A stretch of DNA of 64,000 nt from a virus (Duplodnaviria; Heunggongvirae; Uroviricota; Caudoviricetes). Below the pieces are notes generated by a model, which was not told where the DNA came from, made no database searches, and saw only the letters and a program-made list of their open reading frames with translations. Below, one piece after another: positions 1 to 64,000 of this stretch (its first letter is position 1; the number at the start of each line of letters is the position of its first letter). The translations under genes and the position numbers were made by a program. The stretch lies in the IMG/VR virus record IMGVR_UViG_2703718861_000013; one strand, written 5' to 3'.

Positions 1-188
1 GATACGGGGTAAGCCGCCCGGATAATCCCGACAGTAATACGCTGGGGTTACGTAATGCCCTGGCAATTGCTGGCGCGAAAAATGGTATCCGTGAAGCCGA
101 ACAGGATCGCCAGATGAACATACTGACGGGGGCTTCTGCACCGGCAAGACAGAAACTGAGTGTTGGCGGACAACTGGTGGCAGCGTAA
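1..188 (+). CDS. 3' end of an upstream phage ORF (partial, C-terminus ...GGQLVAAA)
   Basis: Open frame entering from the left edge, stop at 186-188, followed by RBS of next gene. Confidence 0.3.
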   Translation, partial: YGVSRPDNPDSNTLGLRNALAIAGAKNGIREAEQDRQMNILTGASAPARQKLSVGGQLVAA

Positions 189-197
189 GGAGGAAAT

Positions 198-449
198 ATG
201 GGGTACGGCTTACTGGATATTGCGAATCAGTCACGGCGTGAGGCATTACAGGGAATAAGTGACGCAGACCGACGACGTGAAGAAATTGAGGCTGCGAACA
301 AACAGATGGCGGCGCAACAGAAAGCGCAGAACAAGCAGAATATCGGTACGGGCATTGGTACGGGGGCGGCTATTGGCGCATCCGTTGGTGGTCCTGTTGG
401 TGCTGTTGCTGGAGCAGTAATTGGCGGCATTGCTGGTTCTTTGTTTTAA
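198..449 (+). CDS. small phage protein with charged N-half and Gly/Ala-rich glycine-zipper-like hydrophobic C-terminus
   Basis: 83-aa ORF, AAGGAGG RBS just upstream; C-terminus GTGIGTGAAIGASVGGPVGAVAGAVIGGIAGSLF. Confidence 0.5.
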   Translation: MGYGLLDIANQSRREALQGISDADRRREEIEAANKQMAAQQKAQNKQNIGTGIGTGAAIGASVGGPVGAVAGAVIGGIAGSLF

Positions 450-459
450 GGAGTGGTGA

Positions 460-1725
460 ATGAGCGGATTTGCACAGGGGTTACTTGCCGGATTCAGCAC
501 GGTTGACCAGGCAATGACCCGTCGTAAGGAGCTTGGTCTGCGTGAAGCACAGCTTGCCCGGCAACAGAAAAATAACGAGCGCGATTTTGAGTTTGCGCAG
601 TCTCAGTTTGAACATAATAAAAACGTTGATCAGCGGAACTTTGATTACAGAGCCAAAGTTGACGACCGTAATTATGCACTGAAGGAAAGGGAGTTTAACG
701 CTAACCAGAATTACCGGAATGCGTCGCTGGGTATGGAGCAGCAGCGACTCCGGATGCAGAAATACAACCAGCGACGGCTTGAGTATAACGATATGCTGGC
801 GCGCGATCAGCCTGTGATGGCGGCGCTTGGAAAGGCTGTGGATGCTGGCGATCGGGATGCAGCAATGCGTCTTTACGGCCAGTTGTCAGAGGGTAATCCG
901 CTGAGGCTGATGGCGAATGATGGCTATGTAGCGAAAGCGGGTCAGGCCGTGAACAACCTGCAAAAAATCTTTGATGACAAGCCAGACAGGGCTATCGCTT
1001 CACTTAATACGCCGGAGAATCTTGATGTCCTTTCCGGGGTGTTTGGCCCGGAACTGCAACAGCGTATTGGCATGCCCGATTCAACCGGGAAAAAGACGAT
1101 AAAAGAGGCCAGGATTGGCAGTATAGTACCGGCACAGCAGGAAGGGTACATACTTATCGGCCTTGATCTCACATACAGTGATGGCTCTACAGCACATAAA
1201 CCTGTAACAGAATACGGCAGTGCGCACCCTGATGATCAAACCGTGCTGGCGATACCCGTTGATAAGGCTATCGCTCAGGTCAGGGATCGCAGCAAATTTG
1301 CAGAGATATCGAAAAATTATGGTTATTTTATGCCGAAGCAGCAGGGACTTTCTCTGAAAGAGCTTCAGAAGGGGGCCAGCAACGTCGCGGCGGACGCGAT
1401 CAAGAATGGCGGTAATGCACAGGCTGCGGTGGATGAATATTATGCTGCGACTGGTTCACAACCGCATCAACAGAAAATTCAGCAACAAAAACTTCAGCAA
1501 CAGGTTATCAACTGGGCGGGAGATGATCCTGATAAGCTGTCATTTGCCAGAAATGTAGCGGCCCGTCAGCCTGAAATGCTGGAGCCTCAGAATCAGAAAT
1601 TGCTGGAGAACGGGTATGCGAATTTTCTCCGTATTCAAAAGGCCAGGGGGGAACAGGCCAGAGATGAAAGTGCTTCATCTGCATCTCAGTTTATCCGTGG
1701 ACTGAAACAGAATTACGCCCAGTAA
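460..1725 (+). CDS. hypothetical phage protein, Q/N/R-rich, 421 aa
   Basis: ORF with AAGGAG RBS, tightly packed after previous gene; no catalytic motif recognised. Confidence 0.55.
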   Translation: MSGFAQGLLAGFSTVDQAMTRRKELGLREAQLARQQKNNERDFEFAQSQFEHNKNVDQRNFDYRAKVDDRNYALKEREFNANQNYRNASLGMEQQRLRMQKYNQRRLEYNDMLARDQPVMAALGKAVDAGDRDAAMRLYGQLSEGNPLRLMANDGYVAKAGQAVNNLQKIFDDKPDRAIASLNTPENLDVLSGVFGPELQQRIGMPDSTGKKTIKEARIGSIVPAQQEGYILIGLDLTYSDGSTAHKPVTEYGSAHPDDQTVLAIPVDKAIAQVRDRSKFAEISKNYGYFMPKQQGLSLKELQKGASNVAADAIKNGGNAQAAVDEYYAATGSQPHQQKIQQQKLQQQVINWAGDDPDKLSFARNVAARQPEMLEPQNQKLLENGYANFLRIQKARGEQARDESASSASQFIRGLKQNYAQ

Positions 1726-1757
1726 TTCACGATATTCCATTAATACCATTTCCTGAT

Positions 1758-1783
1758 GCCCGGCCATTGTGCCGGGTTTTTTT
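1758..1783 (+). terminator. GC hairpin plus T-tract (intrinsic terminator-like) between the 421-aa gene and the giant gene
   Basis: gcccggc-cattgt-gccggg followed by ttttttt. Confidence 0.4.
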
Positions 1784-1794
1784 ATGGAGTCTGT

Positions 1795-4700
1795 ATGGCC
1801 TATTCAGAGGAACAGCGTCCTGAGGCGCAACTCGGTAACCAGAATCGTAACAGCCTGAACATTCAGCAACCCGGCGAAACTGACAGCTATGAAGCATTTT
1901 TCTCTGATCCGAATCGCTGGAAGGATAACAGTACGTCGTTCAGCCTGGGCGATGTATTGCCAACAATGGGTAAAGGTTTCGCCCAGTCCGTCCGGGGAAC
2001 AGGGGAAATGGCCCGTGGACTCGGTGATGCGATGATTCAGAGCCCGGTAAAAACAGGGGCGCGTATTTTAAATGAGTTCAGCCGTATGGGGCTGCCGGGT
2101 GTCGCAACTGTGCAGGATATTTTTGCCGGTGGCAGCAGGGGGGCTGATGAGGTCATCGATACCCTGCCTGATGGCAAAAACGCGGTTACTGATACTGTCG
2201 GTAAAGGTCTGAAGGCAACCGGTAAGGCTGTCAGTGATGGTGCTGAAGCCACTGATGAATGGCTGACCGGTAAGATGTCGCCGGGTGCAGTTCGTGCGCT
2301 GAATACGCCGATGACCGAAGGCTATGATGATTCTGCGGTCTGGGTGGCGAAGGGTGTAAACCTGATTGGTGCGCTTGTACCTGATATGGTTGCTGGCGGT
2401 GTGGCTAAAAAGGTGGGTGATGTCACACTGCGAAAAATGCTGACCGCCGGGCTGGAGAAAAAATACATCGCGGCAGGGATGCAGCCGGAAAGAGCCACGG
2501 CACTGGCAGCAGAAGCTGTCGATAAAAAAATGCCGGATTTATTCCAGGCGGGCCTGATCACCCATTCCACAGCCAGTGCACAGGGGCAGAGTGCAATGGC
2601 GGCAGCAGATGCTGTTCTTAATGCGGATTACTCTGAGCTGGCGCAGTCACCGAAATTTCAGCAGACGTTTTTGTCCATTGACGCCGACCCGCAGCACGCA
2701 CAGCTTACTGATCGCCAGAAAATGGATCTGGCAAAAGAGCGTGTTGCCGATGAGGTGCGCGCGCAGCTGGCAACCGATCCTGAATTGCTGGCTGTGAATG
2801 CCATGGCGGCAAAACTGGGTGACGCACAACTGTTTAATCTGGTGACACGAGGCACAGCGAAGACCGTTAAAAGCGGCATTGTCAGAAATGCCACGGAACA
2901 GGGGGCGATTAATGCGGCGCAGGGCGGCTATTCACGCTATCAGGAAAACACGGCATTGCGTGAGACCGCCGGAATGGATGTGTCACCGTGGGAGGGCGTG
3001 GCTGACGCAACGATCGAAGGTGCAGCCTTTGGTGCTGCGATGGGGGCTCCATCCGGTGCGGTTGCCGGATATCGTGGCAGACGTCAGGCCGCAGAAGAAG
3101 CAGCCATGCGTGATGCTGAAACCGTGCAGCAGGACGACGCAGCCCCGCAACCAGAATCTGTTGATCCGGTGGCGCAGCATCGTGAATCCATGCAGGGGAT
3201 GAATCGCGAGCAGCTTCTGGAGCAGTATGCTGATGCGGATATGGCAACAGAGGGGGACGCATCCGCAGCTCATCGCCGGGAAGCTGCCAGCCAGTTGTTG
3301 AATGAACTGGACGAACAGGCGAAGCGACAGGCTGTGATGAATGAGCTGAAGGCGAAGCCGCGTTCTGAACTGCTTGAGGAATACCGCAGACTCAGCCAGA
3401 AAGAGGAGCGCACCGAGACTGAAGAACAACAGTTTCAGGCAATACGAGAAGTCATTCGCCCACAACAGGAAGTGACGCCGGAAGCACAGTCACAGCCTGA
3501 AAATGCGGAGGATGGTAACGGGAGCATTTACCCGACGGTGCGGTTCCGGGACCCGAATGAAGTCCGCATTGAAATTAACGGGAATGGTGCGTCCAGACCA
3601 GCGGAACGCATTGAAAAGGTGCGCCCGGACAACCGTTATTTCACGGATGAGAAAAGCGCCATGGGGAGTGATGTTTTCCGTAATGCCGCCGCCACCGGCC
3701 TGAAACCGTCCGTAGTGAAGAAAGGCGAGACTCAATATGCTGTTGAAATGGATAATCCTGCGTTCTCTGAAGATGTGGCAACGGAAACCATTAACACCCT
3801 GGCTGACGGAGAGCGTATTGCTGATGCTGACCCGATGGAGCAGCCCGCGTTCATGCGTGACCCACGATTCCGTGGTTTCACGGGGGATGATACGGAGGTA
3901 CAGGCCCGCCTTGCCCGTGGCAACGTGCCGACGGCAGAGGAGCTTGTACGTTCACAGATGGCTGAAGGTGATGCCGGTCCGACAGCACAGGAGTTAACTG
4001 AGCGTCCACGCCTGCCCGCTCCCGGCGATATTCATCCCGGACAGGGATATCCGTTACCGGGAGAGGTGGCGCGTACGCCGGATGAGAATCAGGCAGGACG
4101 TGGTGGTCGTTTTACCACAACCGGTGAGGTTAAGGGCCAGAGTTTCCAGAAAGGACAAGCTCTGGCACCGGAAAACGCCGCTGGTCGCCAGGGGGAAACA
4201 CTCGAGGGTGAAATGGTTCGTCGTGGTCTGCCGTCACCGGATGCGCAGAACGCGACAGCACCGGTACGTGAAGGGCTACCGGCTCCGGACATTACACACA
4301 ATGTCCGTATGCCTCAGCCTGATCAGCTTCCCCGAACTGTTCGTAACTCATTGCCTGAGCTCGCACAGCAGGCAGAAGTACGTCGACAGGCCGGAGGAAA
4401 TCGTGACATCCCGCAGCCTGAGACAATCGCACCTGAATCTGAAACAACAGTCGCTACTGACAGGGAAGCTACCGTGCGCGGAGGTGAAGTCAGGGGCAAA
4501 AAAATTGAAGACTTTGGTGAAGAAATTAAGGGCGCGGCAAAACACCGTTATGCACAGCTTGCTGAAACACTGGGTAAAACGCTGGAAGACAGGGATTATG
4601 TCACGCAACCGCTGAGCAAACTGTTCCCGAAACCGGACTACGCAAAACTGGCGAGCGAAGGGGCTGATGCTGACACCCTGGCAATGATAGCGCTGTATCG

Positions 4701-7700
4701 TAGCGATATTCCGGTGAAGACGAAACACAATACGGCAGGCTGGGGGGAGAGCGTAAAAAAAGTACGACACAGTGTATCGGAAATGCTGAACGGAACGGTC
4801 AGCGCGAAACGCCTCGCAGAATGGATGGAAGGCAGAATGCCCTCCCGTTACGCGGACACCTGGCAACTGTTACGCACTCTGCCACCCTCACAGATGGACA
4901 AGGCTTCTGCTTATCGGGTGGTATCGGGTGTGTATCAGGCGGCAGGAGGGAAGCGTTACGATCCGCCACAGAAACTTTATTCACTGCGCAATAAGGACAA
5001 TAAGGGGAGTAACCTCTTTTTCTCGGAAAGCAGGGATGAATTACTGGCAAAGGCGAAAGTCTGGTTTGCAGAGCAGGAGGAAAAATCACAGGCGAAAGGT
5101 GATGAAAAAACAGCACCGTCTCCGGATGACAAAATCCGCTTTGACGTTTACCGGAATACCCGCAGTGGCGATATTTTTATCGCTTACGGTAAAAACAAAA
5201 TGCGGGTGAGAGGTGGCTTTAAGTCAGCCAGTGATGCGCGTAAGTACATTGATTTACATCGTGATGAGCTTGTTCGTCATGTGAAGGAGATGCGGGAGAT
5301 TTCGCGTGAGGAGCAGCGCAACGCCACCAACCGCGACCGTACCGGACCAGAACGCCGCAAGGGGGATGTTTCACCGGAGCAGTTCAGTGATGCGTTTGGT
5401 TTTCGTGGTGTGCAGTTTGGTAATTATGTGGAAAGTCCGCGTCGTCAGGCTGATTTGAACCGGGCTTATGACTCGCTGCATGACCTGGCTGACGTGCTGA
5501 ATGTACCGACAAAAGCGCTTTCTCTGAACGGTCGTCTTGGGCTTGCTTTTGGTGCCCGTGGTAAGGGTAAGGCGGCGGCACACTATGAGTCAGGTGAGGT
5601 GGCAATCAACCTGACAAAAGGTAACGGACCGGGTGCGCTGGCGCACGAATGGTTCCATTCTCTGGATAATTATTTTGGTCGTTATGACGTTTCCAGTGAC
5701 GGGAAAATTACGTCAGGTGGCGACTTTATGACGGAAGCACAGCGTGTCAGGCGCATATTTAAAGACGGCAGGTATGTTGATGCTGAATATCCGGTACGTC
5801 AGGAGGTTTACGACGCTTTTAAAGGTGTGATTCAGGCCATTAAAAACAGTGACATGCCGCGTCGTTCAGCGCTTCTTGATGAGGTGCGCTCAAAACCGTA
5901 CTGGTCAACGGATGTTGAAATGGCGGCACGTGCCTTTGAGCGTTATGTTCAGGATAAGGCGCGTATGGCTGGCGTGGAGAATGATTATCTGGTCAATATC
6001 CGTAAGGCACCTGAGCACAACACAGATAACACCTACGCTTATCCGACGAATGCGGAACTGGATGGCGGTATTCGTGAGGCATTCGATCACCTGTTCCGCA
6101 CCCTGAAAACCCGTGAGACGGACAAGGGCGTTGCGTTTTATTCCCGTAAGGGCATGACCCGCACACCTGAAGGTAATCTCATTTCGGATGTTAACCGTAG
6201 TGCGGAAGCCAAAGGCAGCCCGGTCCCGCAGGTTGAAGCGGTTGCCCGTGGCGTGATGAGCGGCATTAAGGACAGTGACCTGACGGTCCGTGTGGTGAAG
6301 TCACAGAAAGAGGCTGAAGCGCTGGCGGGTGAATCGTTCGACGGTTACGGCAGGGTGCACGCATTCTATCGTCCGGATAAACGAGAAATTGTCCTGGTGG
6401 CGGATAACATCCCTGACGGGCAGACCGTACGCGAGAAGTTGCGTCACGAGATTATCCACCATGCCATGGAGCATGTTGTCACGCCAGCGGAATATCAGAC
6501 GATTATCAAAACCGTGCTGAAAACCCGCGACAGTGATAACGCCACCATCCGTGAAGCCTGGCGTAAGGTTGATGCGTCCTATGGTAAGGAATCACCGGAA
6601 GTACAGGCGGGTGAATTTCTGGCACATATGGCGGAGAAACAGCCGAATAAATTCGTGGCGGCATGGGAGCGTGTTGTTGCCCTGGTCAAAGGGGTACTGC
6701 GTCGTACGGGGTTACTGAAGCCGACGGAACTGAACGATATCAGACTTGTTCGCGAGACCATCCGTACGTTAGGCCAGCGTGTGCGGGAAGGTTACACGCC
6801 GCGTGAGGATGGCGTGGGCGCATCGTCTCAGTACTCCCGTAGTGGTAAGCCTGATCCGTTCAAAGTGCCGGAAGGTGAGGGTGAACGTTATCGCGATGAC
6901 CTTGCCAGAATGATGAAATCTCTGCGTACCACAGATTTAACGGTAAACATCGGGCGTACGCCGCCGGTATTGCGTCACCTTGGTGCACCGGATTTGCCGC
7001 TGGTTATTTCCCGCGATACTGTGCGGAAGGCCACCAATGGTGTGAAACATGTGGTGCCGATGGATGTTATCGAGAGACTACCGGAACTGATGCACGATCC
7101 GGATGCAATTTACCGCTCAGCGACAGAAAGAAATGCGGTTGTGATGCTGCTTGATGCCGTGGATAAAAATGGTGATCCGGTAGTGTCTGCGGTGCATATG
7201 AAGGCAACCCAAAAACTTCTGGAAGTTAACCGTATTGCTTCTGTTTACGGAACGGAAAACGGGAAAAAACTGAAGAGTATGGAAACGGCTGGCTTAACAT
7301 TATACAGGAGAGAAAAACTAAACCCTGATGGTTCTCTGTACAGAGGGCTCCAATTGCCCAAAGATGAGCACTCCCGTCAGGGTTCTGCGGATAAAATACT
7401 CTATCCTGAAGATATTCGCAAGGGGCCGTATTACTCCCGTACCAGCAGTCTGACACCGGAAGAGACAATTGCATCGCGTTTTGTGCGCCAGATGCAGGAT
7501 AAATTCCAGGTGCTGAAAGCTGTTCAGGAGAATATCCGTAAAACTGGTGGAAAAATAGACGACAGTAACAACGCTTATATGGCGGAAGAACTCTTCCACG
7601 GGAAGGCGGAAAACGACCTGAACGTGATGAAGGAGCGCTACGTTCAGCCACTGGCTAAATTACTGGCGGACTACAAAATTGCGCAGGCCGATCTGGATGA

Positions 7701-10176
7701 GTACCTCTACGCCCGTCACGCGCCGGAACGTAACGCGCATATCGCGAAAATCAACCCGAAAATGCCGGACGGCGGTTCGGGGATGACCAACGCGGAGGCG
7801 GCGGAAATCATGCAGCGTGTACGTAACAGCGGCAAACAGGCACAGTATGACCGTCTGGCAGGGATTGTTGACGATATGCTGGCCCGTCGCCGTGAGCTTA
7901 TCCGTGAGGCAGGACTGGAAGAGAGCGGCGTGGTGGATGCCTGGCAGAAAGCCTACCGTTACTACGTTCCCCTGAAAGGGCAGGATGTTGACGGTGTGGT
8001 GTCACTGCCACGTACAGGCAAGGGATTCACCATCGGCGGGCGTGAAAGTAAGCAGGCCATGGGGCGCGCATCCCGCGCACAGTCTCCTTCCACTCAGGCG
8101 ATACAGGATTTGAGCGAATCACTGATCCGCAATCGCAAAAATGAAGTGGGTAACGCCTTCCTGAAACTGGTACAGGATAATCCCGACAAGGATTACTGGC
8201 AGGTATTCACCGATGACAGACCGGATACCATGCGGACGATTGCAGAGCGCAAGGACAAGGAAACTGGTGAAACCATTCGCGAAGTTGTCGAACGCCCTGT
8301 ACCGATGGCAATGATGGCAGACCGGTACTTCACCACCAAAAAGAACGGCAAAACGTACTACATCAAACTCCATGATCCGCGCCTGATGCGTGCGATGAAG
8401 AATATGGGACCGGAAACCAGTAACGCCGTAATCCGCACGCTGGGGAAAGTTAACCGCTTCCTGGCAACGGTGAACACGTCGTATAACCCGGAATTCCTGG
8501 TCAGTAACTTCATCCGTGACGTACAGACGGCGGTGATGAACCTGAAGGCGGAGCAGGGAAGGAGCGACGGCAAACTGAAAGGGCTGGATAACTTATCCGC
8601 ACTGGCTGTGGTGAAAGACAGTCGGTCTGCCATGTCTGCCGTATACGCCAGTCTGCGTGGTAAAACCCTCACGGGCAACGGTGCGCAGTGGCAGAAGGTG
8701 TGGAAAGAGTTTGTTGAGGACGGAGGTAAAACCGGCTGGTTTAACATGGGTGACCTTGAAGGCCAGCAGAAGGAAATGGATCGCCTTGTATCGCTGGCGA
8801 AGGGAGGATGGAAAGGCCAGAGTATCGGTGCATGGAATTCGTTCCTTAACCTTGTCGAGGATGCCAACGGGGCGGTTGAAAACGCTCTGCGTCTTTCTGC
8901 CTATAAACACGCCCGTGATGCCGGTTTGTCACGCCAGCAGGCGGCGTCTCTTGCCAAAAACATGACGGTGAACTTTAACCGTCGTGGTGAGCAGGGGGCG
9001 CTGATGAACTCGCTGTACATGTTCGCCAACGCCAGTATTCAGGGAACGGCAAATCTGGTGAGAACGCTCGGACATCTTAATGGTGAGGGACCTTTACTGG
9101 AGCGCCTTCGCTGGAAGAATCTGAATGTTCCGCAGAAAATCGCGCTTGCCGCTGTGGGAGCGGGTTATCTGCTTGGCTCGCTTAACCGCAGCGTGGCGGG
9201 TGAGGATGATGACGGGGTTAACTGGTATGACAAAGTACCGTCTCATGTGAAAGAGCGTAACCTCGTCATTATGAAATCGGTGTTCGGGGGCAAGGCCGGA
9301 GAGTACTGGAGTATTCTTCTGCCTTACGGGTACAACGTTTTCTTCCTGCTTGGTCACACAGCCGAAGGGGTGGCAGCGGGCGACCTGACCGCTTCACGTG
9401 CTGCCGGTAATGTTGTTGGTGGTGTGCTTGGGGCATTCAGTCCTGTGGGCAGTGAAACGTCGGAAACACTGTCCGGGGCATTGCTGAAAAATGCAGCGCC
9501 GACCATTCTGCGTCCGTTTGCGAACCTTGCCATGAATGAAAACTTCATGGGGGCGCAGATTTACCAGGAGAACATGCCGTTTGGTACACCAAAACCTGAC
9601 AGCCAGCTGGGAAGACGTTCAACGCCAGAAGCGTACAAGGCGTTTGCATCCTGGCTGAATGCGTTCTCAGGTGGCAGCCAGTACCGTCCCGGCGCGGTGG
9701 ATATCACACCGGAATCGCTGAAATTCTGGATTGACTATATCTCCGGAGGGACAGGGCGCTTCATTTCCAAAACCACGGATGCGGCGGTGAAATCGCTGAA
9801 TGGTATTGATATACCGGAACAGCAGGTGCCCTTCCTGGGGAAAATTTCGGGGGAGGTGATGCCGTATGCAGACCAGCAGAAGATGTACGACCGGATGACA
9901 GAGATTGCGCAGTATCACGCAGAGCTGAAGAGTCTGACCGGTGCAGAAAGAACGGCGTTCATTGACGAGAACAACGGAAAATTGTCGATGAACGGGCTTA
10001 TGCAGGATACCCGGAAGAGACTGAAGGATTTGCGTAAACAGCGTGATGCCATTTATGCCGACAGTTCTCTCAGTCTGGCGCAGCAGGCGGCGATAGTGAA
10101 ATCGGTAGAGCGGGATATGAAGGTTGCCGTGGATCGCTTTAACCGCGAGTACAACAAAAAAGTGGGAGTGGATTAA
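1795..10176 (+). CDS. giant multidomain phage protein (~2793 aa) with two zincin-like HExxH motifs (HEWFH, HEIIHH); possible polyvalent or virion-delivered protein
   Basis: Single uninterrupted 8.4-kb ORF; start chosen at first ATG after the hairpin (MAYSEEQ...); motifs at nt ~5641-5660 and ~6440-6460; no Walker A or methyltransferase motif seen. Confidence 0.8.
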   Translation: MAYSEEQRPEAQLGNQNRNSLNIQQPGETDSYEAFFSDPNRWKDNSTSFSLGDVLPTMGKGFAQSVRGTGEMARGLGDAMIQSPVKTGARILNEFSRMGLPGVATVQDIFAGGSRGADEVIDTLPDGKNAVTDTVGKGLKATGKAVSDGAEATDEWLTGKMSPGAVRALNTPMTEGYDDSAVWVAKGVNLIGALVPDMVAGGVAKKVGDVTLRKMLTAGLEKKYIAAGMQPERATALAAEAVDKKMPDLFQAGLITHSTASAQGQSAMAAADAVLNADYSELAQSPKFQQTFLSIDADPQHAQLTDRQKMDLAKERVADEVRAQLATDPELLAVNAMAAKLGDAQLFNLVTRGTAKTVKSGIVRNATEQGAINAAQGGYSRYQENTALRETAGMDVSPWEGVADATIEGAAFGAAMGAPSGAVAGYRGRRQAAEEAAMRDAETVQQDDAAPQPESVDPVAQHRESMQGMNREQLLEQYADADMATEGDASAAHRREAASQLLNELDEQAKRQAVMNELKAKPRSELLEEYRRLSQKEERTETEEQQFQAIREVIRPQQEVTPEAQSQPENAEDGNGSIYPTVRFRDPNEVRIEINGNGASRPAERIEKVRPDNRYFTDEKSAMGSDVFRNAAATGLKPSVVKKGETQYAVEMDNPAFSEDVATETINTLADGERIADADPMEQPAFMRDPRFRGFTGDDTEVQARLARGNVPTAEELVRSQMAEGDAGPTAQELTERPRLPAPGDIHPGQGYPLPGEVARTPDENQAGRGGRFTTTGEVKGQSFQKGQALAPENAAGRQGETLEGEMVRRGLPSPDAQNATAPVREGLPAPDITHNVRMPQPDQLPRTVRNSLPELAQQAEVRRQAGGNRDIPQPETIAPESETTVATDREATVRGGEVRGKKIEDFGEEIKGAAKHRYAQLAETLGKTLEDRDYVTQPLSKLFPKPDYAKLASEGADADTLAMIALYRSDIPVKTKHNTAGWGESVKKVRHSVSEMLNGTVSAKRLAEWMEGRMPSRYADTWQLLRTLPPSQMDKASAYRVVSGVYQAAGGKRYDPPQKLYSLRNKDNKGSNLFFSESRDELLAKAKVWFAEQEEKSQAKGDEKTAPSPDDKIRFDVYRNTRSGDIFIAYGKNKMRVRGGFKSASDARKYIDLHRDELVRHVKEMREISREEQRNATNRDRTGPERRKGDVSPEQFSDAFGFRGVQFGNYVESPRRQADLNRAYDSLHDLADVLNVPTKALSLNGRLGLAFGARGKGKAAAHYESGEVAINLTKGNGPGALAHEWFHSLDNYFGRYDVSSDGKITSGGDFMTEAQRVRRIFKDGRYVDAEYPVRQEVYDAFKGVIQAIKNSDMPRRSALLDEVRSKPYWSTDVEMAARAFERYVQDKARMAGVENDYLVNIRKAPEHNTDNTYAYPTNAELDGGIREAFDHLFRTLKTRETDKGVAFYSRKGMTRTPEGNLISDVNRSAEAKGSPVPQVEAVARGVMSGIKDSDLTVRVVKSQKEAEALAGESFDGYGRVHAFYRPDKREIVLVADNIPDGQTVREKLRHEIIHHAMEHVVTPAEYQTIIKTVLKTRDSDNATIREAWRKVDASYGKESPEVQAGEFLAHMAEKQPNKFVAAWERVVALVKGVLRRTGLLKPTELNDIRLVRETIRTLGQRVREGYTPREDGVGASSQYSRSGKPDPFKVPEGEGERYRDDLARMMKSLRTTDLTVNIGRTPPVLRHLGAPDLPLVISRDTVRKATNGVKHVVPMDVIERLPELMHDPDAIYRSATERNAVVMLLDAVDKNGDPVVSAVHMKATQKLLEVNRIASVYGTENGKKLKSMETAGLTLYRREKLNPDGSLYRGLQLPKDEHSRQGSADKILYPEDIRKGPYYSRTSSLTPEETIASRFVRQMQDKFQVLKAVQENIRKTGGKIDDSNNAYMAEELFHGKAENDLNVMKERYVQPLAKLLADYKIAQADLDEYLYARHAPERNAHIAKINPKMPDGGSGMTNAEAAEIMQRVRNSGKQAQYDRLAGIVDDMLARRRELIREAGLEESGVVDAWQKAYRYYVPLKGQDVDGVVSLPRTGKGFTIGGRESKQAMGRASRAQSPSTQAIQDLSESLIRNRKNEVGNAFLKLVQDNPDKDYWQVFTDDRPDTMRTIAERKDKETGETIREVVERPVPMAMMADRYFTTKKNGKTYYIKLHDPRLMRAMKNMGPETSNAVIRTLGKVNRFLATVNTSYNPEFLVSNFIRDVQTAVMNLKAEQGRSDGKLKGLDNLSALAVVKDSRSAMSAVYASLRGKTLTGNGAQWQKVWKEFVEDGGKTGWFNMGDLEGQQKEMDRLVSLAKGGWKGQSIGAWNSFLNLVEDANGAVENALRLSAYKHARDAGLSRQQAASLAKNMTVNFNRRGEQGALMNSLYMFANASIQGTANLVRTLGHLNGEGPLLERLRWKNLNVPQKIALAAVGAGYLLGSLNRSVAGEDDDGVNWYDKVPSHVKERNLVIMKSVFGGKAGEYWSILLPYGYNVFFLLGHTAEGVAAGDLTASRAAGNVVGGVLGAFSPVGSETSETLSGALLKNAAPTILRPFANLAMNENFMGAQIYQENMPFGTPKPDSQLGRRSTPEAYKAFASWLNAFSGGSQYRPGAVDITPESLKFWIDYISGGTGRFISKTTDAAVKSLNGIDIPEQQVPFLGKISGEVMPYADQQKMYDRMTEIAQYHAELKSLTGAERTAFIDENNGKLSMNGLMQDTRKRLKDLRKQRDAIYADSSLSLAQQAAIVKSVERDMKVAVDRFNREYNKKVGVD

Positions 10177-10299
10177 CAGAAATGGCCCCGTACGGAAGTG
10201 CGGGGCTGATTAAGGAATAAACACACATTAACCTGTAATAACCGGAGCTATTAACATATAGTCAGAAAGAGTATTTCATGTGAGACAGAGAGCCGATTT

Positions 10300-10491
10300 A
10301 TGTTTAATGAAGAAAAAGTTGCGCAAATGGCAGCGTATTTGCTGAAAAAGCATGGCGGATCTATGCGTTTCATTAAGCTGATGAAGCTGATGTATCTCTC
10401 TGACCGCAAAGCAATGGAGTCTTTAACCGGGAAGGGGAGAGGTTTGAATGCTCCCCCACAATTCCCCGGCATCAAATCTCCATGCAGGTGA
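10300..10491 (+). pseudogene. short ORF resembling the N-terminus of a DUF4065/Panacea-domain protein, apparently truncated
   Basis: MFNEEKVAQMAAYLLKKHGGSMRFIKLMKLMYLSDRKAMESL... then low-complexity tail and stop after 63 codons. Confidence 0.3.
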
Positions 10492-10577
10492 ACTATTTTA
10501 CCCCCAGCGGCAAATCGCAAAAACAATCAGTGCGATCGAAATGGCAGCCACTACAATTGCAAATGCTTCAGGCTAGG

Positions 10578-11504
10578 TCATTGGCTTACCTCCTTCGGCG
10601 GTTCTGGTAGCGGCATCCAGTGGGTTACTTCTTTGAGATGCAGGTCTTCGCCATCACCGTCATCCCAAGTGGGATTGCCATCATTAAACCAGTCGCCATA
10701 TACGCCGACCTGAGTGTTGGGGATGCTTGGTGGGTAGTTGTTTTTAAAGTCAGCTGCTAACACATAGTATTGTCGCTCTCCCATTTCTGGCATTCGATCA
10801 CTACAGCTTATCCAACCATCCGGAGTTACCGGAACTGGCGGAACGGCTGTTTGCTCTCGAACGTCATTAGTCGCTATCGGTTCTGCTGCCAACTGACTGG
10901 CATATTTGTTAATGGTAACGATAAGCTCTTGCTCAGCCTCATCCAGACAATCACCGATACCTCGCCTGTCACCGTCAAAATCATCGAAATCGGCACGAAT
11001 CTTGGCAACCTTCTGGATTGCGGACAACACCTCACTAGGAATTACCGGATAGTTGGTTGACGTTTCCGCGATTTCCCGAAAATTATTGGTTGACGAATTC
11101 TTGTTTTCCCGAAAGTTTCCGGACTGAAGCATGGCGGCGCGGCAGGCATTCCAGCCTCTTACCTCTGCAATAGCGGCAACCGCATCAACCGCGTACATGC
11201 TAAGAGGATTAGGCATTGGTTTTTCTTCCGGTACTACTGGTGCTGGAGGGGCGGCGTAAATGCCCTCTATCACTAAATGTTTGCGCTCAAAATCATCTGG
11301 CTCTCGATGATATACGTAACTCCAATCACCAAGGTTATCATTGCGCCTGCAACGGAAACCTATCGGCTCGGCTTCCAGCGCTGCCAGAGCAATTCGTGCC
11401 AGTTCTTCCGCTTCTTCTGCTGGCAGTACAACGTTGCTACCAGGTCCGTATGTTTCGCGCCACTGCTTGATTGTCAGTAGTCGCTCTTTGGTAATAGTGA
11501 TCAT
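10578..11504 (-). CDS. phage protein with DUF551-like C-terminus
   Basis: 308-aa ORF; C-terminal ...YGDWFNDGNPTWDDGDGEDLHLKEVTHWMPLPEPP pattern typical of DUF551 as I recall it. Confidence 0.55.
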   Translation of the reverse strand: MITITKERLLTIKQWRETYGPGSNVVLPAEEAEELARIALAALEAEPIGFRCRRNDNLGDWSYVYHREPDDFERKHLVIEGIYAAPPAPVVPEEKPMPNPLSMYAVDAVAAIAEVRGWNACRAAMLQSGNFRENKNSSTNNFREIAETSTNYPVIPSEVLSAIQKVAKIRADFDDFDGDRRGIGDCLDEAEQELIVTINKYASQLAAEPIATNDVREQTAVPPVPVTPDGWISCSDRMPEMGERQYYVLAADFKNNYPPSIPNTQVGVYGDWFNDGNPTWDDGDGEDLHLKEVTHWMPLPEPPKEVSQ

Positions 11505-12046
11505 GCCGCGTTTCCTTCTTTCTTATTAACAATTACACCGTCATATATTTCATTAAGGTGCCCTCTCAACTCCATGCGCCTTAATGCAGATAACATGTAA
11601 TCGCATTCAACCTGCTTATTCCCAATAAAAGGTTTATCTTCAGGGTTACCCCAACAGCAATTCCCCTTGGGCCATCCATGTACTTTCCGTACTCTTCCGT
11701 TAACAACGTGAAGTAATCCCCAGCCAGGTGGTAAATCCTCAATTGAAATAATTCCCGGCTCACTAATAAAGAATCGCCAGTCGCCCATTCCAAGAGACGG
11801 ATTTTTACGAAAACGCTTTTTTCTATCTGCCAACAAGTCAGCACGAGAACATTTCGCCTCTATCAGGCATGATGCTGAATTTCTGAATCCCATAGCATCT
11901 GGCTGTTCTCCGGTACTGGTTACAGCTATAAAGCGGTCATGAAAACAAACCTTGAACCCGTTGCGCTTAAGGAACTTGTACGCAATCTGACAGAGTTCGC
12001 GGTGTGTTAACGCCATATCACTCTCCTTTGATGCGAATGCCAGCAA
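11501..12046 (-). CDS. hypothetical phage protein, possible PD-(D/E)xK nuclease fold
   Basis: 181-aa ORF overlapping neighbours by 4 nt; D...E.K spacing (PDAMGF...CLIEAKCS). Confidence 0.45.
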   Translation of the reverse strand: MLAFASKESDMALTHRELCQIAYKFLKRNGFKVCFHDRFIAVTSTGEQPDAMGFRNSASCLIEAKCSRADLLADRKKRFRKNPSLGMGDWRFFISEPGIISIEDLPPGWGLLHVVNGRVRKVHGWPKGNCCWGNPEDKPFIGNKQVECDYMLSALRRMELRGHLNEIYDGVIVNKKEGNAA

Positions 12047-12968
12047 GCCAGTTTCTTATGCCGATATATTCAGCGTTCCGGAAACCGCTTTTTACATATA
12101 TAAATGGCAAGCGAAGATTGTGACCATTGACTGCCAGGTAGTCTTTACAACCCTGTTCGGTGAAACAGCAGGTAACGAATTCATCAATATCTTTCACAGC
12201 AACGCGCCGCCATTTTTCTGGTGGCTCTCGAAAGTTTTCATGAAGTAGCTCGAGACGACGACTATGGCGTTTATTGGCTTCATTGCCATCTTCGTCAACC
12301 CAGACAATCCGGTCATGGTCATAATCAGCATCAACAACGATTTCGCGCTTTTGATACACACAAAACATGGGATCTGACGTTATTCGATTGTCCTGTGTTC
12401 GAATATTTTCACCGATGATGCCAAACGAATCTGGTGCAGATTTTGTCTGCATCTCTTCGATACGTTCAGCCATCGCAGCACACTCTTCAAAGTTGCTTAA
12501 TGCTTTTCGCTCCCATTCGGCGCATTGTTTTTCCAGTTCTGCTATGCGCTTACTTCCATCCGCGATTACTCCCTCGTAATATTCACGCTGCTCGTTGAGT
12601 TTTGATTTTGCTGTTTCAAGCTCAACGCGCAGCTTCCCTACCGTAAGCGCAATATCCTCGTTCTCCTGGTCGCGGCGTTTGATGTATTGCTGGTTTCTTT
12701 CCCGTTCATCCAGCAGTGCCAGCACGGTAGCCGGATTGGCTGCGGCGATGAATTCAGCATTGGCCTGCTGTTCCATTTGGAAATCTTCATCGAAACCGCT
12801 TTCAGGATGTGCTCCTTCAATTCTGCAAATGGGAATATATCCAGCAGCCTCGCGATGAATTAGTGCATCATCACCATCAAATCGGTTCTCTCCATATTCG
12901 AGCGACCACTCACCACGCGTTGCTTTTTCTGCCTTTTCACGCAGTACCTGATAGTTAATCTCGCTCAT
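12018..12968 (-). CDS. Ea22-like lambdoid accessory protein
   Basis: N-terminus MSEINYQVLREKAEKATRGEW resembles Ea22-family starts; long coiled-coil middle. Confidence 0.5.
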   Translation of the reverse strand: MSEINYQVLREKAEKATRGEWSLEYGENRFDGDDALIHREAAGYIPICRIEGAHPESGFDEDFQMEQQANAEFIAAANPATVLALLDERERNQQYIKRRDQENEDIALTVGKLRVELETAKSKLNEQREYYEGVIADGSKRIAELEKQCAEWERKALSNFEECAAMAERIEEMQTKSAPDSFGIIGENIRTQDNRITSDPMFCVYQKREIVVDADYDHDRIVWVDEDGNEANKRHSRRLELLHENFREPPEKWRRVAVKDIDEFVTCCFTEQGCKDYLAVNGHNLRLPFIYVKSGFRNAEYIGIRNWLAGIRIKGE

Positions 12969-13239
12969 TTTTCTCTTCGCTCCGGTATACAAGAATTACA
13001 ACGTCACCTCTGCTAATTACGCGAGCTGGATCTCCTGGCTCCATGCTGTCAATCCCGAAGGCTTCGGAAAACGCATTCATTGCCTTCTGGCGTTGATCCT
13101 GCTTACGGCATTTATTCCATTTTTTCAGTAACAACAGCGATAGCCACCGCCCGGCGCAGAACATAATGTAAAAATAACCAAGAAGCGCCAGACCTGTGTT
13201 GAGGGCCGTATCGATCGTTATAGTGGTGTCTATGCTCAC
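12955..13239 (-). CDS. small hydrophobic protein
   Basis: 94-aa ORF in operon context, hydrophobic N-terminus. Confidence 0.4.
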   Translation of the reverse strand: MSIDTTITIDTALNTGLALLGYFYIMFCAGRWLSLLLLKKWNKCRKQDQRQKAMNAFSEAFGIDSMEPGDPARVISRGDVVILVYRSEEKNERD

Positions 13240-13457
13240 TTCACACCTCTCTGTTTGTTGATAAGTTCAATATCCTGCTGGCAACTGGCGCAAGTTCGGC
13301 ATCCGCGAACAGCCTGGCGTCGCCGCTCATCTATCGGATCGCCACACTCGCAACAATGAGTAGCAGATGGGGCATTACTTTCGGATTTGTATTTTTGCAG
13401 GGAGAGATTGCGCTGCAATTCTTCGATTTCAGCGGCATTGTCGATGATATCTGCCAT
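13236..13457 (-). CDS. TraR/DksA-type C4 zinc-finger protein
   Basis: 73 aa with CCECGDPI...CRTCASC four-cysteine spacing. Confidence 0.6.
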   Translation of the reverse strand: MADIIDNAAEIEELQRNLSLQKYKSESNAPSATHCCECGDPIDERRRQAVRGCRTCASCQQDIELINKQRGVK

Positions 13458-13504
13458 TTTCCTTTCCTTCAGGCATGAAAAAAGGAGCCGAAGCTCCTTT
13501 GGTA

Positions 13505-14128
13505 TCAGAATTCAAATTGTCTTGCTCTTAGTTGCGCTAGCATACTTCTGGCCCTATGCACCATATAGTTGGCGGGATCAAGTTTTGCTGCTTCGCGGAG
13601 CAATGTGTCGCGAGTCCGGTTGGTTATATGACGAGTCTCGTAGGCCAGATCAAACAGTTTCCCGTAGTAATCAGAATTCAGTTCTCTCATGACGGGGTAT
13701 AGCTGCTTACTGAGTTGTTGTGCTTTTTCCATCCAGAGTTGAACGTAGCAGAGCAGGATGATGTCTTCTGCTGTGAATTGCTGCTCAGTTTGTACTGGCT
13801 GAATGTTGCGAAGTTTCTTTTCGCACTCGATGAAGTATCGGCGTATCTGGCGGCCTTTTTCGTTACGTTCAACCATCGCAAGCTCTTTGGCTGTGTCGAG
13901 GGTGAGGTGGTAATCCTTGCGGCGGCGGCCTGGAGTTTTCGCCAAATTTGGCGAAAATAGAATGTAGTCTAAATTTTCTACGAATCCATACTCGTTTAGC
14001 TTGGCCCGTATCCAGTTAGAAAAATCTTTACCTACCTCTAAAAATCCATGCAAATCACGCGCGTTCACCAGAAGCGTAGGTTCATTTGAGATTGTACCTT
14101 CAAACACAGGGATGAGTTGAGTGGTCAT
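13505..14128 (-). CDS. AntA-like phage antirepressor
   Basis: MTTQLIPVFEG...LLVNARDLHGFLEV...FSNWI...DYHLTLDTAKELAMVERNEKGRQIRRYFIECE; RBS AAGGAGG before the internal Met chosen as start. Confidence 0.6.
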   Translation of the reverse strand: MTTQLIPVFEGTISNEPTLLVNARDLHGFLEVGKDFSNWIRAKLNEYGFVENLDYILFSPNLAKTPGRRRKDYHLTLDTAKELAMVERNEKGRQIRRYFIECEKKLRNIQPVQTEQQFTAEDIILLCYVQLWMEKAQQLSKQLYPVMRELNSDYYGKLFDLAYETRHITNRTRDTLLREAAKLDPANYMVHRARSMLAQLRARQFEF

Positions 14129-14377
14129 GATGACCTCCTTTGGCTTTTTTCGAGAAATGCCACCACAAAATGTGGTGCCGGGAGGCTCGAAACGGCCCAA
14201 AAGATACCGCGGACTTATTCCCCTTGCGGGTGTTGTATTCGTCGCCCTCCCGACATTGATCGGGGATGTGACCGCACACTGTGCTATCACTGAATAACAG
14301 GCATAAAAAATCCAACACTGACGGGGTTGGTTTAATCCGCTTTTGGGAGGTTTTCGAGGCCTCGGCGCGGAGTATAG

Positions 14378-14665
14378 TCAGTATTGGACGCAGTCGTCAA
14401 CCATCGCCGTTTCTTTGGCTGTGTCGAGGGTGAGGTGGTAATCCTTGCGGTTGTGACCGCCTCTACCAGATGTTTGCTTTCCCAAATTGGAAAGCAAAAT
14501 ATAGTCTTGATTTTCAATGAATTCGTATTCTGAAATGCGATTTGTAATCCATGCCGCAAACACCTTTTTCACGCCTAAAAAAGCATGCAGATCGCGGGCA
14601 TTGCAGAGTAGGGCTGTTTCGTTGTCGATAGTGCCGTTGAATACGGGGATGAGTTGATTAGCCAT
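14378..14665 (-). CDS. truncated paralogue of the AntA N-terminal domain (95 aa)
   Basis: MANQLIPVFNGTIDNE...NARDLHAFL...DYHLTLDTAKE; shares a 36-bp identical stretch with the upstream paralogue. Confidence 0.45.
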   Translation of the reverse strand: MANQLIPVFNGTIDNETALLCNARDLHAFLGVKKVFAAWITNRISEYEFIENQDYILLSNLGKQTSGRGGHNRKDYHLTLDTAKETAMVDDCVQY

Positions 14666-14992
14666 AATTATGACTCCTGACGTTTTAGTATTGACTGCCA
14701 CCTTAGTGGGGTGGCGGGCTTCAACTACCGCGTCAGACGGCGGAGCGTATTTCCCGAAAGGGTATTGTATTAGGCTCTCTCGACCCGCCATTGATATGGC
14801 GATACCTGTAAACAGGCATAAAAAAGCCGCAAAGCTATCGGGTGCGGTTGACCGCTGACGTTGTAGTGCAGTCAGTATGCGATAGCTCTGGCAGATTTGT
14901 CAAATCGTGCAGTAACATCCTTTTCTTCCTTGCCATTTCTCAATGATGACAAAGGGTGGATTCGGATTGGTATTGGGACAAAAGTGAGACAC

Positions 14993-15026
14993 ACAAAGCT
15001 TTGCATCGGCTTACAAAGCTTTGCAT
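14993..15026. repeat. two 14-bp direct copies of acaaagctttgcat, each containing the palindrome caaagctttg, 20 bp centre to centre
   Basis: Read directly; sits ~75-105 bp inside the element end next to ynfG. Confidence 0.6.
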
Positions 15027-15099
15027 GTTTTTCAATGTTGGGACGTGTGAGCGCAGAAATGACGGGCTATCTAATTGATTTTAAACGATACGTAACCAA

Positions 15100-15184
15100 C
15101 TTTAAAATCTTTGCACGCCAGTTCGCAGGTTTTACAGCCAGTACAGCGGCTGGAATCGATAAAAAATCCATATTGTGTGGTCAT
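15100..15184 (-). pseudogene. ynfG: 5' fragment of ynfG (Fe-S subunit of DMSO-reductase-family enzyme), truncated by insertion
   Basis: Minus strand reads MTTQYGFFIDSSRCTGCKTCELACKDFK then diverges into VGYVSFKIN-stop. Confidence 0.8.
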
Positions 15185-15194
15185 GGGCTACTCC

Positions 15195-17621
15195 TTAAAC
15201 CTTTTCGATCTGGACAAGATTGCTGTGCGACGGGTTTCCCTTTGCCAGCGGTGAAGGGCGGTGAGAGGTCAGAATATTGATACTGCCGCCGTGATCGACC
15301 CGGTCACCAAACATATCCGCTTTAAGCCACGCACCTTGCCCGATGGCGGTAACGCCAGGCAGAATACGCGGAGTCACTTTTGCGGCAATCAGCATTTCTC
15401 CATTATTGTTAAATACCCGCACGGTATCGCCATGACGGATACCGCGTGCCTGAGCATCAATGGGGTTGATCCACACCTCTTGTGGGCAGGCCTGCTGTAA
15501 CACATCAATATTGCCGTAGCTGGAGTGGGTACGCGCTTTGTAGTGGAAGCCCGTTAACTGCAGTGGATAGGTTTTCCGCAGGGGATCGTCCCAGCCATCA
15601 AAACCTGGGGTATACGCAGGAAGGGGATGAATAATTTCATCTTTTTTCAATTCCCAGGTATCTGCAATCTTCGCCAGTCGTTCAGAATAAATTTCGATTT
15701 TCCCCGAAGGTGTTTTCAACGGGTTTGCCTGTGGATCTTCACGGAATGCGCGGAAAGCGACGTAGTGTTCTTCCGGGCATTTTTTCTTAAAGATCCCGGT
15801 CGTTTTCATCTCCTCGTAGTCGGGCATCTCAGGGTTACGTTCCTTCGTTTTCGCATGGAGATATTTGATCCATTCATGCTGACTGCGACCTTCAGTAAAG
15901 GTTTGATAAACGTCTGGTCCTAAGCGTTTGGCGACTTCACTCAGCATCCAGTAGATGGGTTTGCGTTCAAATTTTGCTGAGGTTGCGGGTTGGGCGAGGA
16001 TCACATAGCCCATATTCCCTGCAGATTCATGAGAGATAAGGTCTTCTTGCTCTGTTGGCATCAGGTCGGGCAACAGGATATCGCAATACTTAGCCGAGGC
16101 CGTCATGAAGAGGTCAATGCCAACAATCATCTCGCACTTGCTGTCATCCTGAAGCACCTCATGGGTGTGATTGATGTCGCCATGTTGATTGATCAATGTG
16201 TTACTGGCGTAGCACCATAAAAACTTGATGGGGACATCCAGTTTTTCTTTTCCACGAACACCATCACGGGTCGCGGTCATTTCCGTACCATGGTCGATGG
16301 CATCTGTCCATGTAAAGACGGAAATCTGCGTTTTAACAGGATTCTCAAGCATCGGGAACCATTCTACCCCCAGATCCCAGCTACCTTCGCGTACACCTGA
16401 GTTGCCGCCGTTTATGCCGACGTTACCGGTGAGAACGGAAAGCATGGCAATAGCGCGGGACGTTTGCTCGCCGTTGGAATGTCGTTGTGGCCCCCAACCC
16501 TGACAAATATAAGCAGGTTTTGCTGAACCGATCTCTCGTGCCAACTGGATAATTTTTTCTGCCGGGATGCTGGTGATTTTTGCTGCCCATTCCGGCGTTT
16601 TAGCTATGCCGTCAGGCCCTTCGCCCAGAATATAGGCTTTATAATGCGCGTTACGTGGTGCGTTGGCGGGCAGCGTTTTTTCATCGTAACCAACACAATA
16701 TTTGTCGAGAAATGGCTGATCGACCATGTTTTCAGTAATCAGTACCCAGGCAATCGCACAGGCCAGTGCGCCATCGGTGCCAGGGCGAATGGGCAGCCAT
16801 TCATCTTCACGCCCGGCAGCAGTGTCGTTATAACGTGGATCGATGACGATCATGCGTGCGTTTGAACGTTCGCGGGCTTGCTCGACGTAGTAAGTGACAC
16901 CACCGCCGCTCATCCGCGTTTCTGCCGGGTTATTTCCGAACATAACGACCAGTTTCGTATTGGCGATATCATCCGGGCTGTTGCCATCATTGGCACCGAA
17001 CATATAACTCATTGCGGCACTGATCTGTGCGGTACTGTAGCTGCCATAGCGACTGAGAAAACCACCGCAAGAGTTCATCAGACGGTACGGGACGTTTGAG
17101 TTGGTGATGTTTCCGCCATCTACGCCTGTTCCGTACAGGACATGTACAGCCTCATTGCCGTAATCTTTCAGGATCCGCCGAAGATTATCACTGATGGTAT
17201 CCAGGGCTTCGTCCCAACTTATCCGTTCAAATTTACCTTCACCGCGCTTGCCGACGCGCTTCATGGGATATTTCAACCTATCAGGATGATTCATCCGTCG
17301 GCGGATAGAGCGCCCGCGTAAACACGCTCGAACCTGATGGTTACCGTAGACGTCGTCACCTGTCGTATCAGACTCCACCCAGTACACGGTGTCATCTTTC
17401 ACATGCAAACGTAACAGACAGCGGCTCCCGCAGTTAACGGTGCAGGAACTCCAGACCGCTTTCTCTTCTACCGGAGCCTCTGCCGCCCGGACCATTTGGG
17501 AAAATGGCAGAGTGAAAGCACTGCTTGCCAGCGCAAGACTGCCAAGTGCGGAGGTTTTCATCAGACTTCTACGGCTGATTTCAGCCTTCATGAGCGCCTC
17601 TGTGGTATGGATTTTCATCAT
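15195..17621 (-). CDS. ynfF: DMSO-reductase-family molybdopterin oxidoreductase catalytic subunit (selenate reductase paralogue), Tat signal
   Basis: 808-aa ORF; RRSLMK twin-arginine signal; CTVNCGSRC 4Fe-4S motif. Confidence 0.9.
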   Translation of the reverse strand: MMKIHTTEALMKAEISRRSLMKTSALGSLALASSAFTLPFSQMVRAAEAPVEEKAVWSSCTVNCGSRCLLRLHVKDDTVYWVESDTTGDDVYGNHQVRACLRGRSIRRRMNHPDRLKYPMKRVGKRGEGKFERISWDEALDTISDNLRRILKDYGNEAVHVLYGTGVDGGNITNSNVPYRLMNSCGGFLSRYGSYSTAQISAAMSYMFGANDGNSPDDIANTKLVVMFGNNPAETRMSGGGVTYYVEQARERSNARMIVIDPRYNDTAAGREDEWLPIRPGTDGALACAIAWVLITENMVDQPFLDKYCVGYDEKTLPANAPRNAHYKAYILGEGPDGIAKTPEWAAKITSIPAEKIIQLAREIGSAKPAYICQGWGPQRHSNGEQTSRAIAMLSVLTGNVGINGGNSGVREGSWDLGVEWFPMLENPVKTQISVFTWTDAIDHGTEMTATRDGVRGKEKLDVPIKFLWCYASNTLINQHGDINHTHEVLQDDSKCEMIVGIDLFMTASAKYCDILLPDLMPTEQEDLISHESAGNMGYVILAQPATSAKFERKPIYWMLSEVAKRLGPDVYQTFTEGRSQHEWIKYLHAKTKERNPEMPDYEEMKTTGIFKKKCPEEHYVAFRAFREDPQANPLKTPSGKIEIYSERLAKIADTWELKKDEIIHPLPAYTPGFDGWDDPLRKTYPLQLTGFHYKARTHSSYGNIDVLQQACPQEVWINPIDAQARGIRHGDTVRVFNNNGEMLIAAKVTPRILPGVTAIGQGAWLKADMFGDRVDHGGSINILTSHRPSPLAKGNPSHSNLVQIEKV

Positions 17622-17678
17622 TACTCACTTATTGCTTTTCAAACAAAATGTCATGCCAGAATTTATGATTGTCGTGGG

Positions 17679-18705
17679 TTATATTTTTTCGATCTCGACC
17701 AGATTAGTGTGCTGCGGGTTTCCCTTCGCCAGTGGTGAAGGGCGCAGAGTGGTTAGCGTATTCACACAGCCGCCATGGTCGATTTTATCGCCAGACATAT
17801 TGGCCTCGTGCCAGGCTCCCTGGCCCATAGCGCTAACTCCAGGGAGAATACGTGGTGTTACTTTGGCTGGTAGCCGAACTTCGCCACGATGGTTAAACAC
17901 CCGCACCATATCGCCGTTGGCAATCCCACGTTTCTGCGCATCTATAGGGTTGATCCACACCTCCTGACGGCAGGCAGCCTTCAGGAGATCAATATTGCCG
18001 TAGGTCGAGTGAGTACGGGATTTGTAATGGAAACCAAACAGTTGCAGTGGGAAGGTTCTACGTTCAGGGGAGTCCCAGCCTTCAAAGGTAGAGGCATAAA
18101 CTGGCAGTGGGCTTATCACTTCATCTTTTTCCAGTTCCCAGGTACGGGCAATTTCCGCCAGCTTGCTGGAATAAATTTCAATCTTACCGGAAGGTGTTTT
18201 AAGTGGATTTGCCTCGGGGTCGTCACGAAATGCTTTGTAGGCGACAAAATGACCATTGGGATCTTTACGCTTATAGATACCCATTTTTTTCAGTTCGTCG
18301 TAAGACGGTAACGCCGGATCTTTGGCAAGCATTTTGGCGTACAGATGTTGTAACCATTGTTCCTGCGTGCGACCTTCAGTGAACTTTTGATAGACGTCAG
18401 GTCCAAGACGTTTCGCGACTTCACTCAGGATCCAGTAAATCGGTTTGCGTTCGAATTTTTCGCTGGTGACAGGCTGGAGGAAAATGAGATATCCCATGTT
18501 ACCGGCGTAGTCGTTAGGAATAATATCTTCCTGCTCAACGGTCATCAGGTCTGGCAGCAGAATGTCGGCATATTTTGCCGATGAGGTCATAAAGTTTTCG
18601 ATGACCACAATCATTTCGCATTTCGATTCGTCCTGCAGAATTTCATGCGTTTTGTTGATGTCAGAATGCTGATTAACGAGGGTATTTCCCGCGTAGTTCC
18701 AGATG
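17679..18705 (-). pseudogene. ynfE: 3' part of ynfE, separated from its 5' part by the 6.5-kb insertion
   Basis: Frame reads ...IWNYAGNTLVNQHSDINKTH... to a normal C-terminus; upstream codons are element-derived. Confidence 0.85.
18695..18705. repeat. left copy of 11-bp direct repeat agttccagatg (candidate att core)
   Basis: Identical 11-mer at 25258-25268; both lie at the ynfE/element junctions. Confidence 0.6.
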
Positions 18706-18770
18706 GACTCCATTGTCAGACGGATGGATGGACTTGAAGTAGTTGACTCAATGCTACTTAAGGTCCTGAT

Positions 18771-20354
18771 ATGACTGACATTAACCATGATAATACTGTA
18801 TATCCATCCAGTTCTTTCTCTGGGTCTCCCTATCTGTATCAGCAAGTCTGCACCTCAAGTCCTGACACAAGGCTGACACAAATCAATCTACTCAGCGTAG
18901 CTAAGCCTCAGTTAGTCCGTAGAGCCAATGGTCGATATACTATCCGCTTCAGACTCAAGGGACAGACCATCCCGTTTCTTTCAGTATCGACCCGAAGCAC
19001 AGACAGGAGAGTAGCCACAATGCGTCAGAGAGAGCTTGCAGCCACAGCTAAGTCCTTCATGTTGGATAGGCCTGATGTCTCGCTACAGGAGCTTACGGAC
19101 CACCTCCGGTCTATGGCTGAGCAGTTCCTGACAGACGCCAGTGATGACTACTGGAATGGACTTGAGGTCGCTACTCTGGTGGACGAGAAGTCCAACCTGA
19201 AGGAGCTAGCCGCTACGCAAGCCTTGAGTCTGGACCAGCAGAAGGGCATAAGGTTAGCGCTTGAAGTCCTGACCGCAGCACAGCAGAGGGTAGACACTGG
19301 TGATGCCTCTGGTCTGATTAAGCTGATTGATGATAATAACCATACTGATTACTCAACTATAGGCGACTCTACGTCAATTCTGAAGAATGAGCAGGGGGAT
19401 AGACCAGCAGTTTTCACACAGGAGCGTCAGCCATCTGTGGTTTTTTCAAGCCTAGTGTCCTCGCTGCTGGCTGAGAAGGTCCAGACCCTGAAGTCCTCCA
19501 GCTACAAGGACCTGTCGTCCTCACTGAATACCGTCTCTCGGTTCTTACCTGAAGACATGGACCTGATGTCCCGCTCTGAGTGGCTGGCTGTCAGGGACTC
19601 CATGCTGGCTGCTGAGGTGAGACCATCGACAATCAACAAGCTGCTGACTAAGGCGAAGATGTGTCTTGATTATGGCCTGATGAATGGGCAACTTGAGGGC
19701 CGCAACCCTATTGAACGGATGAAGCTGACCAAGGATATCGACTCCAAGCGCAGAGCGTTCACAGACGAGGAGCTGGAGAGACTTCTGGTCCGTGTTGAGT
19801 CTGAGTATCAGTTCACACGACACACGGCTCACACGACCTCTGAGGCCCGTAGATGGGCGTCTCTGGTGTCTGTGGTCACTGGCGCGAGGTCTGCTGAAGT
19901 CTGCCACCTGACTAAACGTGACATTGTCACCTTAGACAACGGTTTAACCTGCATCGACATCAATGAAGATGGGGACGGTAAGTCTGTGAAGAACAAACAT
20001 TCAGTCCGACTTGTACCGCTGACCGATGGGGCCTGTGGGTTCGACCTGAAGTCCTTCCTTGAATGGGTAGACACGCAGCCTGACGACGGCGGTCCTCTCT
20101 TCGGGATGACTCCGAGCGCCTACTCTAGCTGGTTTAACTCTAGGGTCCTGACTGAGGCACTGGGAGACGCTGAGAACGTTTCTCTCCATAGTCTGAGGCA
20201 TTGGCTGGCGACCCGAATGAAAGAGCGTGGAGTCAATCTGGTGGACGCTCAGGGCATCTTAGGCCATAGCAGTCAGTCAATTACGTATGACCTGTACGGG
20301 AAAGGACACGCTGTTGGTAGGCTGGCTGAGGTGCTGAAGACAGCTTTACTTTAA
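18771..20354 (+). CDS. int: tyrosine recombinase (integrase); start codon uncertain
   Basis: C-terminal R...HSLRHWLATRM...GHSSQSITYDLYG signature; arm-type repeats overlap the 5' end of the longest ORF, so the true start may lie downstream. Confidence 0.85.
   Translation: MTDINHDNTVYPSSSFSGSPYLYQQVCTSSPDTRLTQINLLSVAKPQLVRRANGRYTIRFRLKGQTIPFLSVSTRSTDRRVATMRQRELAATAKSFMLDRPDVSLQELTDHLRSMAEQFLTDASDDYWNGLEVATLVDEKSNLKELAATQALSLDQQKGIRLALEVLTAAQQRVDTGDASGLIKLIDDNNHTDYSTIGDSTSILKNEQGDRPAVFTQERQPSVVFSSLVSSLLAEKVQTLKSSSYKDLSSSLNTVSRFLPEDMDLMSRSEWLAVRDSMLAAEVRPSTINKLLTKAKMCLDYGLMNGQLEGRNPIERMKLTKDIDSKRRAFTDEELERLLVRVESEYQFTRHTAHTTSEARRWASLVSVVTGARSAEVCHLTKRDIVTLDNGLTCIDINEDGDGKSVKNKHSVRLVPLTDGACGFDLKSFLEWVDTQPDDGGPLFGMTPSAYSSWFNSRVLTEALGDAENVSLHSLRHWLATRMKERGVNLVDAQGILGHSSQSITYDLYGKGHAVGRLAEVLKTALL
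18863..18881 (+). repeat. two direct copies of tgacacaa (arm-type site candidates, left end)
   Basis: ctgacacaaggctgacacaaa; three further copies at 25170-25200. Confidence 0.5.
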
Positions 20355-20361
20355 GTAGGAA

Positions 20362-20409
20362 GACCCAAGGTGGAGACCATATACGGCTTGATGGTTGAGA
20401 CCTTGGGTC
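20362..20409 (+). other. perfect 9-bp inverted repeat (gacccaagg / ccttgggtc) with 30-nt spacer just after int
   Basis: Read directly; possible terminator or RNA processing hairpin. Confidence 0.4.
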
Positions 20410-29390: not shown

Positions 29391-29595
29391 GAACATAAAT
29401 CCATTTTATCAATAAGATAAGAGGAAGTGTCAGCTGACAAAAGGTATTCTATTTCATCTTTTGTCAACCATTCACAGCGCTAATATACGCCTTTTTTTGT
29501 GATCACTCCGGCTTTTTTCGATCTTTATACTTGTATGGTAGTAGCTCAGTTGCGTAGATTTCATGCATCACGACAAGCGATGCAAGGAATCGAAC

Positions 29596-30810
29596 ATGAA
29601 GATCGTAAAGGCTGAAGTTTTTGTTACCTGTCCGGGGCGTAATTTCGTCACATTAAAAATCACCACTGAGGACGGTATTACGGGCCTTGGGGATGCCACC
29701 CTCAATGGACGTGAGCTTTCCGTGGCCTCTTATTTGCAGGATCACCTTTGTCCGCAGCTTATTGGTCGCGATGCGCACCGTATCGAAGATATCTGGCAGT
29801 TTTTCTATAAAGGTGCTTACTGGCGTCGCGGTCCGGTTACGATGTCGGCCATTTCAGCGGTTGATATGGCGCTGTGGGATATTAAAGCCAAAGCTGCCAA
29901 CATGCCGCTTTACCAGTTACTCGGCGGCGCGTCTCGTGAAGGGGTGATGGTTTATTGCCATACCACCGGTCACAGTATTGATGAAGCTCTGGATGATTAT
30001 GCCCGTCATCAGGAGCTGGGATTCAAAGCCATCCGCGTGCAGTGCGGAATCCCTGGTATGAAAACCACCTACGGCATGTCGAAAGGTAAAGGTCTGGCTT
30101 ATGAACCCGCAACCAAAGGACAGTGGCCGGAAGAGCAGTTGTGGTCGACGGAGAAATACCTCGATTTCATGCCGAAATTGTTTGACGCGGTACGTAACAA
30201 GTTTGGTTTTAATGAACATTTGCTGCATGACATGCACCATCGCTTAACGCCTATTGAAGCGGCGCGCTTTGGTAAAAGCATTGAAGATTATCGCATGTTC
30301 TGGATGGAAGACCCGACGCTTGCAGAAAACCAGGAATGCTTCCGTCTCATTCGCCAACATACCGTCACACCCATCGCAGTGGGTGAAGTCTTCAACAGCA
30401 TCTGGGACTGCAAACAACTGATTGAAGAGCAACTCATCGATTATATCCGCACCACGCTGACCCATGCAGGCGGAATTACCGGTATGCGCCGGATTGCCGA
30501 TTTTGCTTCGCTGTATCAGGTACGTACTGGCTCACACGGTCCTTCCGATTTGTCACCAGTCTGCATGGCTGCAGCGCTGCACTTTGATCTGTGGGTCCCC
30601 AATTTCGGTGTCCAGGAATACATGGGTTATTCCGAACAAATGCTCGAAGTCTTCCCGCACAACTGGACTTTCGATAACGGCTATATGCATCCGGGAGACA
30701 AACCGGGTCTTGGCATCGAATTCGATGAAAAGCTGGCGGCGAAATATCCCTATGAACCTGCTTATCTACCAGTCGCACGTCTGGAAGATGGCACGCTGTG
30801 GAACTGGTAA
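29596..30810 (+). CDS. rspA: starvation-sensing protein RspA (enolase superfamily, mannonate dehydratase-like)
   Basis: [40 protein letters not shown]...; start at internal Met with RBS. Confidence 0.9.
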
Positions 30811-30821
30811 GGAGTAAGATA

Positions 30822-31841
30822 ATGAAAAGCATATTAATTGAAAAACCGAATCAACTGGCGATTGTCGAACGTGAAATACCCACCCCGTCAGCGGGTGAAG
30901 TACGAGTAAAAGTGAAACTTGCCGGAATTTGTGGTTCAGATAGCCATATTTATCGTGGGCATAATCCTTTTGCGAAATATCCGCGCGTCATTGGACATGA
31001 ATTCTTTGGCGTCATTGATGCGGTGGGTGACGGCGTGGAAAGCGCCAGAGTCGGTGAACGTGTTGCTGTCGATCCGGTGGTCAGCTGTGGGCATTGCTAT
31101 CCGTGCTCTATAGGTAAACCGAACGTTTGTACGACACTTGCTGTATTAGGTGTGCACGCTGACGGTGGTTTCAGTGAATATGCCGTGGTTCCGGCAAAAA
31201 ATGCGTGGAAAATTCCTGAAGCAGTGGCCGATCAATATGCGGTGATGATCGAACCTTTTACCATTGCGGCTAACGTAACCGGACATGGTCAACCGACTGA
31301 AAATGATACCGTTCTGGTTTATGGTGCCGGTCCAATCGGCCTGACGATCGTTCAGGTATTAAAAGGCGTCTATAACGTTAAAAATGTGATTGTTGCCGAT
31401 CGCATTGATGAACGACTGGAAAAAGCGAAAGAGAGCGGGGCAGACAGGGCGATTAATAACAGCCAGACACCGCTTGGCGAGATTTTCGCTGAAAAAGGCA
31501 TCAAGCCGACATTAATTATCGATGCGGCTTGTCATCCTTCTATCCTGAAAGAGGCCGTTACGCTGGCTTCTCCAGCGGCACGTATTGTATTGATGGGCTT
31601 CTCCAGTGAACCGTCTGAAGTGATTCAGCAAGGAATTACCGGAAAAGAACTCTCTATTTTCTCTTCACGCTTAAATGCAAATAAATTTCCGGTTGTTATC
31701 GACTGGTTAAGTAAAGGGTTAATTAAACCAGAAAAATTAATTACCCATACGTTTGATTTCCAGCATGTTGCTGATGCCATTAGTTTATTTGAACAGGATC
31801 AAAAACATTGCTGCAAAGTCTTACTCACTTTTTCTGAATAA
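30822..31841 (+). CDS. rspB: zinc-binding alcohol dehydrogenase-family protein RspB
   Basis: GHEFFG and GAGPIGL motifs; AAGGAG RBS. Confidence 0.9.
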   Translation: MKSILIEKPNQLAIVEREIPTPSAGEVRVKVKLAGICGSDSHIYRGHNPFAKYPRVIGHEFFGVIDAVGDGVESARVGERVAVDPVVSCGHCYPCSIGKPNVCTTLAVLGVHADGGFSEYAVVPAKNAWKIPEAVADQYAVMIEPFTIAANVTGHGQPTENDTVLVYGAGPIGLTIVQVLKGVYNVKNVIVADRIDERLEKAKESGADRAINNSQTPLGEIFAEKGIKPTLIIDAACHPSILKEAVTLASPAARIVLMGFSSEPSEVIQQGITGKELSIFSSRLNANKFPVVIDWLSKGLIKPEKLITHTFDFQHVADAISLFEQDQKHCCKVLLTFSE

Positions 31842-31898
31842 TACCAATAACGGCGAGTAAGTAGTACGCATCTTACCTCTTTTTTAGAGATAACCATT

Positions 31899-32009
31899 AT
31901 GACAATAGAAAAACATGAAAGAAGCACTAAGGATTTGGTGAAAGCAGCAGTATCGGGATGGCTGGGCACTGCGCTTGAATTTATGGATTTCAAGAGTCAT
32001 GCGTGTTAA
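31899..32009 (+). pseudogene. ydfJ: 5' fragment of ydfJ (transporter), truncated by the lambdoid prophage
   Basis: MTIEKHERSTKDLVKAAVSGWLGTALEFMDF... then stop after 36 codons; mirrors the Qin insertion site in K-12 as I recall it. Confidence 0.5.
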
Positions 32010-32028
32010 CTATTTGATAAATATTAAA

Positions 32029-33324
32029 TTAATTTTTCATTGATTCGTTATGGGGCATGGTTGGGGCAAACTCGCTTAACTGTGTATTTAACAAAGCTAC
32101 CTGTGCATTATTGTTTTCAGACATCCATTTTCCGTATACCTGAAATACCATTTGCGCATCTGCATGGCCCATCTGGTTTGCTATAAATGCCGGGTTAGCA
32201 CCAGCTGTCAGCGACCAGCAGGCATAAGTATGTCTCGACTGATATGATTTTCGATGGCGGAGTCCGGCACGTTTTATCGCTGCGTCCCACATCTGCCTTA
32301 TTGAGTCAACGGTAAAATGGTCACCATAATTTTTTACTCTCGCTGACACTTCAGGTTGAAAAACAAAGGTGCATTTTTGTTTTTCTGTTCTGCCATACTC
32401 TCTGAGGTGAACATCAATGATATGCTCTTTGCTCAGTCTCGTTAATGTCATCTGACTCCGGAGAGCGTCGATTGCTGGCTTAATAAGATGAATGGCCCGA
32501 TTGGTTCCCGCCTGTGTTTTTGGTACCGTGAAACGGTCTTTTGCTAAATTTCTCCTGATCATCATTGTTCCATTTTTCAGATCTATGTCCTCCCATCCAA
32601 GTGCACACAGCTCACCAGGGCGAACGCCAGTATAAACAGAAACACACCATAAATTTTTTGCTTGCTGATTTCTGCACGCATCGATAAGACGGATAAATTC
32701 CTCCCGCGAAAGAGGATCCGGAATGGTTCTTGATTCCTTTAATGGCGAGATCCCCTTAAACGGATTATCTGCCAGGTAACCGTTATCAACACCAAACTGG
32801 AACACGGCGTTAAGATTTGTCATGTAATTATTTACAGTTACAGCCGATCTCCCTGGTTGTGTAACAATATAGTTACTTTTGGGGATCTGGTATCCAGTCA
32901 GTAGCTCTTTACGAACCTCCAGTAATTTTTCTTTATTAATCGATGAGGCAAGATTTTTTTCACCGATTATGCTCAGGATATTTTTGATGACGGCACGGTA
33001 TGTGTTGAGTGATGTTTTGGCGACTTCAGTTTCTTTCAGTGCCAGAAATTTTTCAGCCAGTTCTTTTATGGTTAAATCTTGTCGGGCCTCACCAAATTTT
33101 TCCAGATTGCGTGAGGAGGGAAACTGTTTTGCATAGTCGAAAACACCAGTTTTTATTGCGTAACAAACAGAGGAGCGTAGTTCACCTGCAACGCGCCTGT
33201 TTTTTGCTGTGTCAGGAACCCCCAGATTTTCCCTGACTCTTACGCCTTTATAAACAAACCAGATACGTAATTTCCCTCCATGGTTTTCCACGCCTGTCGG
33301 ATATTTCATTTCAACTTCTCTCAT
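32029..33324 (-). CDS. int: prophage tyrosine integrase
   Basis: 431-aa ORF at prophage edge; C-terminal ...HRKSYQSRHTYACWSL...GH...VFQVYGKW catalytic pattern. Confidence 0.85.
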   Translation of the reverse strand: MREVEMKYPTGVENHGGKLRIWFVYKGVRVRENLGVPDTAKNRRVAGELRSSVCYAIKTGVFDYAKQFPSSRNLEKFGEARQDLTIKELAEKFLALKETEVAKTSLNTYRAVIKNILSIIGEKNLASSINKEKLLEVRKELLTGYQIPKSNYIVTQPGRSAVTVNNYMTNLNAVFQFGVDNGYLADNPFKGISPLKESRTIPDPLSREEFIRLIDACRNQQAKNLWCVSVYTGVRPGELCALGWEDIDLKNGTMMIRRNLAKDRFTVPKTQAGTNRAIHLIKPAIDALRSQMTLTRLSKEHIIDVHLREYGRTEKQKCTFVFQPEVSARVKNYGDHFTVDSIRQMWDAAIKRAGLRHRKSYQSRHTYACWSLTAGANPAFIANQMGHADAQMVFQVYGKWMSENNNAQVALLNTQLSEFAPTMPHNESMKN

Positions 33325-33343
33325 TAGTTAGTGTGGCTTTTAG

Positions 33344-33595
33344 TCAAGTAAGATGACATCTTGGTCTCGCTGATGCTTGGCGCTCAATCCAGCGATCAAT
33401 TTCTTCCAGGTTGTAAAAGCATGGACTGTTATCCCATGGCATACCGTCATGAGCGACATGCTTATATTCCCTTCCTTCCATAAACGATTTTTCCCGAGCC
33501 TTTTTTAACGTACCTTTTTTTATTCCTTTCAGCGCAATTAACTGCTCTTCGGATACCCATTTGCCGGGAGAGACAATCATGATTACTTCGCTCAT
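33344..33595 (-). CDS. excisionase-like small protein
   Basis: 83-aa ORF immediately upstream of int. Confidence 0.45.
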   Translation of the reverse strand: MSEVIMIVSPGKWVSEEQLIALKGIKKGTLKKAREKSFMEGREYKHVAHDGMPWDNSPCFYNLEEIDRWIERQASARPRCHLT

Positions 33596-33667
33596 CGATT
33601 TCTTTATCTCTTACATCAGACGAGCGCCGGTTGCAGAATACCAGTCACAACCGGCGACAGTTGAACA

Positions 33668-36139
33668 TTAAGAATCAGCCTGACTCGGGATCAGTTTTTG
33701 CCAGATAACTGAAACGTATTTTGCCTGGTAACGGGCGTCATCAAGTGCATTATGGCGCTCACCTTCGAATGGAATAGCCGTTCTGGCATCGAAGTCTATG
33801 GCTTTCCCCAGCTCAACGATTGTGCGTACATCGCGATCGTTGTAGTAACGCCACGGGCAGGGGATCCCCTGCCGTTCATATGAACGGCGCAAAATCGTGT
33901 TGTCGAAGTTGGCTCCATTTCCCCAAACCTGAACAAAAAATTCACCGGAGTTTTCGTCGATAAATTCCCGCAATTGTAACAGTGCATCATCTAACGGGAT
34001 TTCATCGGTCATAATGGCAGATTGCGCTTCGCGTGATTGCTTAAGCCACCATTTAATGGTGTCCCGATCAATGACTCCGCCAGCAGTTTCCAGATCGATA
34101 GTCTTACTAAATTCCGGTCCCATATCTCCGGTTTGCGGATCGAAAAATATTGCACCTATTGAGATGATCGGGGCATCAGGATTTTTTCCCATGGTTTCAA
34201 GGTCGATCATTAGATGGTCACACGTCCTGCTGGTGGATGTGATTTCGTGATGACCGTTCACCTTAATTGGGTGATCTGCCGTCTCGCCAGTTTCATTATC
34301 GCTATTGTGATGCTGATTGCCGCCAGTGTTCTCCTTGTGTGGATGTTCAGCGCCTTCCATTTCCTCCGGATCATCTTCCTGAACTTCAACCTGATACTCT
34401 TCATCGAATGTTTCTTGGTATGTTGCGTCGCCCATCACCGCGCCACAATCAGGGCAGTTGCCGCCGCCGGTCTGACCGCAGGCGGTGCAGACCTTTTCCA
34501 CTTCCTGTTGCGCCACTGGTTCAGGCTGTTTCGTTTCTGGCTCGTTTTGTAACGCATTTGGACTGTTTTGTTCCGCTTTTTGGTAGTTCCGTTCCGATTC
34601 ATGCTGGTTCTGGTTCACAGAATCGCGGGTCTGGATCCCCTTAACCCATTTCGGATCATTCGGGTCACTAATCCCTTCAACAAATTCACCACGTGATGCA
34701 GCAAGCAACTTATCGGCGTCAGGCTGGCTGATATTGGCTGCCTGCATAATTTTGTTTACTTCGTCAGCGGTAACTTTTATCGGCTCTGGTTGTTCTGAAT
34801 CTTCAGCGGTATCTACATTTTGCGGTAAGCCCGTGTATGTGCCATTTTTTCGGGCAAAATATTCTTCTTTTGTGATTTCAGTGGCGCCAGCAGCCAGTGC
34901 CTTATCCAGACCAGAAAGTTTGTTTGCGCGACCGTATTTTTCTCCGTCCTTATCTGCGAAGAGGAAATAGAACGGCCCCTCACGCTCTACAGATGGTTCA
35001 GCTTCCGGCGCGGTTTCATTTTTTGGGATATCAGATACCTCAGTTTCCACTGCATCAGTTTGTGTTTCTGATGACTGGAGAACATCAACAGTGCCCAGGT
35101 CTGTTTCTTCATTCTCAAACACGCCCTTTGTCGTCAGGTATTCGCAGATATATTTGTTCAGTGCTACGGGATCTTTGTGAATGTCGATCGGACGCTCACG
35201 GACAAGGCCAAAAATAGTTTGGCGGTCGTAGCGAAGGGCATCAGGCTGTTTGCGCATTGATGCCGAGATACGCTTCCAGTCTTCGCGGTCGTTGTCGATA
35301 ACTTCTTTTTTTGCCCAGCGATGGATGCTGCCGTCAATGTTTCCGGCATCCACATCACCAGGCCAGAGAGCGTAGGCCAGTTCGTCATCCAGTGTTTTCC
35401 ATGTCTGCTTGTATTCGCGATGAATGGCAGCAATGACCGGGCTGATTTTTCCTGTTGAATTTTCAGTGTACTGTTGATTGGCTCTGGCGCGGGCGAGATC
35501 AACAACAGACGTGTATTTTCCGGTTTCCTTGCGTTCACCTTCGCGACGTTTTTTCCAGATGCGCATCTCTGCCTGAATTTCGGGCCATTTAGCACCAGGA
35601 ATACATTTATGCTTAACCCACCCAATGGCGTGCAACTTAAGCTCCGGATACATGGCGTTAACTTCTGGCATTTTCATCAACGCTTCAACGATATGTCCGT
35701 CGAATGTTGCCATGTCTTCCTGCAACAATTCCTGTGCGCTAATAACCATATCAACGGTGATGTTTTCACATGTGTCGAACTTAACCATGACAGCGTTCTG
35801 TACTTCAGGGGCCAGCTTGTCAAAAGTGACGTTCATCGGATCGGATTCAGTCTCAACCGGGACAAAAGAAGCAGACTCCTCATCCCAGCGGTTTTCCTGC
35901 ATATATTCAGCATCCCATGAATCGAGGGCAGGGCGGGGTATGCCAGGTTTATCCTCGCAGACAATAAATTTATAAGCGCAGTCCTGAGCAGCCGGATAAT
36001 GTTCCAGGAATTGCCAGTGAAATTTTGCTCGAGCACGGCGTTCGTCGCCAGCTTCAATGGCTGTGGCTACAGCCACAGCGCCTTCTTCCCTTGTTGCCAG
36101 TTCGTCAGGAATAGCGGCGCAAATAAAGACTTTACTCAT
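33668..36139 (-). CDS. prophage exonuclease, C-terminal DnaQ/ExoX-like 3'-5' exonuclease domain, internal zinc ribbon
   Basis: 823 aa; ...HLMIDLETMG..., ...WGNGANFD..., ...HNALDDARYQA motifs; CTACGQTGGGNCPDCG. Confidence 0.6.
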   Translation of the reverse strand: MSKVFICAAIPDELATREEGAVAVATAIEAGDERRARAKFHWQFLEHYPAAQDCAYKFIVCEDKPGIPRPALDSWDAEYMQENRWDEESASFVPVETESDPMNVTFDKLAPEVQNAVMVKFDTCENITVDMVISAQELLQEDMATFDGHIVEALMKMPEVNAMYPELKLHAIGWVKHKCIPGAKWPEIQAEMRIWKKRREGERKETGKYTSVVDLARARANQQYTENSTGKISPVIAAIHREYKQTWKTLDDELAYALWPGDVDAGNIDGSIHRWAKKEVIDNDREDWKRISASMRKQPDALRYDRQTIFGLVRERPIDIHKDPVALNKYICEYLTTKGVFENEETDLGTVDVLQSSETQTDAVETEVSDIPKNETAPEAEPSVEREGPFYFLFADKDGEKYGRANKLSGLDKALAAGATEITKEEYFARKNGTYTGLPQNVDTAEDSEQPEPIKVTADEVNKIMQAANISQPDADKLLAASRGEFVEGISDPNDPKWVKGIQTRDSVNQNQHESERNYQKAEQNSPNALQNEPETKQPEPVAQQEVEKVCTACGQTGGGNCPDCGAVMGDATYQETFDEEYQVEVQEDDPEEMEGAEHPHKENTGGNQHHNSDNETGETADHPIKVNGHHEITSTSRTCDHLMIDLETMGKNPDAPIISIGAIFFDPQTGDMGPEFSKTIDLETAGGVIDRDTIKWWLKQSREAQSAIMTDEIPLDDALLQLREFIDENSGEFFVQVWGNGANFDNTILRRSYERQGIPCPWRYYNDRDVRTIVELGKAIDFDARTAIPFEGERHNALDDARYQAKYVSVIWQKLIPSQADS

Positions 36140-36232
36140 TTTGTTTTAACCTCATGACAGATTTAAGGATGAACAAATCCCTGCCATTGCTGGCATATAA
36201 GAATGAAACCGGATATTTATTACGGAACTGTT

Positions 36233-36424
36233 TTAAAGACCTGCCGGGATTTCGATATTATCCTGGTGAATAACTTTATCGACCGGGTAACAGTTACCGG
36301 GAATTTTCTGTTCGGTTGCTGCAGTCATACACTCCTGCATTGTCCTGTGAACACTGACTGCAATATCAACTGGCACTCCGGAAACAAGAAAAACTGTCAG
36401 AACAAGCGCAAATGCTGAATTCAT
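36233..36424 (-). CDS. ydfD: YdfD-like small protein with signal peptide
   Basis: 63 aa from internal Met; downstream of dicB. Confidence 0.5.
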   Translation of the reverse strand: MNSAFALVLTVFLVSGVPVDIAVSVHRTMQECMTAATEQKIPGNCYPVDKVIHQDNIEIPAGL

Positions 36425-36609
36425 TGTGCACATCCTTTTGGCATCAGACGTAAACGAGCCAGCATTGAAACAATGCATATTTTATTTAATAGCTCCCGTT
36501 CTTGTTTTCTCTTGTTAATGGCATCTTCAGTAAATACAGGGTTACTGATAGTGACACCAATTTCAAAACAACCTTCAGACGTATTAACGTTTGGTAATAA
36601 CGTTTTCAT
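36421..36609 (-). CDS. dicB: cell division inhibitor DicB
   Basis: MKTLLPNVNTSEGCFEIGVTISNPVFTEDAINKRKQERELLNKICIVSMLARLRLMPKGCAQ recognised as DicB. Confidence 0.85.
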   Translation of the reverse strand: MKTLLPNVNTSEGCFEIGVTISNPVFTEDAINKRKQERELLNKICIVSMLARLRLMPKGCAQ

Positions 36610-36778
36610 TATCGCGTCCTCAACAATGAATTTTGTGATGCAGTGCCTGGTGCCTCCAGGTGACGTTAACCAGTTAACAATTAACGTCGGATACAGAGAA
36701 TCCACCCATAACACTGTTTTTGGTTTTAACTGTTCCGCGTGCGCTTAGCCGCATTCACCGCATCACAAAATTCACTTT

Positions 36779-36836
36779 AAAAACGGCGGCAGAGCAGTCA
36801 CGGAGTAAAACTGATACCGCCAAACGTCACCAGAAA
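36779..36836 (-). ncRNA. dicF: DicF small RNA (ftsZ-targeting)
   Basis: Minus strand reads tttctggtgacgtttggcggtatcagttttactccgtgactgctctgccgcc plus T-tract; matches DicF as remembered. Confidence 0.75.
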
Positions 36837-36867
36837 ATTGATAACAGAGGGCGTTGCAGCGGGGTTG

Positions 36868-37059
36868 TCACTTAAGCGTATGGTCAACCTGACAACTCGG
36901 TGTCCTCAACGGGGAAGGAATAACCCCGCCATACTTACCGCCGCGCCATTTTGCGGGTTGCCACAACCGGAAGCGCACGGTCGAATTAAATTTAACGACA
37001 CCGTACAGCGAGACGAACTTCGCCGTGCGCTTTCGTGTTGTGTGCCTGCTTTTAACCAC
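36868..37059 (-). CDS. ydfC: YdfC-like small protein
   Basis: 63-aa ORF upstream of dicF in the dicB operon. Confidence 0.4.
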   Translation of the reverse strand: MVKSRHTTRKRTAKFVSLYGVVKFNSTVRFRLWQPAKWRGGKYGGVIPSPLRTPSCQVDHTLK

Positions 37060-37113
37060 GTCAGGCGAGGTGGTATCCTTAAAATCACCACAGTTTTAAG
37101 GATTCATTAAGCA

Positions 37114-37434
37114 ATGTCGCAACCACCAATAAATCCGCTTAAGAACATGAAAATTGATTACTGGTATAAAGCGCTTACAGTTGTTGGCGCTGCGTTGTTT
37201 GTCTTTAATGGAACGTCTTTTTTTGACAGATATCCCGTTGTTCCATTGGGTTTTTTGTCCTCCGGCATCTTTTTTATTGGTTTGGGGGAGTGGATTAATC
37301 ACCCTCTCAAAGTGAGATTTATTGGTCCTGGAGTTTGGACTCGTGGATATAATAGTTCTTCGTGCGCACTCGGTATCATCTTCGACATACTTGGTTGTTT
37401 CCTGATTGTTACAGGAGTCGTCAAGTTCTTCTGA
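37114..37434 (+). CDS. hypothetical membrane protein (106 aa)
   Basis: ORF antisense to the dicB operon, two hydrophobic segments; coding status uncertain. Confidence 0.35.
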   Translation: MSQPPINPLKNMKIDYWYKALTVVGAALFVFNGTSFFDRYPVVPLGFLSSGIFFIGLGEWINHPLKVRFIGPGVWTRGYNSSSCALGIIFDILGCFLIVTGVVKFF

Positions 37435-37482
37435 TGTAAAACCGCAAATGGGGCACGTAACGGGAATTTTGAAAAGCGTTTC

Positions 37483-37671
37483 TCAGGGTTCCAGAACAAA
37501 ATTTTCTGCGGTCTGATTTTGCTTCTCATATTTGTGCTCCGCGTCATTGTGAGAGCACATTCTTATTCTGAGTGCCTGTTTAAACTCACTGAAGCTGAGA
37601 GCTTCTTCGCCTTCGGCAAGGCCTTCGAAGTATTCTTCGTAAGCCTTTTCCATGATTGTGTCGAAATCCAT
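37483..37671 (-). CDS. YdfB-like small acidic protein
   Basis: MDFDTIMEKAYEEYFEGLAEGEE...; operon position. Confidence 0.45.
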   Translation of the reverse strand: MDFDTIMEKAYEEYFEGLAEGEEALSFSEFKQALRIRMCSHNDAEHKYEKQNQTAENFVLEP

Positions 37672-37672
37672 A

Positions 37673-37828
37673 TCACTCACCTGAGTTTCTTTCCAGCCAG
37701 CGACGGGCACCATTTTCGGTTTTAAACGTTTTGCTTTTGGTATACGTCATCGCGGTGAACGTACCGTCCTGGTTGGGGAATACGCCACATACCAGAGATT
37801 CGTTGTTGCCAAGATCGATAGTATCCAT
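37673..37828 (-). CDS. ydfA: YdfA-like small protein (51 aa)
   Basis: MDTIDLGNNESLVCGVFPNQDGTF...; first gene of the dicB operon. Confidence 0.45.
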   Translation of the reverse strand: MDTIDLGNNESLVCGVFPNQDGTFTAMTYTKSKTFKTENGARRWLERNSGE

Positions 37829-37940
37829 GCTGACCTCATTTCCCCTTAACGCCGGGGTAGCGGAACTGTTTGCTGAGAACACCGTGCGGTGTCTTGATGG
37901 AGGTAATTTAGTTTTCTCATTGTTTTTCGTCAAGGTTTTT

Positions 37941-37963
37941 TGATGAGAAAACTCAAGTATTGG
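37941..37963. promoter_or_regulatory. operator-like palindrome tgagaaaactca in the dicB-operon promoter region
   Basis: tgatgagaaaactcaagtattgg; near-identical copy at 38476-38498. Confidence 0.55.
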
Positions 37964-38020
37964 CGCAAGATAAAGCCAATACATTGAAATGTAAGGCTTT
38001 AAAATTTTGTGAAGGGATGA

Positions 38021-38428
38021 TTATTGATGCTTGTTGCGTTTGCGAGCCTCTAATAGCTCGGTGAACAGGCGATTAAAATTCTCAACGCGGGCGCGGAGTT
38101 CGCTGAGTTGTGCTTGTTGCTCTGATTTAGGAAGTGCGCGATACAAACGCAGCATCTCTAACTCATCTTCCGATAAGTCTAAGGCACTATCGAGTGAAAC
38201 AGGGGGAGCTGGTGTTTTGTCCTCGTCGCCAAACAGTATCCAGGTTGGTGAACATTGCAATACCTCGGCGAGGCGATGCAAATTTTGCCCGCGCGGGGCT
38301 GTATGGTCACTTTCCCATAATGAAATTGATGAGCCAGATACGCCAGCAGCTTTGCTTAAACCGTTTTGACTTAAGCCTACCTGCTTACGTCTTTCTCTAA
38401 TGCGTTGACCTAAAGTTTTCTCGTTCAT
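38021..38428 (-). CDS. dicA: HTH XRE-family repressor DicA
   Basis: 135 aa; LGQRIRERRKQVGLSQNGLSKAAGVSGSSISLWE helix-turn-helix. Confidence 0.85.
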   Translation of the reverse strand: MNEKTLGQRIRERRKQVGLSQNGLSKAAGVSGSSISLWESDHTAPRGQNLHRLAEVLQCSPTWILFGDEDKTPAPPVSLDSALDLSEDELEMLRLYRALPKSEQQAQLSELRARVENFNRLFTELLEARKRNKHQ

Positions 38429-38475
38429 ATTTAGATATCTTAATAACCCTTGACTTGAGATTCCTTGAGTGATTA

Positions 38476-38498
38476 GTATTGAGAAAACTCAATATTGG
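38476..38498. promoter_or_regulatory. operator-like palindrome in the dicA/dicC divergent region, overlapping dicC -10
   Basis: tattgagaaaactcaatattgg; preceded by ttgact -35 with 17-bp spacing to tagtat. Confidence 0.55.
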
Positions 38499-38505
38499 AG
38501 GTGCG

Positions 38506-38733
38506 ATGTTTAAATCAGACGTAATTAATTTTTACGGTACGAAAGCCAAAGTAGCGAAAGCTGCTGGCGTTGACCCATCTGCTGTTTCTCAATGGCAAGA
38601 GCTGGTTCCTGAAGGTCGCGCGATGCGTCTACAGGAGGCATCTGGCGGCGAGCTTCAGTATGATCCCAAGGTTTATGACGAATATCGTAAGACGAAGCGG
38701 GCGGGGCGGTTGAACAATGAAAATCACTCCTGA
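38506..38733 (+). CDS. dicC: Cro-like regulator DicC
   Basis: ...LVPEGRAMRLQEASGGELQYDPKVYDEYRKTKRAGRLNNENHS; GGAGG RBS. Confidence 0.7.
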   Translation: MFKSDVINFYGTKAKVAKAAGVDPSAVSQWQELVPEGRAMRLQEASGGELQYDPKVYDEYRKTKRAGRLNNENHS

Positions 38734-39238
38734 ACAGGCTCGTGAGGCTCTGGATGCCTGGATATGTCGACCAGGAATGACACAGGAGCAGGCGACGATA
38801 TTAATCACTGAAGCATTCTGGGCTTTGAAAGAGCGCCCGAACATCGATGTTCAGCGTGTCACAGATGAAGGTGGCGCGGTTGATCAGCGAGCGCTTGGCG
38901 TTAATCGAGTGAAGATATTCGAACGCTGGAAGGCTATCGACACCAGGGATAAGCGTGAAAAGTTCACGGCGCTAGTGCCTGCAATTATGGAGGCTATCCG
39001 GATTAATGATTTCAGGTTGTATCGTGAAATTAGTGACGGAAAAAGCATCACGTACATGATCGCCGGGTTAAACAAAGAATATGGCGATGTGGTGGAGTCC
39101 GGACTGCTTTTTGCTGATCCTGCCGTAGTGGATCGTGAAACTGACGAACTTATAGAAAAAGCAATTGCTTTCAAACTTGCGTATCGACAGCAATACCAAC
39201 AAAAAGCTGGATGGAATTATGAGCCTTCTTTTTGCTGA
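38717..39238 (+). CDS. hypothetical early-region protein (173 aa)
   Basis: ORF following dicC. Confidence 0.4.
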   Translation: MKITPEQAREALDAWICRPGMTQEQATILITEAFWALKERPNIDVQRVTDEGGAVDQRALGVNRVKIFERWKAIDTRDKREKFTALVPAIMEAIRINDFRLYREISDGKSITYMIAGLNKEYGDVVESGLLFADPAVVDRETDELIEKAIAFKLAYRQQYQQKAGWNYEPSFC

Positions 39239-40184
39239 ACGCCCACTGGTTATAAACACACAGCTTGCGATGAAGATTGGCTTAAATGAAGCCATTGTGT
39301 TGCAGCAGTTGCATTACTGGTTGAGAGATACCAATTCCGGTATGGAATGTGATGGTGTTCGCTGGATTTACAACACAACGGAACAATGGCTGGAACAGTT
39401 CCCATTCTGGTCAGAGTCAACGTTAAAGCGCGCGTTTGCAAGTCTGAAAACGCTGGGGCTTTTGCGTTGTGAAAAGCTCAATAAATCAAAGCGCGATATG
39501 ACCAATTTCTACACGATCAACTACGGGAGCGAGCTTTTAGATGATGGCAAATTGAGCGAATCCATCGGTTCAAAATGCGCCGCTCCATCAGGTCAAAATG
39601 ACACGATGGAAGAGGTCAAAATGAAACGCTCCATTGGTTCAAAACGATCCAATGTCATCGGGTCAAAATGGCCTGATGATCTTACAGAGAATACAACAGA
39701 GATTACTACAGAGAATAAAAACACTTTTCGTCCGGAAGCTTCGCAACCGGACCCGCAGACGACTGAACAGGATTTTTTAACCCGGAACTCCGACGCGGTT
39801 GTGTTTAGTGCGAAAAAACGCCAGTGGGGTAGCAGGGAGGATTTGGCGTGTGCGCAGTGGATCTGGGGGCGGATCGTGGGCCTCTACGAACAGGCAGCCA
39901 GTGATGATGGCGAGATCATGAGACCAAAAGAGCCTAACTGGACTGTCTGGGCCAATGACGTGCGCACAATGCGGATGCTGGATGGCAGAAGCCACAGACA
40001 AATTTGCGAAATGTTTGGTCGGGTTCAGCGAGATCCATTCTGGGTAAAAAACATCATGAGCCCGTCAAAGCTCCGCGAAAAATGGGACGAACTGGTCATC
40101 CGCCTGGGACGTTCACCTGTACAGCGTTGTGTTAATCATATTTCTGAACCGGATACAGAAATTCCGCCTGGTTTCAGAGGATAA
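39219..40184 (+). CDS. phage replication initiation protein (O-like N-terminal DNA-binding region)
   Basis: MSLLFAERPLVINTQLAMKIGLNEAIVLQQLHYWL...; start uncertain (TTG at 39165 also possible). Confidence 0.5.
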   Translation: MSLLFAERPLVINTQLAMKIGLNEAIVLQQLHYWLRDTNSGMECDGVRWIYNTTEQWLEQFPFWSESTLKRAFASLKTLGLLRCEKLNKSKRDMTNFYTINYGSELLDDGKLSESIGSKCAAPSGQNDTMEEVKMKRSIGSKRSNVIGSKWPDDLTENTTEITTENKNTFRPEASQPDPQTTEQDFLTRNSDAVVFSAKKRQWGSREDLACAQWIWGRIVGLYEQAASDDGEIMRPKEPNWTVWANDVRTMRMLDGRSHRQICEMFGRVQRDPFWVKNIMSPSKLREKWDELVIRLGRSPVQRCVNHISEPDTEIPPGFRG

Positions 40185-40224
40185 GTGTTGATTTCAGGTC
40201 ATGAGGTAATTTTAAGGGGGACTT

Positions 40225-40647
40225 GTGGCAAAAGTTTTTACACAAGAAGAGCGGGAAAAAATTAAAGGGCAGGTGGTGGAACTCGTGCGCCAGAGCGGTC
40301 GTGAGACGTTACGGCAACTGGAAGCTAAAACAGGTGCGACTAGATATCTGATGAGCGTTCTTGCCAGAGAGCAGGTAGCCAGTGGCGATGTATACAACTC
40401 CGGCTACGGGTTATTCCCGTCTGAACAGGCGCGTAAGGACTGGCAAAACGCCCGCAAAAAACTCTCGAGGGCAAAGGTGAAGAAACCTGCTGTGGTTGAT
40501 CCGGACCTTATCTGGTCATTACCTGACGGAGAAATACGCCGCTACGACAGTCGTCTAAACATAATCTGTCGCGAGTGCCGGAAGAGCGAAGTTATGCAGC
40601 GTGTTCTGACGTTTTATCAGGGGAATTATCGGGAGGTGATGCTGTGA
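40225..40647 (+). CDS. hypothetical protein (140 aa), GTG start
   Basis: AAGGGGG RBS then GTG. Confidence 0.4.
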   Translation: MAKVFTQEEREKIKGQVVELVRQSGRETLRQLEAKTGATRYLMSVLAREQVASGDVYNSGYGLFPSEQARKDWQNARKKLSRAKVKKPAVVDPDLIWSLPDGEIRRYDSRLNIICRECRKSEVMQRVLTFYQGNYREVML

Positions 40648-40877
40648 GTACATCGGCTACCATTCTCGACATGTGCTGTGGCAGTCGCATGCTCTGGTTC
40701 GATAAGAATGACGAATGGTCGATATTTAGCGATATCAGGAAAGAGGAACATTCGCTATGTGATGGACGTCACCCGATTATTAATCCCGACATTATCGCTG
40801 ATTTTCGTGCGCTGCCGTGGTTGTCTGCTTTGCATCAAAAGCAGACATTACCAGATTTAGACATCTGTTTCCGATAG
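40645..40877 (+). CDS. short ORF with SAM-methyltransferase motif-I-like N-terminus (ILDMCCGS), probably truncated
   Basis: Stops after ~77 codons. Confidence 0.25.
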
Positions 40878-40930
40878 CCCGTTCTGATGCTACACTTTTT
40901 GCTATTTTCATGAACCTCATAAACACATTT

Positions 40931-41596
40931 ATGACTGTTGCTGATTTCAAACGCCCCAAATTGGAGCTCCCAAACGGGGCAAAAAAACTATTACTGCACT
41001 CTTGCTGTGCTCCATGTTCCGGTGAAGTGATGGAGGCGCTTCAGGCCTCGGGAATCGACTACACCATCTTTTTCTACAACCCGAACATTCATCCTCAGAA
41101 AGAGTATTTAATTCGTAAGGATGAGAATATTCGCTTTGCTAAACAACACGGCGTGCCATTTATTGATGCTGATTACGACACAGACAACTGGTTTGAGCGA
41201 GCCAAAGGAATGGAATGGGAGCCTGAACGAGGGATCCGTTGTACCATGTGTTTTGACATGCGTTTTGAGCGGACTGCACTGTATGCCGCTGAAAATGGTT
41301 TCAGTGTGATCAGTAGCTCACTGGGCATTTCACGCTGGAAAAATATGCAGCAGGTTAACGACTGTGGACGGCGAGCCGTCGCGCATTATCCGGGCATGGT
41401 GTACTGGGATTATAACTGGCGAAAACAGGGCGGCTCTTCCCGCATGATTGAAATCAGCAAGCGCGAACAATTCTATCAGCAGGAATATTGTGGCTGCGTG
41501 TATTCACTGCGCGATACCAATCTACACCGCAAATCTCAGGGACGCCCTCTAATCAAAATTGGTCAACTGCACTACGGTAAGGAAGGACAGGAATGA
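40931..41596 (+). CDS. queH: QueH-like protein (DUF208, epoxyqueuosine reductase family)
   Basis: [11 protein letters not shown]...FFYNPNIHP...CTMCF...EYCGC cysteine pattern; start uncertain. Confidence 0.6.
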
Positions 41597-41676
41597 TTTT
41601 ATATTATGCCAACGGAGCGTAGCAGTGTTTCTATATATAGTACGCCTACCTTAATTTTCAAATAATCATGATTAAT

Positions 41677-41717
41677 GAGCAGGTCATCAGTGCAAGCAAT
41701 GACCTGCTCATCTTGTT
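41677..41717 (+). terminator. stem-loop after the QueH-like gene
   Basis: gagcaggtca...tgacctgctc, short T-rich tail. Confidence 0.4.
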
Positions 41718-42208
41718 GAAATTAGAGGAAATCTTGCAGCCATGATATGGCTTAAAATAACGTTTGATTATTTTACCTGCTGTTTGTCCCTGGTTTAAAG
41801 TCGGTTGTCTGATTTGATTACGCGCAACTGACGCTTACGTATTGAAGTAACGAGCACGAAGACACATATTTATCAGTGCCTGTATACGTCAAGAGCAGGA
41901 GATTTATGTGCTGGTTCTCAAATGCACGCTGGCTATTGTGGCTGTAATGGCAATTTATTGTCTTGTTATTGTTCTTATGGATCACCTTTCTGATTGATTT
42001 CATATTGGCGAGGTAACGGTAGTTAAGTAGAATGGCTGCGGGTGCTTGAGGCTATCTGCCTCGGGCATGAACACCAACGGCAGATAGAGAAAAGCCCCAG
42101 TTAACATTACGCGTCCTGCAAGACGCTTAACATTAATCTGAGGCCAATTTCATGCTAGACACATGTAGGTTAGCCTCTTACGTGCCGAAAGGCAAGGAGA
42201 AGCAGGCT

Positions 42209-42364
42209 ATGAAGCAGCAAAAGGCGATGTTAATCGCCCTGATCGTCATCTGTTTAACCGTCATAGTGACGGCACTGGTAACGAGGAAAGACCTCTGCGA
42301 GGTACGAATCCGAACCGGCCAGACGGAGGTCGCTGTCTTCACAGCTTACGAACCTGAGGAGTAA
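42209..42364 (+). CDS. hokD: Hok-family type I toxin
   Basis: MKQQKAMLIALIVICLTVIVTALVTRKDLCEVRIRTGQTEVAVFTAYEPEE; overlapping upstream mok-like frame from 42152. Confidence 0.85.
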   Translation: MKQQKAMLIALIVICLTVIVTALVTRKDLCEVRIRTGQTEVAVFTAYEPEE

Positions 42365-42434
42365 GAGACCCGGCGAGGGAGAAATCCCTCGCCACCTCTG
42401 ATGTGGCAGGCATCCTCAACGCACCCGCACTTAA

Positions 42435-42459
42435 CCCGCTTCGGCGGGTTTTTGTTTTT
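42435..42459 (+). terminator. intrinsic terminator after hok
   Basis: cccgcttcggcggg plus T-tract. Confidence 0.6.
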
Positions 42460-42580
42460 ATTTTCAACGCGTTTGAAGTTCTGGACGGTGCCGGAATAGA
42501 ATCAAAAATACTTAAGTAGCGCGCAGGGATAAGAGGGATGGTCCCTTAAAGGGGAGAGCTAATTATCCGGAAGGATTCTG

Positions 42581-42832
42581 ATGATGAACATCGAAGAACT
42601 GCGTAAAATTTTTTGTGAAGATGGCCTCTATGCTGTGTGCGTTGAAAATGGAAACATTGTTAGTCATTACCGCATTCTGTGTTTGCGAAAGAATGGGGCT
42701 GCGTTAATTAATTTTGTGGATGCTCGGGTCACGGACGGATTTATCTTGCGCGAAGGTGAGTTTGTCACTTCATTACAGGCACTGAAAGAGATCGGAATAA
42801 AAGCAGGCTTTTCAGCTTTTGCAGAAGAATAA
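42581..42832 (+). CDS. rem: Rem-like small protein (83 aa)
   Basis: Length and position next to hok match Qin rem as recalled. Confidence 0.5.
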   Translation: MMNIEELRKIFCEDGLYAVCVENGNIVSHYRILCLRKNGAALINFVDARVTDGFILREGEFVTSLQALKEIGIKAGFSAFAEE

Positions 42833-42898
42833 ACTCATCTACAATCTTGCGCGGGGCTGAACTCCCGCTGAGTAACACCGTGCCACCGGAGAAAACCG

Positions 42899-43177
42899 AT
42901 GGCACGCAACGTAAAATATTACAATTCTGATAATTCGCCCGTTCTTGTCTGCACGCACGAGCGGTATTCTCACGCATTCAAGTCTGAATGGTTCCAACAC
43001 CCTCCATGCACTGAAGAGCAGGCTGAATGGATAATTCAGTGTTACCGCAGGCGCGGATACGAGGTTAAGAAAGCCCTTAGCCTCGACTACCGTCACTGGA
43101 TAATCTCAGTCAGATTGCCTTACTCCGAACGCCCACCACGTGCGTCCCGCACTTTCCAGCAACGGATCTGGAGGTAA
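42899..43177 (+). CDS. hypothetical protein (92 aa)
   Basis: ORF between rem and ydfU. Confidence 0.4.
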   Translation: MARNVKYYNSDNSPVLVCTHERYSHAFKSEWFQHPPCTEEQAEWIIQCYRRRGYEVKKALSLDYRHWIISVRLPYSERPPRASRTFQQRIWR

Positions 43178-43178
43178 C

Positions 43179-44228
43179 GTGCGGGTATTACTTAGACCTG
43201 TTCTGGTGCCTGAGCTTGGGCTGGTGGTCCTTAAGCCGGGCCGTGAATCCATACAGATATTTCATAATCCTCGAGTGCTGGTGGAACCGGAACCAAAAAG
43301 CATGCGTAATCTGCCATCCGGAGTCGTTCCTGCCGTTCGCCAGCCGCTGGCGGAAGACAAAACATTGCTGCCGTTTTTTAGTAACGAACGGGTGATTCGT
43401 GCTGCTGGCGGCGTTGGCGCATTGTCTGACTGGCTATTACGTCATGTTACATCCTGCCAGTGGCCTAATGGCGATTACCATCACTCTGAAACAGTCATTC
43501 ACCGTTATGGTACCGGCGCAATGGTGTTGTGTTGGCACTGCGACAACCAACTGCGTGACCAGACATCGGAATCACTGGATCTGCTTGCTCAACAAAATCT
43601 GACAGCATGGGTGATTGACGTCATCCGTCACGCAATAAGCGGTACGCAGGAACGTGAATTATCTCTGGCTGAATTATCCTGGTGGGCGGTCCGCAATCAG
43701 GTGGCGGACGCGCTACCGGAAGCGGTATTACGTCGTTCGCTGGGATTACCAGCGGAAAAAATCTGCTCGGTGTACCGCGAGAGCGACATCGTACCGGGAG
43801 AGCAGACCGCCACCAGCATATTGAAACAACGCACAAAAAATCTTGCACCGTTGCCTTACGCCCACCAGCAACAAAAACTACCACAGGAAAAGACGGTGGT
43901 AAGCATCACCGTTGATCCAGAGTCTCCGGAATCTTTCATGAAGCTGCCTAAACGTCGCCGCTGGGTTAAGGAGAAATACACACGTTGGGTTAAGACACAG
44001 CCGTGTGCTTGCTGCGGTATGCCAGCCGACGATCCGCATCATCTGATTGGTCACGGGCAGGGCGGAATGGGAACAAAAGCACATGATCTCTTTGTGTTGC
44101 CTTTGTGCAGAAAGCATCACAACGAGCTGCATAGGGATACAGTGGCATTTGAAGAGAAGTATGGCTCCCAACTGGAGCTGATATTTCGTTTTATCGATCG
44201 CGCGCTGGCAATTGGCGTACTGGCGTAA
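43179..44228 (+). CDS. ydfU: DUF968 protein with C-terminal Cys/His cluster
   Basis: GTG with GGAGG RBS; ...CACCGMPADDPHHLIGHGQGGMGTKAHDLFVLPLCRKHHNELH. Confidence 0.65.
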   Translation: MRVLLRPVLVPELGLVVLKPGRESIQIFHNPRVLVEPEPKSMRNLPSGVVPAVRQPLAEDKTLLPFFSNERVIRAAGGVGALSDWLLRHVTSCQWPNGDYHHSETVIHRYGTGAMVLCWHCDNQLRDQTSESLDLLAQQNLTAWVIDVIRHAISGTQERELSLAELSWWAVRNQVADALPEAVLRRSLGLPAEKICSVYRESDIVPGEQTATSILKQRTKNLAPLPYAHQQQKLPQEKTVVSITVDPESPESFMKLPKRRRWVKEKYTRWVKTQPCACCGMPADDPHHLIGHGQGGMGTKAHDLFVLPLCRKHHNELHRDTVAFEEKYGSQLELIFRFIDRALAIGVLA

Positions 44229-44241
44229 GTGGAGAACGAGC

Positions 44242-44994
44242 ATGAACCTTGAAGCCTTACCAAAATATTACTCCCCAAAATCTCCAAAATTGAGCGATGA
44301 CTCTCCAGCGACAGGCACCGGTTGTTTAACAATTACGGATGTAATGGCAGCGCAGGGGATGGTGCAGTCGAAAGCACCACTTGGGTTGGCCTTATTTCTG
44401 GCAAAAGTTGGTGTTCAGGACCCTCAGTTTGCGATTGAAGGCCTGCTAAATTACGCGATGGCACTGGATAACCCGACATTGAACAAATTGAGTGAAGAAA
44501 TCCGGTTACAGATTATTCCTTACCTCGTGAGTTTTGCCTTTGCTGATTACTCCAGGTCTGCGGCAAGTAAGGCTCGCTGTGAGCATTGTTCAGGTACGGG
44601 ATTTTATAATGTATTGCGCGAAGTGGTGAAACACTACAGACGCGGGGAATCTGTAATCAAGGAAGAATGGGTGAAGGAACTATGTCAGCATTGCCATGGT
44701 AAGGGCGAAGTCAGCACAGCGTGCAGAGGGTGTAAGGGTAAAGGGATTGTTCTGGATGAAAAAAGAACCCGGTTTCATGGCGTACCGGTATATAAGATTT
44801 GTGGGCGTTGTAATGGAAACCGGTTTAGTCGTTTACCGACCACGCTGGCACGACGTCATGTCCAGAAGCTGGTACCAGACCTGACCGATTATCAGTGGTA
44901 TAAGGGGTATGCGGACGTCATTGATAAACTGGTAACAAAGTGCTGGCAGGAAGAAGCATACGCGGAAGCGCAATTGAGGAAGGTGACGAGATAA
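44242..44994 (+). CDS. quuQ: late-gene antiterminator Q
   Basis: Zinc-binding ...CEHCSGTG...CQHCHGKG...CRGCKGKG...CGRCNGN; immediately upstream of the lysis region. Confidence 0.75.
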
Positions 44995-45100
44995 ATGATT
45001 TTTGCTGAAGATGGCGACATGATGTTTGCATTTTTCAAAAAACATGGATAAGATTTTCTCAACGATGGGCTTTGTGTATCCGACGTTTAGAAAAAAGTAG

Positions 45101-45127
45101 AAAACCCGCTGATAAGCGGGTTTTTGT
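45101..45127 (+). terminator. intrinsic terminator downstream of Q (antitermination target candidate)
   Basis: aacccgct-gata-agcgggtt plus ttttt. Confidence 0.6.
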
Positions 45128-45149
45128 GCTTTAAATGGGGCAATAGAGA

Positions 45150-45359
45150 TATTGAATCTCATCCCGGGATAAACATTGGGAGTTGAAGGTCCACGCGAAC
45201 CATTTATCCGGCAAAATTCCACGCGTAATCCTGTGGTAATTTCTTCTGCATCTCGAAGATTGAGAGCTGAAACGTGAAGCTGGGCATCGATACGCCATCG
45301 GATGGGAATATAAGACCTTTGCTGCTTTTGTAGTCAAAGTTTTTGACAATTCCTGTCAT
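45150..45359 (-). pseudogene. cspF: cspF-like cold-shock gene with apparent frameshift
   Basis: MTGIVKNFD...SDG then frame change; the other frame continues [37 protein letters not shown]. Confidence 0.5.
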
Positions 45360-45669
45360 TTTAGGGGACAGAAAAACTCCTTAATACTGATAACCTGGTG
45401 CACCATACACACGTTCCTGGAGAAAACTACTTTGTTGATAGGGTTGAAGGTGTCTGGATGTCTAAAATAAACATTGCTTCATATGTTCAACTATGAGTTA
45501 ATGACTGCGTCGGTTTGAAGAACAGACGATATACGAAGTAGTTTACTAAAGCAGTTCTCATTTCAGGTGTTATTCACTTATTCCTTCTTTGAGTCTCTCC
45601 AATTAAGTACGAAGTCGTTTCTGTTATGCAAACCATTTATGCCGAAAGGCTCAAGTTAAGGAATGTAGA

Positions 45670-45885
45670 ATGTCAAATAAAATGACTGGTTTAGTAAAAT
45701 GGTTTAACGCTGATAAAGGTTTCGGCTTTATTTCTCCTGTTGATGGTAGTAAAGATGTGTTTGTGCATTTTTCTGCGATTCAGAATGATAATTATCGAAC
45801 CTTATTTGAAGGTCAAAAGGTTACCTTCTCTATAGAGAGTGGTGCTAAAGGTCCTGCAGCAGTAAATGTCATCATTACTGATTAA
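45670..45885 (+). CDS. cspB: cold-shock protein CspB-like
   Basis: [38 protein letters not shown]... Confidence 0.85.
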
Positions 45886-46167
45886 AATTCATCGCTCGTC
45901 TGTATACGATAACGAAGAAGGCTGATGCCTGAGTAGAGATACGGACAGAGTAGTGAATATTGGATTTCTTTAATAAAAATTAAGGAGGTCCAATACATGA
46001 AACAATGGCCAGCATATTTGGCAAAATCTTAATCAGGAAAAGTATGCTAACCATTGTGGTGAAGTGCAGGTTTGCTGCATGAATAGTTTTACAGCAGAAG
46101 CTAACTGCTGGCATGGCAAAACAAAGTGCGTAAGTGGATGACTCCCACAAAAAGCACCACAATCTCA

Positions 46168-46189
46168 AACCCGCTCAGGCGGGTTTTTT
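46168..46189 (+). terminator. intrinsic terminator
   Basis: aaacccgctcaggcggg plus tttttt. Confidence 0.5.
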
Positions 46190-46247
46190 ATTATCTGCTT
46201 TAAATATATTATTAAAATATAAAAATACTTGTTACTAATAAAATCAA

Positions 46248-46418
46248 TCAGGCTACAGCTTTAAGATTTGTCTGGAATACTTTGTTGCAATGAGGGCAGA
46301 TCAAAAGGGCACCTTTTTGTACTCTTGAAAAACTGTGTTCTGACTCTTGGGTGCAGTTTGGGCAGGAACATTTAACGAGATAATTACGGCGTGATTTTGA
46401 GTCTTTACGTTCTGACAT
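46248..46418 (-). CDS. small zinc-ribbon protein (CxxC...CxxC)
   Basis: MSERKDSKSRRNYLVKCSCPNCTQESEHSFSRVQKGALLICPHCNKVF. Confidence 0.4.
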   Translation of the reverse strand: MSERKDSKSRRNYLVKCSCPNCTQESEHSFSRVQKGALLICPHCNKVFQTNLKAVA

Positions 46419-46637
46419 AGGCTTTTCCTGTATAAATGGCCGTATACAGTACACTAAATATGAAAACATTTCTCGTATTATTATTTTATATATGACTTTC
46501 TTTCAAAATAATTACTCACATTTTTAATGTGTATGTTTCTTTAGCGCCGTTGAGAACAACGTGTGCTGTCAAAACTACCCCGTAGACTCCGATCTTTTCA
46601 AACATATTGCACCATCCGTGTACATCGGGGTGAGGAT

Positions 46638-46853
46638 ATGAAATCAATGGATAAGTTAACAACAGGTGTTGCCTATGGCACATCGGCGGGTAATGCTGGT
46701 TTCTGGGCATTGCAGTTACTCGATAAAGTAACTCCGTCACAGTGGGCTGCAATCGGTGTGCTGGGTAGCCTGGTTTTTGGCCTGCTGACGTATCTGACAA
46801 ATCTTTATTTCAAGATTAAAGAAGACAGGCGTAAGGCTGCGAGAGGAGAGTAA
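46638..46853 (+). CDS. essQ: phage 21-type holin (pinholin S21-like)
   Basis: [28 protein letters not shown]...[38 protein letters not shown]. Confidence 0.8.
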
Positions 46854-46857
46854 TCCA

Positions 46858-47165
46858 ATGACTCAAGACTATGAACTGGTTGTGAAAGGAGTCCGTAATT
46901 TTGAGAATAAAGTTACGGTAACTGTAGCCTTACAGGACAAAGAACGCTTTGACGGTGAAATTTTTGGCCTGGATGTCGCCATGGACCGTGTTGAAGGAGC
47001 TGCGCTGGAGTTTTATGAGGCAGCAGCCAGAAGGAGCGTCCGGCAAGTCTTCCTGGAAGTAGCAGAAAAATTGTCAGAAAAAGTTGAGTCTTATCTGCAG
47101 CATCAGTACTCCTTTAAGATTGAAAATCCTGCCAATAAGCACGAGCGTCCTCATCATAAATATAT

Positions 47166-47169
<4 letters not shown>
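46858..47169 (+). CDS. ydfR: YdfR-like protein between holin and endolysin
   Basis: 103 aa; position matches Qin ydfR. Confidence 0.55.
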
Positions 47170-48193
<1,024 letters not shown>

Positions 48194-48554
48194 GGTAATA
48201 TTAAATCGGAACATTTACATCGCGGAATGTAAAATTTAAATAAAAAGGACTCTTCCATGAGCCAAAATTCCTGAAATCTTAAGGGTAAGATAAAAGGTCT
48301 TAATCAGAATGACACGTTTTATTAATAAATAAAGCTATTCTTTCATTGCTGTGTTTTTCTTTACAAAAGTAATCCTTGCTATGGGTGGTTAATCATGCGT
48401 TAATGGTGTTCTGGTTTGTTACAAATTTATCTGAAGCAGTCATTGTTATAATTTTATTATTTGTACCTCTTGAGATTTCCTTGTTGGTTTTTCTCTCTGA
48501 TATTTTTTTCGGACCATTCTGCCCAAGGGCTAATTTCTTCAAAAGGTAATAATT

Positions 48555-48767
48555 ATGTCTAACAAAATGACTGGTTTAGTGAAATGGTTTAACCCTGAAA
48601 AAGGTTTTGGTTTCATCACGCCGAAAGATGGCAGCAAAGATGTGTTTGTCCATTTCTCAGCAATTCAGAGCAACGATTTCAAAACATTAACTGAGAATCA
48701 GGAAGTTGAATTTGGTATTGAGAACGGACCTAAAGGTCCTGCCGCTGTTCATGTAGTGGCGCTTTGA
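48555..48767 (+). CDS. cspI: cold-shock protein CspI-like
   Basis: [45 protein letters not shown]. Confidence 0.85.
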
Positions 48768-49038
48768 GGTAGACAATATTACAAACCATATTCACTTTAG
48801 ATGCCCGTGTTGTCATGGTTCCCAGTATAGAACATCATCTTTTGATGTTTCTGACATGAATCCTTTCGGGGCAAAATGTATCTTTTGTAAATCAATGATG
48901 ATTACATTTGATAATATTTCACAATACTTAAATGCCAGCCGTCTGTCGTTGGATTTAAAAAAGTGAAAATGAAGGCTCCTTCGGGAGCTTTTTTGCTTGG
49001 TGTCTATTCGATGGATACTCACATACTACGGTAACATC

Positions 49039-49269
49039 ATGAAAAAAATCATAGTTTTTTTTAACTCTGAACCAGCAGTGGTAGTGCCAGCGATGACTGG
49101 AGTTAACACCATCATGCGTGAATATCCAAATGGCGAAAAAACACACCTTACTGTAATGGCCGCAGGGTTTCCATCTCTGACCGGAGATCATAAAGTCATT
49201 TATGTAGCCGCGGATCGACATGTCACTTCAGAAGAAATTCTGGAAGCAGCAATAAGGCTCTTGAGTTGA
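49039..49269 (+). CDS. hypothetical protein (76 aa)
   Basis: ORF from MKKIIVFFNSEPA. Confidence 0.3.
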   Translation: MKKIIVFFNSEPAVVVPAMTGVNTIMREYPNGEKTHLTVMAAGFPSLTGDHKVIYVAADRHVTSEEILEAAIRLLS

Positions 49270-49440
49270 TTTGATGCTATTGCATTGATAATTCAGGAAA
49301 ATTCTCTTTGTCTGTTTGTGTAAAATTTAGACTATCGTATGTTGATTATTGCGATGTTTCATCTTATCTTTTACACGTTTGCACCATATAATCGACTTAC
49401 TGTGTAACTGGAAAGTCATAACAGACTAAAAGAGGAAATG

Positions 49441-49614
49441 ATGAATATTGAAGACTTAAAAACAAAAGCAGAAGCAGATATTTCTGAATATATAACAAAA
49501 AAAATTATTGAACTTAAGAAAAAGACCGGGAAAGAAGTTACCAGTATTCAGTTTACCGCACGGGAAAAAATGACGGGTCTTGAAAGCTATGATGTCAAGA
49601 TTAATTTAATCTGA
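49441..49614 (+). CDS. gnsB: GnsA/GnsB-family small protein
   Basis: MNIEDLKTKAEADISEYITKKIIELKKKTGKEVTSIQFTAREKMTGLESYDVKINLI; 57 aa, absent from the ORF track. Confidence 0.7.
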   Translation: MNIEDLKTKAEADISEYITKKIIELKKKTGKEVTSIQFTAREKMTGLESYDVKINLI

Positions 49615-49765
49615 TGTATTCAATAATAAAATTTATCCATAAACCTCGTTTTTACGGGGTTTTGTTATATTTGAATGGTTCCGAATATCTAAATCACAAT
49701 TGTTGATGGTTTTTATTAAACCAATGCAGTCCGGCTCAGGAGTGAGAGAAGCCGGACGTTATGGT

Positions 49766-50176
49766 TTAGCGTGGTAAGATCTGTGTAGTTTTCTGGATGC
49801 TTTCAGTAAATAGTAATGAGTTATCAAAGGCATAGTAATATCTTTGGTGTTCCTGGATATTTGTAACCCATCGGAAAACTCCTGCTTTAGCAAGATTTTC
49901 CCTGTATTGTTGAAATGTGATTTCTTTTGATTTCAACTTATTATAGGAGGTCTCTATAAGATGTTTGTTTCTGGAGAATTTAACATTTACAACCTTTTTG
50001 AGTCCTTTTACTAACACTATGTTGTCGTTTTCTAACACAATGTGAATATTATCTGTGGCTAAATAGTAAATATAAAGTGAGACATTGTGACGTTTTAGCT
50101 CAGAATAAAATAATTCACAGTTTAAATCTTTACGCACTTGATCGAATATTTCTTTAAAAATGGCAGCCTGAGCCAT
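49766..50176 (-). CDS. ydfO: YdfO-like protein (DUF1398)
   Basis: 136 aa from [11 protein letters not shown]. Confidence 0.55.
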
Positions 50177-50476
50177 TGGTAAACCTTCCATGTGATACGA
50201 TAGCGCGTAGTTTGCATTATCGTGTTTATTGTTTCAATCTGGTCTGACCTCTTTGTGTTTTGTTGATGATTTATGTCAAATATTAAGCCTGTTTTTAATG
50301 AATAGTGTTGATTGCGTAACAAAGTTGAGCCTTGCTGGCATCCAGGAGGGATATGCAACCGACAGATGTATGTAAGGTCGATGTACTCAAACTTTCATAC
50401 TTTTCCTCTTTTATGCAGAAAGATTTGAAGTAATATTTTAACCGCTAGATGACGAGCAAACGCATGGAGCGACAAA

Positions 50477-50683
50477 ATGAATAAAGAACAATCTGCTGAT
50501 GAACTCTCGTTGGATCTGATTCGTGTAAAAAATATGCTTAATAGCACCATTTCTATGAGTTACCCGGATGTTGTAATTGCATGTATAGAACATCAGGTGT
50601 CTCTGGAAGCATTCAGGGCAATTGAGGCAGCGTTGGTGAAGCACGATAAGAATTCGAAGGATTATTCCCTGGTGGTTGACTGA
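50477..50683 (+). CDS. hypothetical small protein (68 aa)
   Basis: ORF upstream of the packaging genes. Confidence 0.35.
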
Positions 50684-51236
50684 GCACCATAACTGCTAAT
50701 CATTCAAACTATTTCACCTGTGACAGAGTCAATGTCGCATTCTGTCACTGTCATGCTAATACAGAGCTGCAATTCAACTACTGCAATGTCCTCGTAATTA
50801 GGTGAATTTACAATATCGTCCTGTTCGGATGCCGGCTGCATTGCTGAAGATGAGGCATTTATGGTTCGCATATTTTCCCCTCATGCTCGTCAGTCCTGTG
50901 CGTAGGAAGAAACAGGACACTCACACTAATTTGTGTGGGCATGCTGTGATGTCCTTCTGAATTATTCCTATGCCATTATGTAAAGCGCTGTATCAGATGC
51001 TCGTCACGGCTGTCAGGCTGTCGGGTCCTCCCGGTGGGGCCCCTGCCACGGGGCGGGAGCGTCGCGGAAAAAGGCTAGTTTTTGAAATTTTATTCGTCAT
51101 CACCACTACTGTAATTGATTGATATTACAGTTGTTTTATTTTTATGGTGTCGATTCTGATTGTTTTTTGTTCATCACTAACACCGTTTGCCTAAAGTTGT
51201 TCGCAAGATGCATGTTTAAAACATTCTGGAGCGGGT

Positions 51237-51731
51237 ATGGATCGAGAGTTAAAAAATCTGACGCTGAATATCAGTCAACTGGCGGCATTGTCAGGTGTAC
51301 ATCGCCAGACTGCTGCGGCAAGGCTGCAAAATCTACCCGTTGCAGGGGGGCATGAAAGCAACCTCAAGCTTTATCGGGTGGTTGATATTGTGTCGGCATT
51401 TCTGGCATTACCACCGCCGGTTGCAGAAGGCGAAATGGACGCGCATGAGCGCAAAGCCTGGTATCAGTCTGAACGTGAGCGTCTTAAGTTCGAACAGGAA
51501 ACGGCACAACTCATTCCGGCCAGTGATGTCAGACGGGAGTTTGCCATCTGGGCAAAAGCGGTCGTGCAGGTGCTGGAGACATTACCGGATATTCTTGAAC
51601 GTGACTGCGGTCTGCAGCCTGCCGCTGTGAGCCGTGTTCAGTCCATTATTGATGATCTGCGCGATCAGATAGCCCTGCGGGTGACTGAAGCAGGTGCGGA
51701 TGATGAGGAGGAATTACAGCAGGAGGAGTAA
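51237..51731 (+). CDS. nohA: terminase small subunit (Nu1-like, N-terminal HTH)
   Basis: Stop overlaps terminase large subunit start; ...LTLNISQLAALSGVHRQTAAARLQNLP. Confidence 0.6.
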   Translation: MDRELKNLTLNISQLAALSGVHRQTAAARLQNLPVAGGHESNLKLYRVVDIVSAFLALPPPVAEGEMDAHERKAWYQSERERLKFEQETAQLIPASDVRREFAIWAKAVVQVLETLPDILERDCGLQPAAVSRVQSIIDDLRDQIALRVTEAGADDEEELQQEE

Positions 51732-53833
51732 TGCTGAATCAGGAAACCGCAAAGGCAGCACGAACCGATTCAGGTTATATCCTTCGCGCACCGAGACGAA
51801 TGCGGGTTGCTGATGCCGTTGCTCAGTATATGCGGGTGCCCATGGGGGCAGGGAACTCAGTCCCGTGGGATCCGCTGGTGGCACCGTATGTTATTGAGCC
51901 TATGAACTGCCTGGCCTCGCGTGAATACGACGCAGTGATATTTGTTGGCCCGGCACGAACCGGCAAGACTATCGGCCTGATTGACGGCTGGGTGATTTAC
52001 AACGTGATTTGCGATCCTGCTGATATGCTGATCATTCAGATGACGGAGGAAAAAGCCCGCGAACACTCCAAAAAACGACTCGCCAGAACGTTTCGCGTCA
52101 GCCCGGAAGTGGTCAGTCGCCTGAGTCCGAACAAAAATGACAACAACGTTTATGACAGAACATTCCTTGCTGGCAACTACCTGAAAATCGGCTGGCCGTC
52201 AGTCAATATCATGTCTTCATCAGATTATAAATGCGTGGCGCTGACGGATTATGACCGTTTTCCGGAAGATATTGATGGTGAGGGGGATGCCTTCTCTCTT
52301 GCCTCAAAACGTACCACCACATTTATGTCCAGTGGTATGACGCTGGTGGAGAGTTCCCCCGGCAGGGATGTGAAGGATGTGAAATGGCGACGGACTTCAC
52401 CGCATGAGGCTCCACCAACCACGGGGATCCTGTCGCTCTATAACCGTGGCGATCGCCGTCGCTGGTACTGGCCCTGTCCACACTGTGGTGAGTATTTTCA
52501 GCCCTGCGGCGATGTGGTTGCTGGTTTCCGTGATATTGCCGATCCTGTGCTGGCAAGTGAGGCGGCTTATATTCAGTGTCCTTCCTGTTCAGGACGGATT
52601 TTGCCTGAACAAAAACGCGAGCTGAACGGACGTGGGGTCTGGTTACGGGATGGTGAATCCATCAATGCAGATGGCAGTCGTTATGGTGATCCCCGGCGTT
52701 CACGTATTGCGTCATTCTGGATGGAGGGGCCGGCAGCTGCTTATCAGACACTCTCGCAACTCGTTTACAAACTGCTTACTGCAGAACAGGAATACGAGAC
52801 AACCGGAAGTGAAGAGACACTCAAGACGGTTATCAATACCGACTGGGGATTACCTTATCTTCCCCGCGCCAGCATGGAGCAACGAAAAAGTGAATTGCTT
52901 GAGCAGCGGGCAGAGCCAGTTCCTTCCCGCAGTGTGCCGGATGGCGTTAATTTCCTTGTGGCGACAGTGGATGTGCAGGCGGGACGTCATCGCCGTTTTG
53001 TGGTTCAGGTAACGGGCTATGGCAGCCGTGGCGAACGCTGGATTATTGATCGTTACAACATCACGCAGTCATTGCGCGGTGACAGCGACGGGGAGAGCCA
53101 GCGAATTGATCCGGCCAGCTATCCGGAAGACTGGGATGTCCTGCTGACGGATGTTTTTCATAAAAGCTGGCCGCTGGCCTCCGATCCTTCTCAACAAATG
53201 CGACTGATGGCAATGGCGGTGGACTCCGGCGGTGAAGACGGGGTCACTGATAATGCCTATAAATTCTGGCGTCGTTGCCGTCGTGATGGCCTTGGTAAAC
53301 GTATTTACCTGTTTAAGGGCGACAGCATCCGGCGCGCAAAACTGATCACCCGTACATTCCCTGATAACACCGGACGAACGGGCCGACGGGCGCAGGCCGC
53401 AGGTGATGTACCGCTCTGGCTTCTTCAGACGGATGCCCTGAAAGACCGGGTGAATAACGCGTTATGGCGTGACTCGCCAGGTCCCGGCTATGTGCATTTC
53501 CCTGACTGGCTGGGGAGCTGGTTTTACGACGAACTGACGTATGAAGAGCGGAGCAGTGACGGGAAATGGAGTAAGCCGGGTCGCGGTGCCAACGAAGCTT
53601 TTGACCTGATGGTGTATGCCGAGGCTCTGGTCATTCTGCATGGATACGAAAAGATCCGCTGGCCGGATGCACCGGAGTGGGCGAGCCGGGAAACCTGGCT
53701 GGAGTGTGTCCCGGACAGTACCGAACCGTCACCCACACCGGAACCGGTATCCACGCCTGTTAAAAAACAAAAACGGAAGAAAACAGTAACTGACGATGTT
53801 AACCCCTGGCTGACTTCCGGAGGATGGTTATGA
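51731..53833 (+). CDS. terminase large subunit (lambda gpA family)
   Basis: 700 aa; Walker A VGPARTGKT. Confidence 0.85.
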   Translation: MLNQETAKAARTDSGYILRAPRRMRVADAVAQYMRVPMGAGNSVPWDPLVAPYVIEPMNCLASREYDAVIFVGPARTGKTIGLIDGWVIYNVICDPADMLIIQMTEEKAREHSKKRLARTFRVSPEVVSRLSPNKNDNNVYDRTFLAGNYLKIGWPSVNIMSSSDYKCVALTDYDRFPEDIDGEGDAFSLASKRTTTFMSSGMTLVESSPGRDVKDVKWRRTSPHEAPPTTGILSLYNRGDRRRWYWPCPHCGEYFQPCGDVVAGFRDIADPVLASEAAYIQCPSCSGRILPEQKRELNGRGVWLRDGESINADGSRYGDPRRSRIASFWMEGPAAAYQTLSQLVYKLLTAEQEYETTGSEETLKTVINTDWGLPYLPRASMEQRKSELLEQRAEPVPSRSVPDGVNFLVATVDVQAGRHRRFVVQVTGYGSRGERWIIDRYNITQSLRGDSDGESQRIDPASYPEDWDVLLTDVFHKSWPLASDPSQQMRLMAMAVDSGGEDGVTDNAYKFWRRCRRDGLGKRIYLFKGDSIRRAKLITRTFPDNTGRTGRRAQAAGDVPLWLLQTDALKDRVNNALWRDSPGPGYVHFPDWLGSWFYDELTYEERSSDGKWSKPGRGANEAFDLMVYAEALVILHGYEKIRWPDAPEWASRETWLECVPDSTEPSPTPEPVSTPVKKQKRKKTVTDDVNPWLTSGGWL

Positions 53834-54042
53834 ATCAGAATGATATTGAAGCCATGATTCAGCGTTATACGGAAGCTGAAATGGCAGTGCTGGACGGAAA
53901 ATCCGTCACTTTTAATGGTCAGCAGATGACCATGGAAAACTTATCTGAGATCCGGCAGGGGCGGCAGGAGTGGGAGCGCCGCCTTGCGGCTCTGATTACA
54001 CGACGACGGGGGCATCCCGGGTACCGGCTGGCGAGGTTCTGA
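53830..54042 (+). CDS. head-tail joining protein (gpW-like)
   Basis: ~70-aa ORF between terminase and portal, ATGA overlaps. Confidence 0.55.
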   Translation: MNQNDIEAMIQRYTEAEMAVLDGKSVTFNGQQMTMENLSEIRQGRQEWERRLAALITRRRGHPGYRLARF

Positions 54043-55550
54043 TGGCAATTCTTGATGATGTGATTGGCGTTTTTTCACCAGGATGGAAAGCGGCAAGGCT
54101 GCGTTCCCGAGCGGTGATCCAAGCTTATGAGGCCGTAAAAACGACGCGGACACACAAAGCCCGACGGGAGAACCGAACTGCCGACCAGTTAAGCCAGTAC
54201 GGGGCCGTGTCGTTACGTGAGCAGGCCCGTTACCTTGATAACAACCACGATCTGGTCATTGGTGTATTTGACAAGCTGGAAGAACGGGTGGTGGGGAAAA
54301 ACGGGATTATTGTCGAGCCACATCCGGTATTACGCAATGGTGCCATTGCCCGTGACCTGGCAGCGGAGATACGTACCCGATGGAGTGAATGGTCTGTCAG
54401 TCCGGAAGTCACCGGGCAGTTTACCCGTCCGATGCTGGAACGTCTGATGCTGCGTACCTGGCTGCGCGATGGTGAGGTGTTTGCCCAGATGGTTTCCGGG
54501 CGCATAAACAGCCTGACGCCTTCTGCCGGTGTTCATTTCTGGCTGGAGGCGCTCGAGCCGGACTTTATTCCCATGACCAGTGATGAGAGCAACAGGCTGA
54601 ATCAGGGCGTGTTTGTTGATGACTGGGGGCGTCCCGAAAAATATCTGGTGTATAAAAGTCGTCCTGTATCCGGACGGCAGATGGAAACCAAAGAAGTGGA
54701 TGCAGAGCGAATGCTGCATCTTAAATTTGTTCGCCGTCTGCACCAGATGCGCGGGACGTCTTTATTGTCCGGTGTGCTGATCCGCCTCAGCGCCCTGAAA
54801 GAGTATGAAGATTCTGAGTTGACTGCAGCAAGGATCGCCGCTGCTCTGGGGATGTACATCCGGAAAGGCGACGGACAGAGCTATGAAACGGATGGTAATG
54901 ACAGCAAGGAGAATGAACGCGAGCTTACCATTCAGCCAGGCATTATTTACGACGATCTGAAACCCGGCGAAGAAATCGGAATGGTGAAGTCGGATCGTCC
55001 CAATCCTAACCTTGAAACTTTTCGTAATGGTCAGTTGCGTGCCGTGGCGGCGGGCAGTCGTCTGAGTTTTTCCAGTACGGCACGCAACTATAACGGCACT
55101 TACAGCGCCCAGCGTCAGGAACTGGTTGAGTCTACTGATGGCTACCTGATCCTGCAGGACTGGTTTATTGGTGCCGTCACCCGCCCGATGTATCGTGCCT
55201 GGCTGAAACAGGCTGTGGCATCCGGTGTTATCAGGCTACCCCGCGATCTTGACCGTTCTTCACTGTATACCGCGGTGTATTCCGGACCAGTGATGCCGTG
55301 GATTGACCCTGTTAAGGAGGCTGAGGCCTGGAAAATCCAGATTCGTGGTGGAGCGGCGACAGAATCAGACTGGGTACGTGCTGGTGGTCGTAATCCGGAT
55401 GATGTCAAACGTCGGCGCAAGGCCGAAATTGATGAAAACCGCAAGCTGGATCTGGTATTTGATACCGATCCGGCCAGTGATAAAGGAGGCAGCAGTGCCG
55501 CAACGAAACGACAGGAGCCGCAGCACACCGACGACCAGTCCGAAGAATAA
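54042..55550 (+). CDS. portal protein (lambda gpB-like)
   Basis: 502 aa after terminase and W; acidic C-terminus. Confidence 0.8.
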   Translation: MAILDDVIGVFSPGWKAARLRSRAVIQAYEAVKTTRTHKARRENRTADQLSQYGAVSLREQARYLDNNHDLVIGVFDKLEERVVGKNGIIVEPHPVLRNGAIARDLAAEIRTRWSEWSVSPEVTGQFTRPMLERLMLRTWLRDGEVFAQMVSGRINSLTPSAGVHFWLEALEPDFIPMTSDESNRLNQGVFVDDWGRPEKYLVYKSRPVSGRQMETKEVDAERMLHLKFVRRLHQMRGTSLLSGVLIRLSALKEYEDSELTAARIAAALGMYIRKGDGQSYETDGNDSKENERELTIQPGIIYDDLKPGEEIGMVKSDRPNPNLETFRNGQLRAVAAGSRLSFSSTARNYNGTYSAQRQELVESTDGYLILQDWFIGAVTRPMYRAWLKQAVASGVIRLPRDLDRSSLYTAVYSGPVMPWIDPVKEAEAWKIQIRGGAATESDWVRAGGRNPDDVKRRRKAEIDENRKLDLVFDTDPASDKGGSSAATKRQEPQHTDDQSEE

Positions 55551-55563
55551 TTCCTGGTTCAGG

Positions 55564-57522
55564 ATGCAGGCTGGTCACCAGAGTGACGCGGATATTTATA
55601 TTTATGACGAGATTGGTTTCTGGGGTGTTACAGCGAAGCAGTTTATCAGTGATCTGAATGCACTGGGCGATATCACCCACATTAATCTCCATATTAATTC
55701 ACCGGGTGGCGATGTCTTTGAAGGCATCGCCATTTTTAATGCGCTGAAAACACATGGTGCGTCCATTACCGTTTATGTCGACGGTGTGGCGGCGTCAATG
55801 GCGTCGGTCATTGCGATGGTGGGAAACCCGGTCATTATGCCGGAAAACACTTTCATGATGATTCATAAACCATTTGGCTTTACGGGCGGTGATGCGGAGG
55901 ACATGCGCACCTATGCCGACCTGCTCGATAAAGTTGAGGCGGTTCTGTTACCCGCTTATGCACAGAAAACCGGGAAAACCACCGATGAAATTGCTGCCAT
56001 GCTGGCGGATGAGACCTGGATGTCCGGTGCCGAATGTCTGGCACATGGATTTGCTGATCAGGTAACGCCAGCCGTTAAGGCAATGGCATGTATTCAGTCA
56101 AAACGTACAGAGGAATTTAAAAAGATGCCGGAATCCATTCGAAACATGATTACTCCGCCACGCAACAGTGCTCCACGCGTACAGGATGATGAACCTGCAG
56201 CCTCCCGGACGCCAGTGCAGGCAGCAGCACCCGTGGTGGATGAAAACAGTATCCGTGCGCAGGTACTGGCAGAGCAAAAAGCGCGTGTAAACGGTATTAA
56301 TGATCTGTTTGCCATGTTTGGCGGGCGTTATCAGACTCTGCAGGCTCAGTGTCTTGCCGATCCTGAATGTTCGCTGGAGCAGGCCCGCGAAAAGCTGTTG
56401 AACGAGATGGGGCGCGAGTCCACGCCATCCAATAAAAATACCCCGGCTCATATTTATGCCGGTAACGGTAATTTTGTGGGGGACGGGATCCGCCAGGCGC
56501 TGATGGCGCGTGCCGGATTTGAAAAAACCGAACGTGATAATGTCTACAACGGGATGACCCTGCGTGAATATGCCCGTATGTCACTGACTGAACGGGGTAT
56601 TGGGGTTTCCAGTTATAACCCGATGCAGATGGTCGGTGCGGCGTTCACACACAGTACGTCTGACTTCGGTAATATTCTGCTGGATGTTGCGAACAAAGCC
56701 ATTCTGCAGGGCTGGGAAGATGCTCCTGAAACCTATGAACAGTGGACGCGGAAAGGTCAGTTGTCTGATTTTAAAATTGCCCATCGTGTGGGTATGGGGG
56801 GCTTCAGTGCTCTGCGTCAGGTGCGTGAAGGGGCGGAATATAAATACGTCACCACCGGAGATAAACAGGCCACTATTGCACTGGCGACCTATGGCGAGCT
56901 GTTCAGTATCACCCGTCAGGCCATTATCAATGATGATCTGAATATGCTGACCGATGTCCCGATGAAGCTGGGCCGTGCGGCGAAATCCACCATTGCCGAT
57001 CTGGTTTATGCCATTCTGACGTCTAACCCGAAAATCTCCACAGATAATGTAAGTCTGTTCGATAAAGCGAAACATGCAAACGTACTGGAGAGCGCTGCAA
57101 TGGACGTGGCATCGCTGGATAAAGCCCGCCAGTTGATGCGCGTTCAGAAAGAGGGGGAGCGTCATCTGAATATTCGTCCTGCGTTCGTACTGGTACCGAC
57201 GGCGATGGAGTCTGTTGCTAACCAGGTCATTCGCTCCTCAAGTGTCAAGGGGGCTGACATTAACGCAGGTATTATTAACCCGGTGAAAGATTTTGCGACC
57301 GTTATTGCAGAGCCTCGTCTTGATGATAACAGCCAGACCACCTTCTACCTGGCTGCGTCCAAAGGCTCCGATACGATTGAAGTGGCTTATCTCAACGGTG
57401 TGGATACGCCATATATTGATCAGATGGAGGGCTTCAGTGTGGATGGCGTGACAACGAAAGTGCGTATTGACGCCGGTGTCGCGCCAGTTGATCACCGCGG
57501 TCTGGTGAAATGTACGGCGTAA
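55564..57522 (+). CDS. prohead protease (ClpP/S49-like) fused in one frame with scaffold-like linker and major capsid protein
   Basis: N-terminal ...INSPGGDVFEGIAIFNALK...ASMASVIAM protease motifs; C-terminal ~300 aa capsid-like. Confidence 0.75.
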   Translation: MQAGHQSDADIYIYDEIGFWGVTAKQFISDLNALGDITHINLHINSPGGDVFEGIAIFNALKTHGASITVYVDGVAASMASVIAMVGNPVIMPENTFMMIHKPFGFTGGDAEDMRTYADLLDKVEAVLLPAYAQKTGKTTDEIAAMLADETWMSGAECLAHGFADQVTPAVKAMACIQSKRTEEFKKMPESIRNMITPPRNSAPRVQDDEPAASRTPVQAAAPVVDENSIRAQVLAEQKARVNGINDLFAMFGGRYQTLQAQCLADPECSLEQAREKLLNEMGRESTPSNKNTPAHIYAGNGNFVGDGIRQALMARAGFEKTERDNVYNGMTLREYARMSLTERGIGVSSYNPMQMVGAAFTHSTSDFGNILLDVANKAILQGWEDAPETYEQWTRKGQLSDFKIAHRVGMGGFSALRQVREGAEYKYVTTGDKQATIALATYGELFSITRQAIINDDLNMLTDVPMKLGRAAKSTIADLVYAILTSNPKISTDNVSLFDKAKHANVLESAAMDVASLDKARQLMRVQKEGERHLNIRPAFVLVPTAMESVANQVIRSSSVKGADINAGIINPVKDFATVIAEPRLDDNSQTTFYLAASKGSDTIEVAYLNGVDTPYIDQMEGFSVDGVTTKVRIDAGVAPVDHRGLVKCTA

Positions 57523-57546
57523 ACGTCGCAGACAACAACTCTGATG

Positions 57547-57566
57547 GCCCGTAAGGGCTTTTTTTG
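57547..57566 (+). terminator. intrinsic terminator after the capsid gene
   Basis: gcccgtaagggc plus ttttttt. Confidence 0.5.
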
Positions 57567-57608
57567 TACCTGAAATCAGCCTCTGAACGGGGCTGTACGG
57601 AGACAGTT

Positions 57609-57932
57609 ATGGCAAAGAATTTTGTAGAAGAAGGAAAAACGGTGGCGATTGTTGCCAGTGCAGCCATCAGCAGCGGAGATCTGGTGCAGGTGGGTGATGT
57701 TTTTGCGGTGGCGCTGACCGATATTCCACAGGGTGAAACAGGCGACGGCATGACCGAAGGTGTGTTTATCCTGCCTAAACTGAAAACGGATGACATGAAA
57801 ACGGGTAAGAAGGTTTATCTGAAGTCCGGAAAAGTTCAGCTGACTAACAGCGGCTCTGATCCGCTGGTCGGGGTTGTCTGGGCAGATGCCGGAACCAGTG
57901 CAGAAGAAGTGCCGGTAAAACTCAATGTCTGA
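57609..57932 (+). CDS. head completion / decoration-position protein (107 aa)
   Basis: Position only; function not verified. Confidence 0.4.
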   Translation: MAKNFVEEGKTVAIVASAAISSGDLVQVGDVFAVALTDIPQGETGDGMTEGVFILPKLKTDDMKTGKKVYLKSGKVQLTNSGSDPLVGVVWADAGTSAEEVPVKLNV

Positions 57933-58200
57933 TCCCTTTTCCCGGCTGGCAGCGCGTATGGATGCGATCACGGTCAGAAAGATGGGAAAGACAGCCTCGA
58001 TTAATGATGTCGATATGGCTGTGATCCCGGGCGAAACACTGGCAGAGCTGAATGCTCTGTCCGGACCTGCGGTCTCTCTGGTGGTGTTTTCTTCGGGATA
58101 CCGCCCACGGCGCGGGGATCGCGTTGTTTATGACGGACAACAATGGACGGTCACACGGCATGAACGTTTTAACGGTAAGCCAATGATCTTTATTGAGTAA
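57925..58200 (+). CDS. head-tail connector-position protein (91 aa)
   Basis: Position only. Confidence 0.4.
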   Translation: MSDPFSRLAARMDAITVRKMGKTASINDVDMAVIPGETLAELNALSGPAVSLVVFSSGYRPRRGDRVVYDGQQWTVTRHERFNGKPMIFIE

Positions 58201-58211
58201 AGAGGTGTGGG

Positions 58212-58790
58212 ATGAAGGGGCTTGAGAATGCCATCCGCAATCTGAACAGCCTTGATACCCGTATGGTGCCACAGGCCAGCGCATGGGCGATAAACCGTGT
58301 GGCACAGAAAGCGGTCTCGGTTGCCACCCGGCAGGTTGCCGGGAATACCGTTGCGGGAGATAACCAGGTGAAAGGGATCCCCCTGAAACTGGTACGTCAG
58401 CGTGTCCGGGTGTTTAAAGCCAGTCCGTCAGGAAAAATGACGGCCAGGATCCGCGTTAACCGGGGCAATCTGCCCGCCATTAAGCTGGGGACAGCCCGGG
58501 TCAGACTGGCCCGGCGTGGTGGAAAACTGCAGTACCGTGGCAGTGTGCTGAAGGTGGGTAAATATCTTTTCCGGGATGCGTTTATTCAGCAACTGGCGAA
58601 TGGTCGCTGGCATGTGATGCGGCGTATTGATGGCAAAAATCGTTACCCCATTGATGTGGTGAAAATCCCGCTGTCCGGACCGCTGACACAGGCATTTGAA
58701 GATGCCCGCGACCACATCATTGCTGCGGAAATGCCGAAACAGCTGGGGTATGCACTGAAACAACAACTGAGGTTATGGCTGACCCGATGA
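58212..58790 (+). CDS. minor tail protein Z-like
   Basis: 192 aa, same length and position as lambda gpZ. Confidence 0.5.
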   Translation: MKGLENAIRNLNSLDTRMVPQASAWAINRVAQKAVSVATRQVAGNTVAGDNQVKGIPLKLVRQRVRVFKASPSGKMTARIRVNRGNLPAIKLGTARVRLARRGGKLQYRGSVLKVGKYLFRDAFIQQLANGRWHVMRRIDGKNRYPIDVVKIPLSGPLTQAFEDARDHIIAAEMPKQLGYALKQQLRLWLTR

Positions 58791-59188
58791 ACCGGCATAC
58801 ACAAATCCGCCAGGCCGTACTGGCACGCCTTCGGGAACAGTGTGGAGACAGCGCCACGTTTTTTGACGGGCTTCCGGCATTTATTGATGCGCAGGAACTG
58901 CCTGCCGTGGCGGTGTGGCTGAGTGATGCTCAGTACACCGGAAAAATGACGGATGAAGATGACTGGCAGGCTGTTCTGCATATTGCCGTCTTCATCCGGG
59001 CACAGGCACCGGATTCAGAGCTGGATATGTGGATGGAGAGCACCATTTTCCCTGCCCTGAATGATATACCGGCACTTTCCGGACTCATCGACACCCTGAT
59101 CCCACTCGGTTTTAACTATCAACGTGATAATGAGATGGCCACCTGGGCGATGGCGGAAATCACGTACCAGATCACGTACACGAATTAA
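58787..59188 (+). CDS. minor tail protein U-like (tail terminator)
   Basis: ...ATFFDG.PAFIDAQELPAVAVWL...YTG...DDWQA.LHI.VF..AQAPDSELDMWMES.IFPAL.DIPALS.LI resembles lambda gpU. Confidence 0.7.
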   Translation: MNRHTQIRQAVLARLREQCGDSATFFDGLPAFIDAQELPAVAVWLSDAQYTGKMTDEDDWQAVLHIAVFIRAQAPDSELDMWMESTIFPALNDIPALSGLIDTLIPLGFNYQRDNEMATWAMAEITYQITYTN

Positions 59189-59198
59189 GGAGGTGGTA

Positions 59199-59942
59199 AT
59201 GACCACACCAAATCCACTGGCAAAGACGAAAGGTGCGGGGACGACGTTCTGGATGTATACCGGCAACGGCGATGCGTTTGCGAACCCTTTGTCGGACACT
59301 GACTGGCTGCGTCTTGCGATGGTGAAGGATCTGCAACCTGGCGAAATGACCGCTGATGCAGAAGATGACACTTATCTCGATGATGAAGATGCAGACTGGA
59401 AAACGACAACCCAGGGGCAGAAATCCGTTGGTGATACTTCGGCGACGCTGGCCTGGCGTCCGGGTGACAGCGGGCAGAAAAAACTGGTTCAGTTGTTCGA
59501 CTCCGGTGAAGTCTGCGCGTTTCGTATCAAATATCCCAACGGCACTGTTGATGTTTTCCGTGGCTGGCTGAGCTCACTGGGTAAAACCATTGCCTCAAAA
59601 GACGTGATGACCCGCACTGTGAAAATCAGCGGTGTGGGGCGTCCGTATCTGGCAGAGGAAGGCACTGAAACCGTGAGCGTTACCGGGCTGACAGTATCAC
59701 CGGCGTCTGCCAGTGTAAAAGTGGGAGCAACCACCACGCTGACCTTTACAGTAAAACCTGACGGAGCCAGTGACAAAGCGATCAGTGTGCATTCGTCAGA
59801 TCCACAGACTGCCACGGTTACCCTGAACGGACTTGTGGCCACGGTAAAAGGCGTGAAGCAGGGCAGTGTCAGCATTGTGGGCATGACCGCTGACGGGAAT
59901 TTTGTGGCTGTGACTGCGGTGACTGTCAGCGCAGCAGGTTAA
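59199..59942 (+). CDS. major tail protein V with C-terminal Ig-like domain
   Basis: ...NPLAKTKGAGTTFWMY.G.GDAFANPLSD.DW.RLA.VKDL.PGE.TA...DD.YLDDEDADW close to lambda gpV. Confidence 0.8.
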   Translation: MTTPNPLAKTKGAGTTFWMYTGNGDAFANPLSDTDWLRLAMVKDLQPGEMTADAEDDTYLDDEDADWKTTTQGQKSVGDTSATLAWRPGDSGQKKLVQLFDSGEVCAFRIKYPNGTVDVFRGWLSSLGKTIASKDVMTRTVKISGVGRPYLAEEGTETVSVTGLTVSPASASVKVGATTTLTFTVKPDGASDKAISVHSSDPQTATVTLNGLVATVKGVKQGSVSIVGMTADGNFVAVTAVTVSAAG

Positions 59943-59962
59943 CAGGACGATACTCATCATTT

Positions 59963-59986
59963 GCCCCGGTTATGCGGGGCTTTTTT
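59963..59986 (+). terminator. hairpin plus T-tract between V and G
   Basis: gccccg-gttat-gcggggc plus tttttt. Confidence 0.5.
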
Positions 59987-59999
59987 GCAGGTGGAGAAC

Positions 60000-60389
60000 A
60001 TGATGTTTCTGAAACAGGACACGTTTAATTATGAAAAACAGTCCGTGGTGCTCAGTGAGCTGTCCGGGCTGCAGAGAATTGAATATCTGACGTTTGTTCA
60101 GCAGCGAACGGCAAAGTTTGATGCCGGGGAGGGAGAACTGCCGGAGGCTGAACGACAGATTGCTTTTCTGCGGATGGGGATGGATATCAATGCCTGGCTG
60201 GTTTCCCGCTCACTGTGGAATGCGGATCAGTCTAAGGATGTAGAGACGCTTTGCGCATCCGTTATTACAACATGGTCGTATGATGCCCTGGGTGCGGGGG
60301 CGGAGATGGTTCTGTCGCTGAGCGGTATGGGGGCCATTGATAATGCCGTGGATGATGAGCATGAGGCGCTGACGCCGGAAAAGTCCTGA
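60000..60389 (+). CDS. tail assembly chaperone G
   Basis: GGTGGAG RBS; followed by an overlapping -1 frame (T) as in lambda G/GT. Confidence 0.65.
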   Translation: MMFLKQDTFNYEKQSVVLSELSGLQRIEYLTFVQQRTAKFDAGEGELPEAERQIAFLRMGMDINAWLVSRSLWNADQSKDVETLCASVITTWSYDALGAGAEMVLSLSGMGAIDNAVDDEHEALTPEKS

Positions 60390-60397
60390 CGCGGGAA

Positions 60398-60727
60398 ATG
60401 CAGTTTGTCATGCGGCTTGCCCGGGAGTTCCGGCGGGCAGACTGGCGGCGGATGCTGTCGGAAATGTCGGCCACTGAGCTTGGTGAGTGGGGCGATTATT
60501 TCCGGATGCAGAGCTTCAGTGATGTGTGGATGGATGCGCAGTTTGCCTCGCTGAAGGCATTGATCGTGAGAATGGTGTCCGGCAGCAGTGATGCTGCGGT
60601 GGCTGATTTCAGCCTTTTACCGGAAGAGAACGGGATACCGGAGCGAACGGACGAAGAACTGATGCATCTTGGGGAAGGTATTTCCGGAGGTGTGCGTTAT
60701 GGACCAGATAGCCAACCTGGTCATTGA
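60398..60727 (+). CDS. T-like segment, probably expressed as a G-T fusion by -1 frameshift
   Basis: -1 frame open from near the end of G; no independent RBS. Confidence 0.5.
   Translation: MQFVMRLAREFRRADWRRMLSEMSATELGEWGDYFRMQSFSDVWMDAQFASLKALIVRMVSGSSDAAVADFSLLPEENGIPERTDEELMHLGEGISGGVRYGPDSQPGH

Positions 60728-64000: not shown

Follow-up and report, generated by a model that had tools for sequence, protein, structure and literature searches.

A giant polyvalent protein of short-tailed Stx phages as a probable internal virion protein

A single gene at positions 1,795–10,176 (+ strand) of a 64,000-nucleotide caudoviral stretch (IMG/VR record IMGVR_UViG_2703718861_000013; hereafter, the window) encodes the already-described polyvalent protein of short-tailed Stx phages. 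The giant is not new, and its virion location and polyvalent nature have both been published. It is probably an internal virion, or "ejection", protein of these phages, probably delivered into the host along with the DNA. This ejection-type reading is supported by the polyvalent domain content of the giant (LPD5, LPD1, MuF_C, LPD38, and CLCA_X), its carrier-plus-cargo architecture, its relatives, the gene order, the absence of cysteine, and the genetics and proteomics of sister phages.

The giant gene and its upstream neighbours

The ORF listing calls a single + strand frame at 1,756–10,176, and the likelier gene within it starts at 1,795 and encodes 2,793 amino acids (307.9 kDa) without cysteine. 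The start at 1,795 is favored because GGAG precedes this ATG, just beyond a hairpin, whereas the ATG at 1,756 sits at the hairpin foot. The 8.4-kb frame of about 2,793 codons described in the first-pass annotation is intact. PHROG 616 matches the giant over its full length. The closest relative of the window is Shigella phage 75/02 Stx (99.9% DNA identity); DNA identity to VT2-Sakai/Sp5 is 97.3%. In these phages, the giant corresponds to 75/02 Stx gp68 and to Sp5 ORF80 (ECs1242 of E. coli O157:H7 Sakai; 2,793 aa), and in phi24B to gp47 (vb_24B_48; 2,807 aa as annotated), which shares 96% amino acid identity with it. Neither Sp5 ORF80 nor phi24B gp47 differs materially from the window giant. 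Each is this gene as carried by a sister phage, follows the 83-aa and 421-aa genes as here, and stands in the late operon as its last large gene. The window gene occupies the corresponding place in its morphogenesis operon, and the phage is a podovirus. At least 90% identity (90–99.9%) to the gene was found in 186 phage records, all of them short-tailed Stx-converting phages of E. coli or Shigella, and the frame is uninterrupted in each. The gene had been called unusual for a temperate coliphage, but it is usual within its phage group, where it takes up about 14% of the genome.

Four genes upstream of the giant encode proteins of 218/260, 148/161, 83, and 421 aa. The last two are the glycine-zipper small protein and the Q/N-rich protein noticed at first reading. 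The 83-aa protein (198–449, + strand; 0 Cys) carries a C-terminal glycine zipper with weak matches to Pfam Gly-zipper families (best YMGG, E 9e-6, under the curated cut-off) and belongs to PHROG 594. Its phi24B homologue, gp49, is annotated "bacteriocin", and the proteomic account in the phi24B preprint lists it at a low level in virions and treats it as a contaminant on the basis of its annotation alone (bioRxiv 10.64898/2026.04.10.717836). The 83-aa protein is a candidate small membrane-inserting ejection protein. The 421-aa protein (460–1,725, + strand), which has a Q/N-rich N-terminal part and no cysteine, is a virion protein corresponding to Sp5 ORF79 (ECs1241) and phi24B gp48 (94% identity). 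About 30 copies of gp48 per virion have been estimated, and the protein was not located in the cryo-EM map (bioRxiv 10.64898/2026.04.10.717836). Deletion of Sp5 ORF79 yields non-infectious particles with heads filled with DNA (Mondal et al., 2016; PMC5155283). The 421-aa protein is thus an essential partner of the giant. Profile and sequence searches returned no Pfam, NCBIfam, or PDB match for it. In Vibrio phage D67, a weak homologue of this protein lies about 7 kb upstream of a match to the C-terminal module of the giant described below.

Between the 421-aa gene and the giant, a consensus scan of the sequence located the terminator-like G+C hairpin previously noted there (1,758–1,787, + strand; GCCCGGCC-ATTG-TGCCGGGT followed by a T-run). 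Terminator-like sites are not enriched in the region (nine found versus 11.4 expected), and terminators in the late operons of Stx phages are read through via Q antitermination. For these two reasons, no function is assigned to the hairpin.

Domain anatomy and predicted enzymatic cargo

The giant begins with a lineage-restricted N-terminal module (aa 1–~430; 1,795–3,084, + strand). This module matches only 55 clusters, and those with a named source come without exception from E. coli or Salmonella. Its hydropathy profile and weak Gly-zipper family matches mark weakly hydrophobic and glycine-zipper segments at aa 181–199 and 407–425. An E/Q/P/A/R-rich linker of about 480 aa follows (aa ~430–900; 3,085–4,494, + strand), which is predicted to be disordered from its composition and a charge-hydropathy plot and matched no family. 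The next region combines a helical "IEDFG" domain with LPD5 (aa 901–1200; 4,495–5,394, + strand), and AF2 models it as blocks with pLDDT mostly around 80–90. Pfam places LPD5 at aa 1051–1200 (E 1.2e-44). This region opens an embedded cassette, and alignment with stand-alone proteins of 480–890 aa starts at KIEDFGEEIKGA. By its sequence, the giant embeds a complete copy of this widespread stand-alone cassette, which consists of LPD5, a CLCA_X zincin, and a second HExxH domain.

Two HExxH motifs had been reported, and both are genuine features of the protein. The first, LAHEWFHSLDNYFG, spans aa 1281–1294 (HEWFHSLD codons at 5,644–5,667), and the second, RHEIIHHAMEHV, spans aa 1550–1561 (HEIIHH codons at 6,445–6,462). 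The chance expectation of HExxH for the composition of the giant is 0.036, and two or more occur in 0.045% of 20,000 shuffles. Both motifs are kept in homologues at 30–45% identity.

The first motif lies in a CLCA_X-type zincin domain (aa 1182–1440; 5,338–6,114, + strand) that contains AAAHYE and HEWFHSLD and carries Pfam LPD1 over its C-terminal third (E 1.1e-23). NCBIfam NF041907 (CLCA_X) matches it nearly end to end (aa 1182–1437, profile positions 3–245 of 250; E 5.9e-44). Members of this family are carried mainly by phages and plasmids, often within very long proteins. However, the score of 150 bits is below the 260-bit curated cut-off that NCBI sets for the stand-alone subfamily. An alignment of 12 sequences (50–59% identity) shows H1263, E1265, H1284, E1285, H1288, D1291, E1375, and E1382 to be invariant, and the His, Glu, His, and Asp of HEWFHSLD are also invariant in an alignment of 30 sequences. 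HEWFHSLD agrees with the published HExxHxxxD consensus (PMC3650047), and the domain fits the phage-type MPTase clade of Iyer (PMC5512222). The AF2 order of strands, HExxH helix, and then a Glu-bearing helix is consistent with a zincin. A Foldseek search with a 981-aa multi-domain model returned a non-significant match to anthrax lethal factor (E 2.5), and a profile of the CLCA_X domain found no match in the PDB. The protease function of CLCA_X itself was deduced from sequence conservation (Lenart et al., 2013; PMC3650047). The CLCA_N metalloprotease self-cleaves, and by analogy the CLCA_X domain of the giant may do so as well.

The second motif belongs to a region (aa ~1490–1680; 6,262–6,834, + strand) with no Pfam, NCBIfam, or PDB family match. 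In distant homologues, the motif reads HExxH or HExxxH, and AF2 places three strands before the motif helix. The motif and the predicted topology suggest a zincin-like domain. For this region, hhalign gave a weak match to N4 vRNAP at the HExxH region of its C-terminal domain (E 0.0033, probability 9.6%), which is not relied on.

A MuF_C domain follows (aa 1750–1837; 7,042–7,305, + strand), which Pfam matches at 63.9 bits (E 1.6e-17) against a cut-off of 27.6 bits. MuF-C was defined as a PBECR domain (Iyer, 2017; PMC5512222), and the domain in the giant is accordingly predicted to adopt an RNase-like BECR fold rather than that of a peptidase. When the PBECR catalytic configuration was sought (His on the N-terminal helix together with Ser/Thr on strand 4), H1752 was invariant in eight homologues and candidate Ser/Thr residues were conserved, any one of which may be catalytic. 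Foldseek matches to the toxins RelE and HigB are weak and fall short of significance. The phi24B preprint describes a MuF-C metallopeptidase that digests peptidoglycan; this assignment is rejected, as MuF_C is a predicted BECR-fold domain and the HExxH domains lie elsewhere and show no link to peptidoglycan. Also rejected is the "AAA+ ATPase" label (COG1483) of Mondal et al., since the protein has neither a Walker A motif nor an ATPase family in Pfam or NCBIfam.

The giant ends in a conserved "carrier" module of about 900 aa (aa 1880–2793; 7,432–10,173, + strand) that includes LPD38 (aa 2476–2681, 9,220–9,837; Pfam E 3e-46) and weakly hydrophobic helices at aa 2443–2551. Its fold is confidently predicted and has no solved structural relative. 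Giant proteins from over 8,500 protein clusters have this module at their C-terminus. It is always terminal, and its partners change from one protein to another (ART-PolyVal, methyltransferase, InPase, or the LPD5 cassette). It also exists as a stand-alone gene. In another phage contig, the position of the giant is split into genes of 2,181 and 1,416 aa at the end of a same-strand run, just before an integrase. The module is carried by Ralstonia phages (Heva, RPZH6, Alix, and YL4), Bcep22, and Vibrio podophages, and a 2,931-aa Salmonella relative shares 76% identity over it and the same Pfam domain order. Bcep22 gp75 and JC1 gp69 (Lessieviruses), together with the Ralstonia phages, share the module at 27–30% identity over 59–83%. 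These giants differ in their length (4,500–4,600 aa) and DarB-like annotation, and their cargo appears different from the LPD5, two zincin-like domains, and PBECR domain of the Stx giant. JC1, a Bcep22-like phage whose head genes are homologous to those of 933W, encodes gp69 at the end of its morphogenesis module; MS shows gp69 to be associated with virions, and virion proteins of 196 and 510 aa precede it.

The first-pass annotation proposed a multidomain polyvalent protein, and the domain content bears this out. LPD5, LPD1, MuF_C, and LPD38 all exceed their curated Pfam cut-offs, and these four families, accompanied here by a phage-type zincin and a virion-gene context, are among those that define polyvalent proteins (PMC5512222). 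Polyvalent proteins of phages or conjugative elements carry several unrelated domains, LPD families among them, on a single polypeptide, as the giant does. They are also encoded among virion or late genes, which implies packaging; the giant gene has such a place, and its 96%-identical homologue is found in purified virions. A further trait of the class is delivery into the recipient cell during invasion, which the giant may share. The 2017 definition by Iyer consists of predictions, and its main text mentions neither Stx nor 933W and does not name the giant (PMC5512222). The features reported as missing are indeed absent. A motif search found no Walker A motif (GxxxxGK[ST]), self-BLAST found no internal repeats, and neither Pfam (E<=0.1) nor NCBIfam returned a methyltransferase or helicase. 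The podovirus context and the lack of internal repeats agree with the earlier view that the giant is neither a tape measure nor a repeat adhesin. The protein lacks a strongly hydrophobic transmembrane segment (top Kyte-Doolittle 19-mer, 1.38), which counts against the ejection reading, and a PDB sequence search with the whole giant returned nothing meaningful.

Virion evidence and comparison with known ejection proteins

Genetic data come from Sp5, in which the ORF80 deletion gives neither plaques nor lysogens and is complemented, while DNase-resistant DNA and head morphology are normal (Mondal et al., 2016; PMC5155283). As the giant is essential, it is part of the core infection machinery and not only an accessory effector. 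The phi24B data place its product in the particle. In the spectral counts given for purified virions, gp47 (10,962 counts) is second only to the capsid protein, and 62% of its gel-slice counts fall in the top four slices, which puts most of the signal at the gel top (bioRxiv 10.64898/2026.04.10.717836). The sample had been stored for six months, so that low-molecular-weight gp47 counts are not readable as processing. Copies per virion were estimated at about 11–35 (~19) from label-free intensities that, according to the authors, may be 1- to 3-fold off. Nevertheless, gp47 is absent from the cryo-EM reconstruction, as are gp48, gp50, and gp51, which are in virions too and were not located in the map (bioRxiv 10.64898/2026.04.10.717836). 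Emptied particles made up about 40% of the cryo-EM sample. Because gp47 is abundant in virions yet invisible in the map, the phi24B authors proposed that it is an ejection protein. The earlier suggestion that the giant is packaged is therefore borne out through this homologue. Two hallmarks of ejection proteins are seen in the sister phages: presence in virions outside the ordered capsid and tail (phi24B gp47), and a null mutant that packages DNA and is non-infectious (Sp5 ORF80).

The giant and its four upstream neighbours form a run of five consecutive proteins (3,663 residues) without a single cysteine. Among 17 other late-region proteins counted, 10 contain 0.8–2.3% Cys, the capsid protein contains 0.5%, and four, including both tail-fibre proteins, contain none. 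Cysteine is also absent from N4 gp50/51/52, P22 gp7/20/16, and T7 gp15/16, and T7 gp14 has one. Moreover, the order of small, medium, and giant genes equals that of N4 gp52/51/50 and T7 gp14/15/16.

A close parallel is the N4 vRNAP gp50 (3,500 aa). Like the Stx giant, it is very large, lacks cysteine, is packaged at a few to tens of copies by a podovirus with a T=9 head, and does not show up in averaged maps; it is organized as beads on a string with long linkers and is encoded after small and medium ejection proteins (gp52 and gp51). A zincin (MPTase) region has been predicted in gp50 as well (PMC5512222). Unlike gp50, the Stx giant lacks an RNA polymerase domain, and ejection and function, demonstrated for N4, are proposed here for the Stx giant. 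By hhalign, the C-terminal module shows no relation to the C-terminal domain of N4 vRNAP (E 0.28), and the same comparison was negative for the CLCA_X domain. T7 gp14/15/16 and P22 gp7/20/16 are also essential internal proteins that are encoded after tail-tube or needle genes, increase in size along the cluster, and are (nearly) cysteine-free. The Stx giant differs from them in being 2–5 times larger and in its predicted enzymatic cargo, which is other than a transglycosylase. No homology to T7 gp14–16, P22 gp7/16/20, or N4 gp50–52 was detected.

Proposed mechanism and alternative explanations

In the proposed mechanism, the giant would be made late in infection from the last gene of the morphogenesis operon, and about 10–35 copies would be placed inside the T=9 head with the four upstream gene products (218/260, 148/161, 83, and 421 aa). 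Location inside the head is suggested by the phi24B data, in which the protein is present in virions, missing from the cryo-EM map, and estimated at these copy numbers. By analogy with N4 vRNAP, the packaged protein may consist of loosely folded domains on long flexible linkers, which could account for its invisibility in averaged maps. The linker of about 480 aa predicted to be disordered makes this physically plausible, and by a rough estimate the head could accommodate the protein, as phi24B packages 12.5 kb less DNA than N4. Upon release of the tail needle at the receptor, the giant would leave through the portal-tail channel, either before the DNA or together with it. The C-terminal module of about 900 aa would be needed for packaging, for a trans-envelope conduit with the smaller partners, or for both; its invariant terminal position, its stand-alone occurrence, and the essentiality of the whole gene suggest such a carrier role. 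The swappable cargo brought into the cell would be the LPD5/CLCA_X zincin cassette, the second zincin, and the PBECR RNase-like domain. Judging from family assignment, the zincins would most likely split the polyprotein into functional parts or cleave a host target, and the PBECR domain would most likely act on RNA. The absence of cysteine would fit an unfolded crossing of the oxidising periplasm. A more general version is tentative and has perhaps one chance in three of being correct. It holds that the C-terminal module is a universal packaging-and-ejection carrier, which together with the four small cysteine-free partners forms an undescribed podovirus ejectosome that threads interchangeable cargo (zincins, RNase, ART, and methyltransferases), that the CLCA_X zincin cuts the polyprotein after entry, and that cysteine absence is a general signature of ejected proteins.

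The main competitor to ejection, although unlikely, is that the giant is a tail-assembly factor or tail component, the conclusion of Mondal et al. (2016; PMC5155283). It would then build or stabilise the short tail on the filled head, possibly with energy input, and would not be injected. Lysates of the ORF80 and ORF79 deletions contain normal-looking, DNA-filled heads that are not bound by anti-tail-fibre antibody, a result cited as "data not shown" (PMC5155283). In addition, the phi24B authors considered that "internal tail contents" may constrain tail orientation (bioRxiv 10.64898/2026.04.10.717836). The antibody result suggests a part in attaching or stabilising the tail, although it could equally mean that tails are unstable on core-less heads. 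We know of no loss of tail-fibre antibody binding in classical P22 ejection-protein mutants. At an estimated ~19 copies of 308 kDa each, a considerable mass would have gone unassigned within a 22-nm tail, and the AAA+ annotation behind the "energy-requiring step" is unsupported, given the lack of a Walker A motif and of an ATPase family. Less probable still is a giant that is packaged and never ejected. It would scaffold the interior, organise the DNA as a core, or act as a pressure filler that makes up for the shortness of the genome relative to a T=9 head. Its abundance and invisibility in the map suit a filler, as does the 12.5 kb less DNA that phi24B packages compared with N4 (both T=9), which by a rough estimate corresponds to the volume of 20 copies. 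However, a filler needs neither conserved motifs of catalytic type (HExxHxxxD, whose His, Glu, and Asp are invariant; the invariant PBECR His) nor swappable enzymatic cargo across thousands of relatives, and the lack of cysteine that the giant shares with proven ejected proteins speaks for passage through the periplasm.

A purely accessory anti-defence effector, injected like P1 DarB to protect the DNA and dispensable for infection, is slightly more improbable than a filler. This idea draws on the "DarB-like antirestriction" annotation of relatives that share the C-terminal module (Bcep22 and Ralstonia phages) and on the prediction that polyvalent proteins as a class are early-phase conflict effectors (PMC5512222). 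Yet deletion abolishes infection of standard K-12 and does not just lower its efficiency, which excludes a purely accessory role of the full protein. P1 DarB is a putative N6-adenine methyltransferase/helicase, whereas the Stx giant contains neither domain; BLASTP against DarB gave a best E of 0.63, and hhalign with the C-terminal module profile gave 0.29, in line with the earlier judgement that the protein is not of the DarB type. The last alternative, a fusion artefact of several genes created by sequencing error or by mutation in one prophage, has next to no probability and is already refuted. The middle and C-terminal modules are each separate genes elsewhere, and in some records the annotation breaks the region up into many small ORFs (19 "hypothetical proteins" in H7). 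Nonetheless, the frame is uninterrupted in the 186 independent records (90–99.9% identity), most of the gp47 MS signal reported for phi24B is at the gel top, and the 2,931-aa Salmonella relative has the same Pfam domain order; the first-pass annotation had itself named a fusion artefact as a way to be wrong.

An internal virion protein that is ejected thus remains the preferred reading of the giant. Short-tailed Stx phages are vehicles by which Shiga-toxin genes spread in E. coli and Shigella. If the giant is an ejected carrier of protease and RNase cargo, it would be both the entry machine of these phages and the first phage activity in the newly infected cell, with consequences for host range and for how new toxigenic strains emerge. 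Because the C-terminal module occurs in thousands of uncharacterised giants, a single experimental result would serve to annotate a very large family.

The giant gene and its surroundings

In the ORF listing, the giant gene lies in a single plus-strand frame that is open without interruption from 1756 to 10176. Translation more likely starts at the ATG at 1795, because it is preceded by GGAG and lies just 3' of a G+C hairpin with a T-run, whereas the alternative ATG at 1756 sits at the hairpin foot. The gene (1795-10176, +; 2,793 aa; 307.9 kDa) therefore retains the coordinates and 8.4-kb length of the first-pass annotation, as well as the terminator-like hairpin described ahead of it. The two neighbors named there are also present, a glycine-zipper protein of 83 aa (198-449, +) and a protein of 421 aa whose N-terminal part is rich in Q and N (460-1725, +). 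G+C content is 53-56% in the giant gene versus about 47% in the adjoining early-left region (window 1-10000 versus 10001 onward). Purines strongly predominate on the coding strand of the gene (GC skew +0.12 to +0.16; AT skew +0.10 to +0.14).

Among the large genes of the morphogenesis operon the giant comes last, and it shares 99.9% identity with gp68 of Shigella phage 75/02 Stx. At identity of at least 90% and coverage of at least 80%, it occurs in 186 phage records, all from short-tailed Stx-converting phages, including VT2-Sakai/Sp5 (97.3%). The protein shares 96% identity with phi24B gp47 (vb_24B_48). In several GenBank records the region is broken up into numerous short 'hypothetical proteins' (AP005153 has 19; hits H5-H7), and the antisense ORFs vb_24B_50c, 51c, and 52c have been placed inside the gene (reference record L009:6192-9769). 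These small-ORF and antisense annotations are very likely artefacts.

The right end of the Stx prophage extends to about 15,100. Its remaining genes (10578-15100, -) form a leftward accessory group encoding DUF551, Ea22-like, DUF4752, DksA-like zinc finger, and antirepressor proteins. This segment is 97.8-99.7% identical to Shigella phages POCJ13 and 75/02 Stx, and the phage match stops near 15,100. The following 17 kb or so between prophages (~15100-31976) is not covered by the top-listed phage-database matches. A second, lambda-like prophage (~31976-64000) carries integrase, excisionase, and exonuclease VIII (823-aa ORF, 33668-36139, -), a part at least 99% identical to phages HannyBb, PhiR42_1, and Tritos. 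Farther right it contains terminase-like (700 aa, 51731-53833), portal-like (526 aa, 53970-55550), and tape-measure-like (1,031 aa, 60669-63764) ORFs.

Domain anatomy and the putative C-terminal carrier module

The N-terminal module (aa 1-~430) matched 55 clusters, is restricted to phages of E. coli and Salmonella, and has weakly hydrophobic and glycine-zipper segments. It is followed by an E/Q/P/A/R-rich stretch (aa ~430-900) that a charge-hydropathy plot classes as disordered. Residues ~900-1680 are a complete, embedded copy of a stand-alone cassette from a widespread family of 480-890 aa, which comprises a helical 'IEDFG' domain, LPD5, and a zincin, with a second HExxH domain in longer members. 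Both HExxH motifs of the first-pass annotation fall here: HEWFHSLD (aa 1284-1291; 5644-5667, +) and HEIIHH (aa 1551-1556; 6445-6462, +). The chance expectation for a protein of this composition is 0.036 motifs, two or more arise in 0.045% of 20,000 shuffles, and both are kept in homologues with 30-45% identity.

The first zincin (aa 1182-1437) matches the NCBIfam CLCA_X family end to end (E 5.9e-44), with a score under the subfamily cut-off. HEWFHSLD satisfies the consensus HExxHxxxD of this family, which was defined by Lenart et al. (2013; PMC3650047). It also fits the phage-type MPTase clade, in which a His ends strand 2 and an Asp lies three residues past the motif (Iyer et al., 2017; PMC5512222). 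H1263, E1265, H1284, E1285, H1288, D1291, E1375, and E1382 are invariant in the alignment. Since Pfam LPD1 spans just the C-terminal third of the domain, the first HExxH lies outside every Pfam match. Homologues keep the second motif as either HExxH or HExxxH, and in the AF2 model three strands precede the helix that bears it; no curated family was found for the surrounding domain.

A domain-family match places MuF_C at aa 1750-1837 (7042-7305, +), with H1752 invariant in 8/8 homologues. Iyer et al. (2017), the source of the LPD and PBECR definitions and of the polyvalent-protein concept, classify MuF_C as a PBECR (barnase/EndoU/colicin/RelE-like) predicted RNase domain. The 'MuF-C metallopeptidase' with peptidoglycan digestion of the phi24B preprint is thus a misreading. 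The AAA+ match (COG1483) noted by Mondal et al. (2016; PMC5155283) is unsupported, since the giant has neither a P-loop nor an ATPase family match. A motif scan found no Walker A, a domain-family search no methyltransferase or helicase, self-comparison no internal repeats, and sequence and profile comparisons no similarity to P1 DarB, which bears out the first-pass view that the protein does not look DarB-type.

The C-terminus (aa 1880-2793) is a single conserved unit, here called the carrier module, with a confident AF2 model (pLDDT 83.4, pTM 0.79). A phmmer search of 1.84 billion representatives returned 8,554 matches (E<=1e-3). Among the best 150 of these 8,554, nearly all match at the extreme C-terminus of 1,800-5,181-aa proteins; a few others stand alone at ~890-1,050 aa. 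The domains upstream vary (ART-PolyVal, methyltransferases, InPase, or the LPD5 cassette). Phage records with the module include 101 from Vibrio and 31 from Ralstonia, plus Bcep22, Ruegeria 45A6, and Bacillus phage Page. Bcep22-like JC1 and 933W have homologous head genes; the JC1 giant (4,515 aa) is associated with virions by MS and is preceded by 196- and 510-aa virion proteins. In the metagenome phage contig KOPF15-1 scaffold_740 (ENA; L003:3386-14251), adjacent 2,181-aa and 1,416-aa genes replace the giant and end a same-strand gene run, with integrase next. The 1,416-aa gene carries the module, so this unrelated phage offers a natural 'unfused' version that helps define module boundaries. 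The N4 vRNAP C-terminal domain resembles neither the carrier module nor the CLCA_X domain.

A cysteine-free five-gene cluster

Cysteine is absent from the giant (2,793 residues) and from the four proteins encoded just upstream of it (218, 148, 83, and 421 aa; 3,663 residues for the cluster). The cluster covers 198-10176 and two genes just before the window start (75/02 Stx gp64 and gp65; L001:17289-18394). Cysteine makes up 0.8-2.3% of 10 of the 17 other late-region proteins counted and 0.5% of the capsid protein; four, including both tail-fibre proteins, are Cys-free. Most of the nearby virion and terminase proteins fall within 0.5-2.3%. The cluster resembles the experimentally established ejection proteins of N4 (gp50/51/52, 0 Cys in 4,294 residues), P22 (gp7/20/16, 0 Cys), and T7 (gp15/16, 0 Cys; gp14, one). 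Its small-medium-giant order is also like that of N4 gp52/51/50 and T7 gp14/15/16. As an independent line, this composition supports the assignment of all five genes, including that of the 83-aa protein, to a putative ejected set. Some proteins that are not ejected, such as scaffolds, fibres, and the N4 capsid protein, lack cysteine too, and the signature is therefore supportive rather than diagnostic.

The 83-aa protein is annotated as a 'bacteriocin' in reference records. In the phi24B proteome, it was detected at low level in virions but discounted as contamination for no reason other than this label (Bubenchikov et al., 2026; bioRxiv 10.64898/2026.04.10.717836). Its position, zero cysteine, and low-level virion detection point to a true virion component that is small and either internal or membrane-inserting.

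Ejection versus tail assembly

Deletion of the Sp5 homologue, ORF80/ECs1242 ('2,793 amino-acid residues'), abolished plaques and lysogens, left DNase-resistant DNA and heads normal, and was complemented (Mondal et al., 2016). Deletion of ORF79, the 421-aa neighbor, behaved the same way. ORF80 was named a tail-formation gene because an anti-tail-fibre antibody did not bind the mutant heads. In phi24B, gp47 is present in purified virions, is not seen in the cryo-EM map, and was proposed to be a packaged ejection protein; its LPD5, LPD1, LPD38, and MuF-C domains were also noted (Bubenchikov et al., 2026). According to the supplement of that preprint, gp47 has 10,962 spectral counts, exceeded by the capsid protein alone, with 62% of gel-slice counts in the top four slices and an estimated ~11-35 copies per virion. 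The upstream gp48 (421 aa, ~30 copies), gp50 (~36), and gp51 (~22) are likewise in virions and unplaced in the map.

The literature on these near-identical homologues establishes that the giant is essential, dispensable for DNA packaging, abundant in virions, and no component of the ordered shell or tail, with most MS signal at the gel top. The main point that ejection does not account for is the failure to detect tail fibres on ORF80-deletion heads, which suggests that tails attach stably only when the internal proteins are present and leaves a role in tail assembly as a low-probability reading. The first-pass reading of a multidomain polyvalent protein, possibly packaged, is supported overall. 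A rough check found head volume compatible with ~20 copies. The phi24B head is T=9, as in the N4-related Pseudomonas phages Moo19 and B2 and Ralstonia phage GP4; its DNA is 12.5 kb shorter than that of N4 (also T=9), equivalent to ~6 MDa of protein.

As an ejection protein, the giant would be housed in the head, its domains loosely folded and joined by flexible linkers, and would be expelled through the tail after needle release. The carrier module and gp48-gp51 may supply packaging and/or conduit functions, with the LPD5/zincin/zincin/PBECR segment as cargo. For the predicted zincins, the substrate could be the polyprotein or a host target; the predicted RNase-like PBECR domain would act on RNA.

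The gene, its essentiality, virion association, polyvalent domain content, and the ejection-protein proposal were all published before. The present analysis adds the placement and family of both HExxH domains, with two published labels rejected, the recognition of aa 900-1680 as an embedded cassette, and an account of how large, how strictly C-terminal, and how structurally novel the carrier module is. It also adds a cysteine-free signature common to the giant and proven ejection proteins, and cysteine absence may be usable as a signature for ejected proteins.

Follow-up and report, generated by a model that had tools for sequence, protein, structure and literature searches.

A P22-type attachment arm at the ynfG junction of an Stx1a prophage and a candidate Xis-binding repeat within it

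We analyzed the junction between a prophage and the host gene ynfG in a window of 64,000 nucleotides (the whole stretch of DNA under study). Positions 14965-15106 almost certainly represent the P arm and core of attR, derived from a P22-type attP, and within the P22 Int/Xis/attP family, sequence comparison assigns the element to the branch represented by POCJ13 / 75-02. A POCJ13 / 75-02-type Stx1a phage entered ynfG via a P22-family tyrosine integrase, with exchange taking place within the 7-bp sequence CTTTAAA. Two palindromic direct repeats inside the arm are predicted to form its Xis-binding and bending segment, an assignment that we rank above an RNA hairpin and that we consider to have about an even chance of being correct.

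The prophage and the interrupted gene are arranged in the window as follows:
1-15099: right-hand ~15 kb of the Stx1a prophage, a short-tailed lambdoid element of 63.6 kb that belongs to the POCJ13 / 75-02 Stx type
15100-15106: attR core (overlap region), CTTTAAA, located by three-way alignment and by matches to intact ynfG
15107-15184, minus strand: ynfG 5' fragment, which together with the core comprises 28 codons + 1 nt and has the first ferredoxin Cys motif aboard

The right-hand plus-strand late genes of the prophage extend to a gene for a 2806-aa LPD5 protein and are followed by minus-strand genes for DUF551, Ea22, DUF4752, TraR, Ant, and AntA, ending at the ynfG junction. Over 6 kb, the window shows 100% identity to a number of complete STEC chromosomes, S19-651, STEC17-183, and JNEC-KY179 among them. 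In the STEC genomes, the upstream DNA continues as one prophage, and the other end is located 63.6 kb upstream. This upstream part contains int, xis, exo/bet/gam, the immunity region, cII, replication genes, Q, stx1A/stx1B, and lysis genes, as well as structural genes for terminase, portal, an N4-gp56-type capsid protein, and the short tail. At the far end, 52 bp separate the 3' part of ynfG from the end of an open reading frame for a site-specific integrase of 387 aa (its stop codon), and the same layout of ynfG and int was found in S19-651. The first-pass annotation had proposed a phage-like element inserted in ynfG, with its other end to be sought upstream and a rearrangement as the alternative. 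Since the rest of ynfG adjoins a P22-family tyrosine integrase with its Xis at the upstream end, the insertion is borne out and the rearrangement is discarded.

With regard to its closest relatives, the last 700 bp of the prophage show 99.2% identity to Shigella phage POCJ13 and 89.6% to phage 75/02 Stx. The att arms of the POCJ13 / 75-02 phages are identical to those of this prophage from approximately window 14893 to the core, and the antA region upstream of the arm is 89.6% identical to 75/02 and 82.7% to PhiR5_2 (mosaic differences only). Moreover, ynfG is split at the same point as in the POCJ13 / 75-02 Stx1a phages, and the features that define these phages are present here. POCJ13, 75/02 Stx, and the Stx1a prophage of RM10410 share with this prophage both ynfG integration and the stx1a cargo. 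Published work places the integration of POCJ13, 75/02, and the RM10410 Stx1a prophage of E. coli in ynfG, and thus neither the type of prophage nor the site that it uses is new.

The insertion point was examined by translation, by a junction probe, and by alignment. Translation of the minus strand from 15184 gives MTTQYGFFIDSSRCTGCKTCELACKDFK and thereafter encounters stops, and RefSeq labels window 15101-15184 (the ynfG 5' fragment) as a truncated 4Fe-4S protein. The probe comprised 321 bp, with query base 161 corresponding to window 15100, and covered 5426 complete E. coli genomes. Approximately 5200 complete genomes with intact ynfG match it from window 15100 onward only, and the whole junction is present in 82 of the 5426 (~1.5%). 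Together with the three-way alignment, the probe sets the limit of ynfG homology at exactly 15099/15100, and the gene start at 15184 and the loss of homology at this position, both read in the first pass, were thereby confirmed.

Three-way alignment of attL, attR, and intact K-12 ynfG revealed that CTTTAAA (7 bp) is the sole sequence common to all of them, and comparison with the intact gene likewise gives these 7 bp as the duplication. In attB, CTTTAAA is centred in a 17-bp near-palindrome, AAGAT-CTTTAAA-ATCTT. In genomes 100% identical to the window, the two copies are separated by 63,642 bp. The attL side retains the 3' 540 nt of ynfG (533 nt excluding the core), and the sum of the two fragments (85 + 540 - 7 = 618 nt) equals the length of K-12 ynfG. 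Given this common core and fragment lengths that add up to the whole gene, the insertion is a clean conservative site-specific integration with strand exchange within CTTTAAA. The same sequence pre-exists in attP, as the free-phage record of 75/02 terminates in ...CTTTAAAG. The insertion interrupts ynfG after codon 28 and parts the first ferredoxin Cys motif from the remainder. We also considered whether the phage provides the separated 3' portion of ynfG with a substitute start; the in-frame upstream sequence gives GTG-GTG-SNN and then a stop, with the Cys motif lost, and this idea was rejected.

The hexamer TTTAAA occurs both inside the phage (15080-15085) and at 15101-15106, and had been suggested to mark the crossover or target site. 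This holds for the outer copy, which belongs to the duplicated core CTTTAAA. The inner copy was rejected as a second crossover or target-duplication mark: it has no duplicate at attL, and P22 has TTAAAA at this place (TTGACTTAAAA), within an IHF-like site. Instead, it forms the A/T-rich flank of an IHF-like site, the one at -32 (TATCTAATTGATTTTAAA). The two TTTAAA contexts form a 9-nt perfect inverted repeat, GATTTTAAA/TTTAAAATC; by our own arithmetic, ~0.3 such repeats are expected per 600 bp, and therefore this symmetry is not significant.

The recombination genes at the far end were compared with those of known phages. The Pfam family PF00589 (Phage_integrase) matches Int over positions 1-171 of 172 (E = 1.5e-45), and the protein is identical to POCJ13 Int (100%), with 71.4% identity over 97% to ST64T Int and 73% to SfII Int. 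Next to it lies the gene for a putative excisionase:
L002 11583-11954 (NZ_AP045176 2337582-2337953), minus strand: xis ORF, 124 aa

The product of this ORF contains an HTH_17 domain (E = 7.5e-9) and shares 72% identity with ST64T Xis across 116 aa, and its length class and C-terminus match those of the Xis of phage Turner. The gene is located upstream of int and overlaps it by ~145 nt, as in P22.

The sites recognized in the P arm are listed below. All offsets are counted from the first overlap base (window 15100), which is position 0:
14974-14979, plus strand: arm-type site P1, TGGGAC, offset -126, as in P22/ST64T
14985-14990, plus strand: degenerate arm-type site P2, TGAGAC (CGGGAC in ST64T), offset -115, abutting X1
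14993-15006 and 15013-15026, plus strand: repeats X1 and X2, ACAAAGCTTTGCAT twice, exact 14-mers with a 6-bp spacer
15039-15056 (block), plus strand: arm-type site P3, TGGGAC, offset -61
15068-15080, minus strand: IHF-like site H, AATCAATTAGATA, offset -32, from a consensus scan, with 1 mismatch to WATCAANNNNTTR

TGGGAC is found at offsets -126, -61, +93, and +104 in both this phage and ST64T. The last two form a tandem pair 11 bp apart on the P' arm, within the 3' end of int, and P1 has a tandem partner 11 bp away in all relatives. The block that contains P3, TGGGAC(G/T)TGTGAGCGC, is near-invariant among nine P22-arm phages. Three more distant relatives have arm motifs at the corresponding positions: GF-2 has the arm motif TTGTGTCG at -134, -123, +94, and +105, and HK542 has TTGTGCC at -126, -115, -74, +92, and +103, while APSE-2 retains TGGGAC at -125 and -114. 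Because the motif co-varies with the integrase type at kept offsets (GF-2, HK542), the comparison identifies TGGGAC as the Int arm-type site. The recombination module as a whole is assigned to the P22 family because of the Int/Xis homology and the presence of arm sites at P22 offsets.

For the accessory protein IHF, an IHF-like match at -29 to -32 was found in 5/5 family members compared. On the other side of the core, ATTCAATTGCTTA at +49, a stronger match than that at -32, has 1 mismatch to the IHF consensus and is a consensus match only. P22, APSE-2, and HK542 have perfect IHF sites at the +49 offset, and across all five phages the site is at +49 or +50. As to the records that entered these comparisons, POCJ13, 75/02, and PhiR5_2 are 100% identical through the att arms and thus offer no variation for analysis. 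PhiR34_1 was left out, as the right end of its record is without a P arm (it is probably a mis-trimmed prophage), and the record of KO-TP1 terminates inside the P arm.

Overall, the arrangement agrees with that of P22/ST64T, whose Int and Xis are 71% and 72% identical to those of this phage, respectively, and in which xis likewise overlaps int, TGGGAC occupies the same offsets, an IHF-like site lies at +49, and a near-identical repeat pair is present. The target differs. P22 inserts into the anticodon-loop region of tRNA-Thr (thrW), where a 46-bp identity restores the tRNA, whereas this phage has a 7-bp identity inside the protein-coding gene ynfG, which is not restored. Integration at thrW is the one P22-module feature that was not found here; all the others tested are present. 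This prophage illustrates how a P22-type module can be retargeted from a tRNA gene to a palindrome in a protein-coding gene, with only the core region changed and the arm offsets kept. The P22 attP-Int-Xis module is reportedly the subject of Smith-Mungo et al. 1994 and Mattis et al. 2008.

The two repeats in the arm, X1 and X2, are 20 bp apart (start to start), and each contains the palindrome CAAAGCTTTG. Their offsets run from about -107 to -74, which places them in the interval that separates P2 from P3. The earlier description of two 14-bp direct repeats with an internal palindrome, 74-107 bp from the junction, was accurate. The segment can alternatively be divided into three 10-bp units, GCTTTGCATC / GGCTTACAAA / GCTTTGCATG, with a (C)TTGCA periodicity of 10 bp. 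By our own arithmetic, chance would place two exact copies of a 14-mer within 30 bp of each other ~0.007 times in 64 kb, and a search for further copies of the repeat motif with up to 2 mismatches detected none, either within the window or across the 49.5 kb of prophage outside it, immunity region included. In P22/ST64T, the repeat pair is present at the same offset, scored as -109/-89 in the ST64T comparison, with X1 and the spacer identical and X2 differing at 2/14 bases; the P22 sequence of this segment is ACAAA(G/T)CTTTGCATCGG(C/T)TTGCAAGGCTTTGCAT, and in P22, ST64T, and epsilon34, TTGC occurs three times with 10-bp spacing. The exact P22 Xis site, as we take it here, is a putative one, set by analogy.

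We favor Xis as the protein that binds these repeats, at roughly even chances. Between P2 and P3, 45 bp are left without an assigned site, the only such stretch, and the repeats occupy it. They show the 10-bp (C)TTGCA periodicity, and they are found in phages whose Xis has a DNA-binding domain of the P22 kind (this phage, ST64T, P22, ENT47670, and Turner). Finally, they are missing in APSE-2 and GF-2, both of which have a diverged Xis helix-turn-helix, although APSE-2 still has TGGGAC. In the proposed mechanism, the P22-type Xis would bind the repeats cooperatively, head to tail, and bend attR, which in excision would bring the Int molecules on P1/P2 within reach of the core. Consistent with this, a secondary source describes P22 Xis as acting cooperatively on 'operators' in attP with strong DNA bending, and as spreading over Int sites at high concentration. 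The same source describes most recombination directionality factors as binding repeats one helical turn apart.

The layout also resembles the P arm of lambda. In lambda attP, the order of sites is P2 - X1 - X1.5 - X2/F - H2 - core. Both arms have two related sites ~20 bp apart with a degenerate middle unit, placed on the core-proximal side of an arm-type site (X1 directly after P2) and followed by an IHF site by the core, and both systems have a 7-bp overlap. The two differ in that there is no sequence similarity between them, and in that an extra arm site, P3, is located here between the repeats and the IHF-like site. In addition, lambda Xis has 72 aa, whereas the Xis here is a 116-124-aa HTH_17 protein.

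Three findings count against the assignment to Xis. First, the middle 10-bp unit is degenerate, in contrast to the one-turn spacing of most directionality factors. Second, the Turner-type Xis domain is essentially that of P22, yet the X1 half differs at 8/16 bases, with pairing kept. Third, a ~50-bp module containing the repeats is present in many phages that have other integrases (among them HK542, HK75, JEP4, Stx2 phage 1717, and SEN22), at 200-450 bp from their att cores, and at such a distance it cannot serve the geometry of excision.

In the main alternative, X1 and X2 pair with each other as RNA. The resulting hairpin could act on leftward int transcripts, either as a terminator like tI or as an RNase III site of the sib kind. 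We regard this as possible but less probable than Xis binding, with which it is compatible. The features concerned are:
14989-15028, minus strand (int-sense): predicted hairpin with a 17-bp stem and a 6-nt loop, then CUCACUUUUG, from a terminator scan
14874-14903, minus strand: sigma-70-like promoter, TTGACA-18-CATACT, just past the P arm and directed toward antA/ant (consensus match only)

In the circular phage, the hairpin would act on int transcripts, and it may be bidirectional, given a T5 run following on the plus strand. In the lysogen, host ynfEF transcription (minus strand) enters the prophage at attR and meets the hairpin ~70 nt inside, followed by the promoter-like site (14903-14874) and antA/ant. 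Here the hairpin would be the first structure for host ynfEF read-through, before the antirepressor genes. The hairpin predicted here resembles lambda tI/sib in being an int-sense hairpin beyond att, so that int is linked to it in the circular phage and separated from it after integration. The position differs, as lambda sib is outside the arm, whereas this hairpin lies within the P arm, between arm sites.

Several observations support an RNA structure. The terminator scan scored the element as terminator-like, with 17 pairs and a loop of 6. The minus-strand fold has a predicted energy of -23.1 kcal/mol (z = -4.6), compared with z = -2.1 for the plus strand. Among 13 phage variants, pairing on the int-sense strand is kept in 87.8% of cells, versus 81.9% on the other strand; three pairs are altered on both sides, and the observed score was reached in 0/500 shuffles. 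A further scan of viral contigs, anchored solely on positions invariant in the first set, yielded more than 120 homologues, of which 78 were aligned, giving 48 distinct sequences. The 17 distinct P22-arm variants among these contigs, in which the P22-type P3 block follows, show 93% pairing on the int-sense strand, and their outer pairs alternate between U-G/G-U and C-G/A-U. Moreover, other annotators placed a terminator at the same spot in the SfII and epsilon34 records, the module is retained in phages with unrelated att sites, often directly after the last late gene, and the promoter-like site for the next genes is downstream of the hairpin.

Set beside a Rho-independent terminator, with its G+C-rich stem and directly adjoining U-tract, the element gives a mixed picture: the stem is long (17 bp) but has just 5 G-C pairs, with tails of CUCACUUUUG (minus strand) and CAUGUUUUUC (plus strand). 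Against the hairpin, the U-tract in CUCACUUUUG is weak and begins 5 nt past the stem. A mid-stem C.A mismatch is present on the int-sense strand in 33/48 distinct sequences, and in the 31 variants from non-P22 contexts, both strands pair equally (81%). No hairpin occurs at this position in APSE-2, GF-2, or the own P arm of HK542, and Rfam gave no family match, only a chance mir-19 match below threshold. The covariation itself is confounded, since a tandem duplication of a palindrome pairs automatically; SfII X1 also keeps its own internal symmetry. Because such a duplication satisfies both, covariation fits two palindromic protein sites as well as a hairpin.

A dual role of the ~50-bp module, as an Xis site in DNA and as a (bidirectional) terminator or sib-like hairpin in RNA, seems to us rather unlikely. 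If it were true, the RNA role would explain why the module survives as a conserved mosaic joint in many lambdoid phages with unrelated integrases. In ynfG lysogens, the hairpin would then also shield the antirepressor genes at the end of the prophage from ynfEFGH read-through, and lysogen stability would be tied to the structure of the att arm.

Four further explanations of the repeats were weighed, all of them improbable. The least improbable takes the repeats as CII (P22 C1) activator sites of a CII-dependent promoter in the att arm; such a site has the form TTGC-N6-TTGC and straddles a -35 region. In the epsilon34 record, the corresponding stretch indeed bears two overlapping features labelled 'putative CII-binding sites', the threefold 10-bp-spaced TTGC of P22, ST64T, and epsilon34 suits such a site, and a CII-family protein is encoded by the prophage. 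However, this phage has TTGC-N6-TTAC-N6-TTGC, with no perfect TTGC-N6-TTGC, and in phages of the SfII/Turner group the segment reads TCAC-N6-TTGC-N6-TTAC. The repeats are not followed by a credible -10 element, the promoter scan found nothing there, and an RNA from a plus-strand promoter would be antisense to int, without an evident role. These observations make CII binding very doubtful.

Slightly harder to sustain is the possibility that the palindromes are themselves IHF sites, with CAANNNNTTG as the core of WATCAANNNNTTR. Each repeat does contain the 13-mer IHF consensus with 2 mismatches, on both strands, but the ATC part of the consensus is missing. Better IHF-like matches are those at -32 and +49, positions that are conserved in five relatives, and APSE-2 and GF-2 retain the other IHF-like sites and not the repeat palindromes.

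Less probable again is the proposal, made in the first-pass annotation, that the repeats are integrase arm-type sites. They are direct repeats in the P arm, and a weak third copy, CTTTGCAT, is present at ~+66 in the P' arm. This copy is missing in P22, APSE-2 keeps TGGGAC and lacks the repeats, and it is TGGGAC that flanks the repeats and holds the canonical arm positions, changing with the integrase type at the same fixed offsets (GF-2, HK542). The broader idea that the repeats belong to the machinery at the end of the element stands, as part of the recombination machinery of the P arm; integrase arm sites, transposase sites, and repressor sites do not.

We give virtually no weight to repressor operators, or to a transposon end with target-site duplication. 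Palindromic repeats do look operator-like, and each end carries a copy of the same 7 bp. However, neither the cI/cro region nor any other part of the prophage contains the motif again. The 63.6-kb element encodes a tyrosine integrase and Xis but no transposase, and its ends have no terminal inverted repeats and are unrelated save for the 7-bp core. One copy of these 7 bp is, moreover, already present before insertion both in the uninterrupted ynfG gene and in the DNA of the free phage (75/02 record).

The exact crossover and the arm anatomy are thus pinned for the ynfG-integrating Stx1a phages, which also occur in Stx-producing Shigella. The arm anatomy follows directly from P22 and holds nothing surprising for a specialist, and its practical value is modest; the one aspect that has been explored less is a possible double function of the tandem palindrome, in DNA and in RNA, together with its spread as a mosaic joint. 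In addition, RefSeq calls a 22-codon piece of the xis ORF near int a pseudogene. This label is probably an annotation error, and the ORF is very probably an intact P22-type xis.

The ~50-bp module that comprises P1, P2 and the repeats (GACAAAACTGAGACACACAAAGCTTTGCACTGGATTGCAAGGCTTTG) was found again in many lambdoid phages whose integrases are of other kinds; there it lies 200-450 bp from the att core. Among the 48 distinct variants of the module that were aligned, 31 occur in contexts other than that of the P22-type P3 block. Examples are as follows.

HK542, 2870-2945: P1-P2-repeat module
JEP4, HK75, Stx2 phage 1717 and SEN22, around 1501-1550 of each locus: P1-P2-repeat module

Homology of the module ends abruptly just past ...GCTTTG; the sequences beyond this point are of at least five different kinds. 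The module behaves like a conserved mosaic joint. A second conserved segment surrounds arm site P3 (window 15039-15056): the block TGGGAC(G/T)TGTGAGCGC hardly varies among nine phages whose arms differ elsewhere, and its conservation exceeds the need of an arm site alone. A related GCGAACGCGGA block is common to GF-2 and KO-TP1.

As its bacterial target the phage uses a near-perfect palindrome of 17 bp, AAGATCTTTAAAATCTT, with the 7-bp overlap at its centre; the phage core arms (AACCAA / GTTGTT) bear only weak resemblance to this palindrome.

K-12 ynfG, codons 26-31: target palindrome
Window 15095-15111: right half of the target palindrome

Around the core, the symmetric A/T-rich sequence also gives a weak promoter score on both strands (window 15078-15108; TTTAAA-17-TAAAAT, 9/12); this score probably arises incidentally from the IHF-like and core sequences.

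Adjoining int, RefSeq records a pseudogene of 22 codons, labelled 'helix-turn-helix, incomplete', both in the prophage of JNEC-KY179 (NZ_AP045176.1) and in NZ_CP075852.1. The full-length ORF, the same in both records, is as follows.

NZ_AP045176.1, 11583-11954, minus strand: xis, 124 aa

Its product shares 72% identity with P22/ST64T Xis, and its match to Turner Xis reaches the C-terminus; judged by these protein comparisons, xis is probably intact and the RefSeq annotation wrong. The Stx1a prophage's large terminase gene (40750-42454 of the JNEC-KY179 locus) is annotated as frameshifted, and therefore this copy may yield no phage even upon excision.

Rfam detected two matches to sRNA-Xcc1 (RF02221) in the window (74.5 and 53 bits), each with an antirepressor ORF immediately downstream.

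14169-14254, minus strand: sRNA-Xcc1 match
14705-14789, minus strand: sRNA-Xcc1 match
13505-14128: Ant ORF
14396-14665: AntA fragment

Because each match directly precedes an antirepressor ORF, this arrangement is more suggestive of a leader that acts in cis on the Ant/AntA genes than of a free sRNA. At 14378-14791, the 137-aa ORF probably over-extends through the second copy.

The window also holds a second lambdoid prophage, which adjoins rspB, starts ~10 kb past ynfG, and carries integrase, excisionase, exonuclease, ydfD, dicB and dicC genes. Coordinates are listed below, together with the Rfam matches that lie further on.

About 25466-30050 and 36784-48794: second lambdoid prophage and the Rfam matches further on
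36784-36835: DicF
42040-42214: sok
45509 and 48410: two cspA thermoregulator leaders

Follow-up and report, generated by a model that had tools for sequence, protein, structure and literature searches.

A QueH-type oQ reductase gene in the cargo slot of a Qin-type lambdoid prophage, a candidate cobalamin-independent backup of QueG in Escherichia coli

Introduction

Why should a temperate phage of Escherichia coli carry a gene for the last step of queuosine (Q) formation when its host is expected to perform the same step with an enzyme of its own? E. coli is incapable of synthesizing cobalamin de novo. QueH is an iron-sulfur enzyme, with a [4Fe-4S] cluster and an adjacent iron, that converts epoxyqueuosine (oQ)-tRNA to Q-tRNA without cobalamin. 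In E. coli, oQ is reportedly reduced to Q in a cobamide-dependent manner, to go by the title of a 1988 paper by Frey et al. QueG is a cobalamin-dependent enzyme (PMC5175355, PMC4646009), and QueH is a nonorthologous replacement of QueG (PMC5372724) that is B12 independent (PMC6461909). The question is raised by a viral DNA of 64,000 nucleotides (IMG/VR record IMGVR_UViG_2703718861_000013), the whole of which is called the window here, in which a preliminary description made from the letters alone had placed a QueH-like gene next to a truncated methyltransferase-like open reading frame (ORF).

Results

Profile match, invariant residues, and predicted fold identify the prophage gene product as a QueH

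Both ORFs of the preliminary description proved to be real as described, except that the start of the methyltransferase-like ORF was off by one base and lies at 40644. For queH, the mechanically called ORF covers 40817-41596, and the start that agrees with the homologues and with RefSeq is the ATG at 40931. The coding sequence (40931..41596, plus strand) thus specifies a protein of 221 aa, and its stop codon ends at 41596. Because RefSeq already names the identical protein "epoxyqueuosine reductase QueH" (WP_001595803.1), the identity as such is not new. The preliminary description had staked its QueH reading on a profile match, and a strong one was obtained: the protein matched the PF02677 (QueH/DUF208) profile with an E value of 1.7e-65 and 220.8 bits versus a cutoff of 23.5, over model positions 1-174 of 175. 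Furthermore, a phmmer search against PDB returned T. maritima QueH (7LC5 and variants, E 5e-22) as the sole matches, and the cysteine pattern CCAPC, CTMC, and CGC was found in the 221-aa protein.

The window protein was then compared residue by residue with its family. In alignments with 31-35 diverse QueH representatives (36-86% identity), it retained all 15-17 invariant columns, including seven cysteines. Residues C25, C26, C104, C107, C187, and C189 were invariant across the QueH alignments, and C29 was invariant in the 36 sequences of an alignment made without the T. maritima enzyme, whose aligned residue is Asp13. Two T. maritima QueH mutants deposited in PDB, C9S and D13N, align to window residues C25 and C29, respectively. 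An AlphaFold2 model of the protein (pLDDT 95.9, pTM 0.91) gave 7LC5, 9D86, and 7LC7 as the top Foldseek matches, with a target-normalized TM of 0.92 and an rmsd of 1.2 Å, and the next matches after the QueH structures were to TtuA at an E value of ~1e-5. An NCBIfam scan of QueH and its neighbors gave no QueH match and is uninformative. Judged by its profile, its invariant residues, and its predicted fold, the product of 40931-41596 is unambiguously a QueH, and the DUF208/QueH-type cysteine pattern that first drew attention to the gene is that of a genuine family member. In the PHROGs collection, the window QueH is covered by family phrog_3217, which is listed as "unknown function," a blank that the QueH assignment fills; the product is likewise labeled hypothetical in the phage genome record HannyBb.

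queH occupies a variable cargo slot between the phage replication genes and Q

The prophage in the window is a complete-looking, Qin-type lambdoid one, inserted beside rspB. Its genes follow the order integrase, exonuclease, dicB, cI/cro-like, YdaT, replication, DUF977, queH, hokD, rem, ydfU, Q, lysis, terminase, and so on to the tail, a content judged from a near-identical RefSeq record that leaves window positions 18710-25257 and 62151-64000 (~8.4 kb) outside. queH is therefore situated in the early-right region of the prophage, with the replication genes before it and the Q antiterminator after it, where the preliminary description had put it. ARAGORN found no tRNA genes within the window, neither GC content nor GC skew gave a foreign-DNA signal, and in an Rfam scan sok and a cspA-type element were the sole matches, none being a riboswitch close to queH.

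Three ORFs are co-oriented on the plus strand in this region, namely, a DUF977 gene, also known as LygF or "Ren-like" (40225..40647; Pfam PF06163, E 6.5e-29; PHROG 142), the methyltransferase-like ORF, and queH. The DUF977 gene forms the left border of a cargo slot, and the right border is a hok/sok locus of the hokD/mokW type (42040..42364, plus strand; Rfam RF01794 sok, 115 bits; Pfam HOK_GEF, E 3e-23). Among 80 IMG/VR loci, whose queH neighbors were scanned with five marker proteins, 72 had the DUF977 gene upstream of queH.

A blastn comparison of the window with the prophage of O104:H4 strain C227-11 resolved three homology blocks, 40200-40626 (DUF977), 40816-41602 (queH), and 41975-42400 (sok/hok). 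The middle block is a mosaic module of 787 bp (40816..41602, plus strand), which consists of 115 bp upstream of queH, the coding sequence, and 6 bp downstream, and this is the unit common to different prophage backgrounds. The 372-bp spacer that follows it (41603..41974) is sublineage specific: it is absent from the O104:H4-type arrangement and was found in 117 of 5,426 complete E. coli genomes, with no annotated feature under most of the matches. By itself, the spacer also matches ATCC 8739. A 14-nt direct repeat at the left junction of the module (40819-40832 and 41803-41816, 13/14 identical) was considered as a recombination site and rejected, because an estimated ~0.2 such pairs are expected in 1.7 kb, which is near chance.

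What lies between the DUF977 gene and hok/sok differs among prophages. The slot held queH alone, the methyltransferase stub plus queH, a methyltransferase without queH, or a deletion; in other cases, queH was accompanied by a KwaB-like (Kiwa) pair, as in strain 50EVA, or by TehB/DUF1971. In every inspected context, queH was in the same slot after DUF977. The interval from DUF977 to hok/sok is thus a variable cargo hotspot of Qin-type lambdoid prophages, and queH shows one hallmark of a moron, a place in a variable slot of otherwise syntenic prophages, with closely related ones lacking the gene.

The KwaB-like pair in the same slot brings up the alternative that QueH acts off tRNA, either on a 7-deazaguanine base of phage DNA or in defense or counterdefense. 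Phages do use 7-deazaguanines in their DNA (PMC6884629), and the preliminary description had entertained an effect on DNA 7-deazaguanine metabolism. This part of it found no support. Among the annotated genes of the near-identical RefSeq record, which spans the window apart from 18710-25257 and 62151-64000, there is no DpdA/TGT-like gene and none for preQ0 synthesis (FolE, QueC, QueD, or QueE); a Pfam scan of four ORFs in 18710-25257 gave an integrase, a KilA-N protein, and two without a match. Moreover, dQ was not detected in any phage DNA tested in the same study (PMC6884629). PADLOC gave no match for QueH and called no defense system for QueH or its neighbors, save the methyltransferase stub. 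Given that QueH is 80-92% identical to housekeeping QueH, neofunctionalization is unlikely, and we regard a role away from tRNA as extremely improbable.

The upstream ORF is a methyltransferase remnant

The ORF upstream of queH (40644..40877, plus strand) had been described as a truncated methyltransferase of ~77 codons, and the profile search bore this out. Its GTG start at 40644 shares bases with the TGA that ends the DUF977 gene (GTGA) and is preceded by a GGGAGG Shine-Dalgarno sequence, and its stop codon ends at 40877, after 77 codons. The stub matched PHROG 954 "DNA methyltransferase" at positions 50-108 of 229 (E 1.4e-24) and PADLOC MTase_II at positions 3-64 of 169, and this partial coverage indicates that only the N-terminal third is present. 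In agreement, tblastn matches to phage methyltransferases spanned residues 1 to ~62 of the stub only, with 63-72% identity over the first ~60 residues including motif I, ILDMCCGS, and nucleotide homology to phage methyltransferase genes stopped at 40810-40818. The DPPH motif and everything from there onward (~100 residues) are lacking, so both the catalytic motif and the C-terminal two-thirds are absent, and RefSeq labels the stub "incomplete, missing C-terminus" (pseudogene).

Full-length versions, whose existence in related phages the preliminary description had proposed to check, were found; they measure ~160-175 aa and carry DPPH. The longer relatives continue as ...PFADASFP(M/I)V(I/V)FDPPHLERVG..., past the point where the homology of the stub ends. 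A 175-aa methyltransferase ORF is present in Stx2c phage LC727889, the gene of a Klebsiella phage has 160 codons and is broken by a stop, and PhiR42_1 and phage Oslo have truncated forms of 119-125 aa. The same remnant as in the window was detected in 14 of the 80 IMG/VR loci, where it aligns to residues 12-73 of the full-length protein, and a full-length methyltransferase adjoined queH in none of the 80. Since the homology stops short and no full-length methyltransferase stands beside queH, the stub is a recombination scar and not a partner of QueH. What is left is a pseudogene derived from a small phage DNA methyltransferase of the SAM-dependent class I.

An extended -10-like element has been retained upstream of queH

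Comparative alignment brought out an extended -10-like element, TGCTACACT (40888..40896, plus strand), which in the phage copy lies at -43 from the ATG of queH. The element was invariant in 5 divergent E. coli alleles despite the diverged sequence surrounding it, and it was located at -43 or -44 in all 80 IMG/VR loci. Chromosomal queH genes carry TGCTACAAT, TGCTACACT, TGCTACCCT, TGCTATATT, or TGCTAAAAT at -39 to -44, and a motif search determined that all of these 9-mers fit the extended -10 pattern TGnTAnnnT; the chromosomal upstream regions with this pattern were those of Erwinia, Scandinavium, Kluyvera, Enterobacter, Symbiopectobacterium, and Acerihabitans. When the 115-bp upstream region of the phage queH was compared with chromosomal queH upstream regions by blastn, only short matches at chance level were obtained. 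That TGCTACACT was kept in the phage copies and is common to chromosomal queH suggests that queH brought its native promoter along when it was captured, and TGCTACACT probably acts as a promoter for queH. A strict sigma-70 consensus scan called no promoter upstream of queH, having missed the TGCTACACT element because of its poor -35, and a Shine-Dalgarno sequence is absent before the queH ATG.

Downstream of the gene, within the sublineage-specific spacer, a perfect 13-bp inverted repeat (41675..41711, plus strand), identified by an inverted-repeat search and RNA folding, begins 78 nt past the queH stop and folds with -23.9 kcal/mol (z = -3.2). This hairpin is followed by CUUGUUG, has no U-tract, and was not called by a consensus terminator scan; it could possibly serve as a noncanonical terminator of queH.

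Alternatively, QueH could be made mainly from the early rightward (pR) operon after induction and function in the lytic cycle rather than in lysogenic conversion, completing Q in host tRNAs and thereby tuning NAU/NAC decoding of late genes. The orientation of queH, which is that of the flanking early genes, would suit such a role, as would the lack of a called terminator between the replication genes and queH. The retained native chromosomal extended -10, however, points to transcription independent of the phage, and no difference in decoding between oQ and Q is known. We therefore consider a lytic function very unlikely.

queH is widespread, redundant with queG, and under purifying selection

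The queH coding sequence was present in 995 of the 5,426 complete E. coli genomes, in 985 of them at a coverage of at least 80%, and 1,013 of its 1,016 places were chromosomal. Among 30 queH matches listed, all were annotated as QueH. queG was detected in 5,426 of 5,426 genomes, in line with the earlier remark that E. coli normally uses QueG, and because queG is universal, queH is always redundant; REL606, for example, carries both genes. The queH region (40200-42150) is 100% identical in E. coli STEC2018-607, is covered to at least 80% in 71 genomes, with E. coli B REL606 and E. coli C among them, and shows 99.7% identity to HannyBb, a phage genome record of 45.3 kb whose recorded source is bird faeces. 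In IMG/VR, 216 viral contigs contain a relative. K-12 has no queH, and in BL21(DE3) the gene was removed by a 1,361-bp deletion (window 40522-41882) that REL606 does not have. This loss of queH from BL21(DE3), without obvious harm, counts against a strong benefit. To our knowledge, no phenotype that separates oQ from Q is known.

Comparison of the window allele with the O104:H4-type allele of queH revealed 7 nonsynonymous and 36 synonymous differences, corresponding to a dN of 0.013, a dS of 0.32, and a dN/dS of 0.042; queH is under strong purifying selection. As both alleles have the same left junction, a single capture followed by constrained divergence inside phages is the simpler reading. 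Were the alleles instead independent captures, part of the selection signal might stem from constraint in the donor chromosomes.

These data bear on the alternative that queH, functional by sequence, is a redundant passenger that contributes nothing and hitchhikes in a recombination-prone cargo slot. A passenger might well coexist with queG in every E. coli genome, be absent from K-12 and lost from BL21(DE3) through a 1.36-kb deletion, and have neither promoter nor terminator called by consensus scans, all of which was observed. It would not be expected, however, to display a dN/dS of ~0.04 over a dS of ~0.3 between phage alleles with a common left junction, to remain intact (at least 80% coverage) in 985 of 995 genomes, or to preserve its upstream element with 100% conservation. 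Given this selection signal and the conserved promoter element, the neutral passenger reading is disfavored, and we judge it unlikely.

The closest relatives outside Escherichia are chromosomal

The window QueH is 75-92% identical to QueH across Proteobacteria and 80-92% identical to chromosomal QueH of other Enterobacterales. Outside Escherichia, the closest QueH proteins are those of Scandinavium (92%), Kluyvera (90%), Enterobacter (88-90%), Symbiopectobacterium (87-88%), and Erwinia (86%), and the QueH of Providencia shares 84% identity. These genes are placed in differing surroundings. queH has a TmcA-like gene on one side and purC on the other in Providencia, comes after purL in Erwinia, and adjoins a BenE-family gene and a Tc-toxin gene in Photorhabdus; its neighbors are a short-chain dehydrogenase, a metallo-beta-lactamase-fold gene, and Hcp in Scandinavium and a DeoR regulator and a GH28 hydrolase in Enterobacter. 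No phage genes were seen around queH in the inspected neighborhoods of Providencia, Erwinia, Photorhabdus, Scandinavium, and Enterobacter. Presumably, the chromosomal QueH of Enterobacterales is the housekeeping oQ reductase in its own species.

Discussion

What, then, would a second oQ reductase do in a host that has QueG? We propose that a lambdoid temperate phage lineage acquired queH, with the extended -10 promoter of the gene included, from a chromosome elsewhere within the Enterobacteriaceae and that recombination brought the 787-bp module into the slot bordered by the DUF977 gene and hok/sok. In the sublineage of the window, the module would have replaced the 3' two-thirds of the methyltransferase gene, leaving the dead 77-codon stub. 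In the lysogen, QueH would duplicate the function of the host QueG, and its sequence and model predict that it reduces oQ to Q at position 34 of tRNA-Asp, -Asn, -His, and -Tyr. Since QueG needs B12 and E. coli has no de novo B12 synthesis, QueH would let a lysogen or an infected cell finish Q when cobalamin is scarce. The captured QueH is thus probably catalytically competent, equipped with a promoter of its own, and a cobalamin-independent backup of QueG in lysogens; that the enzyme reduces oQ in E. coli, that its gene is transcribed in lysogens, and that B12-limited cells benefit are expectations drawn from the genomic evidence. That queH is a lysogenic-conversion gene, which runs on its retained chromosomal promoter and provides B12-free Q completion in about one-fifth of E. 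coli strains, is a more tentative proposal, which we hold with somewhat less than even confidence.

In full-text literature searches, no paper on a QueH carried by a phage or prophage came up, and the window thus has a known enzyme in a context that has apparently not been discussed. As the family is well known and the RefSeq name is correct, what is new is the context and not the mechanism. In the viruses that they analyzed, Hutinet et al. (2019) reported no homologue of QueA, QueG, or QueH (PMC6884629); the phage queH would be a counterexample to this finding, and it shows that Q-specific enzymes are not wholly missing from phages, as that result might have suggested. Provided that QueH works in lysogens, ~18% of sequenced E. 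coli would finish queuosine without cobalamin. The strains with queH include E. coli B REL606, E. coli C, O104:H4, and many O157:H7, with K-12 and BL21(DE3) excluded, and the proposal, if true, would mean that a phage-delivered difference in tRNA modification exists between common laboratory and pathogenic strains. It would also mean that a phage changes the epitranscriptome of its host under corrinoid limitation in the gut, and it would matter for studies of Q versus oQ, of B12 dependence, and of codon-biased translation.

Among known systems, the structurally characterized T. maritima QueH (PDB 7LC5/7LC7/9DEU) belongs to the same family as the window protein, with the same predicted fold and six invariant cysteines. 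The two are only ~30-33% identical, however, with Asp13 of the T. maritima enzyme facing Cys29 of the window QueH, and the former is chromosomal whereas the latter is phage borne. QueG performs the same reaction as QueH, the conversion of oQ-tRNA to Q-tRNA, and the two genes occur in the same cell; nevertheless, QueG is unrelated to QueH in fold and cofactor, and queG is a core gene (5,426/5,426) whereas queH is accessory (995/5,426). The chromosomal QueH proteins of Enterobacterales are much nearer, being equal in length and near-identical, with a like TGnTAnnnT element ~40 nt upstream of the gene. Their genes have housekeeping or other nonphage neighbors, in contrast to the window queH, which lies between phage replication and Q genes in a host already provided with QueG. 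The stub has its counterparts in the small phage methyltransferases of PHROG 954, such as those of Stx2c phage LC727889 and Klebsiella phage ST16-OXA48phi5.1, with which it has motif I ILDMCCGS in common; the longer members go on to (L/F)DPPH, whereas the window stub ends before DPPH. Finally, the phage 7-deazaguanine gene sets (FolE/QueD/QueE/QueC/DpdA) described by Hutinet et al. (2019; PMC6884629) are also queuosine-pathway genes carried by phages. Those sets supply preQ0-type bases for phage DNA and come with the DpdA transglycosylase, whereas the window, by the annotated genes of the near-identical RefSeq record, carries a lone, Q-specific enzyme that acts at the level of tRNA.

Conservation and annotation of QueH

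The QueH protein is conserved to an unusual degree, with identities of 75–92% across Proteobacteria, from Sphingomonas and Stenotrophomonas through Enterobacter, among the homologue loci compared (L101–L180). A few matches among these loci were assigned to implausible organisms (Bacillus subtilis SK7B5, an 'Avacidaminococcus' MAG and a Kingella MAG), which look like contamination or mis-binning. In PHROGs v4, the protein encoded at 40931–41596 matched phrog_3217, a family listed as 'unknown function', with an E value of 5e-136, and phrog_3217 was therefore identified as QueH. In the phage HannyBb record, queH was annotated as hypothetical, with a start 21 nt earlier (window 40910).

Repeats and cargo around queH

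A perfect 10-bp inverted repeat, TGTCTGCTTT/AAAGCAGACA (40822–40847), falls exactly on the queH module's left junction and was retained in the allele of E. coli 50EVA and degraded in that of O104:H4. A 14-nt direct repeat (40819–40832 and 41803–41816, 13/14 positions matching), which may have arisen by chance, has one of its copies overlapping this inverted repeat.

To the right of queH, the interval up to hokD is a cargo hotspot. In 50EVA, this slot was occupied by a two-gene insert (locus L019, 3375–5014), the second gene of which is annotated as 'Kiwa anti-phage protein KwaB-like', and in two other compared loci (L018 and L020, ~3780–4170) it was occupied by a TehB-family/DUF1971 gene in the opposite orientation. 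Directly right of the slot is a hok/sok toxin–antitoxin locus of the hokD/mokW type (42040–42364; Rfam sok, 115 bits; Pfam HOK_GEF).

Other elements in the window

Upstream of the prophage cspB gene, a cspA-type thermoregulator 5′-UTR was detected at 45509–45932 (Rfam RF01766, 159 bits). Compared with STEC2018-607, the window carries an extra 6.5-kb element (18710–25257) that splits ynfE. Its products include a 527-aa protein of the tyrosine integrase family (18771–20354) and a KilA-N domain protein (21794–22552); two further ORFs matched nothing in Pfam. This stretch probably represents a small integrative element. Positions 1 to ~15250 comprise the tail-end portion of a second prophage of the 933W/Stx type, which, by correspondence with NZ_CP075697.1, contains Ea22-like and Ant genes and an 8.4-kb gene encoding a 2,793-aa 'LPD38 domain' protein. 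This prophage adjoins a truncated 4Fe-4S gene, presumably ynfG, and thus appears to have inserted in the ynfEFGH operon.

Loss of queH from BL21(DE3)

In BL21(DE3) (NC_012892.2, locus L008, ~3002), a clean 1,361-bp deletion, equivalent to 40522–41882, has truncated the DUF977 gene at its 3′ end, eliminated queH together with the methyltransferase stub and taken away part of the spacer; the same deletion was found in the derivatives C43, NEBExpress, BL21-RIPL and Nico21. E. coli B REL606, in contrast, retains the DUF977 3′ end, the stub, queH and the spacer, so that the B strains REL606 (queH+) and BL21(DE3) (queH−) already provide a pair for comparison.
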